NCBI GenBank assembly: GCA_015680685.1
Contig: MNCI01001656.1
Location: 62,001 to 126,000 of the forward strand
Direction of reading: 5' to 3'
DNA length: 64,000 nucleotides
Source of the DNA: Gnetum montanum
Taxonomy: Eukaryota > Plantae > Gnetophyta
Position numbers and translations under genes: made by a program. The stretch's first letter is position 1; the number at the start of each line of letters is the position of its first letter. The notes beneath the pieces are model-generated. The model saw only the letters and a list, made by a program, of their open reading frames with translations, ran no database searches and was not told where the DNA came from. Positions 1 through 64,000 of this stretch are shown here, piece after piece.

Positions 1-47
1 TGTTGTTGTTTCTGGTACCACTCGATCTAATCAAGCATTTGCACACG
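1..47 (-). pseudogene. Continuation of element C integrase C-terminus, left of the element B insertion
   Basis: Reverse strand reads RVQMLD*IEWYQKQQ. It joins DLESMK*E at 36466-36500 and matches the B integrase tail DLDSMEEERVRALDQIEWYQRKQR. Confidence 0.85.
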
Positions 48-1084
48 TGAGACACCACAAAATTTCAGCGTAACACTTTGAAACAAGAAAAAACCAGTGC
101 CTCAACACCTGGAGGTTCAAACATCAGACTAATGTGCATGAATCTTGTCATGCACACCAAGGCCATGCTCAAGTCACGCTACCAATGTACGTGCAGCGTG
201 CGCACAGCCTGCGTACAATGTGTGCAACCTTCGGAGCTTTCAAATCAGGTTAAACTAATCCTAATTTGAATGGGCAAGATTCCCTTAGGGCCCACTAATG
301 ATTATTCCAAGTTTCAGCATCTAAAATCCAAGATTTCAAGTCAAAATTGCACAAATCTTGCTACTCATGCTGAGGTCAAGCCTAGGTCACGTTGATAGCA
401 TGAGTCCAACGTGAGTCTTGCATGAGTCCAGCGTGAGTAACTCAAAATAGCCCTAAAATAGTATTAAAATAGCCTAATTTTGAGGGTGAAGGCCCACTCG
501 AGGTCCACTAATGATTGCTCCAGGTCCCAACCCTCAGAATTCTGATTTTGGACCTGAAAATACACCATTTTCAGCACTTACGCCCAGGTCACGTTGAGGT
601 CATTTTGACAGCATGAGCCCAGCATGAGTTGCCAAAATAACTTGAATCAAGGCACAAACAGGCTCAGACTTAGCTTGCAGGTCATCCACAAAGGTAGGCA
701 GCAGTTACACTTGAAAGATAGGTCTCAAAAAATCACAATTTGATGTGAAATGAACCATCCCAGCTTGCTCACACCTAGGTCACACTGACAACTTGAGCCC
801 AGCATGAGTTGCCAAAAGTGGCCTAAATCCAAGCACAGACAAGCTCAAATTGAACATATAGGATGTCCTCAAGGTTGAATAGTAGTTACACTTCAAAAAC
901 AAGTTTTAAAGGTGAAATCTTGATGTAAAATACATCATTTTTGGTCGATCACACTGAGGTCATGCCCAGGTCATGCGAAGGTCACGTTGGCAGCGTGACT
1001 CCAGTGTGAGCACTGGTCATGACCGAGCCAAAGCACTTTAGACACATGATGAGGGCATGCCAGGACAAGATCAACACACGCTGG
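48..1084 (+). repeat. Element B 5' LTR, left part (interrupted by element A)
   Basis: Colinear with 34503-35527. Contains about four degenerate ~190-210 bp subunits rich in AGGTCAYGC and GCRTGAG. Confidence 0.95.
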
Positions 1085-2387
1085 TGTAACAATAGAAAAT
1101 GTCAGTCACTGGAAACACCGAGTGAAATTATGTGTACACAGTTTTAACCCCGGATCTGTACGAGGGCCGTGCTAGAGAAAAAATGAATCTGAGGTGCCCT
1201 AAACAATCTTGTCGATTAGACAGGGACTTCCTCAATCAGTAAATTTGCTAATGACCATATAATGAGGCAACAACTTAATATGAAAACATGTTATCGATTT
1301 ACGAGAAAACGAGATTTGCTCTAAGATCAGATCTCGAAGGTAGTGAAGGTGGTGTAAATTATGCAAAATGATCGTAAAATTCAATATAAACTAGGTTCAA
1401 CGAATTGAACTTTGAACATGCATGATCCCGAGATCCGGGATCTCCCTTTATAGATAAATAGGATAAAGACAATGGGATTTACAAGCAAACTTCGGTTTGG
1501 ATGAGGTATCCACTACAAATAAGAAGCTAATCAGAGATGAAACAAGCAAAGGCTGATCTACCTTGTTCTAGCCAATCTGGGTGTAAGGGAGTTAGACTTG
1601 AAAGTAAAGTATCTACTAACTTGAAATCTCTGGTCAAAGGCTCATGTAGGTCATCGTCGATGCTCTTCTATTGCCAACTCTTTCTCGCCATCTTACCAGT
1701 CTTCACCAAGATAATTTGTCAATAATTTGCCAACAATTGCCAACTGCTACCAATCTCTGCCCCAAAATTGCCAACCCTTTGAGCATTGTCTACCGGGGTA
1801 TTTATAAGATTAGGGTTAGGAGAAGAACATGGTTTAGATGATGCATGTCCTTAGCCCACAAAATACCGTTGACTTGATGTACCATAGCTGGAGTTTGCAG
1901 CATTATGCTGCGCTACGCTCTAGAGCATAATATGTCATAATCTACCCTTGTTTTTAGTGCTACAGGATTTCTAGAGCTTCAGTAACAAACTATCTTGCAA
2001 ATACGCTGCAATATGCTAGGGAGCGTATCGTGGCGTAAGAACCGCTAATGTTTGAATTTTTCTATTTCTGTTGTTGTGATTAAATCAACTGTCTGCTTGC
2101 GTTACACTACGTTATGCTACATTACGTTGCATAGTTAACACGATGTAATATGCCAAAAGTTAAGATTTTCAATCATGGCCAGCTTGCAAAGTTGAAGTGT
2201 TGTTGCTACACATCCCTCATTTCTGTTCTATCTTCTAGAGTCTACTACGCTAAGTTGTGTAGCATAGCGTAGTGGGCCCTTAGTTGAAAAAAGAAGACTT
2301 TCTGAAATGTGCCACTTGTGAAAATCCTTTACCTAGACTTCGAGACTTTGCTAAATCATCAAGGTCTTGAAATTTCACGGTGTTTCA
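1085..2387 (-). repeat. Element A 3' LTR (1303 bp)
   Basis: TGTAAC...TGTTTCA termini; colinear with 16975-18278; adjacent to the PPT. Confidence 0.95.
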
Positions 2388-2402
2388 ATGGCCCCTCTTT
2401 GT
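2388..2402 (-). promoter_or_regulatory. Polypurine tract of element A
   Basis: Minus strand AAAGAGGGGCCAT lies immediately before the 3' LTR start TGAAACA; near-identical to the B PPT. Confidence 0.85.
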
Positions 2403-3590
2403 TGACATTTTGAGGGCTAGCCCAAGAGACGTCGATAAAGAATATGAAACACCACAAAGATAAAGACACCCACATCGTCCATTGGCTGCTGCTCGGATGT
2501 TTCTCTGTCAAGCCTGGAAGTACGAAGGTTGGGAGGGTAAGGAGTAGAAGAGGAATTTGACAGTTGTGAGGGAGGGAGGTTGGGGGAAGACTCAAGTGTG
2601 AGCAGGATATTTCGTAATCATGTCATTAGACAACTTCTCGTGGGTGTTTTCCTGAGAGGTTACACTGCTGCTATATTGTATATGTGGGGCATGCCTGGAC
2701 GAGTTGTGTTATGCCCGTATGGCCTGGATGAGTTGTGTTTCATCCATTTTGCCTATCTTTGCTTGCTCTTTTTTTTTCAGATGTGTTCCATGAGGCTAGT
2801 TGCATTATGCCAGTTCATGGTTGTGATGGTCATTTACGTGCAAAAGACTTCTTGTACGCTCACATTCTATACAAACAGGAGAAGAGAGTAAGGATGGCTA
2901 TAAGGATAGGGGGAGGAGAAAGTAAGATAAGGTGTTTGGTTGGGGGAAAGGTAGGGTCTGCACTCCCAAGTAGCTAGGCCAGTCTGAGCAGCCATCTCAG
3001 AACGCTGTGATACCTCACCCTCCTAGTGAATGCATTTTTGCACAACGCTATCGTAGTAAGTAACCTACAAAACATAATAAAGAACAGATAACAAAAGTAA
3101 TTGTCCTAATCACTGGGGAGGCTGTTGAAATAAGTGTCATCCAAATTGAAAAGGGGAGTGCAGGCCATGGAGAAGGAATCATAGCAAGAGGCACTAGTCC
3201 CTTTATTGATACCATGGCTCAGGAATTCACCGTCGATAGCCAGATTCATCTTATCCAATTGATTGGGCAAAGAACAAGTCAGATGAATCTGCTAAGCCAG
3301 GGCTTGGTGGTAGTGACGGTCAAAGGCAACCAAGGCTATGGGTGACCATAGTTTCCTTGGAGCTCCAAGTGATAAAGCTGACCCCAAGATTTGCAACTAT
3401 AGAGTGGTCATCATAGCGGGATCTCTGAGGGGTTAGTAGTATGCCTTTTGGTATATCCAATGAATCAGTAGCATGCCAGGAGGGTAGTAGCGCTGCATTT
3501 GTTCCAACATCCTATCTGTTCTACCTGGTAGGGATGCTGTGCAAGAATGATCAGGCTCACTTGCTTCGTGGGTAGTCTATTGGTAGCTTC

Positions 3591-3983
3591 TAGTTTTAAG
3601 TCTTGGTAGACACTTATTGCTGGTTTTAAGTCCTAGTAGACCATGGTCCTGGTTTAAAGTCTGGGCAGACTGAAGTGTGCTATTTTTATGTCATAGTAGA
3701 CAGTGGAAGAACTAGTTTATGATCCTAGCAGACCATGCTGTGGGTGTCAGTTTTGTGTCATGACCCAGGGACAAGTCTGTGCTGGTTTAACATCTCAGTA
3801 GACAGATGCTTACCTTGCCAGTTTCACATTGTGGAAAATAGTTGAAAAATTTGCCAGTTTAGCATCATGGCAGACGTGTGCAAGAAATGCCAGTTTTATG
3901 TCGTAGCTGACGTGTACAACACTGTCAATTTTATGTTGTAGTGGACATTTACTACAACACTAATTTTACATCATAGTAGATGT
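3591..3983 (-). repeat. 3' UTR array of element A: 12 units of a GTC-N6-GAC-NNWAAACY motif, period 29-36 bp
   Basis: Unit starts on the plus strand: 3591, 3621, 3650, 3681, 3713, 3748, 3783, 3819, 3855, 3891, 3926, 3961. The core is conserved and the linkers vary. Confidence 0.9.
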
Positions 3984-4014
3984 TTGTTACCTTGCATTTG
4001 AGCCGAGCTGATGT

Positions 4015-7000
4015 CTAGATGTGCTACTACTTCATGTACATGTGATTCACCAGGTTTGGGAGTTCGTTGTCGTTGATATCTACTAGCTTAAATGCTCTAT
4101 TGTCATATGCGTTGACGACTAGGAAAGGGCCTTCCCAACTTGCAAAGAATTTGCTCACTGGTTCACGAATGGCCTTAAGAACTAAGTCTCCTTTCTTGAT
4201 CGGTTGTTGATGCAAGTTGTAATGATGCTTCTATTTTTGCCTGTCCTGATATCTTTCAATGCTGTTGAGCATCTAGATGCATTTCTCCTAATCCGGGACT
4301 CATTGTGTTGAGTCTCATTTATAATCATGGAGAGGATCATCCATAGTGAGGGAACCTATAGTTCCAGAGGCAACACTGATTCAAACTTGTAGACTAGGCT
4401 GTAGGGTGTCCTACCGGTAGCTGTTCTACATGTTGTACGATAGGCCCATAACACATAGAAGATTTTTTAATGCCATTGTTTTTTGTTGTTGTTGAGCATA
4501 TTTTTCAGTAAATTGATGATCACCTTGTTTGTTGCCTCTACTTAACCATTTGCTTGTGAGTAATAAGGTGAGGAAAAAGATTGCTTGATACCAAGGTTAT
4601 CGTAGAAAGATTTTGTTTCGGTGCTACTAAATTATGGCCCATTGTCGGTCACAATAGTTATGGGAAGCCCAAACCTAGCTACTATGTTATCCAAGATAAA
4701 ATAGAAAAATTGTTGAGATGTAGTCTTTCATAGGGGAATAGCCTCGACCCACTTCGTGAAGTACTTAGTGGTAGTGATAATGAAGCTATGTCCTATAGAA
4801 GACTTAGGCATGATGGGGCCTATGATATCTAGTCCCCATCGTTGGAATGGCCAAGTGATTTGTATAGTATGCAATTCAGTTGGTGACATGTGTATTAAAT
4901 TTGCGTAACATTGGCATGTGTCACATGTCTTAACCTTGGTAAGGTAGTCTCATTCCATGTACAGCTAGTAATACCCTAAGCATATGATTTTAGCGGCCAT
5001 GGCTCGTGAGGCTATGTGTCCTCCACATAGTCCTTCATGGACTTCACTAACTATCCTTTGCACTTGGTTGTTATTAACGTACGTTAGCAATACCCCATCA
5101 AAAGATTGTCTCCATAGAGTATTGTCTCTGATGATGACGTATTGCTTGGCATGCTTGTGGATTGCATCTTTTTGTGTAGGTGTTAACTCGTGCAGTGGTT
5201 CGCCATGCAGAAGGTAGGTTTTAATGTTGTCGTACCATTTTGGTGTTCCTCCCGTATTTAGAGAAGAGATTTGCACCGCTTGAATGATAGGGTCTGTACA
5301 TTCTATCATTAAAGCAGGCAAGGTGGCAAACAAATGTGGTGGCATGTTTAAAGCTAATGTAGCTAGTGCATCAGCTACAGTGTTCTCATTACGCGGCACA
5401 TGCCGGACATCAGTCATTGTGAATTATTTTAGAAGATCTTTAGCCATGTCACAGTAGGGCTACAGGTGCACAGCTTTATAGGCATAGACTCCTATGATTT
5501 GATTGAGAATGAGCATCAAATCACTTCAGATTGCCATGTGTTGAATGTTGAGTTCCTTGGCTATTAACAGTCCTTTGAGGGGCCTCTCGTACTTTGCCAC
5601 ATTGTTCGTACAAGGAAACGCTAGGCGGTAAGCCAATGGGCAAACATCCTTAGGGGAGAGCGTAATGATGGTGGTAGCACTGCCACCTTTGGTAGTTGAA
5701 GCTCCATTGAAGTATAATGTCACTTTGAGGCCTGTTGATACAAGGCTTAAACTATGTACATGTTCATTAGGAAACTTAGGCTCTATCATGGCTTGATCGT
5801 TAACGAGTGATGTTACAAGCTGGTTAGCTATCGCTTGGCCTTTCGTGGAAGATTAGCCAATGTAGTGTAAGTCAAATTCTGTTGTGATGGCTTTCCAGTG
5901 GGCTATCCTACTACTCTCATATAAATTATTTGCAATGGCTGGAAAAATGTTATTTTTGCAAATTATGTTAACTTGGCTGTGGAAAAGATAGTGTCTACAT
6001 TTTTTTAGCGTAAACACCAATGCCAAATAGTTACGCTCTACTTCATTGTACCTCGTTGTGTATGCAAATAGAGCATGAATTAGATAATAAATAGGAACTT
6101 CTAACCCATCATCCCTTTTTTAGCACAACAATGCAGCTATAGAAACATATGAGTTTTCCAGGTAGATGTAGAAAGGATGATCCCTTTGTGGCAAGAAAAT
6201 CATTGGCAAGTGTAGCAGCTCTTTCTTTAGGTTGTCAAATGCACACTGGCAATCTGAGGTCCATTCGAAGTTAACTCCCTTCTTGAGCAGATATTGCATA
6301 GGAAGTAATTTGTCTTTAACTTCAAGATGAACCTCCTAATAAATTGTAACCTACCCTGCAACCCACATAGTTCTTTGAGGTCTATAGATGGTGCCAGGTT
6401 AATGATAGCCTTGACCTTGTCGGGGTCAACTTGTATGCTAGCCTCCGATACCACAAATCCCAACATGCATCTAGTCTTGACTCTGAACACATAGTTTCTT
6501 GGGTTGAGATGTAGTTTGTGCCTATGACATTGTTTAAGGATTATCTCCAGATCCTTAGGGTGATCTTCTGACTTTCTAGATTTGACAACTATGTTGTCTA
6601 CGTAGTCGTTCAATCTCTCTAAGAGGTAATCACTAAAGATGTATGTCATGGCATGTTGATAAGCTACTGTAGTGTTTTTTAGCTTGAAAGGCATCATGGT
6701 GTAACAGAAAGTGCCCCAGGGGATCATGAAAGTTGTAGTCAGTTGATGTTCTGGGTTAATACGAATTTGATTATACCCTAAAAACCCATCCATGAAGGAT
6801 AGTAATGCGTGATCTACCATTGTATCAATAAGTTGGTCAATACCTAGTAATGTGAAATTGTCCTTAATTGTTGCCTTGTTCAGATTGCGAAAGTCTGGAC
6901 AGATGTGTATTCCTCCCATTTTCTTAGAGACAACAACAATGTTTGACACCCAATCTAAATAATCAACCATGTGGATGAAACAAACTAGATATATCTTAGT

Positions 7001-7462
7001 GATTTCATCATGCACTACTAGTGCGATTTCAGGTTTATTCTTCTGTGCTTTCTATTTAACTACTTTGATATGAGGGTCTAAAACTATGTTGTGCTGTATT
7101 AGTCTCGGGTCTAAACCCAACATGTCTTCGTATGATCATGCGAATACTACAATGTTATTTTGGAGCACCTGAAGTATGTTGCTCTACATTTGTTGGTCAA
7201 GGAGAGAACTAACTTTCAGAGTTTTACTTTCTCCTTTGTGCATAACCATAGGGACCTCAGTAAGGGGATTCTCGGTCACATCACCTGCCTCCAGGTCTAA
7301 GGTTCCGGCCAAATGTTCTAGCCAGTCTAGGGATATTTTCGATGTTGCTATGGTTATGTCATAAAGGGAAGCATTAGTTCCTATCAGTGCAAGATTAAGC
7401 TGTCTAATAGTTTCCCAATAAGGACTTGTTAGGGCTAGGGGTGTAAGTAAAGCTTTATCCAT
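4015..7462 (-). pseudogene. pol: Element A pol: RT, RNase H, additional archaeal-type RNase H (aRH), integrase; contains stops and frameshifts
   Basis: RT: SFMDGFLGYNQI, YTMMPF, DYVDNIVVKS. aRH: LYFNGAS...CTNNVAKYE...HVPRNENTVADALA. INT: VHEGLCGGH, WPFQRWGLDIIGP, WEGPFLV. Confidence 0.95.
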
Positions 7463-8680
7463 TTACAAATTAACCTGCAAAAACTACCAAGAACGGAAGT
7501 TATTACATTTTTTTTTGTCAATCTAGTGAAATGATAGAAGGTTTTTTAGAGGTGTGTGTTAAAAAGGTTTCAAGTTTAAGGTCTTAGTAGACCATTACAA
7601 TATACACAGTTTGTAAGAAAATAGTAAGCTAGGTTTCCTAGATATTAGCGTAAGACTTTTTTGTGAACTATGATGAAAGGTATATCAAGGTGTGCCTAGC
7701 ATGTCAAAACAACTAATTTAGGATTTCGTACAGACCGTAGTTAATGCAACCGGATTACGAGATGATGAACTATAGGTTAGTTTAGGGTCTTTTCGGACCA
7801 CAATTAATGAGATATCTACGAGATTAATGTTGTGATCTTCACGCTTCATGTCGCATTGACATACTTCTATTTTAGGAAAGTTCCACATTGATCAGACATG
7901 AAAAATAGCTAGTTTCGACCATCATGTTTATAAGTCGATGGTTCATCCCTAAAGCAGACTGTAAACATCATGAATTTAAATTAGGCTAAAGTAGAAGGAA
8001 AGCAGAAGGAAGGCGTAAGTAGATGATTTTGTAAAGTTGTTTAGGCGTAGCCATGGCACTGAAGACCAAAGGCAAACATGCCAAATTGATGAAGATTGAT
8101 AAAGTGTAGGAGAGTTTGGAGCGGATTTCAAAGGCCTGAGTTGAGACTCAGGAGGCTACCCCACTTGCCCAGTAGGTCATTTTTTACCTTCCCTACATGA
8201 TTGTTATTTTCATTATTATGGCATCATAATTGTATTTGTTTTGAAGATGTGTATGATGTTGAGTGTTGATACCTACTTGTGCGGGCTAAGCTATTATAGC
8301 TTGTAGTATTACCCCCATCGCCGTTGTTAGAGACATACCTTGCACCGTTGTAAGGGTTTGGGTGATCTTGGGTAATATTGTACAAACACAATGCATAACT
8401 AGAGGAAACCAGATGTTGTACCCTTATGTAGTGTAAATAGGATTTCATTGTCTTGCCCGTAACGGTTGCATGTTATGCTGGGATAAAATGCGGTGTTACC
8501 TTTATCACCGTTGTCAGAGATAGACCTTGCACCGTGGCAAGGGTTTGGGTAGTTTTGGTAATGCATTTCTAGTGTAACATGTAATTTTCTGGGAGTTGAG
8601 GCAATGAGAACCTTAGTGTTGCGTAATGGATTTTTATTTCTAAGTTGTTTGTCTAATGGTAATGCATTTTATTGTAAAAG

Positions 8681-11600
8681 GATTATGCTAAAGCCCGTCC
8701 TGATCATCTTGGACATTGTTGGCATTTTGTGCTGTTTACATGTCCCCGTGCCCAATGTTCCTCCTCCTCATGATCGTGTAGGGGAGGAGGTGGTTTGGTT
8801 CCAAAAAGGTGCATAGGAGTTTTTGTAGTTTTTGTTGTGTAATTTCAGCATAATTATCTGGTTACATCTATTGGCTGAGACATCTGCCGCCATTCCGGAG
8901 ATGCTACTGGTTGGATCAACGCAGAGCATCTTAATGTTTCTGGTGGATGGTTCAATCGAAACTGTGAGGGAACAAGACCGTGAACAAAGTGCCAAGTGTT
9001 TGAGGCATTTATCTTAGATCTAGAAGATTCCTAGGTTTGATTGTTATCACGCCTACAACACACTGTTCGTGGCTCATCATCTCACAACCTATTTCCAGAA
9101 TCCACCTAGCATCATGTATTATGTAGGTAAGTAAGTGTTTTCATGGTGTTATGATGTGCTAACCATTGTTTGAATTTGTGTCAAGTATAAACAATTATCT
9201 ACATTCTATGATGTAGGTTTTTTTTATCAATGAGCATGGTCTCCAAGGTGATAAGGACATGTTATCTATGGCTGAAATAGCCATAAAGGAATTCACTTCC
9301 ATCGACAATGTGCATGCCGGTGTCCTAGGACAACTAGGATTTGAAATCCCACACTACCCTGTCCACTATGTCAGATTCTTTTCCAAGTGTAAAAGCTCTG
9401 GATGGCTAGATAAGGAGTGGACTTTGGATCGTCTTATCACCATTGAGGACGTGCAAGAGAAAATCCCACCATTTCTTTTACCCTTTGGATGCGGTAAATT
9501 ACGCTATGGTGGTCTACTGTATAATCTTATGGAATGGGGAAAATGTATGAAATTGTATTATTTTGTTGTGTTGTATAAACTGTTGTTTCATGTTCACAGT
9601 TAGGGAATCACGGGAGGTCACGGCGATAGCTTCTGGGCATGAGGTGAGCAGTCTCTTCTTAGGTTATGGTGACATAAAAAATACAAGATTGGCTCTTCCA
9701 TTGAGCGGCCCCAGCTGCCATAACCAATAAACTCTGGGAAGCTGGACTGATGGAGCTATTTTTGGCTATAACCCTTGATGTTACTGCAGCTGAAATGTTA
9801 ACCCTAGTTGACTCCTTCAGCAAAAATGCCAAGCATCTTGACATGCGCGTGCATAACGTGTGTGTGAGTTTTGATATTAACACTTGACAGTTCATCAACT
9901 TTTTCAGCGTTCCTTCTAATGGCCCTCCAGTAGAAGAAAGGTCAAAGAGGGGTTCTAAGCATCAAAAGGACATAGAAGAGTGGCTAGAGGTTAAAAAGAA
10001 ATCAAAAGACATCCTTGCTGATAAAATCAAGCTAGAGGTGGCTAATATCATTTATCCCCTCTTCTGAGCTTGTGCCTTCCCCAAGATGTTCTCCCAAGGA
10101 AGAATCCTTACCATAGAGTAGGCTCAGATCATGCGGGAGGTCATGGAGGAGGGAACATAGTATAATTGGGCTAGTTACCTCGCTGAAGATCTGCAGGCTA
10201 AAATGGTCAAGCTTCGCAAGAAGCTTGAGTCTCATTTCAATGTGCATTTCATCTTTTTCATAGCTTGCTTTTGGCATTTTGCCGAATTCCTGGTGGTTCA
10301 TAGGGATGGAGTCTAGGTGTAGCAAGATCGTAACTAGGTTTCCAAATCGTGGATTTCCTAGGTTTTTTCTACCATTCAATCCCAAGATTCCCCTGAAGGT
10401 ATCGGAGAGTTGCTTTCACTTACGACTAAGGATCTGGTGGCACCTCCCACACGGGGCCAAGAGAATGTGAGTGGGGTGCTCCCTTCTTACACCAGCAGTG
10501 TGTTGAGGGGGAAGTGCTTGGTAGTGAAAATAGTGACTTCACCAATTCAGCAGAAGAAGCATAATCCAACCGTGGAGTCTACTGGCCCGACTGGTGAAGA
10601 GGGAATTAAGTTTCATAGGAATGATCCTCTGGTTGGTAAGTAGAAGAATGCGTGATTAGTTTATATATGTATTATGCTATGTATAGATGTCATTGCATCA
10701 CGTAGCATTTGTAAAAAGTAAATAAAGTTTTGCTTTGGCTAACTGTGTTGTTTGACAAAGAAAGGAAGAGATGTAGAGGAGTTGATCCCTGAAACAGGGG
10801 CCCTAGTTTTATGGTGTGGAGAAGGGGCCCCAGTTTTAGAAGAGGAAGCCCTTGTTAGTAACATAAGCAGCACACAGGTTCCTATGCCTGAAGGAGAGAC
10901 AGGAGTAGAGGATGCTGAGGTCCTTTTGGATGAGCTAGGAAAAAAGAAGCGGTTTGTCACTAGTGAGTTTGACCTTTCCTCAGAGGGAAAACCTCACGCT
11001 ACTATCCTTGAGGATTTTGTTGAATTAATTTTTGCGTTATCGTAATGCCTCAATCGCCTTGATGCATATCGTGCTATGTCTAACTCATTTTGTTCACGTA
11101 GTAGGCACTTTTGATAATAGTGGTGCACCTTTGTCAATAACCCCAACTTAGCATTGGGATGAGACTCCTGATAAATTCACCTTTATGGAGGGCATCGTGA
11201 ACAATATGATCAATCACCTAGAGCGAATCGATCCTAAAATTGGTACATCACTATCATTACACAGGGATTGTTGGCATTGTGACATTGTGTTATTTTGTTG
11301 CATCTAACTGTTATTTTTTATGTTACAGGATGTCACCTTAGATGGGATCCCAAAGAGCCCATTGACATAGAAACTACCCTTGAACCCTCACTAGAGGTGA
11401 TCGAAGTGCCACGTAGCCTTTATGATGAAATGCATAAATGTATGTTATGCTTGGTCCACTCTTTATGGGAGTGTCAGAACCTCAACGAAGATCTTTGGAA
11501 GAGGTTGCAGAAAGAAGAAAAGGAGAAGATGGCATTAACTAATAGGGTTGAGGACGTGGAGTCTCAAAATGAATTTCTGCAAGCTCGGGAGACCAATGAT

Positions 11601-12483
11601 AAGAATTGGTAGATAGCTATGATTTACTATGCTCATTATTGGACGATTGTCAGAAATAGTGTCCAAGCCAACCGTGAGCTCATTGAGTAACAGATGCAAA
11701 TGGATCTCCTAGCCCAGAAGAACCAAGACTAGAAGGACTTCAACGTGAGGGTCCAAGCATGGGGGCAGGCACAAAAGTACCACAAGCATGTGTATAAGCA
11801 AGAAAGTGCTGCCTACCACCAACATTACAAGGATTCTGCTATTGAAGCATGGTCCCTTTGGCTATGCTTCGATGTCATCGGTGCTTTTGGGACGTAAGAA
11901 AAGTTTTAGGAGAAAGTGACAGTAAGTGCCTCCCTAGAGAGAGAAATAAGCTTCCCTAACGGGGAGACCACTATCCCTTCCTTCTTCCTTGAACCACCCC
12001 GATGGACTCTTGTGGAAAAGGGGAAGGTTAAGGCTGGAACTGATCTAGGAGATGGCGTTTGGTTTGAGCTCACCGAGGATGAGATCATGCAATGCTTGTG
12101 GGTTGGCTTGAAACAAATTCCTTTCACGGTTGGCATAGGACCATCATAGGTAAGTTGTACGACTATTGTATTCTTGTTATGCATAGTTTCAATGGTGATG
12201 CTAACATGTGTTTCATGTCAAATCATAGGATCGACATGAGGAGGGTCCTCATGAAGAGGAGTGTAATGGAGACGATGGTCTTCATGAAGAGGATCTCCAT
12301 GAGGAGGATCCCCACAAAGATGATCAACCTCGTGGCAAGATTCCCCATAAAGAAGAGCTTTGCAAAGAGGATCACCCCCATGAAGAGACACCACTCGAAG
12401 AAGGTCCTTATGAGGATGACCTTCATGAGGCTGAGGTGGAGTTGAATGACACAGGTGAAAGTGGTAACAAAGGAAATGTGTAG
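8681..12483 (+). pseudogene. Antisense intron-containing accessory gene of element A: FCP1/NIF phosphatase-like + PMD-like + coiled coil + His/Glu-rich tail
   Basis: Exon peptides include KPVLIILDIVGIL...VWFQKGA*EFL*FLLCNFSIIIW...YNTLFVAHHLTTYFQNPP; FINFFSVPSNG...YNWASYLAEDL; GCHLRWDP. Introns at 9131-9216, 9494-9599, 10636-~10758, ~11020-11101, 11243-11328, 12150-12228. Homologous exon by exon to 24020-27681. The first exon was not resolved. Confidence 0.85.
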
Positions 12484-12603
12484 CGTAGCTATATTGGCCA
12501 ACATTTTGTTGTAATGAAATGGATTAAAGGATAACATTCTTTGTTTTATGTGATATAAAGATTTTAATTTTTATGAAGTGAAACATATTGTTAGAAGGGT
12601 TAC

Positions 12604-12737
12604 ATGTTTTATGCCATTGCGGGCTGTTAATAGTTTAAGGTCATTTCGGGCTGGGCCATCATAAGCATAAAAGGGTATATAAAATTGCCAATTTTAGGCC
12701 ATAGCGGGCTGTAACTAGTTTAAGGCCATCTTAGGCC
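12604..12737 (-). repeat. Four stem-N6-stem motif copies downstream of the element A gag-PR
   Basis: GCC-ATTGCG-GGC (12613), GTC-ATTTCG-GGC (12640), GCC-ATAGCG-GGC (12698), GGCC-ATCTTA-GGCC (12724). Each is preceded on the plus strand by a TTT tract, as in the 3' UTR array. Confidence 0.75.
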
Positions 12738-12849
12738 ATAGTGCATATGAAAAAGCGTAATAAGGACAATGCAAAAATAGAGAGCGTAAATTGCATAACA
12801 GTAAATAATGTGGACTAATGTAACATGTTACGCCAACGTGTTTCATTGC

Positions 12850-15800
12850 TAACTCTGTAATTGCTTCTTGGTTATCTTTAGTTTTCACGACACGTATGGA
12901 CGAGGAGGCTTATTACAACATTCCTCTATGCTACCATATTCTCCCTGAAAATGTAGTTCAACCCAAGACAAGCTTTCATTGGCCATTGTGTCGGCCTATT
13001 TAGTTGTTGGGGTAGGGGTTTGATCTTCAGGGATTTCAATCTTCAAACCCTATTCTAGTTCCATGTTGTTAACCGCTTGCGGGGTCATCTTATCATCATG
13101 GATGATCACTTCCCCTCATATTTAGGGCAAGTGGATCTCTTGATGAATGGGTGATGAGACTGCTCTTAGTTCAGCCATCCAAGATCTCCCTAAGATTAGG
13201 TTGAAACCAAGAATCTCCTCGATGATGATGAACAATGCGTCTGTGGGGAATTGATCCCCTGCTACAAAATTGATGTGTACCGTTCCCTTGACTTGCAATC
13301 ATGCCCCGTTAAATGACTTCAAACATGACGTTGTTGTGGGATTGATCTGGTCAATCAAACCCAGTTTATGCACTATGGGATATGGAATGACATTGGCAGC
13401 TACCCCGTCATCTACGTGTACTCTCCAGATTCTATATTGACCAACGCAAATAGTGATGAACATGGGTGCTATTGTTACCTAACCCTTTTTTGGGTCATCC
13501 TTAATGGACTCATCATGAAATATTAGTTGGAAAGGCCATGATTGTTCAGCGGTGAGGGGAAGCATAATCAAATGGATTGCTTCTTCATCCGCTGGCAAGC
13601 TCTCATCCATGGGTATGGATGCTAACATGCGAACCATGGCTTCATGATATTTTTGAGATGTCATCAGCAAGTCATAGAGACTCAATGTTGTATTTTTCTA
13701 TTTAAGAGCCTGTTTAACTTACGTAAAAGCATTGAGAAGATCATGCCCACGATCTAGTTGCTTATTACCCTTCTTTTTTTCCATTCGTCCTAAGAGACAG
13801 ATCTCTTAGGGAGGAACAGTTTCTGGTTGAGGGTTGCATTTTATTGGGTTGGGAGAAGATGGTTGCATTTGTGTAGCATCATCTTTTTTAGAAGGTGAGG
13901 TCAAGGATGCTGAGGCGAGGGGTGTAGGCTTGGGAAACCCCAACGCTAGTCGATCCTTGGCTGTGTTACCCGTCATACGTCCTTCTCCTTTCTTGTTAGG
14001 TTGTGATTAGGACGTTGACTTAGAGATTTGCTCCTGCGTAGTAGGAGCAACTGATGGCTTTGGCACCTTGATGATAAAGGGTGTCTTAGGTGCGGGCGTG
14101 GGCTAAGCCATGGCTTTACTGATGGTGGGGTGTGGAACGAAGGTAGGAGATAGGACTCAGAGGATGAAAGGTTATCGCTGAGCTGCACGTTTCGATGTTG
14201 ATAGGCTTATCGTCTGAGACAGGAAAAGAGGCACATCGCCCTCCGTACCCACTACGTTGATAGTGTATCCTACATTATTTACGTTTAACAGGTCTTGGTA
14301 CACATGCATGGATTGGTTTTTTGGATAGATCAGACTATTGCAATCTAGGATCAGTTTACCTTGATCGATTATGCATTGAATGTCACTTTCAATGCCTAGC
14401 AGTAATCTGTGTCATGGCCACACATTTAGTGGTAGTCGCAAAAACGATCCAGCCTGAAGTTCTTGGGGATTGGCGGTTCATTAGGCAAGGCTAAGGAGGG
14501 GTTCTTAAGTAGCTCACAATGTCATCTGTGGCACTTCAGAGCCTCCTCAAACATCATCTTGTGTTGGATATGGCCAGTTCCCAGCAGTTTCTTTAGAAGT
14601 TCTGAAGGCTTTACAGGTAGAGCCATGTATTTTAAGTGATCTTTACACTCAAAATTAGGCTTCAGCTATGGTGGTACCTCAAGGGTGGGTGCTATTTCGT
14701 GATCGATGCTTTTTGAGCTAGTTGTGGTCTCAGCAGGTGCCATAGGTATTTTCTTATTGTTATTTTTCTTTTTGGCCCCTTTGGCCATGGCTGCTACTGT
14801 TGTTGTTGCAGCTTTGCCTTTATCTTTGCTCTTGTTGTGGGAATTTTTGTAGACCACATACACTGGATCTTTGCTAGCCTTGGTTGCATCTTGAATGCTC
14901 TTAGTCTAAGCGAAGGCTTGGCTAAGGGAGTAGGGACTGAGATAATACAGTTTAGACTTGATAAAGTTGTTGACTGCCCCCTTGAAGATTGCCAATAGAT
15001 GAGCCTCTATAATGGGTTCACAGATTTCATTCAAGGTGGCGCTCCACTGCTATATAAACTTTTGAATTGGCTCGAGCGGATCTTTCTTAACTCCCATTAA
15101 TTGGTCCAGCATGACTTCTAGTTTCAGTGTGTATTTGAAACAAGTCACGAACTAAGTTAGCAGCTCTTCTAGGGTTGAGATGGAAGAACGCAAGAGTGCA
15201 CGATACCAGTCTAGAGCTTTACCTATTAGGAACATGGTAAAGACACGGATGATGGTATGTGGTCATTGTTGAAGCAACAATGACTCTGACCTGAAGGTGA
15301 CTAGATGAGCGTTGGGATAGCCTTCCCCATTGTATTTTGTAAAATGGGGAAGTGGCATCCTAGGAGGTAATGACAAAACAGGCACTACCAGACTAACAGG
15401 ATCGTCATGGTAAAAATCCATGACCTATATTATGTTAGAATTGGAAACCTTGAGGCATTTAACCTCCTCAGTAAGGGTTTGAATAAGTTGANGAGGAGGC
15501 AACGACAAAACAGGAACTACCAGACTAACAGGATTGTCATGGTAAAAATCCATGATCTATATTATGTTAGAATTGGAAACCTTGAGGCATTTAACCTCAT
15601 CAGTAAGGGTTTGAATAAGTTGAAAGGCTTGATCTAGACCCATGGATGAAGAGGTTGTTTGTGAAATGGCAGGATGAGCCATGTTGGATTCTGGAATAGG
15701 GGCAATAGCTTGGCTTGTGTGCGATGTTATCAGGACTGCTCTTGTAGGTAGTGCTGCTTGTGACATACACCACCCGGTAGGTGGTGTAGATGGGGCAACA

Positions 15801-16657
15801 ACTGTTGACTGTGCCATGGGATATGTTGTTTGCGTAGCTGGGGGCACAGAAAATGGCCCTACAGTGGGGTTTAGTGCTTGCGGGAGTTGGCCTTGATTGT
15901 GTGGGAGATAAGACATCTGCGTAGACTATGCAACAAGAGGCAATGTATTTGGAGCCCACCACACAATGGTGGCAGGTCCTATCATTAATGGTTATGCAGG
16001 AGCAACAGCTGGGATGGTAGAAGCGGTATGTAACTGTGAAGTAGGCACTACGTGCACATGCGGTGATGTGGGTGTAGGTATACGATGAAACGGGTTAGTT
16101 AACTAGGATTGGAGAGGAATAGTTTGTGAAGGAATGACACTCGGGAAGGTAGCCGAAGAGAAGAAATGCTGATGGGCCACATGCGCAACACGATTGACGG
16201 TAGACAATGAAAGTGGCATAGTGATCATAAACAATAGATTTACACGAGACACCGTGGAGGGAAGGACCATAGCAAAGCTAGCATGAATGCCTCCCTCAGA
16301 GTGGGCATCTAGGTCATCCTACCCATCATGAAGCGCTTCATCATGAAAAAACTCCTCTCATTATTCTATTGATGCCCTGGCCATCAATAGTTGATCTAAG
16401 ATCCACTGTTGTTGATCCGTCAGGGGTATGAAAGTGCCAGGTGAAGGTATGAATTCCTTCCCGTTACAATAGATGAACTCGTATTCGTGTTTTTCTTCGA
16501 GTTCTTATGGATACATGGGCAAATTTGCCTCAAGTTTAGTGTAGAGGAAATTATAATGTTCCCTGCACTGAGCATGTTCCTCAAGCTCTTGGTTTTGGAG
16601 CCTGAGAAATCGGCATGGTCGCATTGGACTGGTTGGCGGCTTGACCATAGGAGGCAT
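12850..16657 (-). pseudogene. gag: Element A gag-protease (3' end approximate)
   Basis: N-terminal RFLRLQ..YNFLYTKLEANLP; capsid-like FTKYNGEGYPNAHLVTF; CX2HX4HX4C-type knuckle near 14400-14440; protease VHVDDGVAANVI...FNLILGRSW. Confidence 0.85.
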
Positions 16658-16940
16658 AACTTGCAGCGTCCAAGGGTTTTTGAGGTTAGCATTGTCAACA
16701 GTAGTGGTTGATGTAGCCTTTCTCTATGTAGTTTGAGAGTAATGACAACAAAGATAAAGATCACAAGGGTAAAGATGAGCTAAGACAAAAATGGACTTTC
16801 TATCCTGTAGGATTTTAGAGGAATCATCAAAGCGACCGATCTATACCACACAATCTCGTAAACAACCACAGAGGTATTACATTTATGTCAATCGAAAATG
16901 GGTACAGAAAACTTATAGGACTACCCATGAAATGCAGATT

Positions 16941-16968
16941 GGAGGTTCAGGCCCTCCTTCTAGCGCCA
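16941..16968 (-). promoter_or_regulatory. Primer binding site of element A, complementary to 28 nt of tRNA-Asn(GUU) 3' end
   Basis: Plus strand GGAGG-TTCAGGC-CCTCC-TTCTAGC-G-CCA has exact T-arm, acceptor strand, discriminator and CCA geometry. It lies 6 nt from the LTR. The tRNA identity is from recalled plant tRNA-Asn sequence. Confidence 0.85.
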
Positions 16969-16974
16969 GAAAAC

Positions 16975-18278
16975 TATAACGACAAAAAACATCGGTCATT
17001 GGAAACACTGAACGAAATTCCGTGTACATAGTTTTAACCCCGGATCCGTACGAGGGCCGTGCTAGAGAAAAAATGAATCCGAGGTGCTCTGAATGGTCTT
17101 GTCAATCAGATAGGAACTTACTCAATCAGTAAATTTGCTAATGATTGTATAATAATGCAACGACTTAATATGAAAACATATTATCGATTTACGAGAAAAT
17201 GAGATTTTCTTTGAGATTGGATCTTGAAGGCAGTGAAGGTGGTGTAAATTATGCAAAATGATCATAAAATTAAATATAAACAAGGTGCAATGAATTGAAC
17301 TTTGAACATGCACAATTCCAAGATCTGGGATCTCCCTTTATAGATAAATAGGATAAAGAGAACGGGATTTACAAGCAAACTTTGGTTTGGACAAGGTATC
17401 TGCTACAAACAAGAAGCTAATCATAGATGAAACAAGCAAAGGCCGATCTACCTTGTTCTAGCCAATCTGAGCAGAAGGGAGTCAGACTTGAAAGTAAAGT
17501 GTTTACTAACTTGAAATCTTTGATCAAAGGCTCCTATAGATCACCATCGATGCTCTTCTATTGCTAACTCTTTCTTGCCGTCTCACTAATCTTGGCCAAG
17601 TGAATTTGTTAAAAATTTTCCAACAATTGCCAACTACTACCAATATTTGTGTCAAAATTGTCAACCCTTTGAGCATTATCTGTCGGGGTATTTATAAGAT
17701 TAGGGTTAGGAGAATAATGTAGTTTAGATGACACGTGTCCTTAGCCCAAAAAATACAATTGACTTGATGTGCCATAGCTGGAGTTTACAGCGTTATGCTG
17801 TGCTATGCTCTAGAGCATAATATGTCATAATCTACCCTTGTTTTTAGTGCTACAGGATATTTAGAGCTTCGGTAACAAATTGTCCTATGGTTACGCTACA
17901 ATACACTAGGGAGTGTATCGTGGTGTAAGAACCGCTAATGCTTGAATTTTTCTATCTCTGTTGTTGCAATTAAATCAACTGTCTGCTTGCGTTATGCTGT
18001 GTTATGCTACATTATGCTGCATAGCATAACGTGGTATAATATGCCAAAAGTTAATATTTTCAATCATGGAAAGCTTGCAAAGTCGAAGTGTTGTTGCTGC
18101 GCATCCCTCGTTTCTGTTCTGTCTTTTGGAGTCTACTACATTGACCTGTGTAGTGTAGCATAGTAGGCCCTTAGCCAAAAAAAGAAGACTTGCTGAAATG
18201 TACCACTTATGGAAATCCTTTACCTAAACTTCAAGAATTTGCTGAATCATTAAGGTCTCGAAATTTCATGGTGTTTCA
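16975..18278 (-). repeat. Element A 5' LTR (1304 bp)
   Basis: Colinear with 1085-2387; the inner terminus CA has mutated to TA; adjacent to the PBS. Confidence 0.95.
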
Positions 18279-18283
18279 GCTGG

Positions 18284-19220
18284 AAACCTTGGTGATGCAA
18301 AAACATCTCAAACAGTTATAGGACCACTCATTTCAGTACCCTATAGTAGCTAGTTCATGGATCAGGAAATTCCAAGTGAGCTAGAATCAAAATCTCATGT
18401 TGTACACTATCATTTTGTTGTAAATTGGCAACATTTGTGAGCTTGTCAAGCTCTTATGCTTCAAATTGTATGCATAAGCATAATGTAAATCAATACACAT
18501 TGTAAGATGTAGTGCATCCAGTCTAAAACATAGTCTACCTATGTCCAGTGCATACGAAGCTATACATCCGACACCTGTCACACGATCCATTTTTCTCTCA
18601 TCTCATAGCCATTGATCTCGTTCACAAATCGTACTCCTGAGCCTAGAGAAATGCATAAATACCCTGTTCATTGACATAAATGGGATTGGCAATTTTGCAA
18701 AAAAGGATAACCTAAAGAGCATTGGTAGGAAACCTTGGACGCTCGAGTGCACGTAATCTCTAGCACTTGAGCATCTACAAATGCTTCATCCTTCATCTCG
18801 GGGCTTGACGCTTGACCTGTCATCTACACACGGAACCAAATTTTGACCAGTGCACTTTATTCTCTAAATCAATACAATACAGTCTTTTACCATCCATTAT
18901 GTTGTTTACATTATTCTAGTTCATTACATTGATTACATTATTCTAGTTCATCATTTTACATTTACATCATTCTATTCCTTTCTTACATTACATCTACGCT
19001 CCATTTACATACTCGTGTTACATTTGTTATGATAACCCCAATGCAAGCCATAGCTTACGCTCAGGGAGTCCTTGGTTGATTTGTGTGCAGATCATCCAAG
19101 GCACTCTACCTTCATTTTTCCAGCTTGCCCTCATGCGAAGGCAGGGTCACTTGTGTATCTTCAGAGATCTTTCGGCATTCATTTTCCTCCAGCCTTACGC
19201 CGATGATTTCAGATGGTACA
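18284..19220 (+). repeat. Element B 5' LTR, right part
   Basis: Colinear with 35528-36465; ends GATGGTACA. The two parts total 1974 bp versus 1963 bp for the 3' LTR. Confidence 0.95.
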
Positions 19221-19225
19221 GAAAT

Positions 19226-19245
19226 TGGTGCTAGAAGGAGGGCTT
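19226..19245 (+). promoter_or_regulatory. Primer binding site of element B (tRNA-Asn)
   Basis: TGGTGCTAGAAGGAGGGCTT, 5 nt after the LTR end. Confidence 0.85.
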
Positions 19246-19562
19246 CACGTTTTCCATCTCGATTAAACATTGAACCATACCAATCTATTTACGATTGTAT
19301 TAAATCCTGCAAAATTTTTACGTTGTTGCAAATACAGTAAATTTTGTAACTGTAGCTAAAAATATTAAGTATAGCATGCACACACTATGAAAATCCAACA
19401 CAGTGTACACACACTATAAAGCCCAACACTACGTACACATGCTGCAAAGCCTAACACTATGTATACACACTGCTACGCACACCACGCACACACACTGCGT
19501 CGCATTGCGCTTATGCTGCGCACAAGCTAGCATATGCACGTTCAGGTTGCGCTCATGCTAAT

Positions 19563-19690
19563 GCTTATGCCCAACTTGCTCAAGCTCAGCTTGCATACGC
19601 CTAGCTTGCTCAAGCTTAGGTTGCATATGCCCAGCTTGCTCAAGATCAGGTTGCATATGCCCAGCTTGCTCAAGCTCAGCTTGCATATGC
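19563..19690 (+). repeat. 30-bp tandem repeat (about 4 copies) in the element B leader
   Basis: Unit approximately GCATATGCCCAGCTTGCTCAAGCTCAGCTT. A looser ~27-bp CACACT-rich repeat precedes it at ~19380-19475. Confidence 0.85.
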
Positions 19691-19728
19691 TGCTCACACA
19701 AATTCAGCTAGCCAAGCTAGTTACACAT

Positions 19729-22700
19729 ATGGAATCTTCTGAAATCAAGGAAACATTGCTCATTTCTAATATTAATGTCAAAATCTCAAATCCTGTGACC
19801 GCAACTGAACCCATAGTCACCGTTGAAGAGATTAATCCTCAAGGGCCAACTTGTTGGTTTCTTAGGTTACAAGGAAAGGAACCCACATATACAATTCTCA
19901 CCCCTAAAGAATACAACTTCATTTGTGTAAAGATCCAAGCTAACCTGCCCATTGATTACATAGACCCTTTAGCATATGACATAATTCCCCGCTCTGAATC
20001 CCATCATGAACTCATATCCCAGCCCCTCATGGAAAGGAATCAAACCTCACGGCAACCCACCATGGAGCCTCAAAACAGAGACGAGGAAGATGATTTTGCA
20101 ACTCAATCTAAGCATGGGGATTCGTACCACACTCTCAGTCCTCATACTTATGCGAACCCATTATTCCACCCTTTCACGGGAGAGACCATGCCTCTTCACA
20201 CATTTAAAAGCACTCAAGCACCTGTCTCTCAATAGGAAGCACCCACCCCCATTCCTACTTTCCCTACAATCAATACCCAATTCAATGCGCCCATCCTTGT
20301 CATTCCTCCAATCACCACATTACCCTCTCTTCCATAAGTACAATCCCAGAAACTCTCCTCTCAAGCTAATATAGGAGCAACCTTCCCACCCCAAATAATT
20401 GGAATGCCCTCCGTAATACCCACTTCTACATCTACTCATTATGTACCACAAGTGCAAATCCAAGGAACACCCTTCACCACTTCAACTCAACAGGTTCAGG
20501 GTGTTTCCTCACAGCTTGTAACTGGGTAGTGGCCCGCACTTGTCATTCAACAGCATCAACCGGCTCATTACAGCATACCACCTGTTACAATCCCATCCAT
20601 GAATGTCCCTCAAGTACAAACATCAACAACCCTACAGTTATCTTTCCCACAAACTACACAACAATCTAACTATTATCATGCTCAATCTAACTAACCAGCT
20701 GGTCCACCTAGTGCCCAAGAATGAGTAGAGGCTAGAAAAATGATGCAAGCATTGACCAATGAGGTAAAGCATCTGAAAATTACAAACACTGAAGTAGTTA
20801 AGGTGATGGATTTTTATCAGGATGATCTGATTAGCTCTTCAGTGCCACCATTGACTCTACCAAAAGGAATTTCATTGCTGCAGTTGACCAAGTATAACGG
20901 AGAGGGAGATCCAAATGCTCACCTAGTGACATTCTGATTAGAGTGTCTATTACTTTAGGCTTGGCCTCATGCAATTCTGCGTGTGTTTGCCATGTTCTTA
21001 ATTGGAAGATCCTTACATTGGTACCGAGCCCTACCACATAACTCCATATCCTCTCTAGAGGATTTGTTACATCAATTCATTACCTATTTTAAGTATAACC
21101 TAAAGCCTGAAGCCATGCTAGATAGTCTAATTCAAATAAAACAAGCACCATTAGAGCCTGTACAAAAGTTCATCCAAAGATGGAGCATTGCTCTTAATGA
21201 ACTTCAAGAGCCTATCCTGGAAATGTATTTACTGACAATCCTCAAGAGTGCCATGAATGATTTCATTAAGTCAAAACTCTATTATCTTAGCGCTCGTACC
21301 TTGAGTCAAGCATTTGTCCAAATCAAAAACATAGAAGAGGCAGCACAAATAAGTCATGTCCTAGCTTACCAAACTTTTAAAAGTCAATATACGAGGAAAG
21401 ATAAGGATAATTCTAAAATGACAGTCGCAGCAGTGGCAAAGACAGCTCGACCCAACAATGCAGGGTAGAAAGGGAAACAACCCACTACCCCCACTAGTCA
21501 TGAAAGAACCATTCCTGCACCTACACTTGAACCCTCCTCTACCCAAATTGCTAACACAAGTCATACTCGTACCTTCGAACAAAAAGATCCTTCCCAGTAC
21601 ACACCCTTACCTGTGAAGCCCTCACAATTATTGGACCAACTTCTAAAGGCTGGGTTGATTCAACATAAGAAGATGTCCCCTACAACATCTCAAAAACACG
21701 ACCGATCCTATGAGTTGGTTAAAAACCCAACATTGGCAATGGCTAATTAACCCCCTGTCCCAAGATGTTTTAGGTTAGACAGATTTTGTGAGTATCACCA
21801 ACAATGTGGGCATGGAACTGATTACTGCTTCGCCCTAAAATAAGACATACAACATATGATTGACAGAGATGAGATAGTCTTTGATGAAGCCAACCTAGTA
21901 AGACCTTAAAATTAGTCTATGGGGGTCTACAAAGATCCTCTTAACACCAAAGAGTCACCCTATGTGATTAACATGATCCATGTCGGCAATGAACAAGACA
22001 TCCCAAAGCATTTTTTCATTTGTGTGCCTGCTAAAACTGTGTCTACACCAACACCTCCACAAGCTCCTTTTTCTACATATACATATCCTACATCGTGAAA
22101 ACCATTCATCATCCAAGTGTACCCTGAGGTTGCAATAGCAAATGTGCCATCGCAAACTTGACCCATTCCATTTGTAATTCAGGTGCCAAAACACTCTGAT
22201 GTGTAACCCCCAACAATTCCCCCATGACCCTCACGAGAACACCTCACTGATAGAATGACCAGAGAATGTTTGGCCAAAGAACGTCATGGTCATCAGTTAG
22301 GATCACCAAAACCCACATTATTGAATGCTGTCCCTATGATTCCAACTACTGATCAACCTAGCATGAGTCATCAAGACAAGAACTCGAGAGTGTCTAGCAT
22401 CCCAAATCTAACAGCTACAATTAATAACGTAAAAACTCTTTCGTAAGAGATACAAATGTTGGGTCAAATGGATCAAGTTTCGACAGGTAAAAACATTCCA
22501 AATAGAAAATACTTGGCCAGTGCCCTGACCCAAGTTACGTAGGCCTTAAAACAAAAGAACACCTCTGTAAGCCTATATGACCTAGTGATGACCTCCCTAG
22601 TACATTGGGAAGCTCTAGTGCATATGTTGACTTCAATCCCTATTAGTGAAGACCTTCCTACAAATGAACCATCCATTTATGTTGTATTATCTCCACATCA

Positions 22701-23445
22701 AAAATCGAGGTCCACATCTCTAGGATTTCATGCCAATGACATTAAACAAGATGAAAAAATGGGAGAGGTCACCACTGCCCCTATGTTTATAACAATACAA
22801 GTTAATCAATTTAAGATACATTGGGTGCATGTTGATGATGGAGCAGCAACAAATGTGATACCTTTTCCTATGATTAAACGATTAGGCCTTCCGAAACAAA
22901 TACGGCCAACAACAACATCATTCTTGGAATCTTTCAGTGGTTCTCATGTCATGGTAAAAGGCATGGTCACCTTGGATTTCATAGTAGGGGACCAATTCCC
23001 CATGTCAGTCAAATTTGTAGTCATAGATGAGATGCTGAGGTTCAATCTGATTTTGGGACGGCCTTGGTTAGCTTAATTAAAAGCCATATCCTCACCGATT
23101 CATCAAGAAATCCACCTACCATATGAGGGTGATGAAATCATCATACACGGGGATGTAGCAACATCACTTACTTCCTCACACGTAGGAATGAACCAAGGAT
23201 CAGAGGTTGAATTATCTAAACCTAAGCAAGACACTGCTAGTGAAACCCTAGACATTGGTCAATCTCTGACCCGCGACCTTCCTAAAACAGAGGAAGCATC
23301 ATAAGAGGCAGACATAGGAGCCATTCCCAAAGATGTCCCTTGGTCAAAACTACCATTTGACATATCCAGTGAGGGGGATGATGAGTACAAGATCATGCTC
23401 GCACATCCCACCCTTCATAGAAAATTACAAAAGTTAAAGAAATAG
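19729..23445 (+). pseudogene. gag: Element B gag-protease
   Basis: WFLRLQGKEP; LTKYNGEGDPNAHLVTF; SLHWYRALPHNSISS; CEYHQQCGHGTDYC knuckle; protease VHVDDGAATNVI...FNLILGRPWLA; many in-frame stops. Confidence 0.9.
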
Positions 23446-23463
23446 ATAAAAAACTAGGATGAA

Positions 23464-23702
23464 CCACCACACATCCAGAATGATGTTAAACTACCACACA
23501 TTTGGAATGATGTTAAACTACCAAACATCTGCAATGACATTAAACTACCAAACGTCTGCAACGACGTTAAACTAGCCATGGTCAGAGATGACCAGTTCTT
23601 CTAAATTCACCGAAACAACTACTGTCTCGCTTTCTTTGACAAAGATGCAATAGTCCACCATGACTTTAAATTGATATGTGTGGCCCAAAATGGCCTTAAA
23701 AT
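23464..23702 (+). repeat. Motif array after the element B gag-PR stop: four 27-bp units plus 2-3 dispersed copies
   Basis: CATC-CAGAAT-GATG-TTAAACTA; CGTC-TGCAAC-GACG-TTAAACTA; GTC-CACCAT-GAC-TTTAAATT (23653); GGCC-CAAAAT-GGCC-TTAAAAT (23682). Confidence 0.85.
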
Positions 23703-24019
23703 ATAGCATAATACATTACCATTTTACCAAAATCTTGCTACGGCATTCTCTCTTACATTTTGCAAATTACAATTTTAGTTTATCTTATGTTTACCAGTCA
23801 TGATTCCAGTTTGCGTTTACGTTCAAAAATAAACTTGAAAAAAAAAACAAAACAAAAGATATAAATATATATAATATGGAGTGTTAACATGGCAATAGGA
23901 TGATGACATATTACACCATGATCATGGTTATATTTGTTCTCATACATCCCAAAAAACAACAAAATGAGCTGAAAAACTAAAGAAAAACTGACAAAAAATG
24001 AAAAGACTGACAAGCTAAA

Positions 24020-27000
24020 TCATGCATTAGTATTAGGAGGGGGCTGGTCCCCAAACTCCCCTACATCATCAACTCTCGTCCCACTGGGGCCAACCTTACC
24101 AAAACCATGTCCCTATCACAAAAAGAAAAAAAAACAACAAAATAAGGAAACACACATAAATAGATTAAAAGAGCAAAAAAACTAAGGAAAATGATGATGA
24201 CTAAAGGCAATAAAACGATACAAGACTAAAACACTCATAGGTGAGCAAGGCCTAAGATTAGCTTCCAGACGTCATAGAATCTCTTCTTTGGGCACACAAG
24301 CCCTTCTCTCTCGAGTCTAAGGTCAACATTGGCTAAGGTTTTACCCTTGTCTGCTAAAGTCCAGGAGGGGCATTCAAGGGAAAACATACTTGTTGAAGCT
24401 TCCCTAGAGGCAGTGATAATGGATCTCTTAGGAGACCCACCCACTTCAGTACACTCAAAAAACTTGTCATAAGAAGAGTGCAAGCCTAATCCTTCAACGA
24501 ACATCTCCAACTGACAATGTTCAACTGATTTCTCTTTCAACCATTTCTTGTATTGATGCTTATGATCATTCTAATCCTAGCCCCATTTACGTACTTTGGA
24601 TGCAAAAGACTTCCAGTCATGGCACTTCTTGTCCAATAAATCCATCTGAGCCCTCTGTTCGGCCAAATCCTGAGTTGCCTGCACCTTGCTATTTAAGATT
24701 ATCCAATAATGTGCATAGGTGATCTCTGACGTACGCCAAGTACTATCACCGACCAGTCTAGCAGAGGCAAAATCATAATTGGCTTGCAAGTCATTCCTCT
24801 CCTCTGTTACCTTCGTCAAATTTTCCTTCAATGATTGAACTTCATGCCATAAGTGTTCAATTGAGCACCTACAAGTCCAGAGAGACTTGGCATTTGAAAC
24901 AAGACAACCCAAAACTACATCATAAATCCCTCTTGGGATTTGCTCAATATCTTTGGGAAATTTAGGGAGACCATCAATATGGGTGGCCTCGAAAGGGTTC
25001 CATTGAAGCTTTGCACCTACAAGTACAAACATCACACATATGAGCTAATAAGAGATTGCCAATAGATGCAAAAGCACAATCAGCTTAGGCACTTGGTATA
25101 GAGTACATACCTAATTCAGGATGAGCCTGTTGTAGATGAGTAACAACATCATTGACGATGCCTGTAGCAAAGTCTACTTTTTTGGGCATCTCAGGCCATG
25201 ACCTCAATTAACTAGTAGATGTTGGATCTACATGGGAAGGCACCTCAATTGAGGCCTATAACTCCAAAACATTTGCCTAAGATACATGTGCTTCAGATGC
25301 TTCATCATCCACGTCTGGTGTCAGGAAGAGTCATGACAATCAAAATAATGTGCAAAGCTAAGAAGTACAAAATGCAGATCAAACTAACAAAACATACTAA
25401 GAAGCCCTTTGCTGGTCAGCTTAGGTGGATCACCAAGGTGTAGAGATCCATCAAAGAAGCTGTCAAAAACACCTTTCTCCTCACTTGAATGATTAAGGGC
25501 ATCTAAAGCATCAACAAGTGTCACTTCCATGACATATGTTTCATTCCCTCCCTGTAAGATGGAAATATCCTCAGCTATTTCTTCTCTTATTTCTTCCTCT
25601 TCATTTACCCCAATGATAACTATTTCAGGTTCTCCCATTGGAGCTAATTCTTCCCTTTCCTTCTTGGGTATATCCTCTATGATCACCAATAAGTCTAAAG
25701 TTAGCATGACATAATAGGTATGCATACTTAAGAAAGAAAATAAAATCAAAAAGCGATAAAAACACTTAAAGTAGAAAAATACTTACCTGCTCCTGGCAAG
25801 ATGAATTGGATCTTCTTTGCTTTCAGCGGTCTTGCCTCCATAGTAGGTTCCCTTGAATGCTAAGCTCTCCTAACAGTTGTGTGCAATTTAGATGGTTCTA
25901 ACCCCAAGCTATCATGCGAATGGTGGGAATGACTAGCTGCACCCTCTATTGTGATGGAGACTAATTCTTTGATGCCTTTGGATGGATCTTGGTATCTAGT
26001 GATGTTAACTAGATGATAGATCTAGGGGCGAGACAATTGTGAATGATCCGTTAACACATAATGGCTATCTCCATAGACCACTAAGAACTCAACAAACCTA
26101 CGGAGATAGCCTGCGAAAAAGGCAAAGGTGAAATGGGATCTCGCATCAACATTGGAACGTAGCCTGATGATCTCTCCATAGATCCCTAACCCAAGGAACT
26201 GTGCCCAATCGTAGTGCATACCAATCTCCAAGACTAAGTGCATAACATGTGTAAACTCAACCCCAAGACTTCTCGCCTAAGAAAGAGACTTAGGAAATGG
26301 TCATGCTCTAAAGAGTGGATACAGAAAATTTACCTCCATCAAATGAGTATCAGCTTGCATGGCAAAATCCTTAGGATCCCATGGTACACCTAGCCAGTCT
26401 TCAAGTTCCTTGATTACATGGCCTTCTCTAGTTGCTCTATCCACTACCACCTTAGCACCATCTACTGGTACACCAAAAAGATCGAAAAAGAATTCAGTGG
26501 TTAGATGGAAAGATACCTTAACTCCCTGAACTCATGTAGTAAAATATGAGACATCATCATTAAAAGAGTCAACGATGGAAACCATTTTAGTCATGGGAAT
26601 GTTAGGAGTCAAGGCACTAAATAGGTCCATCAAGCTCGCATTTGTAAGGTGGTTGATGATTTTTTTAGGTGCCTTCTTGTGCAGCCACCATTATGACTCC
26701 TCTGTCTCTTCAAACTTCATGAAGAGCATAGCCTCAGTGCACCCAGATATGTCGGTAACCTCATTAATGGAAATTGCCACTGTAGAAAAGACAAGGAAGA
26801 CATTGAGCAAAAAGTTAAGAGTATGATAAGCAATGATGTTACAAAAATGAAAACCAAGCCTGGAACACAATCATTCACCATTAGCAAATGGAGTAGGCAC
26901 ATTTGGTGTAGGATCAACCATTTGGGGAAAAAATGGCCTATCAAGAGATCAATCCTCATGCAACTAGCTGTGAACTTTACAACGTTCAAAGGCCCTAGAA

Positions 27001-27681
27001 AATTTCCTAGGATAATTGACAATAGCACCCTTGGTTTGATCTAGCACCACAACACGAAGAGTGGGGCCCATCATGAATGCCTCCAAGGCTATGAGTGCTA
27101 AGGGAAGCCCACTATCATCCTCATGCAATCCATAATCATCAACATGGAGCCTGCAAAGGAAAAGTATTCATACGTAAACAATGATATAACATTAAAGGAA
27201 CCAAAGTTAAGATAAGTATAAAAGAGCATACCTATCTATTCTGTACACTGTTCTAGGAGGATTTTGGAACAACTTATGCACATGGAAAGCTAGAAAAAGA
27301 GTGCTACTACTGTTGTAATGGCTGCAAGATGATAATCTCCACACACGGGTCAAAGGACATGTGGATCTAGGACCTTTAGGAACACCTCCCTCGACTGTAT
27401 ATAGTCCCTCGTCTATGTCAAGAATGAAGGCTAACATGCCTCATGTTGAGCCAGGTAACATGGTCTCAACAATATCACGAGTCAGCTGCTCGCTCAAGTG
27501 AGACCATATGACAATGTTGAAATTCTGCAAAATAAATGATAGAAATGTAGTAACATTTGGATGAAACCATATTACATGCTGCCCGATCTGCATGTCATAA
27601 CTAGGCATGTTCGGTCCCAAAAGGCCAAACCAAGATAGCACACCAACAAGTTCAACCACCAGGAGAAAAGGCTTAAGTCCC
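24020..27681 (-). pseudogene. Antisense intron-containing accessory gene of element B, homolog of 8681-12483
   Basis: KPFLLVVELVGVL...IWFHPNVTTFLSFILQNFNIVIWS...YNSSSTLFLAFHVHKLFQNPP; FFDLFGVPVDGAKV...HYDWAQFLGLGIYGEI. GT-AG introns at 27151-27231, 26780-26878, 25677-25786, 25315-25397, 25017-25110, plus ~24113-24238 with a mutated donor. Confidence 0.85.
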
Positions 27682-29531
27682 CTACATAGCGCTAGAACCT
27701 TAGGTAAGTGAATTAAAATATATAAAACACATAAATTGAAAATAAAATAAAATAAGGCAAATAAATAAACCCAAAAAGTAAATAATATTCAACACATACA
27801 AGACCACCCCATGAGACAAGGACATCAATGTTTATTTGATGAATTTAACACTCGCTGGGGTACATTTAAAAAATTCATTTCATAGTAAACCAACAAACAA
27901 GTGTGAATACAAAACATGTACATTCATTGTCTAACCCAAGAAAGTAAAAATAAAAGGATACAAATAACCAACAACACTAAACGAATAAGTTACTCATGCG
28001 CTAGTTCCAAAGAATTCACACTGTAGTGCATATTGTAGTAAAATTTAGAGGGGAATTCAATCACGATGCAGCTCACGCTGCAACCCACAAACACGGCTCA
28101 TGCTACTACTCACAATGTAGCTCACGCTGCAACCCACATAGTGGTAGAACTTAGCTAACGATGGAGAGTAACTCATGCCCATACTACAAAAATTGCGGTT
28201 TTCTCTAGAGCGCTCATGCCTAGGAAAAAATTGGTAAAAATAACAGTTTTCTCTGGAACACTCATGCCCTGTCCCTCCCAGACACCCACGTTCATACTAT
28301 ACCCCACATCTATTGGTAATGCACAATGAGCTTGCCTTGCATTCCCATATCCTTCCTCTCTACAGCAGCTCACGCTGTGCCTAACATTTCATCAACATCG
28401 ACACCAAACTTACCACTCCGCACATGCTTGGTAATGTCACATAAAACCCTCAATCATGCTATCCACATCCCCTTAAAACCTCCATGCATGCCTTACACAT
28501 TCATGCACCCAACTCATGCCCTCACCACTCACGCTGGGCATCCCCTAGGTTGCTCACGCTGGGCGTGCCTTGGGCTACTCACACCAACTGATCCTCTTCA
28601 ACCAATAAATCATACAAAAACAAGAAATTTTGTAGGAATGTGCTTTGTCCATTACTTACACTACCCACACTCATGCCATCGTCCAAAATAGCAATGAACC
28701 CAAAGAATGGCAAGACCCAAAACCCTGTAATGTCCCTGACGCCCAAAATTTACAGCAACGAAAAAACTGCGATATAAAACCCCAAAATCAACAAAAATTT
28801 CATGCTGAAATTGTCACAAAGTGGTGGCCCTAATGGCTCACGCTGCACCTATGCTATGATTAAATGATGTCAAAACAAGAACATACTTGCATAGGGTCCC
28901 TGCCCATGACAAAATCCTGGGTTGAGGAAGGTGTTGAAGTAGTTGTTCGCTCTCCTTTGCGAATGATAAGCTAGCCTGCTTCTTCTCCTTGCCTTGGCTT
29001 GATTTCTCTTTCCCCTTCATCATTGCTAACGCTACTCACACTTTGTACTGTGGTTTCAAGGTTGCTCACACCACTCATGCCACTCACGCTCTATACCATG
29101 GTCACGCTGCTTCTTGCTCACGTTGCTCACGCTATAGAAGTTTACTCACGCTGGCCGCGTCGTTGCCCTCCAAACAAAGACACAAATGACATTCCTTTAC
29201 TTTGAAACGTCTTTTAAACCCCCCCTTTTGTTCATCCATTTTATTTTATTTCATTTTCATCCATGTTATGATTACCTTGTGCCTTATTTTGTTTTATTTT
29301 CATTATGATTATATGTTGTTGTAGTCTTATTTTTTGTAGTACTATATACACCTACACATAACATAAAAAAAATATAGCAAGGACATCACTGGCCTAGTAT
29401 GGCCTACAATTGCCATTACATTCCACAATTTCATTAGACTAATTATGTGAAATTAATCTACATTTAAAATCTTCTTCATCAAGAAAATGTTGCTTACTTC
29501 ACTCTCGGTTTAAATTGGTAGGAGCAACATC

Positions 29532-32500
29532 ATGGCAACCAAGAATAACTTATCAACATTGTCTCTCAATGGAGCACTAGAAAAGTAACAAGGACAATAA
29601 ATCTAGAATCCTTGGATCTAGACCAATCCACCTACACAAATTTAATAGTGTCCACTCAAGAAATGTTGGATTGGTTTGAAAACATGATGAGGACCCTAGA
29701 TCTAGAGGCCGACAATATCACTAAAGATCCTCTTACTAAATTCTCTATTGCCACTTCCAAAGATAAAACTAGAACATTAAAATTAAGTGTCTTACTAGAC
29801 ACACAACTTGCTAGTGATATCACTCAGGTTTTGAAAGAAAACATAAAGACATTTTCATGTTCTTACACTGACATGCTAGGGTTGGACCCTCGAATCATCT
29901 AACATAACATCATCCTTGATGAAAAAATTAAATCAGTGAAATAAAAGGCCCAAAGGGTTAGACCTGAGGTAGCGTTAGTAGTTCGTGATGAAATCACAAA
30001 GCTCTATCAAGCTGGTTTCATCTAGGCTATTGAATATTCTGACTAGATATCAAACATTGTTGTTGTCCCTAAGAAAAACGGTAGTATACACATATGCATT
30101 GACTTCCATGATCTCAACATAGCCACTATAAAGGATGACCTCCCACTACCCAGCATCGATAAACTCATTGACACAACTGCTAGGCCTGCATTTTTATCCT
30201 TTATGGATGGATTTTTGGGATACAACCAAATAGGAATCAATCCAAAGCATCAACTCAGAACTACCTTCATGACACCTTGGGGCACATTCTGCTATACAAT
30301 GATGCCACTCCACCTTAAAAATGTAGGTGCTACGTATCAATGAGTAACAACATACATATTTAGTGATTACATGCTTGACTTTCTCAATGACTATGTTGAT
30401 GAAATTTCAGTTAAATCTAAAAAAATTGAACAACATGAAAATGATTTAGACTTAGTGCTTAAACGTTGTCTTAAACATGACCTTAGAATTAACCCAAATA
30501 AGTGTGTCTTTGGTGTTAAAATAGGTAGAATGCTTGGCTTTGTGGTCTCCACAATAGGGATACGAGTAGACCTTGATAAGGTTAAAGCAATAACTAGTCT
30601 ACAACCACCTAGGAACCTCACCGAATTACGTGGTCTGCAAGGTAGATTGTAATTCATCAAGCACTTTATCGCAAAAATTATGAATAAGTTAAAACCCATG
30701 CAGCACTTACAATGAAAGAATGTGCATTTCCAATGGACTCAACAATGCCAGGAAGCATTTGAAGACATAAAAATGGAGTTGGCTTAACTACCAATAGTTC
30801 AACCCCCACAAAGTGATAAATTTTTTTACATCTACCTCGCCACATCCAATTGATCTATTGCATCCATGCTTTGCCAAAAATGAGAAGATGGAATCAAGAT
30901 CCCTATTTACCTATGAACAATGATACAATGATGTGGAGAGATTATGTCTTGCCCTGGTCTTTTCCTTGAAAAAGTGATGACATTATCTCTTCTGTAACCA
31001 AGTCTATATCATTTGTAAAGATAATGTGCTTCAAGCTATCACTAACAATGTCTATGAATCAAGTGGGATAGCTAGATGGAAAGTGATGATCGCTGAGTTT
31101 GACCTACACTATGTAACTCAATCCTCCACTAAAGGTCAAGTAGTAGTTAATCAATTGGCCATTTCACCAACACAATATTAAGCAATAATTAATCTCGAAT
31201 TCCCTGATGAAAGCATTAACAACATCAACACTATACCTGATAACTACGATGCAATCCTTTACTTCGATGGGGCTTCAACTTCCTGAGGAGGAAGTGCTGC
31301 AGCCATCATAATGTATCCTTTTGGAGAAATTTGATCCTTTACCTATCGAATAACATTCCCTTGTACCAACAACATGGTAGAGTACGAAAGTCTTCTTAGA
31401 GGTCTTATAGCAACACTAATTTCTGGAATCACACGTCTTGTAGTCCGAGGAGACTCACAGTTAGTAATCAATCAAGTCATAGAGGTTTATGCATGCAAGG
31501 CTTCTCATTTACAATCATACTGTGACCTAACTAAAAACTTGCTAAAAAAATTGATCAATGTAGATGTGCAACATATTCCTAGGAATGAAAATACCATCGC
31601 CGATGCACTTGCTACACTAGCCTTAAACATGACACCTGAGATGTTACATATGTTACCTAGTTCCATAACAAATTGTATCAAACCTATAACTGATGCTCTT
31701 GATGAAATACCCATAGCATCCATCAGTACTACACAAGCAATAGAATGGTATGATGACATAAAAGAGTACCTTCTACAAGGTGAACCACCACAACATTTGA
31801 CGAGTGCTCAAAAGGACGCAGTGCAAAAACACTCTCGGCAATATGCATTAATAGGAGACACATTATGTCGTAGATCCTATGAGGGTATTTTTTTGGTGTG
31901 AATTAATAGCCTCGATGGCCAAATAATCATGAAATAGGTTCACGAAGGACTTTGTGAAGGGAATATAGCACCCAAAGCAATGGCAATGAAAATTAGACGT
32001 TTGGGTTACTGCTGGTCACACATGAAGTACGATTGCTTGTCCAAGGTTAGAAAATGTAACATTTTTCAAAAGCATGGTAACCTAATACATGTGCCACCTA
32101 ATGAGTTTTATACTGCACAAATCACATGGCCATTCCAAAGATGGGGATTAGACATCATTGGGCCGATAACACCACCATCTTCAGGAGGACATAGCTTCAT
32201 CATCATGGCAACCGAATATTTCACAAAGTGGGTGGAAGCTATTCCTCTTAGAAAAACCATGTCTAAACATGTTTGCAATTTCATATTAGAAAACATCGTG
32301 ACCCGTTTTGGTATCCCCATGGCCATAGTCACCAACAATGGACCACAGTTCAGTAGTATGGATACTAAAAGCTTCTGTGAAAGCCTAGGTATTAAGCACT
32401 CATTTTCATCACCATACTACCCATAGAGCAATGGTCAAGCAGAATCTATGAACAAAACGATCATCATGGTGCTCAAAAAGATGTTGAATCAAAGCAAGAG

Positions 32501-32983
32501 ATGATGGCATGAGCAGTTAATCTATGCATTATGGGCATACTGAACAATGCATTGAACGTCCCAGGTAAGACACCATATAGCCTTGTATATGGATCTAAAG
32601 TTTTGTTACCCTTGGAGTTACAGGTTCCCTCATTTCGGACAACACTCTCCAGCCTCCTTGATGAAATCCAGAACAATGAGCTATGTGTTGCTGACCTTGA
32701 CTCGATGGAGGAAGAAAGAGTACGAGCCCTTGATCAAATCGAATGGTATCAGAGAAAACAACGGTGACGCCATCAACATAATCCACATAAGTGTCTGATC
32801 AAGGACGGTGACCTAGTTATTAAGGTGGTCCACAAACACTTGGATAAATTCTCAGCTAACTAGGAAGGATCTTACTTAGTCACCAAGGCATATGATAATG
32901 GGGCATTCAAAATCACCAACATGAATGGAAATGAATTCGCCAATCCTACAAATCACATGTATCTAAAACCATACTACGTTTGA
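29532..32983 (+). pseudogene. pol: Element B pol: RT-RH-aRH-INT
   Basis: SFMDGFLGYNQI, DYVDEISVKS; aRH LYFDGAS, TNNMVEYE, GDSQLVINQV; INT WPFQRWGLDIIGP, EYFTKWVEAIP; ends MYLKPYYV*. Confidence 0.95.
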
Positions 32984-33003
32984 TAAGCTTAAGTTATGCT
33001 TCG

Positions 33004-33310
33004 GTCCTGGCATCATGACCTAAAACTAATACCAAAAAATGGTCCTAGAGCTATGACTTAAAACTAGCACCACAGAATGTTTTGGCATCATGAAAATAAA
33101 CTGACACCATAGAGCTTTGTCCAGTATGATACTAAACTACCACACTTGTCCACCAGAGTCGACTACGACTATAAACTAGCTTGCCTCTTCATAGTTCACT
33201 ATGACTATAAACTAGCACTGCATCATTTGTTACGATGATAAACTGGCAACATGCAAAGGATTATGGTGTGAAACTAATCCACAATAGTTCACTAAGACTA
33301 CAAATTGGCA
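33004..33310 (+). repeat. 3' UTR array of element B: 9 units of the same stem-loop+AAACT motif, period 31-39 bp
   Basis: AAACT-type cores at 33023, 33061, 33098, 33134, 33173, 33209, 33240, 33271, 33302. Example unit: GTC-GACTAC-GAC-TATAAACTAG. Confidence 0.85.
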
Positions 33311-34489
33311 ATATCATCAACAACCTAGCATTATTTGAAAATACATGTTGCTGCAATCGGTTGTATGTGCTCACCAAGAAACTGACGCATGATTTTTCAC
33401 ATAGACCTTGATGAAATTGATGTTGTTCAAGATTTTGTGCACCTTGAAGCTCCACATGATGGCTCCATTCCATTGGCTACATTCTAGTTGAAAATGTTTA
33501 CCTAACTAAATCATTTGTGATTTTCTTGTCCCCTTGGAGTTGTGTTTGTAGGATGACATACTTGAGGCGTTTGCACACAGATGCACTTCATCATGATGAC
33601 AAGGTATCACATTCTTCCTAATGCACGTAACTGGGTTAATCAATTCATTCATAAGTACATTCCCAAATCCTGATACATCCCCTATTTCCCCATCATGTCC
33701 CAATTATCCTATTTAATTACATCCCTTGGACACATTCTACTCCCCCAAAGCTCTTGATACATTGTTGCACACTATGATCCTCTAAGTAGTTGCAACACAA
33801 AACACTGTACATGGTGCATGACACAAAAGGCAGGTGCTCAAACATGAGCAAGGCACAAAAAGTAGGCTCTTTTAAAAATACCAAAAGGAAAAAGAAAAAT
33901 AAAGAAAAAACAACGCAAAAACAAAAGAAAAGAAGAAACAAAGAAAAAGGAAAAGAAAACAAAAAGGTCAAAGAGAAAAATGCATGGAAATGGTCTTCAT
34001 GACCCTGTTGACATCATAGACTAAAGACCATTGGCTCTTCTCATACAAACCTAGGAGAGAAGGCAATTGTCTTGGAAAAACACTCGTGTCTCAAATGATC
34101 ATGTTGCACATCATCATGTGGCTTTGGTTGTTTACAACGGGCTCCCTTAAACATGACACAAGGGTCTCGTTTCTCCAAAGAATCCACATCCTATGCCTTG
34201 GTTCCAAGTTTGCTATACATTGGCTATTGACAAGGACCAAAAATTGGCTTGTTCACATGAGAGCATTCCTCTCCCGTAGTTCAAACAATGACATCCTTGA
34301 TCAACTCCTGACTTCCCCCAATTACAATCCCTTGCATCTTGAACCACATTTACTCAATCCCATGTTCTTTTGAAAATGGTGCGATGACATTTGGGCAATG
34401 GCCAATGGACAATGCTTGATTCCAGGTCGATCGTGGTGTTTTGTACTTCTTTGTCGATGCCTCTCGGGTGAATTCCTCCAAACGTCAAC

Positions 34490-34502
34490 AAAGAGGGGCC
34501 AA
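34490..34502 (+). promoter_or_regulatory. Polypurine tract of element B
   Basis: AAAGAGGGGCCAA directly before the LTR start TGAAACA. Confidence 0.85.
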
Positions 34503-36465
34503 TGAAACACCACAAAATTTCAGCTCAACACTTTGAAACAAGAACAAACCAGTGAATCAACACCCAAAGGTTAAAAAATTAGACTAATGTGCATGAATCT
34601 TGTCATGCACGCCGAGGCCATGCTCAAGTCACGCTACCAGCATACGTGTAGTGTGCACACAGCCTGCATACAACATGCACAACCTTCGAAGCTTCAAAAT
34701 CAGGTTAAAATAGTTCTAATTTGAATGGGAAAGACCCCCTTGGGGCCCACTGATGATTATTCCAAGTTTTAGCATCCAAAATCCAAGATTTCAAGTCAAA
34801 ATCACACAAATCTTACTACTCACACTGAGGTCACACCTAGGTCACGATGACAGCGTGAGTCCAGCATGAGTCCAGTGTGAGTAACCAAAAATAGCTCTAA
34901 AAAATGTTAAAATAGCCTAATTTTGAGGGTGCAAGGCCCCCTCAAGGTCCACTAGTTATTTCTCTAGGTCCCAGCCCTCAGAATTCTAATTTTGGGCTCA
35001 AAAATACATCATTTTTAGCACTCACGCTAAGGTCAAGCCTAGGTCACACTAAGGTCATGTTGATAGCGTGAGCCCAACATGAGTTGCCAAAATAACCTGA
35101 ATCAAGGTACAAATAGGCTCAAACTTAGCTTGCAGGTCATCCCCAAGGGCAAGCGGTAGTTACACTTGAAAGAAAGGTCTCAAAAAATCAAGATTTGGTG
35201 TGAAATGAACCATCCTAGCTTGCTCACGCCTAGGTCATGATGACGACATGAGCCTACATGAGCTGCCAAAAGTGACCTAAATCCAAGCAAAAACATGCTC
35301 AAATTGAATATACAAGACATCATCAAGGTTAAATAGTAGTTACACTTTAAAAAAAAGTATTAAAGGTGAAATCTTGATGCAAAATACATCATTTTTGGTC
35401 GGTCACACTGAGGTCATGCCCAGGTTACGCTGGCAGCATGACTCCAGCGTGAGCATTGGTCATGACCAAGACAAAGCACTTTAGACACATGCTGAGGGCA
35501 TGCCAGGATAAGATCAATGTATGTTGGCAACCATGGTGAAGCAAAAACATCTCAGACAGCTATAGGACCACTCATGTCAGTACCCTGCAGTAGCTAGTTC
35601 ATGGATCGGGAAATTCCAAGCAAGCCATAATCAAAATCTCTTGTTGTACACTATCATTTTGTTGTAAATTGGCAACATTTGTGAGCTTGTCAAGCTCTTA
35701 CACTTCAAATTATATGCATGAGCATAATGTAAATCAATACACATTATAAGATATAGTGCATCCAGTTTAAAATGTAGTCTACCTATGTCCAGTTCATACA
35801 CAGCTATACATCCAACACATGTCACACCATCCGTTTTTCTCTCATCTCACAACCATTGATCTCGTTCACAAATCCTACTCCCGAGCCTAGAAAAATGTAT
35901 AAATACCTTGTTCATTGACATAAATAGGGTTGGAAATTTTGCAAAAAAGGATGACCTAAAGAGCATTGGTAGAAAACCTTGGACACTCGAGCGCACGTGA
36001 TCTCAAGCACTTGAGCATTTGCAAATGCTTCATCCTTCATCCCGGGGCTTGACACTTGACCTGCCATCTACACACGTAGCTGCATTTTGACCGGTGCACT
36101 TTATTCTCTAAATTAATACAATACAGTCCTTTACCATCCATTACACTGTTTACATTATTCTAGTTCAATATGCTGATTACATTATTCTAGTTCATCATTT
36201 TACATTTGCATCATTCTATTCCATTATTACATTACATCTATGCTTTGTTTACATACTCGTGTTACGTTTGTTATGATAACCCCAGTGCAAGCCATAGCTT
36301 ATGCTTGGGGAAGTCCTTGGTTGATTTATGTGTAGACCATCCAAGGCACTCTACATTTGTTTTTCTAGATTTTCCTCACACGAAGGCAAGGTCACCTATG
36401 TCTCTCCAGAGATCTTTCGGCATACGTTTTCCTCCAGCCTTACGCTAACAAATTCAGATGGTACA
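34503..36465 (+). repeat. Element B 3' LTR (1963 bp)
   Basis: TGAAACACC...GGTACA; colinear with 48-1084 plus 18284-19220. Confidence 0.95.
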
Positions 36466-39447
36466 ACACATTCCTATTTCATCGATTCAAGGTCAGAAAT
36501 GTGCAATTTATCACTTTGGATTTCATCAAGAAGGCCTAAGAGAGCTATCCGCAATGAGGGAACTTGTAACTCCAAAGGTAAAATAGCGTCAAATCTGTAT
36601 ACAAGACTATATGGAGTTTTACCTGTAGATGTTTGATGTGTCATTCTGTATGCCCATAATGCATAGACTAGTTTTTTGTGCCATTGCCTCTTACTCTAAT
36701 TTAGCATTTTTTTGAGCACCATGATGATAGTTTTTTTTGTAGCCTCCTCTTGACCATTGCTCTATGGGTATTAAGGTGATGAGAATGCATGTTTAATACC
36801 TAGGCTTTCATAGAAGCTTTTAGTATCCGCATTGCTGAATTGTGGCCCATTGTTGGTAACGATGGTTATCAGAAAAACAAAATGGGTCATGATGTTTTCT
36901 ATTATGAAAGTGCAAACATGCTTAGAGGTGGTCTTCCTAAGGGGAATAGCTTCTACCCATTTTGTGAAATATTCAGTTGCAGTGATAATGAAGCTATGCC
37001 CTGCAGAAGATGACGACATTATTGGTCCAATTAAGTCTAATCCCCATCTTTGGAATGACCATGTCATTTGTGTTTTTTGCAATTCATTAGGCAGCACATG
37101 TATTAGGTTACCATACCTTAGGAAAATGTCACATATCCTAACTTTGGAGAAGAAATCGTATTCCATGTGTGGCCAGTAGTAGCCCAAACACCTAATCTTT
37201 GTTGCCATTGCTTTGGGTGCTATGTGCCCTCCACAAAGTCCTTCGTGAACTTTTTCTATAATCGTTTGACCATCGATGGTACTAATGCACATAAAAAAAA
37301 TGCCTTCATAGGATTTGTAACACAATGTACCTCCTATTATTGCATATTGCTGAGAGCATTTTCACACTATGTCCTTTTGAGCATTTGTCAAATGTTGTGG
37401 AGGTTCACCTTGCAGAAGGTACTCTTTTATGTCATCGTACCACTCTATTGCATGGGTTGTGCTAATGGATGCTATGGACATTTCATCAAGAGTATTTATT
37501 ATAGGTTTGGCACAATTTGTTATAGAGCTAGGCAACACATGGAACATTTTGGGTGTCATGCTTAGGGCTAATGTAGCAAGTGCATCAGCAATGGTGTTCT
37601 TGCTTCTAGGGACATGTTGTATATCCATGTCTACTAATTTCTTTAGCAGATGTTTGGTCAAATTGCAATATGGTTGCAAATGGAGAGCCTTGCATGTGTA
37701 AACTTTTGTGACTTGATTAATGACTAACTGTGACTATTAACATTCTCATCGAGGAATTCAGTGTTAATCATTGCTTGATCATGCATTGGCGAGACAGTCA
37801 ATTGTGTGACTATTTCTTGACCTTTTGTGGAGGATTGAGCAACATAGTGTAGGTCAAACTCTACGATCATTGCTTTCCATCTAGCTATCCTACTTGACTC
37901 GTAGATGTTGTTATTGATGGTGCGGGCACATTATTCTTGCAAATGATGTAGACTTGATTACGGAAGAGATAATGCTGCCATTTCTTTAAGGAGAAGACAA
38001 GGGCAAGGCATGATCTCTCCACATCATTGTATCATTTTTCATAGGTGATTAGCACATGGCTTAAGTAATAGATGGGGATCTCGATTCCATCTTCACATTT
38101 TTGGCAAAGCATCGATGCAATGGAAGAACCAAAGGTTGCAAGATAGATGTAGAAGGGTTTATGGCTCTGTGGGGGATAAATCGTCAGCAGTTGAGCCAAC
38201 TCTTGCTTTATGTCCTCAAATGCTTCCTGGCACTGTTGAGTCCATTAGAAATGCACATTCTTTCATAGTAGGTGTTGCATGGATCTCAACCTATTTGTGA
38301 GATTTATGATAAAGAGTCTAATGAATTGTAACCTAGCTTGTAGACTACGTAGTTTGGTAAGGTTTTTTGGTGGTTGCATGTTAGTTATTTCCTTAACATT
38401 ATCAGGGTCTACTCATATCCCTATTTTAGAGACTATGAAGATGAGAAGTTTGCCCATTTTTACACCAAAGACACACTTCTTTTGATTGAGTTTGAGGTCA
38501 TGTTTGAGACAATGTTTAAGAACTAAGTCTAGAGCTTTTGCATGTTGTTTGGTTGTTTTGGAGTTAACTATGATGTCATCAACGTAATCATTGGGAAAAT
38601 TGAGCATGTAATCACTAAATATATATGTCATTGCTCGTTGATATGTAGCACCTATATTTTTAAGACCAAACAACATCATCGTATAGTAGAATGTGCCCCA
38701 AGGTGTCATAAAGGTTGTCCTGAGTTGATGTTCTGGGTTGATTCTTATTTAATTGTAACCTAAAAATCCATCCATAAAGGATAACAATGCGTGCCCAGCA
38801 GTTGCATCAAAAAGTTGATCGATACTAGGTAGCAAGAAGTCATCCTTTATCGTGGCCATTTTAAGATCATGGAAGTCAATGCATATGCGTATACTACCAT
38901 TCTTCTTAGGGACTACGATAATGTTTGATACCTAATCAGAATAGTCAATAGCTCAGATGAAATCAACTTGGTAGAGCTTTGTGATTTCATTACAGACTGC
39001 TAACACCACTTCAGGTCTAATCTTTCATACCTTTTGCTTCACAGGTTTGAATTTTTCATCGAGGATAATGTTATGTTGGATGATTCGAGGGTCCAACCCT
39101 AGCATGTCGGTATATGACCATGTAAATGTTTTTATATTATCTTTCAGTGCTTGAGTGATGTCACTAACAAGTTGTAAGTCTAGCAGGGCACTTAATTTCA
39201 ATGTTTCAGTTTCATCATTGGACATAATAATGGGAACTTCAATGAGAGGATCTTCAGTAATATTATCAACCTCTAGATCTAAAGTCTTAGCCACATTTTT
39301 AGACCAGTCTGACGTTTCCTGAGTGGAGGCTATTAAATTAGTGTAAGCGTATGGGTCTAGATCCAAGGATTCTAGCTTGATTACTCTTTTTACTTCTCTG
39401 TGTGGTCCATTGAGAGACAATGTTGAATGGATATTCTTGGTGGCCAT
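36466..39447 (-). pseudogene. pol: Element C pol (RT-RH-partial aRH-INT), interrupted by B
   Basis: MTPWGTFYYTMMLFGLKN, DYVDDIIVNS, VHEGLCGGH, EYFTKWVEAIP. The N-terminal half of aRH is deleted near 37735. Confidence 0.92.
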
Positions 39448-40900
39448 GTGCTTGCTCCTACCAATTTAAACTAGGAGCGAAGTGAGTACATTGGCTTAAC
39501 GAGGGAATTGTTAAATGCAAATGAGCATAGAGTAATTAATCTATGGACTAATGAAATTGCAGAATGCAACAGTAGTCTAATGTCATACTTGGACCATATG
39601 ACAATTTTAGGCCATACCGGGCTGGTAATATTTAGTGTTATGGATGAGTGTACGGAATATTGTTAATTTCTATGTTTTGTGCAAAAAACAAGTCTATGGG
39701 ATTTTATAGTTTTATGGATTTTCATGCACGCCNCAATGAAATAATGAGGAATACTATGTAAGAGTGAAAAAAAGATGTAAATAATAATATGAAAGCAAAA
39801 GTTAATCCTAAAACATGATAAATTATTAAAAATAAATAAATAAAATAAAATAAATAAAATAAATAAACAAAATGGAAATGAAGATGGGAGTTAAAAAGGG
39901 GATTTTGAGGTAAAGGGGCGTCATTTGTGCTAGCATGAGTTCTTGGGCATTTGGATTGTAGTGTGAGCAAACTAGAGAGTGCAATGTAAGCATTAGCGTG
40001 AGTTGCAGCATGAGTTATAGGAGTAGCAATGAAGGGCAAAGGGAAAGCAAGCCAAGGCAAAGGGAAGAGGCAAGCAAATTTGGCGTTCATGGAGGAGAGT
40101 GAAGAGCTACTTTAGTGTCTCCCTCAAGCAAGAATTCCAGCATGGGATGGAGCTCTACGTAGGTTCATTTCTTCTTGTTTCTTTTTGGTATTTTGTGAAT
40201 AGCATTAGCTAGGGCAGCATGGTCTCTCATGGCCACTATTTTCTGCTGTATTTTCAATGTGATTTTGGGTTTTTTCTACCATGTTGGATCAAGATGGTTT
40301 TCTATGTTTTTCTTGCTACGTTTGGGGGGGGGGGGGGGGGGGGGGTGGAGATCAGGGCTTGTACTAGGGTTTATGTTTTGCCGACTAGTAGCATGAGCAC
40401 ATTGACGTGAACTCAGAATGAACACCCATGGCATTGTGAGTCCAGGGTAGCATGAGTGTAGGGTAGCGACAGTGTGTGTTTCCTTGGAGAAACCCCAACA
40501 TGAGTGCGTTGCAGGGTAGGTAGCGTGAATCCCTAGGGGTAAGCTCAGCTTGAGTGGTCAGGGAAGCGTTGCGTGAGTGATAGGAAAAAACCATAGTGTG
40601 AGTTCCTGAGAACCAGCAGCATGAGTTCTTGAGAACAGGCTCAGCATCAATTAGGATAGTGTAGCATGAGTGCTGAGAACAGGCCCAGCATGAGTGCCAG
40701 GAATAGGCCCCAATGTGAGCACCAGGGACATGCCTAATGTGCATTGTAGGGAAGGCCCTAGTGTGAACAAATTGATGTAAAACCAATGCAAAAAACCAAG
40801 GTAGTGTGAGCTACAGGGCGATGTGACTGTAGGTAGTGTGAGCTACAAGGTGGCCCAGCATGAGCACTAAGAGGAAACCCCAGTGTGATTTAGCACATGG
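36466..40900 (-). mobile_element. Element C: 5'-truncated Tat element closely related to B (pol plus ~1.4 kb of upstream spacer)
   Basis: Pol 39447-36466 aligns with B pol by eye. 39450-40900 resembles B 28000-29530. No accessory gene, gag or 5' LTR remains. The right boundary is approximate. Confidence 0.85.
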
Positions 40901-43900
40901 AGTAGTAGGACTATTGTATTTGGGAGGATAGCAATTATGGAAGAAAGTGTGGTTTATGAAGCCACCTAGGAATACAAGTTGTTCAACATAATAACAATAT
41001 AGATCCAGTTGACAATAAGGGTATTGTTACCTTGATTACAACATTCCCCATGACTTTGGGATTTGCCACTAATGATAGTAATCCTAAGGATGAGGTGGAA
41101 TTCTACTTGGATAGTACTACTGTTGGTGGAACTTTTGTTGATAACTACCTTGAGGATAAGGCAACCTTTTAGATGCTTATCTTTTGGTAAATTTTGAATT
41201 TAAAGAATAGAATTCATATTCTTACAAGTGTTATAGAATTGGGTAACATCCCTTGGGATGGTTATATTAGCAAATGTCACAACCTTCGTCATCTCTATTA
41301 AATTGACAAATTTTTCTACTACTACAGCTTTATCTTTCTAATGATAATAGTCCTTTACTATGTCCTTCTTGCTACTCTTATCCTTCTTCCTACTTCCCTA
41401 TTCTATTTTCTCCTCCATGATTTTATGTGTTGTTTATAAATTCTCATCTAGATAATTCTACTTCTTATTCATCTTGGCCAATATTTTAGTGATGGATTTT
41501 TGGATTAGCAAGCTCTTTCTTTACATCACCTTCTCTAATACTACTTCCTCCTATGAGTTATAGAGATAGACCTCCTAGTGTATATGGAAGAGTCTCTATT
41601 ATACTTCTTTATAATTTCTCTTTTTGTTAACTCCTCTTCTTCCTTTGCTACCTAGTTAATAAGTCTTTAAATTCAATGGACCCTCATTTTTGTTAGTCTT
41701 TCCTATGTATAGATACCAAGAATATATCTAGTTTTGTTTATAAGTCCATCTATGATGTGGTGAAGTTACTTCCTCTAAGAGAAACCATGACATGGATGTC
41801 AATTTAGAAAAGAATAGTACCTTCCCAAGGATATTTCAAGGGATTCATAATTATCTTAATTTCACTCTTCAATCTATTTTATTAGGTTGGAAACCTTAGA
41901 GAACATATAATATTTATCATTGAATAGCTCTAGTATTGTGCTCCATCTAAGAATAAATTCTAGATCTAAATATTGATACCAACTTTTATCTTCCTTTATC
42001 AGTATCATGGGGAATAACTTAAGTTTTTGGCACTTATTTTCAATGTTTTACAAAGAACAAGCATCATGGAAGGCCTATAGATGATGATGTAGATCAACAT
42101 TGTAATCTCCCTCTTATTTAGAAATATTATTCATCAATCCATTCAATTTGGCTATCCCTTTAATTCCTACTAGAAATGTGGACTACCTTACAAATGTTGA
42201 TCATGCTTCTTTTAGCTAGCTATGATTCATCATAGTCATCTCATTTATCATGGCCCTTGTCATGGTCATGTCTCCTATGATGTGGCCTGCTATGCCTTCT
42301 CTCTTGATAGTGCCCCTCTTCTTCTTATTCCTATCTATGTTATTTTCTTCCATCTCTATAATGGAGTCTTCTATCATTTCCACATTTTCTCTATTCATTT
42401 TCATTTTATCTTGATCATGTTCTTCCTCATCAAAGCTAGTTGATGAAAAATATGGTGAGGATTGAAATCTATGGGATTTATTTTATCTTGTTCCCTTGGT
42501 TATTCTCTTATTTGATGATTGGGAGAGTTTTTAGGTCTCCTTGGTTCTAGGTCTAGCTCTCCCCTTCTCGTAGTTGGTTGCTAAGGTACAATACAATCAT
42601 TAATGAGTAATGTTATCTTCATTAAAGAGAGGAGGACCTTGGCATTGGAACTACACTAATGGATATTCTATGTTCTTCATTTTAGACTATGGTGTTAGCA
42701 TGATTGTAATGTTTTTACCCTTAGAGGCATCATATCTAGCCTCCATCAGTTTATCTTTGCAAAGTTGAAGCTATGTAGGTTGATAGTCTCTTAAGAGATG
42801 ATCCATCACGTGGCATTCAAGAGTAGTTTATTCAAGTCCCAAGTTGATTAATGTTGACCTGAACATTGATGGAACAATTCTATTTAGTATTAACACAATG
42901 TTATCCTCCAAGTCTCTCTACCATAGCTAATCATCATAGTAAAGGATAAAAGTGAAATCTTGATACTATGGATTTGGATGAGCATAGATTACTTTGAGTT
43001 GTTAGGATACTTCATCTGAATTATTTCTTGTTCTATTATGTTACTTTGTAGAATCATTCGTATGTGGGAAATTAGCTTGATGAGAAGAAGACATATTATA
43101 ATTTGTTTTCATAGTGTGCCTTTAATAAAATATTAGTATTTTTCTCATGAAGGTTCATTATGTTCCTATAATGGTATTTGTATGATTTAATTATCTATAG
43201 TACTTAGTGCATAAAACAAGATCCTCAACAATGACACCAATAATGAGTAGCAAGGATTCCCTACATCCAACCATACAGATCACAAGCATATACATGTGAT
43301 CCAGTCAAATTTCATGGACCTTAAGACTAACTGTGTCCTAGATAACTAAGTGTTATGTGTTGGTCATTGTTTTCTCCATCATCACTTGTGTCAACTTAGT
43401 TGGTATGATTAAGTGTGACTAAGAAATAAGATAATTTTATTTTTATTATCATTTTTGTTTTTATTTTTATATTAAAACATTAAAATGACAAACAAAGGAA
43501 AGTATTAATTTCTAATCTAAATATGGAAGTAAGAGTAGACTAATCTATCCTAAGCATATAGTAGTCATTCCCACATTCTATACCCATCTTGAACCTATAC
43601 TAACATTGTACAAAGTTTCCACTCATCATATTACTAAGAATTAATATATCATGCTTGAAGTGGTTATAATCATGCTATTATAGAATAAAATATTAATTTA
43701 AAGTTCTTGGGAAAAAACCAAGTGTTAATCAAAGTGCTGCAATTGAAGGAATCAATGTCAATTTTATTTCCATTTGTGGATTGTATTTAGGTATAATACC
43801 ACTTGAATAAAACTTCATTTGATTAATTCATTTTATGCTATAGGAACTTAGAGGAAAATTTTTCTAAGTTATATGAAAGCAAACTGTAAGAACTTCACTA

Positions 43901-44045
43901 CATAGTTGACCAAAGGTGCCATAAGTGTGGTTTATGATTGCATTTATATAGGCTTTGGGGGCACCAACATTAATGCATTAAAGGATGCATCGATGGGGAT
44001 GCATTGATGCATGCCTATCGATGTAGCTAATTGACAAACACATCA
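40900..44045 (-). mobile_element. Element D: Athila-like Gypsy 5' fragment (LTR ~43241-44045, tRNA-Asp-type PBS 43222-43239, decayed gag)
   Basis: Minus strand LTR TGATG...CATTA. PBS TGGTGTCATTGTTGAGGA is a decayed TGGCGCCGTTGCCGGGGA. Gag HL*AFHDACSL*NIENKCQKLKLFP..KSWY at ~41900-42110 is homologous to 62020-62230. Confidence 0.75.
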
Positions 44046-47000
44046 TTAGTGGGCATTGTCATATACCTCTTTACTAGGATTCCATATAGGATAGACAAAG
44101 GACCATAATAGAGATCATTCATGAGTGTATGGAATAGATTAAGATTGTTAGAGGTAGACTACATGTAACACAAGATAGACATGCCAAGTATGTAAATAAT
44201 AAGAAATAACCATTGAAATTCAACATTAATGATTGATTTTTTTCTCAAGGTTTCATCATTAAAAGAGATTATGAGATTTTGTAGAAGAGGAAAGTTAACT
44301 CCTTAGTACATTGATTCCTTTTAAATTTTAAGAAAAATTGATGAAGTTTCTTATCAGCTTAATCTTCTATAATAATTGCAATTAATTCATGATGTGTATC
44401 ATGTGTCTATGTTGAGGAAGTATATTGCAAATTCTTTTAGAAGATAGATCAACATGATGTTGACCTTCAACCCAATGTTAGTTTTGTTGAATAACTAGTT
44501 AAGATCATGGATAGGATGGAGAGAAGATTGACAATGTCATCTTAATTATACAAGTTATCTAGGAAAGATATGAATCATAAGAAGAAACATGAGATGTCAA
44601 GAAATATTTATCTATGACACACTATGAGATCTTCTAGGAGGAAGATTGTTAAGGTGGGAAGAATATAATACCCCGATGTTAGATATCCCTTATCCCTTTG
44701 ATATGTTTGTGATTTTAACCCTTGAGGTCTTGTTTTCTAATTTATTGCTATGCTTATTAATCCTATTCTTATATTTGACCATACTTTTGTGATTTAAGCT
44801 ATGTACTTTACTAGTTCATTTTATTTTTCTTAATTTTTTAATATTTAAAGGTTTATTTCTCATTTGTTTTCCTTTAATTTTATTTTATTAGACCAATTTT
44901 CGATGTTTTACTGTTTGAAATATTTAGTATTTTAATATTTTTANCATTAGCTTGAACTTAGACATAGCTATCAACTTGGGGCTTAGACATAGCTATTAAA
45001 TTTCTCATAAGAGATGTTCAGTATGTCAACATTTGGCAATAGCTCATGTAAGAAAAAAGGATTTAAAAATATTTTTAAAATTAGAATTTCTTTTTAATTT
45101 TTTTTTCCATGAGAGCTTTCCTTTACCCAAAGCCGCCAAATCTTTGTAATAATATATACTTGACAATTATTCCATGAGAGATAAAACAATTACATAGTTA
45201 ATATTGAGGAGATAGAGACAAAGAAGAATACTCTACCATTTTAGAAAGAAGCTATATCTAAATTTAAACTATCAAACAAAACTTGTTGTAAGCTATATTT
45301 CCCTATCTTATTTAAGATATTCGTTAGATTTCATTGTTAATCTACAATCTTGCCTAGGATTTGAAGATGAAAGCCATGCAAGGATCCTTTCTATAGTAGT
45401 ATCAATTGCATGTAGGGTAATTTTGGTGTTTGACTCATAGTAATAGGTTTTGGTGATTTTTGTTTTATGTGCATATATCTTCTATCAATTTTTGGTTGTT
45501 CCACAACTATATACCAAAATGATCAAATATTTAGATTTAAATATTTTATTATTTTTTTCTAATTTAGGCAATTTTGAGATTTAATATCATGCTTGGGATA
45601 TTATTTAATGTTTTGATCAAATTTAAACATGTTTTGACTACTTTTGATCACATTTGCCTTTTATTTTGAATTTTGCCAAAAATTCAACTATAGAAGCATG
45701 GTTTTGAGCCATTTCTTGTATTTTTTAACCCTAAAATAATCTTGAATTCTAATGGAGTAGAAGGAAAATTTGTCTATCTTCTTGGCAAGGACCATAAGGT
45801 GTCATCCTTGGTTTGTTGCATTCCCATCACTAGGTAGCAATGCAAGTTGCAACGCATGACGTGAGCATTTTTATCTTCAACATGAAAAATTAAGAAAATT
45901 TGGTAAAGTGACTACTAATCTTTGAGTAATGGAAAACTGAGAAAAGGATGAAAACCATAGCTTATAGAAATTCTAAGAATTCTTGAAAACCTAAAAATAA
46001 TAACTCATAACATTCTAGCATTTTTAGCAATATAGACCAAGCTTTATGAGTCTGAATTCCATATTTGATATTTTTCTGTATTTTTGGACATTCATCTAAA
46101 CTTACATTTTAATTTTGGCCTCATTTAACACGTTAGAACTTTCTATTTGATAACCCAATTCTTAATCTTTGACTTCTTTTTGGTTTCATATAAATGTTAG
46201 AATTTGTCTTTCCACCATCAAGGGATTTATTTATTTGTTTAGATTTGGCATTTTTTTCATTTTACTCTAGTTTCAGTTTAGCCATAATAATAACTATTTA
46301 TTGTGACTACATGTAAAGCATATCATAGTGGTGAGCCAAATACATACACATGAAGCATATCATGGTGTTCAAGTGAGTACTTATATGGGAAGTATATCTT
46401 AATAAGTATAAAATTTCTCATTCAATTCATTTGATGGGTTAGTAGGTGATGGTGAAGTTTTCAATTCTTTTAATTATTTATAAAATTTTTGTTGTTATTA
46501 TTATTATTTATTGTTTTTATTTTTTTGTGTTAGTTTGTAGTAATTCCATATGCATAACCATCTAGTTACCTAAACTCATGAGTATTTGTTAGTTGACTAG
46601 TTTACATGTTTGTTCTAATTATAGGATCTCTATTATACTTTTTTGGTCTTTAGTGTAGGCCTACCTTTATTCCATATTTAATTCATATTTCATTATTATT
46701 GGGACAAGGCTAGGATGATGATGATGTGAATGAATTTATGTTGCATTATCATAATTTAGTTATTGGAATATTTTACAAGTTTTGTCATCATTAGAGCTTA
46801 ATACATTTTAATGAAATTTCATATTATTTAAAATTTTGTTGTAAAATTCTATATTTTATTCCATTGTAAATTTTTGGTAATTATTTATGTTATTTTTGAC
46901 TTGGAAATTATGATTTTGTATTGCTTTTCTTAATGCACAAGTTATGTTTCATATGCATGGAGATATTGGTAGTGTATTCTTTTATAATGTTTTATCTTTT

Positions 47001-47180
47001 GTTGTGTGTTACTTGTCCTTATATACCTATTTTTATGGATATCTACTTCTTTGCCTATTTGATTTTCTTGGCATTCATTTGACTTTTATTAAGAAGCATT
47101 TTATTTTATTTTATTTTCATATTTCAGTTTTCATATAAGTAATATCTTTCTAGCCTAAGCCTCATTAGAGGGATGTTACA
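44046..47180 (+). mobile_element. Element E: 3' end of a Tekay-type chromovirus (INT C-terminus, chromodomain, PPT, 3' LTR 44664-47180)
   Basis: FLKVSSLKEIMRFCRRGKLTP*YI...IHDVYHVSMLRKY...LQPNVSFVE*LVKIMDR; PPT AAGGTGGGAAGAA; LTR TATAATACCCC...GGGATGTTACA. Confidence 0.8.
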
Positions 47181-48170
47181 TTAACACTTTACATAATTAA
47201 TTAATTAATTAACATCTTTCTTATTTTCTCTTGTTGAGGGATGGCATTTTTATATAGTTGTGTTTAGTGTCATGATGGTATATTCAGGATGATGCAATGA
47301 GATGTTACTAGTGAAGGTATAAATTTGGTTTGAAACATTGATAGACAGGTGTGATAGTCATCTTAACCATAATTGACATAAAAACTTATTATGGATATGC
47401 TATGGAATCTCACATCTCAATATCTAAAATTCCTTTTTGTTCCATTATTACCTTCATTATTGTATGCGATTACATGCCTAATGACTTTGTTTAGTATATT
47501 GCAAGATCCTTGGTAACAATAGTTATGTGGGTGTGACACATTAACTTGGTCGACATTTAATTTTGAATAGGTCCATGGACACCTTATGAGATGGTTATAC
47601 AAGAGAATTTAAGATATGATCTTGCTTTGGAAAGGATCCACTTCTATAACTATTGAACATCTAGTCTATGCATTGTTCCACATGTCAAATCATTTAAGTG
47701 CAGTTCCATTGATTGATTGCATTTACATTTCTACTTATTTTCTATATGTTTTATGAACTAACTATCATTTGATAATATTCACTCTTAATAATTATTCTTT
47801 ACTAATATATTCAGAATTTCTATTCACATCTAATCACTATCCTCATGTTTAGAACCTTCATATGGCTCTTATTAGACATCAAGCTTGCTCCAAAATTCAT
47901 AGAAAATTGTTAACCTTAGCAACAATAACATAGTAGGGTCAATGAAGCTACCTATGTCGATGTAGCATTATTATTGCATTAATGTTGACATAGCAATATA
48001 AATATTTAAATATTCATGAGAATTAGTGAACGTTTTATTATTAGCTCATTCTACCAAGGACATTTTAACATCTAAGGAGCCCAAGCATTTTAAGAGTGGT
48101 ATCTCATGAACCAAAACACATTTTCAATCCTATTTAAAGACTTATGAGCTTGTGAACTTAATCTCTACAT

Positions 48171-48998
48171 TGTGGGATAAAAAATGAATATTTTTAAATA
48201 CTTTAGAATCCCATTTTTCAAATGCTAAAGGAAGTTAATGAGAAATAATAATTAAAATAATGATAACTTAAGAATAATATCTACCTTAGGATCTCTACAA
48301 TGATAGATTGTAATCACCTTGAAGAATTAGTACCAATTTTTTTGAAATTAAGTGAAACCCCAAGGATGATTAATGGTAATAATTTCACACACATATTAAT
48401 TAAAGAATAATGACTAATTGCCAATGTTATTATAGATGGAATCTAAAATATTTTTAGGTGAATGTTTCATCTCAAAGGATGGAAAATCACCCAAGGGGAA
48501 GACATGATCAAGGACAAGAATATCCATAAGATGAACCAAAGCTCACACATACAATCAGGCCTCTCAAAGAAGAGCCTAAGGTAAAATTTATCTAGTAGAT
48601 TCAAATAGCAAAGATTAAATAGTCTAAGGAAGATGAAGTATCTGGACCCAGGCCAAGCCTAAAGATCATGTTAATGGATATTTTTCTAGTGTTAATTAGA
48701 GCCAAGAAAATTTCGAGCTCTATTCTATAAGAGAAAACTTTAGATCTTTGTTGGTGTTTGCTTCATAAGAGATTTGGGAGTAGTTAAATTTATCATCATT
48801 TTAGCTCACAATTTCTACCAATGAAGATTGTTATCTTGGAAACACATATCTCTTCTAGAATAATTACTAGGGAGATGCAACTCATAAAATCAAGGATATC
48901 ATAATCTTCTACTTGGTGGAGACCATTGTAGAGGCCCTAGTATTTCCTAACATGGGGGCTAACCAAGTAGAGGTATCCACAAAATATGGTATTAAGAG
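48171..48998 (+). repeat. Possible decayed LTR with a tRNA-Met-like PBS
   Basis: TGTGGGATA...GGTATCCACA (48981) followed by TGGTATTAAGAG; no partner LTR in the window. Confidence 0.35.
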
Positions 48999-49226
48999 TA
49001 AAAATGAGAGGATTTGAAAGATGTTATGAAGTTGATAATAATATATACAATGTACTCGCTGAAGCAAAAAGGCTTTATTTCAAGATTTAGGTGTACCACA
49101 TAAATCCAACTGTATGCTAAAGTAAAGTTACATTCTTCTCCCCATAGATCTATTCTATAGTTAGTAGGAAGTTTCCAATAAACTTACTGCAACTCATCTT
49201 TCTCAAAATAAAGAAGTGTTTACAGA

Positions 49227-52200
49227 TGTAACATCCCCATTTCCAAATGGTGCTACTACATAACAAAGATGATACATCTTCATAACAAGTGTTATCATTA
49301 TTATAATAAGACCTAAAAGGATAGTTGTAATTGACACCCGAAAGGGTGCATTGTAATAATGAACAGTGTCTTGAGGTAACCTTTGAAGGTTTGACCTAAG
49401 GCATTTATACCCAAGCTTAGAGGTTGTGCAAGCATGGAGAGGCCAAGCCAGTATAGGCAAGTTACAAGGGCTAGATGAAGTAGGATAGGAAGTGGACTAG
49501 CCATTCTTTCTGGCCGATTAGTAGGCCTAACCATGGTGGTAGTGCTAGTTTGCCTCTAAAGGATAGATGCCAAAGGAAGAAAATCCTAAGAAACACTCTC
49601 AAAGCATGATCTAGATATAATATTCCATATCAATAAAGCATTCTTTTCTTTCTCTTTATGCACTTTCTCTATTCTTTCTTTTATGCTTAATGTCAAATGT
49701 TACATATATCTTCTTACACATAATGTCTAATATAATGTATATTTGACATTTTCCATGACATCTAGGAATGGGATGTCACATTTAGTATTACAACAAACCA
49801 TGAGTTAGGATCCAAAGTGGAAAAAAATATTATATTATTATTATTATTGTAGAATAGAAGTACATCCAAGTAGAATACATGTAAAATAAGAAGAAAAACA
49901 TAAGAATAGGGAATATGTCAAATAAAAGAAATAAGGAAACACAACAATGATCATTTATTTCAATAAAATGACTCAAGGATATCTGAGACTATCTTCAATT
50001 GTGCTTTCCATTCTTCATCAGTGGCATCCTTTTTGTTGAGAACTACCTTGCATCTTGCCAACCCATTACATGATTACTTGATGTACATAGTAGCACTCTT
50101 TGTTGCAACTGTTGATTCCTCCTTTCTCTTATGTTGGGTGTCTAGCATTTCCACCTAAATTGATCGATTGTCCATGCATTTTTGTCATTATTTCTCTTTC
50201 CTTTGCATAAAACAAGATTAAAATTATGACTTATGAATAAAAACATCTAAAAGAAGACAAGAAAAAGGGAAGAGAAAAGAATAAGAACTACTTACTCAAG
50301 CCAATTGTTATCAATTTGAAGAAAATGTTTTCAAGTTTGTAGATGGTGAGCCAAACATGTATCACTCTCTAATTCTCCTAAGAGTTGCTTCAAATCTTTC
50401 ACAACTTATGGAGAATGCTTGGGAATTAGATGGAAATATGATGGAACATCAACCTATACTAATTTGTAGTCTTCCTTGAAATCACATGATTAGGACTCTA
50501 GTATGTGGTAGATATCCTTGAAAAATGAGTATGGTTTTTTCCTATCAATTTGTTGACCAAGATGCCGAAGAAGCATGAGTTCATCTTCAATAGCCACCAC
50601 CATCTATCCTAGTAAAAAGTGCGAACCTAAGATAGAGAAAGAATGAATTATAGAAATAAATCTAGGAGATGGTGTCAATGTCACTTGTGGTAAGGAATCC
50701 CTTAGAGGGGTCACATGAATAGATGGCACACGTGATGATCTAGATGAAGAAATGAAAGATGAAGAAGTGGAAGTTTGTTCAGAACTTGTGCCTATAGTAT
50801 CATCTCCCTTCATTTCTTGATTGAAGTACCTTTGACCCATAGAGATTTGAAACACAAAAAAAATTTCAACATCATATAAGAAGAGGAAAAGGGAAGTATT
50901 CAAACCTTAAAATAACTAAAAACCACCTATGATTCCTTTCCCTTATCCTATATTATACCTTTTTTGGGCTTTTTATTGGGCTTTTCTCTTATAACTACTG
51001 GGTTGCTAGAACCTTGCCTAGTATGTTGCTCTTTAAAGAGAAATTTATTAGAAAAGCAAGTAAAATAATAAACTAGAATATTATTTAAATATATATATAT
51101 ATATATATATACCTTGAAGCTAGTAAGTTTGATTTATTCTTGAAGCAAGGCCCTTCCAAAGGTTGAAGCACCTTCAACGGATGAAGTACCTTGAACATCT
51201 TCAATTTATGTACCTTCAATTTGAGCACCATGGATTGGTCAATTTTGTAGGCTAAATTGCACTATCACATACATAAAAAGACATAAGTAACAACAATATA
51301 TATATATATATATANACTTAGGATTAAATGCATGACTAAGGGTATAAAACATATGGTATAGGGTTTATTAGAATTTCTTTAGGTAGTATCAACTCCATTC
51401 ATGGAATTATATAGGGTAGAAAAACAAGAGAATGACCAATCATACACTCTGCCAATTATGAAACCATGAAGTATATAAATCAAATGGTCCTTAACATGAC
51501 TTTGGTATTGATGCCATAAAAATTTACTATGAATGAATTAACAAACCTCAAAGTGAACTTTATTAATGAAAACTCCATAAAGAAATTGGATTTTGTAGAT
51601 AGCGGAATCACTAACATAATTGGATAATATTTTTGGCAAAATAATTTAAATTTAGGAGAGAAAACTGATGGAATTAAAGGATCATTCCCATAGTGAAAAA
51701 CAAAAACTATTCAAATACCCATAGGAATAATTGTTACTGATCCAAAATTAATTATAAAGTAGAACTTCCACTTTTATTATACTGATTGTACCATTCAATT
51801 ATTAAGCCTTTGCAATGTGATGTCTTGAAAATAAGAAAGATAAGTAATTTAGAAAATCTTGAAGATTTCAGATACTGAAACTCCTCCTTTCTAAGTAAAC
51901 TATGCACACAATTGGAAGTAGCAATTACATTATTTTAATGCAAAACAATGGACATCGAGTTGGAGCTATCTTAAGGAGATACAAGGGCTTCAACTTTGAC
52001 GAGGAGTTGGAGATTGCCTATTATTTCTACACCATGGCACCTACCATTGCTATGCATTGTCAATGTCGACAACTCCATACATAATAGGCATCTCCAATGC
52101 TCCATGAGCATCAACAACATCATCCATAATAGGCACCTCCGATGCCTTATGGATACTAATAGAGCTATTGATAATGGACACCTATTAGGGCCCATGCCAC

Positions 52201-55200
52201 CAATGGCATTGCCCATAATGGACACCCTTGGCACCCTATAAGCATCGATGGTATTGCCCATAACAAGCACCTTTGGCATCCTACGGTGCCAACAATCATG
52301 GCCACCTCAACATCCACCAACATTGAAAAATCCCACACTAGAAATGTGGGTATGGCTATCATCCTATCCATGCTAGCCCCTTTTAGGGCCACATCGGCCC
52401 CATTTCAGGCTATGCAAGCCCTAGGAAGGACCACATAGCTAAGGAACAATATGGTCTAATGGATAAAACAGCAACCACCACTTCATAATCCTTTGTTGAT
52501 GCATCTAGCCACCTAGCAACCCAGGTCTACTACCAGCACTTCCTTCACTATCACAAATAAGCCAAAAATAATAGCTTCACCATCCTTGTTGCCACTATCA
52601 ACACAAGTGCTCCTACCCTGGAATAGCCCATTGCTGAGGGTAGATCTCCAATGCATGTCATCACCTATCCCTATGGCCATCAACCTACTCCTGAGATTGC
52701 CATTCCTACCATTTCTACATGGCCATTACTATCATCGTCCTTGCCATTTGACAAAAAATTCTTCGTCAGCAGATGGAAGATTCAAATTTTCCATCAACAA
52801 ATGGAAAATTCAAAATTTCTATCATGAAGCCATTAGTTTAAATTAAGAATTCATAGAAATAATTTGACATAGTGGTAAAAGGTAAGATAAAAATTTCTTA
52901 ATTAAGCATGCTTGTCTTGGAGTAGTACTTTGATGGGTAACATCTCGGGAAGTCTTGATTTTCATGCCAAAAGGTTCTAAACTCCAAAAGCCATAATTTT
53001 TAATTTTTAAAGTCTTTTTCTATGAATGAAGAGTTTTCTTCTATAGATTTCAACCTTCCAGACATAATGGTAAAGTTAGATCTATCTCAAATAATCTCAA
53101 AAATTAGTTTTCCTGCTTTACCAATATAGTACTTGAACACCATCAAAAGTTTAATTTTAGCATAACTCGAGCATACGATATCCTTTCTCAACATATGAAT
53201 AGTCATTTCCAACATTTTTCACCCTTCTAAAATCAATGGTGAGGTTAGATTTATCATCTAGGAGCCCAATAATTTAATGATATTATGAAATTGTGCCTTA
53301 AAGTTAACATAAGGATAAATAATGATGCCTTCTTGGAAAAATAACCTTTGTAGATAGCCTTAAGATCTCTATGGCATGTTATTAGTTACATTGCCAAAGT
53401 CAATGTCTTAAAGGGAGTAGAAAGATCATTAAGAATTAAGATAATTTCATCAAATATTACTAAAATTAGATAATTCAGTTAATGTAGTTAGATAGTTAAT
53501 ATTACTAAAATTAGATATTGTAGCTAAATATTACCAAAATTAGTTGAATAATAAGTTGATGTATCAATATCAGTCAATGAATTAGTTGACAAATAAAAAT
53601 GATCAAGACAAGGTATATTAATTCATTTTGCAATTAAAACATATGGAAAAATAACATGGATACTCAAAATCTTGTTTTAACAAGGTGTATGATAGCTATA
53701 AGGAGAAATGATCCAGAGGAGCATCCAAGAATGAGAATGAAAGTTGCAACATACAACGTGCTTGCAAGATCCCTAGTGATTGAGAAAAAAACATTTGTTA
53801 TGTCCACCATGGGCCTTGGATTAACATGAATATTGATACCCACACATCTTAGCAGAATTACAAGATTTGTATGCTAATGTTTTATGTTTACAAGAAGTCT
53901 TTCCATGAGAATTTCTATACCAATTTTAACCAAATTTGAAAAAGATAGNNNNNNNNNNNNNNNNNNNNNNNNNNNNNNNNNNNNNNNNNNNNNNNNNNNN
54001 NNNNNNNNNNNNNNNNNNNNNNNNNNNNNNNNNNNNNNNNNNNNNNNNNNNNNNNNNNNNNNNNNNNNNNNNNNNNNNNNNNNNNNNNNNNNNNNNNNNN
54101 NNNNNNNNNNNNNNNNNNNNNNNNNNNNNNNNNNNNNNNNNNNNNNNNNNNNNNNNNNNNNNNNNNNNNNNNNNNNNNNNNNNNNNNNNNNNNNNNNNNN
54201 NNNNNNNNNNNNNNNNNNNNNNNNNNNNNNNNNNNNNNNNNNNNNNNNNNNNNNNNNNNNNNNNNNNNNNNNNNNNNNNNNNNNNNNNNNNNNNNNNNNN
54301 NNNNNNNNNNNNNNNNNNNNNNNNNNNNNNNNNNNNNNNNNNNNNNNNNNNNNNNNNNNNNNNNNNNNNNNNNNNNNNNNNNNNNNNNNNNNNNNNNNNN
54401 NNNNNNNNNNNNNNNNNNNNNNNNNNNNNNNNNNNNNNNNNNNNNNNNNNNNNNNNNNNNNNNNNNNNNNNNNNNNNNNNNNNNNNNNNNNNNNNNNNNN
54501 NNNNNNNNNNNNNNNNNNNNNNNNNNNNNNNNTTACTCCCATCAGTTTATAAGGTTAATCAAGATCACAAAGTATCTCACTCTTATTTTTATTACTAAAT
54601 CCTATTATTTTCTTATTTGTTTAATTTATATTTTAATTAGATAAGTAAAATATCTAAGGTAATGGAAGTTGGGAATAAAGGATTTGCCTTGCCTTCACTT
54701 AGGTAACTAGATTTGAGTTGCACTTTATGTGATCTTGGTTAGGATTGGTGATTAATGGTTGGTAGATGTTTAATTTACCTCTTGTCATTATCCTAAGAAA
54801 TGAAGTAAGTATTAAGAAATTAACATTTAATTTTCCATATATTTTTCTCACATATATCTTGTTTATACAATAAGCAAGAGACAACTTCAAGTTTAAAAGA
54901 GAAATCAAATTATTGGAACATAGGAGCATAACAGAAGCATTAGAGCTAGAAAAGGATAGTAAACATGGACTTGTTTGAGGAACAAAAAAATCCAAGGGGG
55001 GTATATTGTAATGTCCCCATTCCCAAATGGTGTTGCTACATAACAAAGATGATACTTCTTCATAACAAGTGTTATCATTATCGTAATAAGACCTAAAAGG
55101 GTAGTTGTAATTGAGACTTGAAAGGATGCATTGTAATAATGGACATGTCTCTTAAAGTAACCTTCAGGGATTTGACCTAAGGAATTTATACCTAGGCTTA

Positions 55201-55580
55201 GAGGTCATGCCAACATGGAGTGGTGAAGCTAGTATAGGCAAGCCACAATAGCCAGATAAAGTAGGATAGGAAATGGACTAGCCATTCCTTCTAGATGGGT
55301 AATAGGCCTAACCATGGTGGTAATGTTGGATTGGCTATAAAGGATATATGCCAAAGTAAAAGAATCCCAAGAAACACTCTCAAAGAATGATTCGAATACA
55401 CTATTCCATATTAGTAAAGCATTCTTTTCTTTCTCTTTAAGAACTTTCTCTATTATTTCTTTTACACTTAATGTCAAATATTACATATATATGATGTTTG
55501 GTATATTTTCTTCTTAAACATAATGTCTAATATAACATATATTCAATGTTTGTAATGACATCCACGAATGGGATTTCACA
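49227..55580 (+). mobile_element. Element I: apparently non-autonomous LTR retrotransposon (LTRs 49227-49780 and 55007-55580)
   Basis: Direct repeats TGTAA..CCCCAT...GGGATKTCACA; TSD ACAGA/AAAGA; PPT AAGGGGGG before 55007; decayed Met-like PBS TAGTATTACAAC. No gag/pol motifs recognised. Includes an N gap. Confidence 0.8.
53949..54532. other. Assembly gap (N run)
   Basis: 584 Ns. Confidence 1.
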
Positions 55581-55949
55581 AAAGAAAATGAGAAGGATAA
55601 GAAGAAACTTTCTTTCTTGTGCTTATTCAAAAAACTTTGCATAAGGGGTGGGATCATGTGCTAAATGAAAGATAAAATCCACATGATCATTATAATATCA
55701 TGGTAAGAAATAATAAAGGAGAAGTCACCCTTGATACATCAAGAGGAAGAAGCAACACCTTTGTTAACCAAGAACATAATAATTGCAAAACATGCAATAT
55801 AGGATTTCCAAGAATCTTATCACTAAGCTAATACATCATTATTAGAAAAGAATAAATTAAAAATCAAAAACTAGAAATTTTTATTACATCTAAGAAATCA
55901 CAAAGAATTTGGATGGCTTCAAAGCCTCAATATATTTGCAAAGAAAGTT

Positions 55950-57275
55950 GAAAACATCACTAATGTAATGACCTAAGAAGATATGATCAATTTGAGAAAA
56001 AACAATCAATATATTATATTGAATATCATAATTCATTAAACATGAGTCAAAATAGGAAAAATAAACATATATGTTCTTCATCCTCAATGCTTTTTTTGCA
56101 TAGTTGCAAATATGCACTTCTCTTAGTAAATTGATTCAACAGTGTATCTAATCAAGGAGATTATGAGAGTTCAATCTTTCTTTTAGTAATTTGATTTATT
56201 AAAAAATAGAAATAGCTAATAATAGATGCTTTTTAGTACTATAAAACAAACTTTATCTAACATAATGTAAATAAAAATGCTTATTTGCCAATGTGTTCAG
56301 CCAAATTTTAACTAAGATTTTTTATTTTACAATTTTTTGGAAGATTCTCCATTATAACATTTCATGATTGAAGCCATAATTTCCTAACCATACATTTTCT
56401 TATGTAGCATTCATTATCTTCTTAACATAATTGACTTCATTTATGTGACTTCACTTATGACTATAAGTAATAAATGAACAAATGGCTTTAACTTTAAGAG
56501 GAAGCAAATTTTCTTCTAGAAGTATGATATCATAAGCAGCCTACATTTTGACTTGAAATTCACATACAAGAAGTTGTTGTTGAATATGCTCTAATTATGT
56601 ATAAAAAGAGAAGGTTCCCATGGAATAGATCCACATAATAATATGAGTTAAAGAAGGCTACAAAATAATTTTCTTATGATCTCCCATGCCAAAATTTATT
56701 TCCTATTTTAATTATTTCTTAGAGAAAATAAAGCTTGCATGTCACTTAAAGCCTTTTGAGTAATAAGGATATTTTAATAATAATTACTAATAAATTAAAC
56801 TTCCAAATATGTAAAACATTTATAACTTATAAGTCTTTTACTTATAATAAAAAATTGTAATTTCTATTTATAGGAAAAAAAATTAGAATTTTAGTTTTAT
56901 CAATATTGACTTTCATTCCAGAATGGTTCTAGTAGTCATGTAGGATCTGAACTATGTCACACAATCATGTAGCTATATTTACAATCAAGGGTACATCATC
57001 TACAATTGAAGTAATAATTCAATTTTTGACATGACATAATTAGAAGCATTTAGTATTCATTCATCTTATTCATTTAGAAATATTTTAAAATAGGTAGGGG
57101 ATAGAGAACAACCTTGTTTAACTCCTATTGAGCTATTATTTACCTATCTTATAGATATTTTTATTAATAGATTGCAATTATCATGGAATTTTAACACTAT
57201 CTAATCTCTTCCAAAGTTTATATCAAAAAATAAAAGTATAAGCCTTGAAAAAATCAATAAAATAAATATAGTCTT
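55950..57275 (-). mobile_element. Decayed LINE (RTE-type) ORF2 fragment: RT and C-terminal Cys/His region
   Basis: Minus strand FIDFFKAY...KLWKRL, IGVKQGCSLSPTYFKIF, VDD, GMKVNIDKTKIL, FTYL, CIF..IEDEEH. Truncated by the LTR at 57276. Confidence 0.8.
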
Positions 57276-59950
57276 TGTTGATATTAACCCTACCATGCTA
57301 GGATAGGGCTAGAGAAAAGAAGAGAGGATCTTTGCAATTTTCTCTACCTGAAACCACAAATGTATGTACCCTAGAGCTGTCATCAAACTCAAAAAAAAAA
57401 AGAAAAAGAAAAAAAAAAGACCATTATCCCATTTAGTGATTTCCTACCTATTCCTTTCATGCTCTTAGACTAGTTTAGGTACCTTCAAGTTGAAGAAGAG
57501 GACCTAAGCTACAAGTTGTAGTTATTTTTTGGATTTCCAATGGTCCAGCAATTCCAATGCAAGGATCTGATGAAGGAGGCTTATTGGTTGGAGGTATGAG
57601 TTAGAAAAATACTCCAGCAAGCTACGTATCCAGTGGCAGAGATTTAGAGCTCTATATTGAGCTAAGTCTTTTGTTGCAACCTTGTGATCTATTATTCCAA
57701 GAGCTATGAACTTTAGTCTTTGTTGTGTGTTTAGTTATTTGCAATTAAGAGAAATAGTTTAATTACAAAGCATTTTGTTTATATTAAAAGTTCATGTTAT
57801 TTTCTTTTCAAGTTATCCATTATTTTCTACACTCAATTTCAGAACTTCTTTAATGAACAGTTACTTTATTTAATATTCCTCCCCAAGTTATTAATTTATT
57901 TCCTAACTTTTACTTTGCAAATGACCTCAGATTCATTCCCAAAAATCACAAACACTACTTTGACATTTTATTATTATTATTGTTCAACCACTAAGTTTAA
58001 TTTTAAAATTATTTTATTTTAAAATTATTAGCATTATTAAATGTAATGGTTTCTATCTATTAAAATTCCATGTTGCCTTCAATAGGTGAGACTATTTCTA
58101 GGTTTCTATACCCATACAAGAGGCATCCTAGACAATAGTCTCTTAAATTGAGTTTTCCAAGGGCGTTACTATGTGATGCATATTGACACATCAACATCCT
58201 CATTTTGGCACTAGAAGGGGAATCATTTCTATTTTCTAAAACACTAGTTTTTCTATTAGTTATCTATTTTCAATTTCTATTTATGTTTTTCAGTTTCTAT
58301 TTTCTTTTAAGCTTACCTAAACCTTCATTGGCCTATGTTTGTTTCCTATTTTTGTTGACAGTTATCTAGTTTTCAATTATTATGTTCATTTTTATGAAAC
58401 TATTGTTTTCTTATTTTAATTTCTCTGAACTTTTATTTTCATTTTTCAATTTTCTCAACCTTTCTTGCTTTCATTTTCCTATCTCTATTTTCTTATTCTT
58501 GTTTCCTGAAAACTTTGTTTTTCCATTTTAGTTTTCTATCTCTATTTTTTAAATCATTACCTTAGATTTAACTTTGGTAAGGTGGTTTTCATTAATAACA
58601 TCATTTTTTTTAAAGTTTACCTTCTTTTTTAAAATTTTGTATTTACTATTTTTCTTTAAAATTATATATATATATTGCAATTTTAGTTTTTCTTCAAAAA
58701 AATAATAATATATAAATATTTTCCTATTTTCTCTAATTTTTACAGTTTACTAGCATTTCACACTTCCTGGTCTTTTCATTTTATGAGACAATCTTCCCAT
58801 AGAATGTCTCAACAAAGATCTTTTACCCTTGTCCCTAATCGACTTGCTATCCATTATTTTACCTTAAGAAGATAATGGGCTCTACATTTTCCAAACTCTA
58901 TCCCAAGAAGGATTTGAACTAGGATGGTAGTCAATCCACCCTTAGATCCTTTGGTTAAAAATCCCTTTAATTTTACAAATTATCACAACATTCCAAACAC
59001 ACTATAAAATGTTAATTTGTTCTTTAATCCTACATCCTTCAATAGTGATGCACGACAACATGTAGAATGCTTTGAGAATTTTCTAGGCATCTACAATAAT
59101 ATTGAAAATGACATAGTGTGTAGAGTCTTTGTGACTACTTTTAGAAGTAAAGCCATATAATGGTTTTTAATGCTTCCTAATTCTTGTATTAATTCATGGT
59201 GTGAATTTAACAATAAGTTTCTACTTCAATTTGATATGTTCACTAGTCCTACCTTAGCCTCAAGTAATTTTACAAGTATAAGAAAACTACCCAGGGGAAA
59301 CATTTGTGACTATTATTTAAGATTTCTCCATCAACTACCTTATGTACCAAATGAGATGTGTTCACAACCTAATGGTATCCTCAATTTTTACCTCTCCACT
59401 ATCAATCCATTCTTTGCCTATGTCATCAAATCTAATTACAACATAATAGAGCTCTAAGGAGTAATGATGAAAGCTATTTAGGGAGAGCAAATTACCTTAA
59501 TGAATAGCATTCAAACTCAATTTGAGATGATGAGTATTAGTAATCCTATGCAATCTAGTTCCTTAATATCACAAACTATTCCAATGAATAATACTATGTT
59601 TCAAATGCCTACATTCCTCCAAATGCCTCAACCTACAAATAATTATTTTTCAAATTCCAACACATTCTTCATTTTTACCATCAAATACAGGTTTCAATGA
59701 TGATCAATCGAAAGCTTTAATTCAATCCATCATAAATCCAAATTAAATTATCTAATCCTAATGGATCTACTAATCAAATAGAAAATCAAATAAAGCATAT
59801 ATTAACTTCTCTTCAAAAACTTTCCAATGAAGTAGATGAACTAAAGTGAAGTGATATTAAAATTCCTATACAATCTAAAAAACTAAGCACATCAATCAAT
59901 GATGATTATTGTTACCTTCATAATGCTAGGCAACAATCTAAGAAAGCTTA
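57276..59950 (+). mobile_element. Element F: 5' part of a tRNA-Asn-primed Gypsy element (LTR 57276-58196, PBS 58206-58220, decayed gag ~58800-59950)
   Basis: LTR termini TGTTGAT...ATCAACA; PBS TGGCACTAGAAGGGG; gag QHVECFENFLGIYNNIENDIVCRVFVTTFRSKAI*WFLMLPNSCINSW. Confidence 0.8.
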
Positions 59951-62900
59951 AACTCAATTTTTTGCATTATATGGGTCTTTTTTATCTTTTCTTTTTGAGG
60001 AAATGAAAATACTAATTCTATAGTGGTCAGGGCACAACTAATAATGTAGGAAAAAATTAAGAGAATCCATGAAAACAAAACATGGTGGAGTAATCATCTA
60101 AAAAATGACAAGCAAAGAAAGCTGGATAACACAATTCATGTTTGACGAACCGCAATATTGGGACCTCGATATTGTGGACATGATATTAGGTCTGCGATAT
60201 CGGTTCCAACCATGCGATGTCAGATACCTGATATTGGGGCCTGTCTCCTTGCCTATAAATAAGTGGCAACACCCTTGGTTTTCATATTAGATAGCTAGTC
60301 CCTTAGCTAAACTCTTGTCATTTTCCCCTTAGAGTTAGAATTATTCTGCATGCCCATAGTAGGAGTCATAGAGTAAATGGATCTTTATTCAAACATTGTG
60401 TACATGAGCACACTTCGTGTATGACAATAAAGATGAACTTTATGATAAACCTTGCAGCATTTAGAATAGATTAATTAGCGTTAATTATTATTTAATGCTT
60501 TCCTAGTTGATTAATGATTTCTCTCACCCTACAACTCTCTTAGTTAAATACACTCAGTACGACTGCTTCACGCATGCGTATAGCGCTTGGTGTTAGGAGT
60601 AATTAGAACTTAGTTAATGAGTAGTTAAATTAGATTAGTTACTTAGTTATCTCTCTCCCCCTCCTTACTAGTGTAGGCTATAAAACACATAAAAGCTATA
60701 AAAATCATATGCCTCAAGCTTACTTAACCATACAACTGTGACATACAAGTAAGTTTGGGAAGATAATGATTAACCAACCTGTTATTATTCCACAAACGTG
60801 CATAGGCACTTAGTCCTTGGAATTCGACTAGATCGTGCGTGAAACACTCATATTTGTATGGTTGAGTGTAGGGGTACCTTGTCGCTTATCATTGAGATTG
60901 TTGTTGGGGACTTAGTTGTTTGTGCGCTAAGTAGAACTTAGGAAATCATTCACATCATTAGAACAAACCCTTAGGGTTGGTTAAGGAAATGATAATAGTA
61001 CATTGCACACTAAACAAGACAAGATGTCTTCTTCTTTGCACTAAAGCACTTCATCACCTAAGACTAACACAAGAAGCAATCAGTGGCATGATACACATGA
61101 TGTTGATCTACCAATCCATCAATAGTTTCGTGTGGTATATATTCATCCCGATGAATATATACCTGACTTCATCTTTATTCTCCATCAAGATGAACAACTA
61201 CATTGGTGTGACTTGGAAGGTAACATAGTGTTACCTCTCAATCGTTTAGTCCCAAGCATGCTTCTTCGTGCTCTCACACAAATAGGCAAGCAACACTTAC
61301 ATCTAGAATACATTGCATAGGACTATGATTTGAGAGACTATAATCCCACAAAGGTGCAACGTCAAAGGGATTTGCAATAAGAGAGACACCATAAGTCTTT
61401 GAAGGAAAAATGGTCCAAGGATGCCCCCCACATTTTAAGCAAAATTGAGGGTAATGAACCTACCTTAGATAGTTGCCCACATAATGATATTCCTCCCCTT
61501 GACTTTGGCCAAGGGATTATGTATCAGAACCTTCATTCTACTATTCATAACCTAGGTGCTGATACCAAAGGACACAAAGTGTCTGAAAAAGGAACAAGGA
61601 CACATGAGAAAAATGGGCATTTTGATTGCAATCATGATCGAGGCAAAGAGTACTAAAGAGAAGGTAGTAGATATCATCATGGTGGTGGTTCTCCTTCTTC
61701 ACCTTCATCATCTCCTCCACCCTCTCCTTCAGTGTCTGGATGCAGCCATAGAGAAAACGATTGTGAGGATAATGACAAGTAAAGTGGAAGTCATAGAGGA
61801 AATAGCCAAGATAGAGGACAAGGACACTCTAGGGAATCATGACATAGTAGAAGGAAGAGTAGGGAACAACGTAGGCTTCATAGATGCCATGAACAAGACG
61901 ATCATGATGAACCCCTACTCACTACTCAAAGCATGCTAGACATAACTGAGGTTGTGAGAGTTGCAACAAGGCACCAAAGAGATAGTAGGATCAAAGGTTA
62001 GATATGAATAACATCCCACGATTTGAAGGGGGATATAACACTGATCCTCAAAATCACTTACAAGCATTTCATGATGTGTGTGCCTTGAAAAACATATAGA
62101 ATGAATTGCAAAAAATTAAGTTATTTCCACAGACACTAGTAAAAGAACCTGAAAGCTGGTACCGGTCCTTAGAACTGGAATCCATTCATAGGTGGAATAT
62201 TATGTTAGAATTGTTCAATGATAAGTACCAAACATACTCTTAGTTGTCTAACCTATGAAAGAAAATCCAAGGATGAAAACAAGGAAGTCATGAACCTTTG
62301 GATGCTACCATGGGCTGTTATTATGCACTCTTACATCGTTGTCCTAGACATGGTTATTCACAATGGGATCAGCTACACCATCTTGTAGATGGGTTTAGGC
62401 ATGAAACGAGAAGAACCCTTGGGAATTATACCTAAGGAAGGATATCTGAGCTTAGGTCCAATCAAATTTATAGAATACTGGAGCAAGTTGCTAAGGAAGA
62501 AGGTGAGCTACAAAAGAGAAAGAGTGGAGAAGAATATAATCAAGATCCTTCCCTTCAGAAGAAGGGAGTAAGATTTTGTGAGGATGAGGAAGAGTCACCA
62601 CTCAAAGAGATGGTGAATAGGAAATCCTTGCCTATCCAAAAGTTAACATCAAAAGTATCAGAAAAGGTAGACCAAATGTGGGACTCTCTAGATAGTAGGT
62701 TTCAAACTATTCTCAAAATAGTAGAGGAGTCTAAAGAGCAATGTAGTGATCATGACAAAAGAGAAACATCCATTTATATTTGGTCGACCAGTCCATCACT
62801 GTTCCCTTGGGATTAGTGGAGGATATTGTTACCACTGTTTGTGGATGGTTGTATCCATTTGACTTCCTAGTGATTCAAGTGAATAACAGTAAGGGGGATT

Positions 62901-64000
62901 TACCAATCATAATGGTAAGGGCATGACTAAGCACTATCAATGTATGCCTAGGAATCCACGATCTTTCCCTAGAAATATCTACGGAAAATACTTTTGGAAA
63001 GATCAAGAAGAAGAAAGTTTCATGCATCGCATATAGTGACACAGGGTGTAATTACGTGCAAAGATCATGGGTTATGCAAATTTTAACATTGCTTGCATGC
63101 AATTAGTGTGCACAAGTGATCAATATACAAAGGTGCCTATATGCATCAGCCACATGACAAGAAGGCACCCAGTGGCTGATAGCTGATCAAGAATTTAGCT
63201 CACTTATATGCATGCAACTAACTGAGGGTTTGACTTGCACTTACATAGATAGCATAGATGCATTAGAGCAAGTCCACTGCCAACTTCCAAGTCCTAACCT
63301 TGAAAACATCAACTAGGGGAAGTTGAAAATTCCTAAGAAATTTAAACAGGAGCCCCTAAAGCTAAAATCATTGCCCACCGGTATGGAGTACATGTTCCTT
63401 AAGAATGGAAAATTGGTAATCATCAATGCAAAACTTACTCCACAACAAAAAGAGAGTCTTCCTAAGGTAATATACAAGTGGTCAAAAGCCTTTTCCTAGT
63501 CATATATGAAATTAACTGGAATAGATCCTAGGATATGCTAGTATAGGATTTACACTAACTCCTCCATGAAGTCTCGAAAATAGCCACAGAGGTGATTGAA
63601 CCCAAATTTGAAGCAAGTAGTAAAAGAAGAAATCAAATAGCTTCTAAAGGCTAGGTTCATATATCCCATTGCTGATAGTATATGGGTTAGCCCCTTAGTA
63701 ATCATGACTAAAAACGGAGGTAAATGGAGGATGTGCATAGATTTTAGGCTACTAAACATGGCAACATTCAAGGATCACTTTCTGTTACCATTTTTTGACC
63801 AAGTCTTAGACACAATCGTAGGGCATCACTATTATAGTTTTCNATTGTATCTGCTATATCCATCTAGAAAACTATAATAGCGATGCCCTNTAGTCCTTGG
63901 GGAATGTTTGCATACAAACAAATGTTGTTTGGCTTGTGCAATGCCCCTGCAACATTTCAAGGCTTAGTTCTAAGCATATTCTAGTAGTAGATGGGAAATG
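59950..64000 (+). mobile_element. Element G: Athila-like Gypsy element (LTR ending 60891, start uncertain; decayed Asp PBS; gag, partial protease, RT running off the window)
   Basis: Gag DPQNHLQAFHDVC...KIKLFP...LHRCPRHG; PR tail VPLGLVEDIV..YPFDFLVI; RT LNPNLKQVVKEEI..IYPIADSIWVSP..WRMCIDFR..KDHFLLPFFDQ. The LTR/PBS junction is homologous to element D. Confidence 0.85.

Follow-up and report, generated by a model that had tools for sequence, protein, structure and literature searches.

Are the short repeats that follow the integrase genes of two retrotransposons in Gnetum montanum an ordinary satellite, or do they specify a structured RNA, and if so, of what kind? An earlier note had described them as arrays of covarying mini-hairpins and had interpreted them as multimeric protein-binding sites in RNA or in palindromic DNA. 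We addressed this question in the 64,000-nucleotide stretch at positions 62,001 to 126,000 of contig MNCI01001656.1 (hereafter the window), which is plant-type DNA carrying three nested Ty3/gypsy elements, A, B, and C:

1085–18278, minus strand: element A, a Ty3/gypsy Tat-type LTR retrotransposon with LTRs that are 86% identical
1080–1084 and 18279–18283: 5-bp target duplication of element A
48–36465, plus strand: element B, with gag, protease, a long spacer, RT, aRH, and integrase; LTRs 85–89% identical
36466–39750, minus strand: pol fragment of element C, 78–80% identical to B and continuing at window positions 1–47
8751–12047, plus strand: broken antisense coding region in the protease–RT spacer of A, 30–36% identical to that of B
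24319–27614, minus strand: broken antisense coding region in the protease–RT spacer of B

Element A is inserted in the 5′ LTR of B, and B in turn is inserted in the integrase end of C; the post-integrase region of C, and with it a predicted third array, should lie immediately beyond the left edge of the window. In both A and B the order is gag, protease, a spacer of 5.4–6 kb, RT, aRH, and integrase, with gag-PR and RT-RH-INT as two separate coding regions, and every reading frame of the window's elements is broken. A domain search placed RVT_3 at 31335–31901 of element B, between RT and rve. Because an aRH between RH and integrase is the mark of Ogre/Retand (PMC6317226), this arrangement assigns the element to the Tat clade. 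The separation of gag-PR from pol, the 5-bp target duplication, and the large size are likewise Ogre-like (PMC6317226). Unlike Ogre, in which the protease–RT spacer averages 274 bp (PMC6317226), the window elements have a spacer of about 5.4–6 kb with an antisense coding region, and a comparison with Ogre for the plant mobile domain gave no match in them. An antisense coding region within the protease–RT spacer, conserved in A and B, is an unusual site for an extra ORF; a Pfam search with the two regions gave no convincing family. The PBS at 16968 (minus strand) and at 19226 (plus strand) resembles what we take to be the tRNA-Arg type. Family A is very abundant: in each of four DNA runs, 9,698–12,975 contigs matched positions 3300–4300, with 30 of 30 bins covered.

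The repeat units, which we picked by resemblance to the pattern, lie at the following places:

3590–3983, minus strand: post-integrase array of element A; 12 units resembling the viral coremin motif (see below), 10 hexaloop and 2 with a 10-nt loop; 8 of 12 matched by a model built from viral units alone (see below)
33002–33308, plus strand: post-integrase array of element B; 9 units, of which 6 are hexaloop (one degenerate) and 3 have a 10-nt loop; 6 of 9 matched by the virus-only model
12603–12738, minus strand: gag-protease cluster of A; 4 units, their stems of the GCC/GGC type, about 150 nt past the likely gag-protease stop (12887)
23471–23704, plus strand: gag-protease cluster of B; 6 units at the gag-protease end, the first four at a 27-nt period, as in viral arrays
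7571–7800, minus strand: two single pre-pol units of A (7777–7800 and 7571–7594), upstream of the pol ATG (7462)
29390–29413, plus strand: single decayed pre-pol unit of B, 141 nt upstream of the pol ATG (29532); no match to the virus-only model
39572–39624, minus strand: two pre-pol units of C, one hexaloop and one with a 7-nt loop, upstream of the pol ATG (39447)

The 12 and 9 units that had been claimed for the post-integrase arrays are present, and the arrays begin, as described, within 20–35 nt of the pol stop: the first unit lies about 33 nt past the likely integrase stop of A (4017) and 20 nt past that of B (32981–83). The gradient in period also holds, from 35–39 down to 29–31 nt in A (35, 35, 36, 36, 32, 35, 39, 32, 31, 29, and 30) and from 37–40 down to 31 nt in B (38, 37, 40, 39, 36, 31, 31, and 31), as does the occurrence in both elements of a variant with a 10-nt loop (two in A, at 3808 and 3773; three in B, at 33003, 33041, and 33078). 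The unit is not, however, limited to these arrays: 15 further units occur elsewhere, at two sites that A and B have in common and in element C, bringing the total in the three elements to 36, of which 30 are hexaloop units and all 36 face in the element sense. All are placed after stops or before the pol ATG, the pre-pol units (two in A, one in B, and two in C) lying about 130–176 nt ahead of it. A and B, whose pol DNA is only about 64% identical, thus carry units at three equivalent sites. The unit of A at 7777–7800 has the loop CGAAAA, a Watson–Crick stem, and AAACTA, and the mid cluster of B may lie in frame at the gag-PR end.

The pattern RYCYRNNANGRYNNWAAACT had 11 matches as compared to 0.04 expected. 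Units with a perfect 4-bp stem, a C-G closing pair, a 6-nt loop, and the tail occurred six times in the sense strand of A (0.3 in shuffles) and six times in that of B (0.2 in shuffles), and the same scan returned none in the antisense strand of either element; a scan for geometry alone peaked at a loop length of 6.

The claim that the stems covary was borne out by the 30 hexaloop units, in which all four Watson–Crick types occur at pair 4 and the covariation score (0.62, versus 0.31 when shuffled) collapsed to 0.19 or less when partners were slid. The closing pair is C-G in 23 units, T-A in 1, T-G in 4, and of another kind in 2, in keeping with a pyrimidine–purine rule. Watson–Crick pairing was found at pair 2 in 28 of 30 units (T-A 22, C-G 6; permuted mean 18.5; reached in 0 of 100,000 permutations), at pair 3 in 26 of 30 (G-C 20, A-T 6; permuted mean 18.2; reached in 74 of 100,000), and at pair 4 in 20 of 30 (C-G 6, G-C 6, A-T 5, T-A 3; permuted mean 7.6; reached in 1 of 100,000), with the qualification that these permutation counts overstate independence because the units arise by duplication. 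Within A, pair 2 is T-A in one cluster and C-G in another. A fifth base pair was unsupported (11 of 30 paired, not significant). Deamination as the sole cause of the covariation was ruled out for pair 4, which carries transversions and whose covariation therefore cannot be produced by methyl-C deamination; it could partly mimic the transition-only pairs 2 and 3.

The loop, which had been described as variable, is not free and has the consensus C/T, G/A, any, any, A, mostly T: among the 30 hexaloops, position 1 is C or T in 27, position 2 is G or A in 29, and position 5 is A in 29. The spacer that follows at a fixed distance from the stem is likewise constrained (A16 in 30, A17 in 30, C18 in 21 with T in 7, T19 in 27, and A20 in 18 with G in 10 of the 30 hexaloops), and the spacing from hairpin to tail is fixed while the linkers have diverged.

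This combination of features corresponds to coremin, or xrRNA-C, an Xrn1-resistant RNA motif of RNA viruses that stalls Xrn1 (PMC6546385, PMC10520033). Coremin needs a closing pair that is pyrimidine–purine, either C-G or U-A, pairing with free identity at pairs 2 and 3, the spacer A16–A20 (given also as A15–A20), and a second hairpin, and pair 4 is dispensable (PMC6546385). The tetraloop prototype is that of BNYVV RNA3 and the cucumoviruses (PMC6546385). The hexaloop form, known in umbra-, enamo-, hypo-, chryso-, tombus-like, and noda-like viruses, has the consensus loop YGNNAD and an AAACUA spacer and occurs as a repeated motif in 3′ UTR and intergenic positions (PMC10520033); loops of the CAGAAA type are reported to be inactive in vitro. 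A pseudoknot between loop and spacer has been proposed (PMC10321173), and papers from 2023 describe the structure of coremin as unsolved. The conserved and the free positions of the window units are those predicted by the published mutagenesis. Like the viral motif, the units have a first hairpin of 3–5 bp that is closed by C-G and has free Watson–Crick stem pairs, a 6-nt loop constrained at positions 1, 2, and 5, and an AAACUA-like spacer at equal distance, and they are arranged in tandem just past stops or between ORFs. Unlike the viral motif, they reside in chromosomal LTR retrotransposons in up to 12 copies rather than 2–4, with longer linkers (a period of 29–40 nt), a 10-nt-loop variant, frequent G20, and CpG-type decay, and their second hairpin and their stalling of a nuclease are predictions.

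Pattern scans located the window's unit in small viral contigs directly behind long ORFs. A metagenome scan with the pattern yielded at least 127 stretches (long bacterial contigs were excluded from the counts), and another, based on the published consensus, yielded 91. The ORF preceding the motif in the viral contigs encodes an RdRp, a capsid, or a nodavirus protein in 32 of 48 cases, belongs to other families in 5, and is without a match in 11. The gap between the end of the ORF and the first unit has a median of 14.5 nt and is 35 nt or less in 24 of 36 loci, near-duplicates included, and the viral periods are mostly 26–27 nt, as in the mid cluster of B. Sixty-seven RNA-virus units, in which loop position 2 is G in 65 and position 20 is A in 66, were used on their own to build a covariance model, with which the window was searched at E ≤ 10. 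Of the 35 matches obtained, the top 24, and 27 in all, were units listed above, in the element sense throughout (best E about 0.001, the E-values being rough); this test is not fully independent, a pattern derived in part from the window having served to find the viral set in the first place. Rfam gave no match in window positions 1–40000 at E ≤ 1 and, across 20 loci, only a BTE (in L001), so the motif is covered by no Rfam family, and the exact tetraloop prototype had no match when three mismatches were allowed. Judging from these sequence comparisons, the units are probably tandem copies of the hexaloop coremin motif of RNA viruses that, in active copies, would stall host XRN4.

Does the motif occur in other retroelements? 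In one contig (L089, positions 428–655, minus strand) seven units, all with YGNNAD loops, begin about 75 nt after the stop of a LINE-like ORF of 1126 aa (RVT_1, E 3e-30; an endonuclease-like N-terminus was judged by eye), which suggests a wider use of the motif in retroelements. Soil and root-associated contigs (L027–L150, in clusters of 33 and 17 loci) contain long arrays of up to 32 units (L102) with CpG-type decay, shared flanks, and almost no identifiable ORFs; these are likely repeats of eukaryotic genomes. Some soil contigs (L080, L091, L037, and L065) have gypsy or copia fragments close to arrays, but we did not count these as support, because their orientation or distance is ambiguous and L080 resembles a fold-back contig. 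Versions of the unit with 10-nt and 8-nt loops exist outside the window (L273, L277, L278, L132, and L149, with three 10-nt copies in the giant-virus bin L273), and none was present among 34 RNA-virus loci checked. As to relatives of A and B, 0 of 150 pattern-scan loci had a tblastn match to their proteins at 1e-5. An integrase search found none in viral contigs and 30 loci in genome contigs; when 18 of the 30 were scanned with the motif model, one weak match (E 0.91) was obtained, and since only L243 (about 270 nt) and L245 (about 520 nt) reach past the integrase end, the array is not shown by these loci to be general in Tat elements.

These distributions bear on both readings offered previously. 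That the units are multimeric RNA-binding sites for Gag or for the antisense-encoded protein, serving as a packaging or export signal, would account for hairpins that are present in many copies, face only the sense direction, and have a conserved loop, and A and B each carry a conserved antisense coding region; we nevertheless consider it quite unlikely. Unrelated RNA viruses and the LINE-like element keep the loop and tail yet share no such protein, which indicates a host target, and the unit instead matches the published Xrn1-stalling motif position by position (PMC6546385, PMC10520033).

The alternative of palindromic DNA fares worse. Some elements encode VANC-like anti-silencing factors, and inverted half-sites 6 bp apart could be bound by a dimeric element-encoded factor of this kind; moreover, the antisense proteins of Retand are predicted to bind DNA (PMC11963269). 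Against this, positions 2–4 accept any complementary pair while the loop and a one-sided tail are conserved, no unit departs from the sense orientation, and RNA viruses share the motif. Because the units all face one way and share loop and tail with RNA viruses lacking a DNA stage, DNA sites are unsupported, and we regard them as exceedingly improbable. The part of the earlier interpretation that called these arrays covarying, functional-looking RNA hairpins rather than an ordinary satellite stands, and the palindromic-DNA part finds no support.

Many window units depart from the viral rules. Only 3 of 30 hexaloop units (3876, 3734, and 7799) conform to the loop, stem, and AAACT rules together, as do 0 of 9 units in the post-integrase array of B. 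Loops are YGNNAD in 9 of 30, YANNAD in 13, and of a YR start ending in C in 3. Loop position 2 is A in 16 of 30 (versus G in 65 of 67 viral units), and 10 of 30 have G at position 20 (versus A in 66 of 67); A20G does not appear among the tested mutants in the available text of the published mutagenesis. The departures at loop positions 1–2 are C-to-T and G-to-A changes, in elements that are CpG-depleted (o/e 0.46 and 0.36) and whose LTR differences are mostly transitions. The rule-breaking changes look like those expected of CpG decay in old copies, and the window copies are old and mostly decayed. In the best 40 of 455 rows, 7 of 17 family-majority differences in the array of A bring back a letter or pair that the motif requires (3651, 3683, 3722, 3830, 3837, 3937, and 3963), one drops the loop-5 A (3634), and another gives G20 (3650). 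The loose-end cells have C-G at loop 1–2 for the proximal units of A's array, the distal end still being without a loop-2 G.

Could the arrays then be a neutral tandem repeat, or a viral motif captured once and amplified by slippage after selection was lost? Most window units break a coremin rule, and family-specific tandem repeats are frequent in the non-coding regions of Tat/Ogre/Retand elements (PMC11963269). Neutrality is very unlikely, however, in view of the compensated transversions, the fixed spacing from hairpin to tail despite diverged linkers, the three equivalent sites in two distant families, and the difference between the clusters of A at pair 2 (T-A versus C-G).

The second hairpin that coremin requires is weak: one of −1.5 kcal/mol or lower was predicted for 13 of 36 window units (20% when shuffled) and for 35 of 67 viral units (37% when shuffled), and folding of the whole arrays was not exceptional (z −1.5 and −0.9). 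The 10-nt loops fall outside the range of 4–8 nt tested in published coremin work. At 3925–3960 (minus strand), the linkers past the first two units of A are complementary to loop and 3′ stem sequence of the unit that follows and can form 9-bp hairpins with it (−9.4 and −5.9 kcal/mol), a possible alternative fold supplying the second hairpin.

How would xrRNA arrays serve the element? Decapped RNA is degraded by XRN4 in the wake of the last ribosome (PMC8892269). Once the element RNA had been decapped or cleaved, the enzyme would trail the last ribosome along it and halt at the first folded unit beyond the stop codon, leaving a stable, untranslated 3′ RNA; the remaining tandem units would serve as a reserve. 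Protection by the post-integrase array would cover the last 1.2 kb and the 3′ LTR part of the RNA, and that by the two upstream clusters would extend to longer pieces containing pol. In Ogre, a partly spliced intron lies between gag-PR and RT-RH-INT (PMC6317226), and acceptor-like TTGGTAG sequences just ahead of the pol ATG in A (about 7484–7493, minus strand), B (29514–29520, plus strand), and C (about 39460, minus strand) are possible ends of such an intron. Were the spacer an intron of the Ogre kind, an array would come directly after the stop in the gag-PR message, which is unspliced, as well as in the spliced message for gag-pol. By analogy with BNYVV ncRNA3, a silencing suppressor (PMC5086608), the product might, speculatively, weaken RNA silencing; conversely, transcripts escaping XRN4 can enter RDR6 silencing (PMC8892269), a possible cost to the element. 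We infer the function from the close match of the units to experimentally defined coremin rules.

The same fold could have been selected for a different property. Scanning ribosomes stall at the hexaloop coremin in extracts of both reticulocytes and wheat germ (PMC10520033), and the units might block scanning or re-initiating ribosomes past stops and before the pol ATG, leaving pol translation dependent on splicing. The placement of the pre-pol units of A, B, and C, 131–176 nt ahead of the pol ATG, and the Ogre-type intron mentioned above accord with such a role, whereas the longest arrays sit behind the last ORF and have no downstream ORF to guard. We consider this explanation unlikely; a ribosome block is compatible with the stalling of XRN4 and does not exclude it.

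A broader proposal, to which we attach little confidence, is that several kinds of eukaryotic retroelement (Ogre-type LTR elements and LINEs) have their RNA processed by XRN4 at programmed sites, provided by xrRNA arrays of the viral type. If so, trimming to the pre-pol unit, 130–140 nt ahead of the pol ATG, would generate a pol-only subgenomic RNA, trimming to the post-stop arrays would generate non-coding RNAs that counter silencing, and some of the Tat/Ogre tandem repeats that lack an explanation, as well as some of the satellites derived from them, would be amplified nuclease blocks.

In the Tat clade, short and degenerate repeats are known from the interval that separates pol from the 3′ LTR, and the tandem repeats of Tat/Ogre/Retand elements are listed as being of unknown origin and function (PMC11963269). 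Unlike those repeats, which are family-specific and, in the available text of that paper, come without a hairpin analysis, the window units are common across families and match a characterized RNA motif. The class 1–3 xrRNAs of flaviviruses and of tombus- and solemoviruses (PMC11702639) would serve the same purpose, blocking 5′–3′ exoribonucleases, with larger folds of another architecture. In a search of largely open-access literature, we found no report of an xrRNA native to a retrotransposon; transposons go unmentioned in PMC10520033 and PMC11702639, and the accessible portion of a 2025 review on host factors of plant LTR elements brings in Xrn1 only for Ty1 packaging and antisense decay (PMC12786077). 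What we describe is an RNA motif already known from viruses, present here as long arrays, at three conserved sites, in an element class for which that search found no report. Exoribonuclease-resistant RNAs have been published as viral, and the units connect them with the Tat/Ogre/Retand repeats, whose function becomes testable by a cheap Xrn1 assay and existing degradome methods. Control of RNA decay would be added to plant retrotransposon biology, and the very high copy number of family A offers far more natural variants of the coremin motif than before.

Finally, we note several other features of the window. A 30-bp tandem repeat with a 15-bp subunit is located at 19562–19690 (plus strand), inside the long gag N-terminal region of B, and short repeats of an 11-bp type (the AGCGTGAG / CTCACGCT family) are found in the LTRs and pre-pol spacer of B (397–980, 28060–29150, 34830–35260, and 40660–40720). 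A 132-bp duplication at 15362–15627 has a single N at its junction (15492) and is probably an assembly join, and a 584-base assembly gap lies at 53949–54532. In the AT-rich part, a direct repeat of 82% identity has copies 5.8 kb apart, at 49227–49780 and 55007–55580.

Follow-up and report, generated by a model that had tools for sequence, protein, structure and literature searches.

Why does an exon resembling a phosphatase lie between the protease (PR) and reverse transcriptase (RT) of a plant LTR retrotransposon, and can its product still act as an enzyme? The question is raised by positions 8681-9130 (+) of a 64,000-nucleotide window of the Gnetum montanum contig MNCI01001656.1, to which all coordinates below refer. 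The original prediction, made from the sequence alone, described an accessory protein that begins with an FCP1/SCP-type (NIF, HAD-fold) domain with degenerate catalytic motifs. Our results point, with good probability, to a spliced accessory gene, antisense in an element of the Tat group, with a NIF domain of the DxN subfamily captured from the host, catalytically dead and serving to bind proteins within a multi-domain regulatory protein. The homology, the position, the motif states, the spread through the family and the third-position-biased divergence are the observations behind this explanation.

The self-comparison of the window showed that the exon does reside in an LTR retrotransposon, as had been proposed. 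Element A (1085-18278, with RT and gag on the (-) strand) is bounded by LTRs of about 1.3 kb with a K2P distance of 0.157, the 3' LTR at 1085-2387 (-) and the 5' LTR at 16975-18278 (-), and by the 5-bp target site duplication (TSD) GCTGG at 1080-1084 and 18279-18283. A PBS-like motif common to element B is found at 16952-16968 (-). The gag and protease of A, recognised by homology to B, occupy approximately 13000-16800 (-), and RT-RH-aRH-INT, in the dual RNase H layout of Tat, approximately 4000-7460 (-). A is inserted into element B (48-36465 (+), LTR K2P 0.131), whose 5' LTR it interrupts; B has the opposite orientation and carries gag, PR at 22543-23200 and RT-INT at about 29530-32900. The LTRs, the 5-bp TSD and the order gag-PR-RT-RH-INT are those of Ty3/gypsy Tat elements. 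Pfam matches were obtained for gag and protease in B and for RH, the additional RH and integrase in A, and the position of PF13456 (aRH) between RH and integrase of A corresponds to structure #1 of PMC10508981, which the available part of that paper assigns to plant Tat elements of hornworts, clubmosses, ferns, some gymnosperms and angiosperms. The RT was recognised through its homologues, and the top matches are just about 47-50% identical, so the host group is thinly represented in databases. A and B are two diverged Ty3/Tat elements, whose RTs share 64% identity.

Other retrotransposon sequences are also present in the window. A partial third copy, C, extends from RT to integrase at 36480-40173 (-) and is about 80% like B; no match to the accessory gene was found upstream of it, and C is either truncated or naturally without the gene. 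An AG followed by a close ATG stands at the same place before the RT in A (7460-7480 (-)), B (29515-29535 (+)) and C (about 39445-39465 (-)), and RT-INT may be a separate ORF, or splicing that removes the accessory-gene interval may connect it to gag-PR. A different Ty3 element is represented by two decayed copies, 65% alike, one at 41586-42115 (-), with gag, and one at 61500-64000 (+), with gag plus protease-like and RT sequence. The gag of A contains a 130-bp direct duplication (15362-15623), which flanks an isolated N at 15492 and may be an artefact of assembly, and the start of gag in B consists of 15-bp tandem units (19562-19711) encoding Ala/Gln-rich repeats. A run of 584 N (53949-54532) interrupts an AT-rich stretch, where the long ORFs are artefacts.

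The gap between PR and RT measures about 5.5-6 kb in both elements, and tblastx revealed collinear reading frames on its opposite strand. In A and B alike, the accessory gene occupies this interval in the same orientation, antisense to the flanking PR and RT. In A, the NIF/HAD-fold exon (8681-9130 (+)) contains four stop codons and would be delimited by an acceptor AG at 8679-8680 and a donor GT at 9131. A putative exon 2 (9217 to about 9490 (+)), which has no family match and is out of frame at its start (a T run), is accompanied by a putative exon 3 (9600 to about 10635 (+)), a domain likewise lacking a family match and 35% identical to its counterpart in B. Further candidate exons at approximately 10760-12450 (+) comprise an acidic stretch, a coiled-coil-like exon (11328-12150 (+), 34% identical to B) and acidic 15-bp repeats; these tandem units, at about 12235-12430, end the gene of A and encode His-Glu-Glu/Asp repeats. 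In B, the NIF/HAD-fold exon occupies 27232-27698 (-) and has one stop codon, and the other presumed exons lie at 24200-27150 (-). The peptides originally quoted were located in A at 8685-9131 (+) with four stops and in B at 27683-27222 (-) with one.

The splice dinucleotides GT and AG occur at matching places in both copies, and the first junction of B is in frame; the accessory gene is likely spliced. No spliced read was found among the joints listed (15 of 129 across the gene, and 4 of 4 on the NIF exon, which were DNA). Since an AG acceptor stands directly upstream of the NIF exon in both A and B, this exon is probably not the start of the protein, contrary to what had been predicted, and a search upstream of it for an earlier exon found none. 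A pair of 92-bp repeats (8280-8371 and 8467-8558, 73% alike, 187 bp apart) lies right before the NIF exon and could belong to an antisense promoter or to a 5' exon region. Between A and B, the NIF exon is 34% identical across 145 codons, and all three accessory exons compared (NIF, exon 3 and coiled-coil-like) lie at 34-35%, as compared to the 64% of RT. The differences at codon positions 1, 2 and 3 were 0.49, 0.37 and 0.70 in the NIF exon (chi-square p=5e-4 for the third-position bias) and 0.27, 0.19 and 0.58 in RT. An excess at third positions was found in three of three exons, and this divergence argues for selection on the accessory gene after the A-B split. For exon 3, none of 1677 candidates of a word-based protein search was confirmed, Pfam gave no match, and an 84-residue part had no usable Atlas match. 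A PMD/Transposase_32-type identity of exon 3, suggested by eye, was rejected: Pfam gave nothing, HHalign against a DUF7745 ORF returned a probability of 0.7%, and the model reached a pLDDT of 32. A DUF7745 ORF found upstream of an RT on metagenome locus L024 (3133-3657 (+)) is not similar to exon 3.

Searched with Pfam PF03031 alone, B gave E=0.034-0.039 (14.3 bits, under the cut-off of 21.8 bits) and A gave nothing; the only PDB match of B was UBLCP1 (E=0.17), and a word-based protein search with the B exon confirmed none of 30 candidates. A two-sequence profile of A and B was then run against 1.84 billion proteins at a threshold of E<=1e-3. It returned 60 matches, the best at 8e-14 over profile positions 4-146, and 59 of them pass the Pfam NIF cut-off; the remaining one is an fn3 repeat and a false match. 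A profile of 65 host domains scored B at 77 bits and A at 58 bits over the whole core, against 7 bits for the next-best place in the window, scores that are partly circular because these domains were picked by the A+B profile. The third NIF match (62269-62352, 7 bits) was discarded as the antisense of another element's gag. The joint signal is far above chance and, at the level of sequence, confirms that the exon at 8681-9130 (+), though decayed, belongs to the NIF (PF03031, HAD-fold) family. The Pfam check that had been proposed thus stayed under the cut-off with single sequences, and the homology emerged with the profile of the pair. The NIF/HAD part of the original label holds, and the FCP1/SCP part gives way to the DxN subfamily: the nearest homologues belong to a C1271.03c-like DxN group, which is without characterised members and in which motif I is D-x-N in 55 of 65 host domains. 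Of 20 matches looked up, five were nameless, one came from Creolimax and one was the fn3 false match; the other named ones were plant proteins yet to be characterised, from Sphagnum, Asteraceae, Lamiales, a grass and others, one of them labelled C1271.03c-like. By sequence, UBLCP1 is the closest protein of solved structure and ranks above SCP1.

The AlphaFold model of B (pLDDT 86) has a HAD Rossmannoid fold, and Foldseek aligned it with CTDNEP1, SCP1, TIM50 and FCP1 at a probability of 1.00 and E values of 1e-6 to 1e-4 (3e-6 for TIM50), with 13-16% identity to SCP1 and FCP1 and 11-19% across the FCP1/SCP1/CTDNEP1/UBLCP1 group. NIF-like proteins of giant viruses also match this fold. The structural comparison called for at the outset was therefore positive with an alignment-driven model: of the 39 sequences in its alignment, 37 are NIF matches of the A+B profile, and the model is not independent of that profile. 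The domain of the element appears to stop short, the part after the NPP motif being undetected in exon 2, which scored below background against a C-terminal NIF sub-profile; the C-terminal part is either lost or too diverged. That exon 2 completes the domain had been suggested by eye, and fails this profile test. In a quick tree of 67 rows, all kept, A and B were sisters (support 100) on a branch of 3.2 substitutions, on which no donor gene could be placed; the tree with host NIF genes, as proposed, thus supported the sisterhood and left the donor out of reach. A metagenome scan with the A+B NIF pair confirmed none of 289 stretches. An RT scan yielded 47 distant loci (full-length identity at most 46%) with no NIF, exon-3 or coiled-coil match at E<1, so relatives outside the host group were not found in this poor sample. 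Metagenome contig L006 carries Sin3-type PAH/co-repressor ORFs at 538-2145 (+) and 4960-5586 (-), 4-9 kb upstream of a distant Ty3 RT, which may be a host gene neighbour or another capture.

The HAD motifs I-IV have established catalytic roles, and catalysis needs the general acid/base Asp and both Mg2+-binding Asp. In A, these motifs lie at 8712-8723 (I), about 8859-8864 (II), 9003-9005 (III) and 9072-9077 (IV), all on the (+) strand. Motif I is DIVG in A, with D-I-V also the majority state of the A family, and ELVG in B, so neither copy has the DxD of active phosphatases, and the DxDx(T/V) signature of the FCP1/SCP CTD phosphatases is missing from both. Motif II is Leu in A and the expected Ser/Thr, as Ser, in B and the A-family majority. 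The Lys of motif III is replaced by Arg in A and its family majority and by Cys in B, and the acidic pair of motif IV by AH in A and its family majority and by AF in B. Besides D-x-N, the host domains keep Ser/Thr in 65/65, Lys in 65/65 and DD in 52/65. Because the second Asp of motif I and both Asp of motif IV are missing, the NIF domain of the element is predicted to be catalytically dead. The degeneracy first noticed in motifs I and IV is thereby borne out.

Public sequence data were aligned on A to separate the decay of one copy from the state of the family. Two DNA runs gave 24,865 and 20,542 contigs over the accessory gene, with 30/30 bins covered; over the NIF exon there were 2,965 and 3,007 contigs, from two differently labelled organisms. 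These counts indicate that the gene is present throughout a very abundant, high-copy family. The majority test (at least 50% share, depth-weighted, contigs at least 80% like A) took in 40 of 41 differing places and describes A-like copies alone, variants under 50% being invisible to it and the subfamily of B lying outside the sample. Among these 40 places, the majority changes of the DNA runs leave the codons of motifs I (one synonymous change), III and IV unaltered, and the complete change-type tallies of the DNA runs contain none that could yield Asp at motif I +2 or at motif IV. Three of the four stop codons of A are minority states, with another letter in most of the depth. The majority states therefore indicate that the stops are largely copy-specific decay and that the dead site is the family state. 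An ancestral loss of catalysis, as suggested originally, agrees with its being common to A and B and the majority state of the A family; a consensus with intact Asp was not seen among the majority letters of about 3,000 contigs per run from A-like copies. At the RNA level, 220, 113, 24 and 1 reads were found in four runs, mostly less than 90% alike, i.e., from other copies. The first mates of X11 fell mainly on the minus strand and those of X14 and X12 were mixed, X11 alone being clearly strand-biased. By the convention of most stranded libraries, the bias of X11 hints at RNA in the sense of the accessory gene.

Extra antisense ORFs have been described in Tat/Ogre/Retand elements. In the available parts of the sources, their place is either after pol, before the 3' LTR, or ahead of gag, and their domains are PMD or TRP28 (Transposase_28) (PMC4408406, PMC11963269, PMC6317226, PMC7264820). 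Like those ORFs, the accessory gene is antisense to gag-pol, occurs in most copies of the family and has a coiled-coil-like region; unlike them, it sits between PR and RT, is apparently multi-exon and includes a recognisable host-type NIF domain. No Pfam match to PMD (PF10536) or TRP28 (PF04195) was obtained in it. A precedent for capture is that of Ogre-related Gypsy elements of orchids, which acquired AlkB/2-ODD, as stated in the excerpt of PMC9289625; there, too, a host enzyme domain was fixed in a Tat-family element over many replication rounds. That capture is recent and active with its cofactor residues kept, according to the same excerpt, whereas the NIF domain has diverged strongly and no longer has its catalytic residues. 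In Arabidopsis silencing, transposon-derived PMD proteins associate with the putative phosphatase PP7L (PMC7156037, in part), which is a loose conceptual parallel only, PMD not being found in the accessory gene. Titles and abstract openings, within an incomplete coverage of the literature, contained neither a NIF domain in an LTR element nor an antisense PR-RT gene, in agreement with the original remark that this domain was unreported there. The terms eORF, antisense and phosphatase were absent from the available part of PMC13468544, and the supplementary text of PMC6317226 (17,418 characters) gave no match; its eORF domain table may lie outside that text and could bear on novelty. The known kinds are the Tat extra ORFs and the orchid AlkB capture, and what appears new here is the NIF domain and the unusual PR-RT position.

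The DxN subfamily of plants and other eukaryotes (Sphagnum cluster P0121, GFP79773.1) is the best match over the whole core and has the same motif layout. D-x-N, Lys and DD are kept in 55, 65 and 52 of its 65 host domains, respectively; the corresponding residues of the element are D/E-x-V, Arg/Cys and AH/AF, and its C-terminal part went undetected. A fungal NIF group with DXNXT is listed among candidate pseudophosphatases in the accessible portion of PMC13216928, and it is likely the same subfamily as the C1271.03c-like/DxN proteins. The same source, as far as available, presents TIM50/TIMM50 as a HAD-family pseudophosphatase that uses the NIF fold without the canonical DxDx(T/V) as a binding domain (PMC13216928). 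TIM50 is a mitochondrial import receptor, and the domain of the element has no sequence-level sign of descent from it. FCP1, SCP1, CTDNEP1 and UBLCP1 are active DxD enzymes. They and the NIF-like phosphatases of giant DNA viruses have the same fold as the domain of the element, and the viral matches show that mobile genomes acquired the NIF fold before.

What we infer in this explanation is that the gene is spliced and has retained its introns, that the domain came from a host and no longer binds Mg2+ or catalyses, and that it has a binding role. In the proposed sequence of events, a piece of a host NIF gene of the DxN subfamily would have entered an ancestral Tat element long ago in antisense orientation. 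Introns would have been kept because antisense introns stay unspliced in the genomic RNA, and the captured piece would have joined a multi-domain accessory protein. The donor was probably non-canonical before capture, since the nearest homologues are of the D-x-N subfamily, and probably weak or inactive already, since the fungal DXNXT group is counted, in the part of PMC13216928 available, among candidate pseudophosphatases. The remaining catalytic residues would then have been lost under selection that maintained the fold, leaving a dead NIF domain that would act as a binding module, as in TIM50.

Could the domain still work as a phosphatase through an atypical catalytic set, or be active in a minority subfamily? 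We consider this highly improbable: the nucleophile position is Asp in the A family and Glu in B, human TIMM50 and yeast Ppn2 are reported active despite altered motifs in the available part of PMC13216928, and variants under a 50% share lay below visibility, but both copies and the family majority lack the general acid/base Asp as well as the two Mg2+-binding Asp. Very doubtful, in our judgement, is that a host gene or a gene of a nested DNA transposon was inserted a single time into the PR-RT interval and travels with the element without benefiting it. The introns would point to insertion at the DNA level over RNA transduction, the gene diverged faster than RT (34% vs 64% identity), and no sign of it was seen in partial copy C. 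Against this stand the third-position excess in all three exons compared between A and B, the splice sites preserved in both copies and the occurrence of the gene throughout a very abundant family; C may be a mere truncation, and no long terminal inverted repeats were found flanking the gene.

A further reading takes the NIF domain as a putative decoy or reader of the phosphorylated Pol II CTD or of another phosphoprotein, steering the transcription or silencing of the element, and we regard it as improbable; the CTD would be just one among many candidate partners. The predicted fold is in common with SCP1 and FCP1, and the Ser of motif II in the family majority, together with the basic residue of motif III in the A family, could hold a phosphate. 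On the other hand, the closest kin are the DxN subfamily instead of the CTD phosphatases, the fold matches to SCP1 and FCP1 have 13-16% identity, neither copy retains the metal-binding DD, and motif III of B is Cys. A broader conjecture, that an ancient dead-NIF phosphoprotein-reading decoy of the Tat lineage in a poorly sampled plant group engages the host transcription or silencing machinery as a counter-silencing protein, is rather unlikely as well. The captured, dead DxN-type NIF domain serving as a binding module remains our preferred reading.

Most extra genes of plant LTR retrotransposons have no counterpart outside transposons, as given in the excerpt of PMC7264820, and their origin and function are open questions; the NIF case offers a traceable host-type domain and a readable active site. 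The layout is unusual: a very abundant family carries an apparently intron-containing gene in its PR-RT interval, on the antisense strand. The predicted dead NIF domain provides a testable handle, namely which host protein it would bind and whether binding helps the element. The DxN NIF subfamily, so far uncharacterised, is now tied to transposon biology.

Follow-up and report, generated by a model that had tools for sequence, protein, structure and literature searches.

Tat/Ogre elements carry an extra open reading frame (ORF), PMD-CC (Ustyantsev et al. 2015, PMC4408406; Neumann et al. 2019, PMC6317226), and antisense extra ORFs are found between pol and the 3' LTR in maize Grande (gene23), rice RIRE2 and Silene Retand (review PMC7264820), those of the Retand type carrying Transposase_28 (Neumann et al. 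2019; Ustyantsev et al. 2015). Ogre elements have an intron between gag-protease (gag-PR) and RT (Neumann 2003 and Steinbauerova 2008, as cited in PMC6317226 and PMC4408406). According to recent reviews, plant LTR retrotransposons are generally without introns, and their extra ORFs lie at the element ends and are described without introns. In the plant retrotransposon literature that we searched, every extra ORF was either upstream of gag or between pol and the 3' LTR, and introns were described for Ogre (a short one, in sense orientation) and EVADE alone. PMC7264820 also mentions antisense genes of retroviruses. HBZ of HTLV-1 is a spliced antisense retroviral gene with its own promoter, whose intron stays unspliced in the genomic RNA.

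Two Tat-type elements, A and B, in a 64,000-nucleotide stretch of Gnetum montanum DNA (the window) each carry the remains of the same gene, placed between PR and RT on the strand opposite to gag-pol; we read it as a variant of the known Tat extra ORFs, new in position and intron content. Like PMD-CC, it is an extra protein gene of flowering-plant-type Tat elements (gag-PR fused, RH-aRH-INT) that is conserved across families, and in which a predicted coiled coil follows a large domain, N-terminal or central. PMD-CC, however, is a single ORF (found in 17 of 80 related loci, in sense orientation upstream of gag and with DUF7745/PMD), whereas in A and B the gene runs antisense in the PR-RT gap and is interrupted by at least five introns; tests for homology to PMD/DUF7745 were negative. 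With the Grande, RIRE2 and Retand ORFs it shares the antisense orientation within a Tat-clade element, a presumed promoter of its own and an unknown function, but those ORFs are downstream of pol, with no introns described in the literature searched, and this gene is upstream of RT. The Ogre intron occupies the same place in its element, where gag-PR and RT-RH-INT likewise form separate reading frames; its spacer, a gene-free sense intron, has an average length of 274 bp, in contrast to the gap of 5.5-6.3 kb with an opposite-strand gene in A and B. HBZ differs in having one intron, in starting in the 3' LTR and in belonging to an animal retrovirus, and has no sequence kinship to the gene described here.

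The host elements

Elements A and B (Table 1) are old and decayed; both belong to one deep Tat-type lineage of Ty3/gypsy elements, of the flowering-plant type. The LTRs of A are 86.4% identical by self-blastn (K2P distance 0.154); a 5-bp direct repeat, GCTGG, flanks the element at 1080-1084 and 18279-18283 as its target duplication, and the PBS, read from the sequence, adjoins the 5' LTR. Those of B are 89% identical by self-blastn (K2P 0.119), and its PBS is similar to that of A. B is likely the second unit of a tandem, with a 5' LTR common to it and the truncated element D. Nesting is common in the window, and A itself sits within another element.

The domain order of the Tat clade is met, with RVT_1, RVT_3 (aRH, E 1e-16) and rve following one another in B by Pfam and the same order in A, and the protease is fused to gag, the upstream unit of B containing gag and an aspartic protease (Pfam). 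In the RT tree, A, B and another element, C, form their own clade with 100% support, outside a 69-row clade that includes legume elements (support 98). The criteria of the Ogre subclade (RT grouping, a short PR-RT spacer and a sense PMD ORF upstream of gag) are not met, and no DUF7745/PMD ORF was found anywhere in the window. Downstream of the integrase, tblastx between A and B detected only short conserved matches.

Table 1. Positions of the host elements, the two copies of the antisense gene and their parts in the window
Feature	Positions	Strand	Remarks
Element D (truncated), 3' interior	48-1074		
Element A	1085-18278	-	Complete Tat-type LTR retrotransposon
Element A LTRs	about 1085-2387 and 16977-18278		Self-blastn
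Element A domains	gag 14813-15262; PR 13173-13709; RT 6230-7051; aRH 5085-5636; INT 4560-5042		tblastn
A spacer	7462-8684		1.2 kb, between the diverging starts of antisense gene and pol frame; position only
A exon 1	8685-9130	+	ATG at 8685; conserved block from 8688; 4 in-frame stops; tblastx 83 and 35 bits vs B
A intron 1	9131-9216	+	86 nt, GTAAGT..TAG, phase 2
A exon 2	9217-9493	+	No stop; tblastx 42 bits
A intron 2	9494-9599	+	106 nt, GTAAAT..CAG, phase 1
A exon 3	9600-10635	+	Largest, about 345 codons; 9 in-frame stops; one frame shift near 9690; tblastx 67 and 89 bits
A intron 3	10636-10764	+	129 nt, GTAAGT..AAG, phase 1
A exon 4	10765-11020	+	Acidic, open; 3' end uncertain; not significantly similar to B
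A intron 4	11021-11151	+	Ambiguous limits; weak donor GTTGAA, acceptor TTAG at 11151
A exon 5	11152-11242	+	tblastx 40 bits, 43% identity
A intron 5	11243-11328	+	86 nt, GTACAT..CAG, phase 1
A exon 6	11329-12149	+	Helical (coiled-coil); ends TAG 12147-12149; 5 in-frame stops; tblastx 132 and 51 bits
A possible sixth intron	12150-12228	+	GTAAGT..TAG; unconfirmed
A possible exon 7	12229-12483	+	Unconfirmed
Element B	18281-36465	+	Tat-type LTR retrotransposon
Element B LTRs	18281-19220 and 35525-36465		Self-blastn
Element B domains	gag 20959-21465; PR 22543-23073; RVT_1 30344-30649; RVT_3 31335-31898; rve 31938-32423		Pfam
B exon 6	24235-25016	-	Ends TGA 24235-24237; 2 in-frame stops
B intron 5	25017-25110	-	94 nt, GTATGT..TAG, phase 1
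B exon 4, intron 4 and exon 5	25111-25694	-	Exon 4 acidic, from 25694; intron 4 ambiguous, about 25395-25206; exon 5 to 25111
B intron 3	25695-25786	-	92 nt, GTAAGT..TAG, phase 1
B exon 3	25787-26779	-	Single frame throughout; 6 stops
B intron 2	26780-26878	-	99 nt, GTGAAT..CAG, phase 1
B exon 2	26879-27150	-	2 stops
B intron 1	27151-27231	-	81 nt, GTATGC..CAG, phase 2
B exon 1	27232-27677	-	1 in-frame stop; marginal NIF (PF03031) match
B spacer counterpart	27678-29548		

A conserved antisense gene between PR and RT

Comparison of the two elements by tblastx gave eight collinear blocks between 8688-12047 on the + strand of A and 27677-24319 on the - strand of B, with scores of 35-132 bits and amino-acid identities of 32-43%; matches on the opposite strand of the same stretch were weaker, reaching at most 48 bits. 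No DNA similarity was found over the gene region by blastn (E<=0.01, word size 7). Chance similarity was rejected as the source of these blocks, as was a feature of the sense strand. Exon 3 alone aligns at 34% identity over 300 columns. Exon 4 showed no significant similarity between A and B, 58 of 200 shuffles scoring as high, and the start codon of A (ATG) has no counterpart in B exon 1.

Between A and B the gene frame has pN 0.44 and a saturated pS of 0.76; the resulting pN/pS is 0.58, below that of each of the other five frames (0.67-0.90), the gag-pol value being 0.32. Because synonymous sites are saturated, dN/dS proper cannot be estimated from this pair. Both copies are dead, that is, pseudogenes, with 18 in-frame stops in A and 11 in B. 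At 2.0 (A) and 1.3 (B) stops per 100 codons, their stop density matches that of gag-pol in the same elements (1.9 and 1.8), which makes it probable that the gene was still open at the insertion of each copy.

The antisense coding blocks fill most of the PR-RT gap in both elements. Measured between the gag-PR and pol reading frames, this gap spans about 5.5 kb in A and about 6.25 kb in B; by another measure, taken from PR to RT, it is 6.2 kb and 6.9 kb. Among 80 related Tat loci that served for comparison, this PR-to-RT distance could be measured in 35, and it was 0.7-1.4 kb in 34 of these and 3.1 kb in the remaining one; tblastx with both gene copies found the antisense gene in none of the 80.

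Exons and introns

The secure gene model has six exons, five introns and about 978 codons. Four of the introns (1, 2, 3 and 5), read directly from the sequence, are of the GT..AG type and fall at the same codon position and in the same phase in A and B (phase 2 for intron 1, phase 1 for the others), with lengths of 81-129 nt in both copies. Intron 1 of A fits only if the T-run with which exon 2 starts is allowed to differ by 2 nt in length. Intron 4 has ambiguous limits in both copies and could not be placed exactly. An in-frame stop ends exon 6 at the same aligned place in both, directly followed by the putative sixth intron; the proposed exon 7 shows no conservation between the copies, and 12150-12483 of A showed no similarity to B.

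A preliminary description of the window, made without database searches, had proposed a spliced antisense gene between PR and RT in A (8681-12483, +) and B (24020-27681, -), within a gap of 5.5-6 kb. The gene and the gap (5.5-6.3 kb) held, splicing itself being inferred from sequence only; its contrast of clear protein with weak DNA similarity was likewise borne out, at 32-43% protein identity and with no detectable DNA similarity. Its count of at least seven exons and six introns held in part: six exons and five introns are secure, whereas the last intron, which follows the shared in-frame stop, and the non-conserved exon 7 are not, and the secure model has about 978 codons against its roughly 1,000. 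Matching positions and phases were confirmed for the four introns named above, intron 4 remaining ambiguous. To it, the LTR interiors of A and B looked unrelated; the LTRs cannot be aligned, blastn detecting no DNA similarity between them (best E 0.52). Long purifying selection is supported by the gap between pN and saturated pS, dN/dS itself not being estimable, and the RT placement that it had suggested as a check was run, with the result given above. Its author knew of no multi-intron gene at this position, and we did not find this layout in the plant retrotransposon literature searched.

The predicted protein

Searches were run exon by exon or on stop-free pieces, without a joined spliced protein, a consensus or a repaired frame. 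Within this scope a 155-aa piece of exon 6 had no homologue among 5.8 billion proteins, an A/B profile of exon 6 hit only one spurious repeat protein (P0001) among 1.84 billion representatives, and an A/B profile of the first part of exon 3 found no homologue. Neither DNA-pattern scans of metagenome and viral contig collections nor NCBIfam searches with the gene pieces gave a match. In 30 stop-free pieces, Pfam at E up to 10 revealed no PMD (PF10536 or DUF7745), transposase or RT domain; a local HMM of six Ogre-type ORF1 proteins matched nothing among the window ORFs or the exons read through with X, and hhalign gave PMD a probability of 0.14. The PMD tests were limited in sensitivity by the short pieces and the two-sequence profile. 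The sole PMD lead came from a language-model search, in which PF20167/ATHILA was a neighbour of a 76-aa piece (score 0.88-0.90); a search of this kind with a second piece returned nothing.

B exon 1 matched NIF (PF03031) at 14.1 bits and E 0.038, below the cut-off of 21.8, and A did not match. Chance matches of similar E to unrelated families occurred in the same Pfam scans. The catalytic DxDx(T/V) motif is absent, the aligned place reading D-I-V-G in A and E-L-V-G in B, and a profile search of PDB sequences found no phosphatase; if the exon 1 domain is NIF-like, we infer from its sequence that it would be catalytically dead. A stop splits this domain, and a model of its 83-aa first half was all-helical and, at a mean pLDDT of 59, too poor to bear on a HAD-type fold. 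For a 145-aa piece of B exon 6, AlphaFold2 predicted two long helices (28-88 and 93-144), with pLDDT of 85-93 over residues 31-80 and an average of 69.8. A C-terminal coiled coil is thus the only protein feature with support, as a model prediction, and no family match is secure.

Origin and role of the gene

We think it likely that this is an accessory gene proper to a deep Tat-type Ty3/gypsy lineage, held antisense between gag-protease and RT. The reading has weak points: both copies are dead, exon 4 is not significantly conserved and B lacks a start codon. Its main rival is a neutral passenger, a host gene captured once with its introns by the ancestor of A and B and decaying since without serving the element. 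Gene capture by LTR elements is known (review), no homologue or domain ties the protein to transposition, and conservation is lacking in exon 4 and at both ends of the gene. Against this, DNA similarity and synonymous sites have been lost, yet in one frame 34% identity is retained, the position and phase of four splice sites are unchanged, and stop density is not above that of gag-pol. A neutral 3.5-kb insert would not be expected to persist in this way through many error-prone rounds of replication, and we consider the passenger reading improbable.

It also seems unlikely that the gap is a large sense intron of an Ogre-like element joining gag-PR to pol, with the antisense gene as a secondary tenant. 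Ogre elements do splice an intron between gag-PR and RT, and an AG followed by an ATG heads the pol frame in A, B and C. In A, however, a TAA in frame with the ATG lies between the two and, in this copy, would block read-through of a fusion via this acceptor, and no conserved sense donor was found at the gag-PR end; moreover, such an intron would be compatible with the accessory-gene reading and would not displace it. The least plausible alternative is that another mobile element inserted into A and into B independently, each time nested and in reverse orientation. Nesting is frequent here, A being itself nested, but position and orientation are the same in the two elements, the blocks have no terminal repeats or target duplications around them and no transposase or RT domain within them, and they have diverged to a degree comparable with the host elements; this alternative was rejected on these grounds.

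Under the accessory-gene reading, the protein would serve the element; its most likely role, inferred by analogy with other Tat extra-ORF proteins, would be that of a factor acting in trans, either in replication or against host silencing. Since no homologue was found anywhere, the function remains a guess. As an orphan protein kept by a successful transposon lineage, it is a candidate for a new factor in transposon-host conflict.

Expression and inheritance

Transcription, splicing and translation of the antisense gene are inferred, there being no RNA evidence. Transcription would start from an internal promoter in the spacer of 1.2-1.9 kb between the starts of the gene and of the pol frame; the spacer of A is a possible promoter region, proposed from its position only, and tblastx found no similarity between the A and B spacers. 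The host spliceosome would then remove five or more short, U-rich GT..AG introns, and the mRNA would be translated into a protein of ~980 residues, in which a long central domain, its family unknown, would be accompanied by an acidic stretch and the C-terminal coiled coil. The genomic RNA would be the other strand, on which the introns read CT..AC and would go unspliced; they would therefore be copied through each round of reverse transcription and inherited with the element. That antisense orientation lets introns survive retrotransposition, as the preliminary description had argued, is a sound inference, although it has not been shown.

In this way, a gene with five or more introns would have been inherited through reverse transcription until DNA similarity between families was lost, its antisense orientation allowing a retroelement to hold a split gene of the host style. 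With this gene in between, gag-PR and pol lie about 6 kb apart, which raises the question of how pol is expressed and packaged. A bolder reading, which we hold to be doubtful, has three expression units: gag-protease from the LTR, the multi-intron antisense accessory gene, and pol from its own ATG, the latter two driven in opposite directions from one spacer; the accessory protein, combining a large orphan domain with a dead phosphatase-like module and a coiled coil, would counteract host silencing of transposons.

The base composition of the gene differs between its parts, with a GC content of 31% in introns and 43-45% in exons, and T on the gene strand making up 41-48% of introns and 28-30% of exons. 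The introns are thus U-rich and AT-rich on the gene strand; that they are spliced and the gene expressed is inferred from sequence alone. A T-rich, intron-like stretch was also seen after exon 6 of B, at 24234-24114.

A split gene opposite gag-pol in two Tat families

A protein-coding gene with a conserved split structure lies antisense to gag-pol, between the protease (PR) and RT, in the families of two old, decayed Tat-type Ty3/gypsy elements, A and B, and it has been inherited through retrotransposition. Eight collinear tblastx blocks occupy the PR-RT gap on the strand opposite gag-pol, at 32-43% identity and 35-132 bits, compared with 46-59% identity for the gag-pol blocks; no tblastx match in the reverse orientation across this DNA exceeds 48 bits. 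As nucleotide sequence, the gene regions of A and B gave no blastn match (word size 7), and the LTR types of the two elements are unrelated (best blastn E 0.52). A preliminary description, made from the sequence alone, had claimed clear protein similarity with weak DNA similarity, and unrelated LTR interiors: the first claim held, nothing at all aligning as DNA, and on the second it is the LTRs that proved unrelated. It had also proposed dN/dS below 1 as a test. The codon comparison of A and B gives a non-synonymous difference of 0.44 and a synonymous difference of 0.76; the resulting 0.58 is the lowest among all six frames (0.67 to 0.90 elsewhere; gag-pol, 0.32), but it is not a true dN/dS because synonymous sites are saturated.

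The gene is real and ancient, but neither copy could still work: A has 18 in-frame stops and B has 11. Stops per 100 codons (2.0 in A and 1.3 in B) resemble those of the conserved gag-pol blocks (1.9 and 1.8), so its decay has lasted just as long as theirs, and it was probably open when each copy inserted. Past function, an inference from sequence, is favoured by the codon comparison and stop density together; expression is likewise only inferred. The paired LTRs and target duplication of A show that the complete unit went through retrotransposition with its introns.

Features of the elements and of the antisense gene (C, fragment; D, truncated upstream unit)
Feature	A	B	C or D	Remarks
Element and gag-pol strand	1085-18278, minus	18281-36465, plus	C, 36480 to about 40200; D, 48-1074	C, only RT to integrase; D, one LTR in common with B
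LTRs	1085-2387 / 16977-18278	18281-19220 / 35525-36465		A, 1.3 kb, 86% identical; B, 0.94 kb, 89% identical
Target duplication	1080-1084 and 18279-18283			GCTGG, 5 bp, both flanks
Primer-binding site	16920-16976, minus	19221-19270, plus		adjoins 5' LTR
Antisense tblastx blocks	8688-12047, plus	27677-24319, minus
Spacer, gene start to pol frame	7462-8684	27678-29548
Start of pol frame	7462-7510, minus	29487-29560, plus	C, 39410-39500, minus
Intron 1	86 nt	81 nt		phase 2; after PPSIMYYVGK (A) / PPRTVYRIDR (B)
Intron 2	106 nt	99 nt		after PFGC (A) / PFAN (B) plus one base
Intron 3	129 nt	92 nt		after DPLV (A) / LPGA (B) plus one base
Intron 5	86 nt	94 nt		after DPKI (A) / HPEL (B) plus one base

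Exons and introns

Every gap between tblastx blocks was read in three frames in both copies. At four breaks a GT stands where similarity ends and an AG where it restarts, in both copies and at identical codon and phase. Intron 1 of A fits only with a length change of two in the eight-T run that opens exon 2, and exon 3 begins earlier than its tblastx block, a similar short motif in the correct phase following the intron-2 acceptor directly in both copies. The introns show the strand-specific U-richness of plant introns (31% GC and 41-48% T on the gene strand, versus 43-45% GC and 28-30% T in exons). Intron 4 has no secure limits, as the possible donors are weak and the phases differ between A and B. 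Exon 4 is an acidic stretch, open in both, whose similarity between copies is not significant (58 of 200 shuffles score as high).

After exon 6, an in-frame stop occurs at the same aligned position in A and B, with a GT and a T-rich, intron-like stretch directly next to it; nothing beyond these is conserved between the copies. This common stop is more probably the true gene end, and we accordingly count six exons, five introns and about 978 codons. Of what had been claimed earlier, matching intron positions with common phase at intact splice sites held for four introns, and the count of at least seven exons with six introns held in part, the seventh exon being unconfirmed.

The encoded protein

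Pfam searches of stop-free pieces, at E up to 10, gave a single marginal match, to NIF on exon 1 of B (14.1 bits, E 0.038, below the cut-off of 21.8); unrelated families gave comparable chance matches in the same scans. Where the catalytic DxDx(T/V) motif would stand, A has D-I-V-G and B has E-L-V-G, so a NIF-like module, if real, would be inactive, and neither PDB sequence searches, NCBIfam nor the predicted fold of the first half (pLDDT 59) supported this identity. A plant mobile domain (PMD) in exon 3 found no support: neither an HMM of six Ogre-type ORF1 proteins nor hhalign, both applied to the two copies read through with X at stops, gave a match. In a language-model search one 76-aa piece came out near plant transposon protein clusters (PF20167, ATHILA ORF-1; 0.88-0.90), which is merely a possible lead; the same search with a second piece found nothing. 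A C-terminal coiled coil is supported, because the exon-6 piece is predicted to fold as two long helices. The exon-6 profile had no relative among 1.84 billion representative proteins. The protein is an orphan at the sensitivity reached, by searches with separate pieces and without a joined spliced protein, consensus or repaired frame; deeper homology is not excluded.

Element class and related loci

Pfam on stop-free pieces and tblastn give the domain order gag, aspartic protease, long gap, RT, RNase H, additional RNase H (RVT_3) and integrase; PR fused to gag and an extra RNase H between RNase H and integrase are the Tat arrangement of flowering plants (PMC4408406, PMC6317226). The RT cores of the A and B families are 63% identical, and the nearest RTs to A among 5.8 billion proteins, legume and pine elements included, are only 40-50% identical. 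Placement of the RT, also proposed in the preliminary description, was by an RT tree: A, B and C group in a clade of their own (support 100), outside a large clade with legume elements (support 98) and apart from a pine-type clade with integrase-additional RNase H order. Deeper placement is not secure, since the tree came from a quick search and midpoint drawing.

In tblastx, neither gene copy matched any of 80 related Tat loci from metagenome contigs. By one measure for all, the PR-to-RT distance is 0.7-1.4 kb in 34 of 35 measurable loci and 3.1 kb in the other; for A it is 6.2 kb and for B 6.9 kb. In 17 loci gag is preceded by a sense ORF with DUF7745/PMD (one with a coiled-coil match too), the known PMD-coiled-coil extra ORF of Ogre. 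In five loci (L017, L018, L035, L056, L062), which group with pine proteins, integrase follows RT and the extra RNase H comes last, consistent with the gymnosperm TatIII type; their RTs are 45-49% identical to A, as near as Ogre-type loci. Another related Tat-type element (L038:2790-12011, L042:3857-11095) has a single open frame of up to 3074 aa. Ahead of its PR and RT matches, within the first 1000 residues, stands a 3'-5' exonuclease domain (PF01612, E 2e-15), which the literature examined does not list among the extra domains of retrotransposons.

The literature examined puts the extra ORFs of plant Ty3/gypsy elements either ahead of gag or in the stretch from pol to the 3' LTR, with PMD, Transposase_28 or no domain, and describes no introns in them (PMC4408406, PMC6317226, PMC7264820, PMC9289625), whereas the antisense gene lies between PR and RT and has introns. 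According to a 2025 review, plant LTR elements are intron-less with Ogre and EVADE as the notable exceptions (PMC12786077). No description of the PR-RT antisense multi-intron layout was found in the full-text literature searched, as had been claimed; the search lacked the Steinbauerova et al. 2011 survey, and an earlier description is not excluded. The gene is a variation on the extra-ORF theme of Tat retrotransposons, and apparently a new one, with expression and function inferred.

Expression

The gene may have its own promoter in the spacer between its start and the pol frame, and its introns would be removed by the host spliceosome. Genomic RNA would carry only their reverse complement, unrecognised for splicing, and the introns would persist for this reason; of this earlier proposal, passage of introns through retrotransposition is supported, while the antisense reason is still inference.

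The gene would also, in all likelihood, require pol to be expressed differently. An AG that resembles a splice acceptor, and could allow an Ogre-like fusion, stands 10-12 nt before the ATG with which the pol frame opens in A, B and C. A TAA stands between AG and ATG in A, and the ATG of B is shifted by one base from the pol frame. Because pol opens with an ATG after the AG, with a stop between in A, we lean towards separate initiation, though the copies are too decayed to decide.

Arrangement of the elements

Self-comparison and end reading show plant-like repeat DNA with three related elements. A was inserted exactly where the LTR common to B and D starts. D corresponds to the 3' interior of B and, with A taken out, is followed by the LTR 18281-19220 (regions 48-1074, 18281-19220, 34503-36465); the two units thus appear to be a tandem with one common LTR. 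The A LTRs are more diverged than the pair around them (K2P 0.154 vs 0.119), yet a nested element is expected to be younger; the A LTRs show five transitions for every transversion. The higher divergence of A could perhaps result from uneven decay, or from D and B having arisen as a tandem. Despite the unrelated LTRs, A and B have a primer-binding site of at least 20 bases in common. A 584 N run lies at 53949-54532, the DNA between 42 and 60 kb is strongly AT-rich, and the right end carries a further RT fragment (63602-63981, plus) with 41% identity to A.

Follow-up and report, generated by a model that had tools for sequence, protein, structure and literature searches.

A short hairpin unit that recurs in three nested retrotransposons of Gnetum montanum matches, in sequence, stem pairing and position, the hexaloop coremin (xrRNA-C) of RNA viruses, and appears, with strong support from its sequence and placement, to represent an RNA motif known from viruses, carried here by a host element of a new kind. 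Exoribonuclease-resistant RNAs have been described from viruses, and we consider it quite probable, judging from the DNA letters, that in the active ancestors of these elements the units served as roadblocks for XRN4, which would have left uncapped 3′ RNAs with starts behind gag-PR, ahead of pol and behind pol.

The stretch of DNA analyzed here (the window; 64 kb, positions 62,001 to 126,000 of contig MNCI01001656.1) contains in its first 41 kb three nested, decayed plant Ty3/gypsy elements, named A, B and C. Element A is full length (1086..18278, minus strand) and is inserted with a 5-bp target duplication in the 5′ LTR of element B, which is likewise full length (48..36465, plus strand) and is itself inserted in the integrase of element C. 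Only pol (RT, RH, aRH and INT) and its upstream spacer are left of element C (36466..40900, minus strand; the left limit is the B insertion and the right limit is approximate). The LTR identities of 86.5% in A and 88% in B, with pair differences that are mostly transitions, indicated that the elements are old and decayed. The domain order is gag-PR followed by RT, RH, aRH and INT (Pfam RVT_1, RT_RNaseH, RVT_3, Integrase_H2C2 and rve), with gag and protease in one frame and with aRH between RH and INT as is characteristic of the Tat clade; by this order all three belong to the Ogre/Retand type of that clade. In element B the gag-PR stop codon is located at 23443-23445 and pol runs from an ATG at 29532 to 32983, both on the plus strand. 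RT identity between the two families represented is only 57%, and a quick tree of 63 RT rows placed A, B and C on a long branch of their own, outside the sampled Ogre/Retand-like groups and loosely beside water-lily and gymnosperm sequences. The gag of A also has a 132-bp tandem duplication (15362-15627) with an N at its junction, which may be an assembly artefact.

The unit has a stem of 4 bp that closes a loop of 6 nt and is followed by a tail of the AAACUA type, and 30 sense-strand hexaloop copies in A, B and C were curated by eye and with a PWM, with four longer-loop variants and one stem lacking a tail left out. Six copies follow the gag-PR stop in B and four do so in A, four precede pol, and the pol stop is followed by 11 in A and five in B. 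The array after gag-PR in B (23472..23704, plus strand) has coremin-type units at 23472, 23499, 23526, 23553, 23652 and 23682, all of which were matched by a covariance model trained on viral copies (best E 0.0011); a 27-bp repeat spans 23462-23574, and the stem without a tail at 23580 (23579-23594) occupies the expected place of a second hairpin for unit 23553. The corresponding array in A (12603..12737, minus strand) has units at 12737, 12710, 12652 and 12625, of which the model matched three, and the loops of 12652 (CGAAAU) and 12625 (CGCAAU) are both among the natural viral loops given in the text of PMC10520033. The first-pass annotation, made from the letters of this DNA, had reported the motif in element sense orientation outside the 3′ UTR, with six to seven copies in B and four in A after the gag-PR stop, and these copies were all recovered where it had placed them, the seventh in B being the stem without a tail.

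Before pol, a unit in A (7777..7799, minus strand; 337 nt before the pol ATG) with the loop CGAAAA conforms as it stands to the coremin rules for loop, stem and spacer, and was matched by the model with an E-value of 0.0012. The other copies before pol are a decayed unit in A (7571..7593, minus strand; 131 nt before the ATG), a decayed unit in B with a C-G second pair (29391..29413, plus strand; 141 nt) and a unit in C (39578..39623, minus strand; 176 nt) that has a loop fitting YGNNAD, a spacer core that is not intact and a predicted 8-bp hairpin directly after it. These three, together with A 12710, are without the AACUA core and unmatched by the model at E ≤ 5. The B and C copies are orthologous and thus count once. 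The annotation's claim of copies before pol in all three elements (numbered here 7799, 7593, 29391 and 39623) therefore holds for their presence, with only 7799 recognized by the model, and its broader claim that the motif marks both the gag-PR stop and the entry to pol in all three holds for A and B and does not extend to C, for which no gag-PR was found within the window. After pol, the array of B (33003..33308, plus strand) has five hexaloop units along with longer-loop variants and begins 19 nt past the pol stop, and that of A (3590..3982, minus strand) has 11 hexaloop units and one longer-loop variant and begins 32 nt past it. Units with 10-nt loops were seen at 33003, 33041 and 3773, and a viral contig (L012) has an 8-nt loop with a similar start.

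According to the main text of PMC6546385, coremin begins with a hairpin of 3-4 bp that is closed by a pyrimidine-purine pair, and a spacer with an essential AACUA core and then a second hairpin follow; the second stem pair can be swapped, the fourth is lax, and pairing outweighs sequence. The spacer core begins 2-3 nt past the hairpin and the second hairpin, of at least 2 bp, stands directly behind the spacer (PMC6546385, PMC10520033), and in the hexaloop form, xrRNA-C, the loop is YGNNAD, Xrn1 halts one base before the hairpin, and scanning ribosomes are stalled (PMC10520033). The 3D structure of coremin was given as unsolved in the portions of PMC10520033 consulted. The match was judged by these main-text rules rather than letter by letter against the published motif lists. 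When a tandem pattern derived from the window was searched on viral contigs, 62 stretches matched; none of them encodes a retroelement protein or RT, and an RT search of the viral contigs returned no relative. Although loop positions 1-4 were free in this pattern, 39 of 50 distinct viral matches start with CG, and the commonest loops retrieved are those reported as Xrn1-resistant in the consulted text of PMC10520033. One viral contig carries a tetraloop form beside hexaloop forms. A scan of window positions 1-41000 with Rfam gave nothing meaningful, and on 20 of the viral loci Rfam returned no family for the motif.

Stem pairing is present in 91.7% of the 120 cells formed by the 30 copies, a level reached in none of 500 shuffles, and slid controls gave 17-48%. 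The second pair is U-A in 23 copies and C-G in six with pairing kept, so the compensatory switch noted in the first-pass annotation is real; the fourth pair is lax, with four Watson-Crick types among the copies, and the top three pairs are present in 27 of 30. The closing position has a 5′ pyrimidine and a 3′ purine in every copy (C-G in 24, U-G in four, U-A in one and unpaired in one). This covariation agrees with the published coremin rules, and the first hairpin has the length of 3-4 bp, the pyrimidine/purine closing pair and the precedence of pairing over sequence found in coremin. Tandem copies are related by duplication, and therefore these counts overstate the number of independent events. 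Folding z-scores of single copies were weak except at 23545-23605 (z -2.8).

Positional enrichment over shuffled sequence, which the first-pass annotation had proposed to look for, was found. A PWM trained on the copies after pol only (16 rows, one of them 2 nt out of register) gave five matches scoring at least 14 in the sense strand of B outside the UTR vs. 0.07 expected from 100 shuffles, and none on antisense strands; on A and C alone the same PWM was weak, since 10 and 1 of 100 shuffles, respectively, scored as high. The covariance model, for which 51 viral copies served as training set and the E-values were roughly calibrated, gave 21 matches at E ≤ 5 across both strands of the 64 kb. 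Of these, 20 fall in sense orientation within the three zones, one behind gag-PR, one ahead of pol and one behind pol, and the zones together cover about 6% of the elements; the best matches (23552 and 7775-7800) have an E-value of about 0.001. This result is supportive and not fully independent, because the viral training set was obtained through a pattern derived from the window and was filtered for paired stems, and because the zones were drawn after the copies had been seen. A loose stem-plus-tail descriptor was dropped as too noisy (162 matches).

Most of the window copies are, as read from the DNA, decayed in a pattern of methylation. Only three of 30 satisfy the loop, stem and AACUA rules together as they stand, and the YGNNAD loop fits nine of 30. 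The loop starts with CG in five copies, TG in seven, CA in seven, TA in eight and other letters in three, i.e., with CG or a product of its methylation decay in 27 of 30 (background 0.24, p 4e-14), and position 5 of the loop is A in 28 of 30. CpG decay is common in these elements, as 40 of 63 CG sites in one LTR of A are TG or CA in the other. The YGNNAD loop is thus supported for the family, though most single copies deviate from it. The AACUA core is intact in 12 of 30 copies, including four of six in the array after gag-PR in B; its two central A's are invariant in all 30, and most of the other copies differ by C-to-T or by a final G. Loss of the spacer C was seen in six of 10 CHG-type contexts vs. 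one of 13 others (p 0.019). Ten copies have G instead of A at the last essential base of the spacer, which lies beyond the changes tested in the consulted text of PMC6546385. A second hairpin was detected in 12 of 30 copies compared with 30% of 600 control sites under a stricter 3-bp test, and is therefore not enriched; it is clear for 23553 and 39623. Where copies 2-4 of the window deviate in stem or loop, 29-77% of the depth in genomic contigs from two runs (2056 and 2498 records at 80% likeness, with unphased counts that pool all arrays of the family) agrees with the viral letter, and 83-87% of depth has a letter that lengthens the second hairpin behind copy 4.

One weak match fell in a coding region and none on an antisense strand; like coremin, the units keep to sense-strand sequence that is not part of a reading frame. 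The first copy stands 26 nt after the gag-PR stop in B and 105-111 nt after it in A, so the clustering just 3′ of this stop codon described in the first-pass annotation is borne out in B and is looser in A. In 32 of 34 distinct viral loci no more than 150 nt separate the first copy from a stop on its strand; the copies stand 6-14 nt past stops in many loci, are often 26-27 nt apart and in several contigs follow more than one ORF. A position after stop codons can be understood from the exclusion of coremin from reading frames, and the viral copies share it. In one viral contig (L001:631-920) two units lie between an ORF stop and a cripavirus-type IRES, an arrangement that could yield a translatable protected RNA. 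Five related contigs (L017, L023, L037, L046 and L059) carry a variant with a CGUGAC loop 82-91 nt past a 129-aa ORF, and the first of them also has a permuted tmRNA and a tRNA. Phage-like DNA contigs (L005/L009, L012/L013 and L024/L060; 13-74 kb) have a canonical hexaloop unit 6-47 nt past stops and encode Clp protease, a peptidoglycan-binding peptidase and adenine methylase. To our knowledge, bacteria lack Xrn1. The unit in these contigs, placed after stops, makes a role beyond Xrn1 stalling possible.

If the units were XRN4 roadblocks, 5′-to-3′ decay by XRN4 would begin once an element RNA had been decapped or cut, and would come to a stop at the first unit that is not in a reading frame. 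The products would be nested, uncapped, 3′-coterminal RNAs with 5′ ends behind gag-PR, shortly ahead of pol and behind pol, and tandem copies would give redundancy as they do in viruses. Plant XRN4 makes coremin-protected RNA in yeast (PMC5869530, as far as consulted). Candidate roles for the protected RNAs are damping of silencing or of XRN4, protection of the 3′ end, and use as a template for Pol; in Arabidopsis, fragments of transposon RNA are a substrate for which XRN4 competes with RDR6 (PMC8892269, in the part consulted), so that an element could gain or suffer from such fragments.

Copies stand 131-337 nt before the ATG that opens the pol frame, and this ATG has nearly the same place in A and B/C. 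The ATGs in question (29532 in B, 39447 in C and 7462 in A) are each followed by G and have an in-frame stop and a candidate acceptor upstream. The shared ATG hints at a separate initiation of Pol; other ATGs intervene, and pol may instead be reached by Ogre-like splicing. A more far-reaching proposal, which we regard as rather doubtful, is that the lineage used XRN4 as a processing enzyme to make nested subgenomic RNAs, including an uncapped pol message with a conserved AUG and 3′ non-coding RNAs that would damp silencing. The main rival to a roadblock gives coremin a mostly translational job, in which it would block scanning or post-termination ribosomes, insulate ORFs and keep Pol low relative to Gag, with Xrn resistance incidental. 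The placement before the pol ATG at the same site in two diverged families speaks for such a job, as do the viral copies 6-14 nt past stops, including those in phage-like contigs where Xrn1 is absent. In addition, xrRNA-C in a 5′ UTR lowers luciferase output about five-fold and also works in wheat germ extract (PMC10520033, consulted portions). Against it, the largest arrays follow the pol stop and have no downstream ORF to insulate, and the in vivo data on viral coremin in the consulted part of PMC5869530 concern Xrn-dependent RNA production. We consider it unlikely as the principal function; it is compatible with a roadblock for XRN4.

Four RNA runs with low coverage revealed no splice joint in the interior of B, and the RT acceptor is a predicted one. 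Read pile-ups on the B interior occur only at genomic A-runs, with the library strand ambiguous. Read starts did not pile up at the units in these runs, in which coverage was low, reads were mostly less than 90% alike and the libraries were ill-suited; reads touching the array numbered 75 and 34 in two runs and came mostly from one transcribed relative.

The first-pass annotation had read the motif as a shield against NMD, by analogy with the stability element of RSV, or as a signal for 3′ processing, packaging or export. The RSV stability element protects full-length RNA from UPF1-dependent decay. The units do stand 3′ of both sense stops, and about 12 kb of RNA past the gag-PR stop would presumably be an NMD-prone layout, yet the match to coremin accounts for sequence, pairing and position without any of these functions. 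A coremin need not prevent NMD, since a roadblock acts after decapping. Furthermore, small viral contigs have the unit next to an IRES or to elements for cap-independent translation, as is typical of RNA viruses that are cytoplasmic and use no nuclear 3′ processing or export, and the RNA pile-ups mentioned above fall on genomic A-runs rather than on a shown poly(A) site after an array. These specific proposals therefore seem to us decidedly improbable; what stands from that reading is a sense-strand, covarying, stop-linked RNA element that is likely to concern RNA stability.

The spacer of about 6 kb between gag-PR and pol in B contains an antisense gene (24200..27900, minus strand, limits approximate) that is decayed, probably multi-exon and spliced, and possibly has a coiled-coil end. 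Its homolog in A (8690..12050, plus strand, limits approximate) is 31-38% identical to it in most blocks. The parts of the protein scanned had no Pfam family at the curated cut-off, and among 5069 candidates of 152-503 aa there was no homolog. In the passages of the Tat literature compared, no antisense gene is reported between gag-PR and pol. Many dispersed CTCACGCTG-like words were also seen at 28050-28600, 29060-29160 and 39990-40900, where the promoter of the antisense gene is presumed to lie, and in the LTRs of B. The arrays flank the antisense gene, and Retand antisense proteins are predicted to bind DNA in the consulted text of PMC11963269; the unit could on that account be a DNA palindrome bound by the element's own antisense protein as an anti-silencing target. 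This explanation has only the slightest chance of being right, given that all copies face one way and have a one-sided tail, that pairs change in identity without loss of pairing (pair 4 has four Watson-Crick types), and that the unit is also found in viral contigs without a retroelement gene.

To ascertain how widespread the motif is, the 80 best-ranking of 557 Ogre/Tat loci found in metagenome contigs, 754 kb in all, were scanned. This sample, which is redundant and in which many loci are without PR or the region after pol, gave no strict match and five scattered relaxed ones, seven PWM matches compared with 6-10 in shuffled sequence, and a single covariance-model match with an E-value of 7.2. 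The PWM matches were at background level, and generality of the motif to Ogre/Tat was rejected for the sampled loci, in which the motif is absent; in this sample it is restricted to the lineage of A, B and C. The tandem repeats of the sampled loci are unrelated to the unit, and the spacer words occur in none of five supplementary files on Lathyrus satellites (PMC7004042). Tat, Ogre and Retand elements often have family-specific arrays beside pol (PMC7004042, PMC11963269), Tat arrays are treated as a source of satellites in the consulted text of PMC7004042, and their origin and function were described as unknown in a 2025 survey (PMC11963269, as far as consulted). Considering these arrays and the shortness of the unit, the copies might be neutral, hypervariable Tat repeats that resemble coremin by chance. 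This is very unlikely, for the unit is kept at three separate sites, with compensatory changes, in families only 57% identical in RT, and the arrays of the other Ogre/Tat loci bear no relation to it, with zero strict matches in the 80 loci.

In the portions of PMC6546385 and PMC10520033 consulted, published coremin searches covered RNA viruses only, and no title or abstract among the matches listed, subscription papers being outside the scope, describes a natural xrRNA or coremin in a transposon or retrotransposon. With the present match, one Tat array gains a specific and cheaply testable candidate function that does not extend to the 80 Ogre/Tat loci sampled, and dozens of natural variants in one genome become available as covariation data for coremin. 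If the roadblock reading is true, many XRN4 roadblocks would exist in plant genomes and could shape degradome and small-RNA patterns; if XRN4 in addition acted as a processing enzyme, this would be a new way of Pol expression in an LTR retrotransposon and an RNA module common to RNA viruses and a retroelement.

The elements share with Ogre and Retand, as described in the consulted parts of PMC6317226, PMC4408406 and PMC11963269, a gag-PR separate from pol, the order RT-RH-aRH-INT, an extra antisense ORF and tandem arrays beside pol. The antisense gene lies here in a gap of about 6 kb between gag-PR and pol, a gap for which an average of 274 bp is given there in Ogre. Assignment to Ogre proper, with its short spliced intron in that gap and its extra sense ORF 5′ of gag, was rejected on the size and antisense gene of the gap and on the four low-coverage RNA runs, which showed no splice joint. 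So was assignment to Retand proper, in which an antisense TRP28 ORF lies between pol and the 3′ LTR; here the antisense gene precedes pol, behind which no more than about 1.5 kb follow. The intergenic xrRNAs of Tombusviridae and Luteoviridae, which are found at the 5′ ends of coding subgenomic RNAs or close to them, have a different and larger pseudoknot fold and are accompanied by cap-independent translation signals (PMC6299227, consulted text), none of which were identified in the window. In contrast to viral coremin, the host of the unit is a nuclear-transcribed LTR retrotransposon with arrays of up to 12 units, most copies are decayed, exoribonuclease resistance is predicted from their sequence, and among the units are loops with YAY ends, loops of 10 nt and spacers that end in G. 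The resemblance is nevertheless closest to coremin/xrRNA-C of the hexaloop form, as known from BNYVV RNA3, cucumoviruses and umbra-, enamo-, hypo- and chrysoviruses (PMC6546385 and PMC10520033, in the portions consulted): hairpin and closing pair correspond, the YGNNAD loop does so for the family and the AAACUA-type spacer in part of the copies, and so do the tandem repeats and the location in 3′ UTRs and at intergenic sites just past stop codons.

Follow-up and report, generated by a model that had tools for sequence, protein, structure and literature searches.

LTR retroelements normally link Pol to Gag by fusion, which sets the ratio of the two and gets the enzymes packaged, and foamy viruses are, to our knowledge, the known exception. 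In those viruses (Spumaretrovirinae), Pol includes the protease (PR) and is made apart from Gag via a spliced mRNA derived from LTR-started RNA. Among plant elements, Ogre has PR joined to gag and apart from RT-RH-aRH-INT, with the additional RNase H (aRH) between RH and INT; its PR-RT spacer averages 274 bp, and its primer binding site (PBS) is that for tRNA-Arg in 89% (PMC6317226 and its suppl. 5, in the parts covered). The same position of aRH is described for Tat structure #1, the 'retrovirus-like' dual RH of non-flowering plants, with clusters such as Tat J/K (parts of PMC10508981 and PMC13468544). A conserved antisense accessory gene and tandem repeats in long non-coding regions occur in Retand, Grande, RIRE2 and Tat III/V, and the antisense gene of maize Grande (gene23) is known to have its own promoter (part of PMC7264820).

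Self-comparison and terminal sequences revealed that the window, the whole 64,000-nucleotide stretch of Gnetum montanum DNA analysed here, holds three nested and decayed Tat-type Ty3/gypsy elements, A, B and C. Element B (48..36465, + strand; assigned by self-BLAST and ends) has a 5' LTR at 48-1074 plus 18281-19220, split by element A, and a 3' LTR at 34503-36465 (+ strand), with LTR identities of 84.5% and 89% by self-BLAST. Element A (1087..18278, - strand) sits inside the 5' LTR of B, with its own LTRs at 16977-18278 and 1087-2387 (86.4% identity by self-BLAST). Element C (36480..40900, - strand, 5' end approximate) comprises pol and the first antisense exon, and its integrase end adjoins B; no gag-PR was found upstream of these, and C is 5'-truncated. 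The two LTRs of a pair differed mostly by transitions, and each pair had between 1 and 6 indels. Indels and premature stops occurred throughout all three copies, and the RT frames contained 3 stops in 384 codons, 10 in 439 and 8 in 504. Since B and C are 78% identical, they were treated as a single lineage, with A forming another (RT of A 59-63% identical to B/C), so that the comparison covers three copies from one window, equal to two independent lineages, both decayed (LTR pairs 85-89%). An RT at 63227-63981 was considered as a fourth copy and rejected, as it belongs to a more distant element.

In element B, gag-PR extends over 20959..23455 (+ strand; the 3' end is uncertain, 23455 or 23602), with Pfam matches to Retrotrans_gag at 20959-21465 and to an aspartyl protease at 22543-23073 (+ strand). 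The pol region (29532..32980, + strand) consists of an ATG, an N-terminal linker, RT, RH, aRH and INT, its frame broken by stops and frameshifts; aRH was identified by Pfam as RVT_3 at 31335-31898 (E 1e-16), between RH and INT. The LTRs, PBS, PPT and gag-PR-RT-RH-INT order are all present in A and B, which are Ty3/gypsy LTR retrotransposons, and the additional RNase H places them in the Tat clade, with the domain order of Tat structure #1 (PMC10508981). The distance from INT to the LTR is only 1.5-1.6 kb, and PR and RT are 5.4 kb apart in A and ~6 kb apart in B. The PBS of B (19226..19243, + strand, read from the sequence) is near-identical in A and presumably corresponds to tRNA-Asn. On that assumption, the PBS would not resemble one for tRNA-Arg, in contrast to that of Ogre.

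The resemblance to Ogre extends to the separation of gag-PR from RT-RH-aRH-INT, the aRH position, an AG|G phase-2 acceptor at a similar distance before RT (in B and C) and an element size of 17-19 kb. However, the spacer is an intron of ~270 bp in Ogre and is 5.4-6 kb long with a nested antisense gene here, and in A, B and C an ATG follows the acceptor. In a midpoint-rooted RT tree of 31 rows, with long branches and no named reference lineages, A, B and C grouped together (100/100) outside the starred angiosperm clade of 23 rows that stood for Ogre; the nearest RT found was that of Cryptomeria (45-49% identity), in a grouping supported at 92/73 and not starred. The RT search, which returned 51 proteins, gave the best E-value for Cryptomeria at 48% and revealed no close family member. 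Searches with the pol N-terminus found relatives in 0/541 and 0/419 candidates, and 0/2 pattern matches among viral contigs were relatives. Retand, Grande, RIRE2 and Tat III/V resemble the present elements in having a conserved antisense accessory gene and tandem repeats in long non-coding regions, but their antisense ORF lies between pol and the 3' LTR, whereas here it lies between PR and RT and is apparently multi-exon; in REXdb, the only categories for extra ORFs are 5' and 3'. Foamy viruses, which represent an unrelated lineage, make Pol apart from Gag via a spliced mRNA, as is predicted for A, B and C; here, however, PR remains joined to Gag, and pol transcription would start internally.

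The Tat organisation in which pol is split from gag-PR by an antisense gene is a real feature and apparently a new one. No long PR-RT spacer is described in the parts of the Tat surveys covered (PMC10508981, PMC13468544), and the words 'antisense', 'intron' and 'spacer' have 0 occurrences in the part of PMC13468544 covered. No plant element carrying an antisense gene in the gap from PR to RT, and none whose pol is initiated separately, was found in the literature searched, which lay mostly outside subscription papers (among them the 2011 extra-ORF survey) and comprised parts of PMC6317226 (minus its element table and FASTA, which may hold such elements), PMC4408406, PMC7264820, PMC10508981, PMC13468544, PMC11963269, PMC12786077, PMC7828637, PMC6431247 and PMC5580714.

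The earlier note on this DNA had placed an antisense gene in the ~6-kb spacer, and a homologous multi-exon gene could be recognized there in both A and B. The gene of B spans 24235..29023 (- strand, ATG 29023), with donor-like sites at 28886, 27228, 25786 and 25110 and acceptor-like sites at 27151 and 26780 (- strand); that of A spans 8053..12150 (+ strand, ATG 8053, 3' end approximate). The first antisense exon of C (40029..40158, + strand) has an N-terminus like that of B and is followed by a donor-like site at 40159; the first exons begin MMKGKEK, MKGKGK and MALKTKGK. The blocks of A and B are collinear along the spacer at 32-43% identity by tblastx, and two pieces align by blastp at 37% and 35% (E 4e-34 and 5e-44). 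Matching exons are closed by donor-like sites (B 27228 with A 9127-9131, and B 25110 with A 11245). From these alignments, the gene between PR and RT is real and probably spliced. The decayed exons, scanned unjoined, gave no credible Pfam or PDB match, and neither Transposase_28 nor the plant mobile domain was hit in Pfam; none of the metagenome loci longer than 3.5 kb (of 47 loci) matched the antisense pieces. A TGGCC-type motif lies before the B acceptor (29384..29418, + strand), and relatives of it recur at 23675 in B, at 39630 in C and at 12754/12717/12632 in A, which places the motif at both ends of the antisense cassette; the score between the copies after PR in A and before the acceptor in C was reached by 0/500 shuffles.

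Ahead of pol, an acceptor-like block and an ATG are conserved in all three copies. In B, the block (29482..29521, + strand) has a branch-like A at 29496 and its AG ends at 29521, 10 nt before the ATG at 29532 (+ strand). In C (39445..39497, - strand), the branch-like A is at 39483, the AG ends at 39458 and the ATG is at 39447, again 10 nt away, and in A (7460..7514, - strand) these are found at 7500, 7475 and 7462, 12 nt away, with a TAA immediately preceding the ATG. Re-reading the sequence thus confirmed the AG-ATG motifs, their 10/10/12 spacing and the TAA of A exactly as first described. The split layout, the antisense gene common to A and B, and the conserved acceptor block with its ATG are plain features of these elements, and on them RT-RH-aRH-INT would be translated from its own ATG, apart from gag-PR and by whichever promoter, a reading rated slightly better than even; the weights given to the readings here are judgements and were not computed.

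Separate translation is favoured, first, because the acceptor block is conserved in all three elements with a branch-like A at -26 (TNAC in each). In an ungapped comparison anchored on the AG (-40..-3), B and C agree at 25 positions and A matches 15 of them, a result that only 3 of 7707 other AG sites equal; two other windows gave 22 and 31 of 7707, and the windows were picked after inspection of the data. Five 45-nt blocks farther upstream remained at background level (11-18/45), and the identity between B and C rises from ~0.45 to 0.8 right before the AG. Second, it is favoured because both lineages have the ATG within 10-12 nt of the acceptor and 3/3 elements carry G at +4, a good context. 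Among the 2301 ATGs in 1-41000 (both strands), YAG|G at 8-14 nt ahead was seen for 117, and together with G at +4 for 27. Third, alignment puts the ATG at residue 1 of both A and C, where it is in the RT frame and the next in-frame Met is codon 72 (A) or 75 (C); in B, a one-base frameshift follows ~45 nt past the ATG. Finally, an in-frame TAA six codons ahead of the ATG is common to B and C, so the acceptor block is non-coding, which again favours separate Pol. The block resembles a 3' splice site, notwithstanding a weak pyrimidine tract (0.59-0.65) and additional AGs within the last 40 nt, and both of these count against the best model, as does the comparison of only two lineages, both decayed.

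The full mechanism is proposed more tentatively and is rated somewhat short of even. LTR-driven full-length RNA would be both the gag-PR mRNA and the genome. The 500-600 nt between the head-to-head ATGs (in B, 29024..29531, no strand assigned, between the antisense and pol ATGs) would act as a divergent promoter for the antisense mRNA and a pol mRNA. The pol transcript would then shed a leader intron of ~125 nt ending at the conserved AG, translation would begin at the ATG behind that AG, and the protease-less Pol would be packaged in trans and not as a Gag fusion. A little more doubtfully, the element may consist of three units, in which an LTR drives gag-PR and a central divergent promoter serves both the protease-less RT-RH-aRH-INT and the intron-containing accessory gene, and the RT and integrase reaching the particle would never have been fused to Gag.

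The antisense and pol ATGs point in opposite directions, 509 nt apart in B, 582 nt in C and 591 nt in A, in agreement with the divergent arrangement suggested earlier. A promoter for the antisense gene would have to lie within this short stretch or past it, and the idea of its own promoter is supported by the precedent of Grande gene23. TATA-like sites occur at unequal distances, 179 nt before the AG in B and 251 and 458 nt in the others. The candidate leader intron of B (29397..29521, + strand) is 125 nt long (GTATGG...TAG, 70% AT), and those of C (39588) and A (7598) measure 131 and 124 nt; all start with GTA and have 65-70% AT and an ordinary size. That each of the three elements has a GTA site 124-131 nt ahead of the AG favours the model of a short leader intron. 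The candidate donors score just 3-4 of 7 in a crude consensus count, and the GT of A is not at the homologous position; these weak and partly non-homologous donors and the differing TATA-like distances count against the best model.

Four raw RNA runs with the same species label were mapped to 18281-34500 (element B) at 80% likeness and gave 5504, 823, 615 and 586 reads, mostly <90% alike. A single joint was found, from 33034 back to 33004, which is not a splice. Depth was <1 in 29101-29641, and the predicted antisense introns were equally without joints. The lack of spliced reads at the acceptor, at this depth, counts against the best model, but the mapping has no power regarding splicing at the pol acceptor and says nothing about it. 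The oligo-dT runs contained reads of a diverged relative, which is expressed in runs X4-X6; they matched over short stretches, one of which, 28920-28955, lies in the first antisense exon and had a depth of 39-41 reads (X5) and 28-29 reads (X6).

An Ogre-like fusion is the alternative that survives best, and it is considered rather unlikely. The entire 5.4-6 kb spacer would then be a phase-2 intron that has grown and houses the antisense gene; its removal would take out the gag-PR stop and yield Gag-PR-RT-INT, and the ATG would encode an internal Met or serve as a secondary start. That the spacer of Ogre is spliced is established (PMC6317226, in the part covered). The Ogre controls used here were 7 of 47 metagenome loci, those in which Populus model P0013 splits at residues 812/813; they are mutually related and not independent, and their introns (205-220 nt) were inferred from the model and the literature. 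The first exon base was G in 7/7 and the phase-2 frame was present in 5/7, with the AG intact in 3/7. B and C likewise have AG|G with phase 2 open, which is also the Ogre intron phase, and the acceptor lies 339-340 nt ahead of the RT anchor here and 304 nt in Ogre, a difference within ~12 codons. The acceptors of B and C thus fit an inherited Ogre-type acceptor, which supports the fusion and counts against separate Pol. However, the first ATG of the controls is at +50 (6/7) or +34, and their first in-frame Met is codon 29 in the five loci that keep frame. The Met straight behind the acceptor in both lineages, absent from the Ogre loci, supports an own start and is left unexplained by the fusion, and the protein models of the Cryptomeria relatives do not have such a split.

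The earlier note had taken the unequal phase and the TAA of A as a clear case against joining PR to RT, and this inference proved too strong. The 10/10/12 difference is literally true, yet it hangs on a single base: the AG-to-RT-anchor distances are 339, 339 and 340 nt, A and C differing by one base, and A's TAA is present in one decayed copy with other premature stops. The AG and ATG are kept in all three copies, and only the phase of A is off by one base. The argument against fusion is thus suggestive, not strong. The fusion needs a one-base indel after insertion within the 36 nt concerned, expected in just 1-6% of copies; such an indel in A is unlikely but not negligible, and B carries a comparable one 45 nt past its ATG.

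The donor search at the end of gag-PR, which could have revealed an Ogre-like fusion, found no donor common to A and B. Only A has a candidate (12826..12833, - strand), a phase-2 GT at 12831 whose donor sequence includes a TAA stop, after which the T content rises from 0.25 to 0.39. This pattern of a stop inside the donor followed by T-rich DNA, intact in 4/7 Ogre loci, counts in favour of the fusion and against the best model. A counterpart was looked for in B and not found. The frame of this GT has earlier stops at 12887, 12851 and 12845, and a G preceding one of several close stops arises easily by chance. A GT with TGA at 12887 in A was rejected as a donor because the aligned position in B is an Arg codon. 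A shared donor formed by two phase-1 GTs, 23369 in B and 12934 in A, was also rejected, since these are one codon apart and in the wrong phase. Separate Pol is favoured because A and B share no donor at the gag-PR end while the antisense gene retains matching donor-like sites.

A foamy-virus-like arrangement, in which pol has its own ATG and its mRNA starts in the 5' LTR, with a leader donor spliced across gag, PR and the antisense gene to the conserved AG, appears improbable. It accounts no less well for the acceptor, the ATG and the free phase, foamy viruses produce their pol by such a route (PMC7828637, in the part covered), and donor-like sites are present in the LTR/leader regions of both A and B. 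However, no leader donor common to A and B was found, the intron would measure ~10 kb, the antisense gene already requires a promoter beside this acceptor, and no such joint was seen among the RNA reads from 18281 onward (a low-depth mapping without power). Least probable is that the AG block survives as a relic or serves as a signal of a different kind, such as a promoter element, an RNA structure or a protein-binding site, and that pol comes from an internal transcript without splicing or from reinitiation: the weak pyrimidine tract, the extra AGs, RNA reads without splice evidence at low depth, and a region that must also house promoter elements of the antisense gene would fit this, but the conservation is anchored exactly on the AG, with TNAC at -26, in two lineages without detectable likeness farther upstream.

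Even under the fusion alternative, an intron of ~6 kb with a spliced antisense gene between PR and RT would be a layout absent from the parts of the surveys covered. If separate translation is true, the stand-alone, protease-less plant Pol would be an independent solution to the one known from foamy viruses and would raise the testable question of how Pol enters the particle.

Both ends of the antisense cassette, the multi-exon gene lying between gag-PR and RT on the strand opposite to pol, were found to carry a TGGCC-type motif, one directly 3' of gag-PR and one approximately 130 nt upstream of the pol acceptor, the predicted splice acceptor before the ATG of RT. In element B, the motif could be observed at 23675–23709 at the gag-PR end and at 29384–29418 at the pol-acceptor end, and it occurred at 39596–39630 in element C and at 12598–12754 in element A. 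This motif pair may represent a duplication produced by insertion of the cassette, or a repeated binding site. The surroundings of the first antisense exon were rich in CTCACGC/CTCATGC heptamers, with 11 in 701 nt at 28000–28700, four in 195 nt at 29026–29220, and seven in 741 nt at 39900–40900, against a window average of 0.4 per kb.

The end of gag-PR in B (23470–23575) consisted of a 27-nt unit repeated approximately four times with two frames open, and a single unit of this type appears to be present in A. Positions 23479–23520 of B were matched by oligo-dT reads of a relative (48–56 reads in RNA run X4). Reads of a second run, X1, were mostly first-mate-on-plus over 18281–34500, along gag, spacer, and pol, giving one predominant read direction across B. 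In the gag of A, a 130-nt tandem duplication (15362–15623, 95%) carried an N where its copies meet (15492) and may be an artefact of the assembly.

An inverted gag-like relative (41586–42115) was placed where the upstream part of C is lost. A more distant gypsy element, presumably Athila-like by its motifs, occupied 60900–64000, and its RT (63227–63981) gave 27–37% against Tat proteins. The AT-rich part of the window held an 81% direct repeat (49227–49780 and 55007–55580); ORFs in the 584-nt N run at 53949–54532 were spurious.

In the metagenome search, loci L006 (7243–8265) and L007 (9965–11902) yielded RT pieces whose identity to the query reached 54%. The 7–10 kb upstream of these pieces gave no gag, PR, or antisense-gene match, and the two loci possibly represent another long-spacer element or a truncated element.
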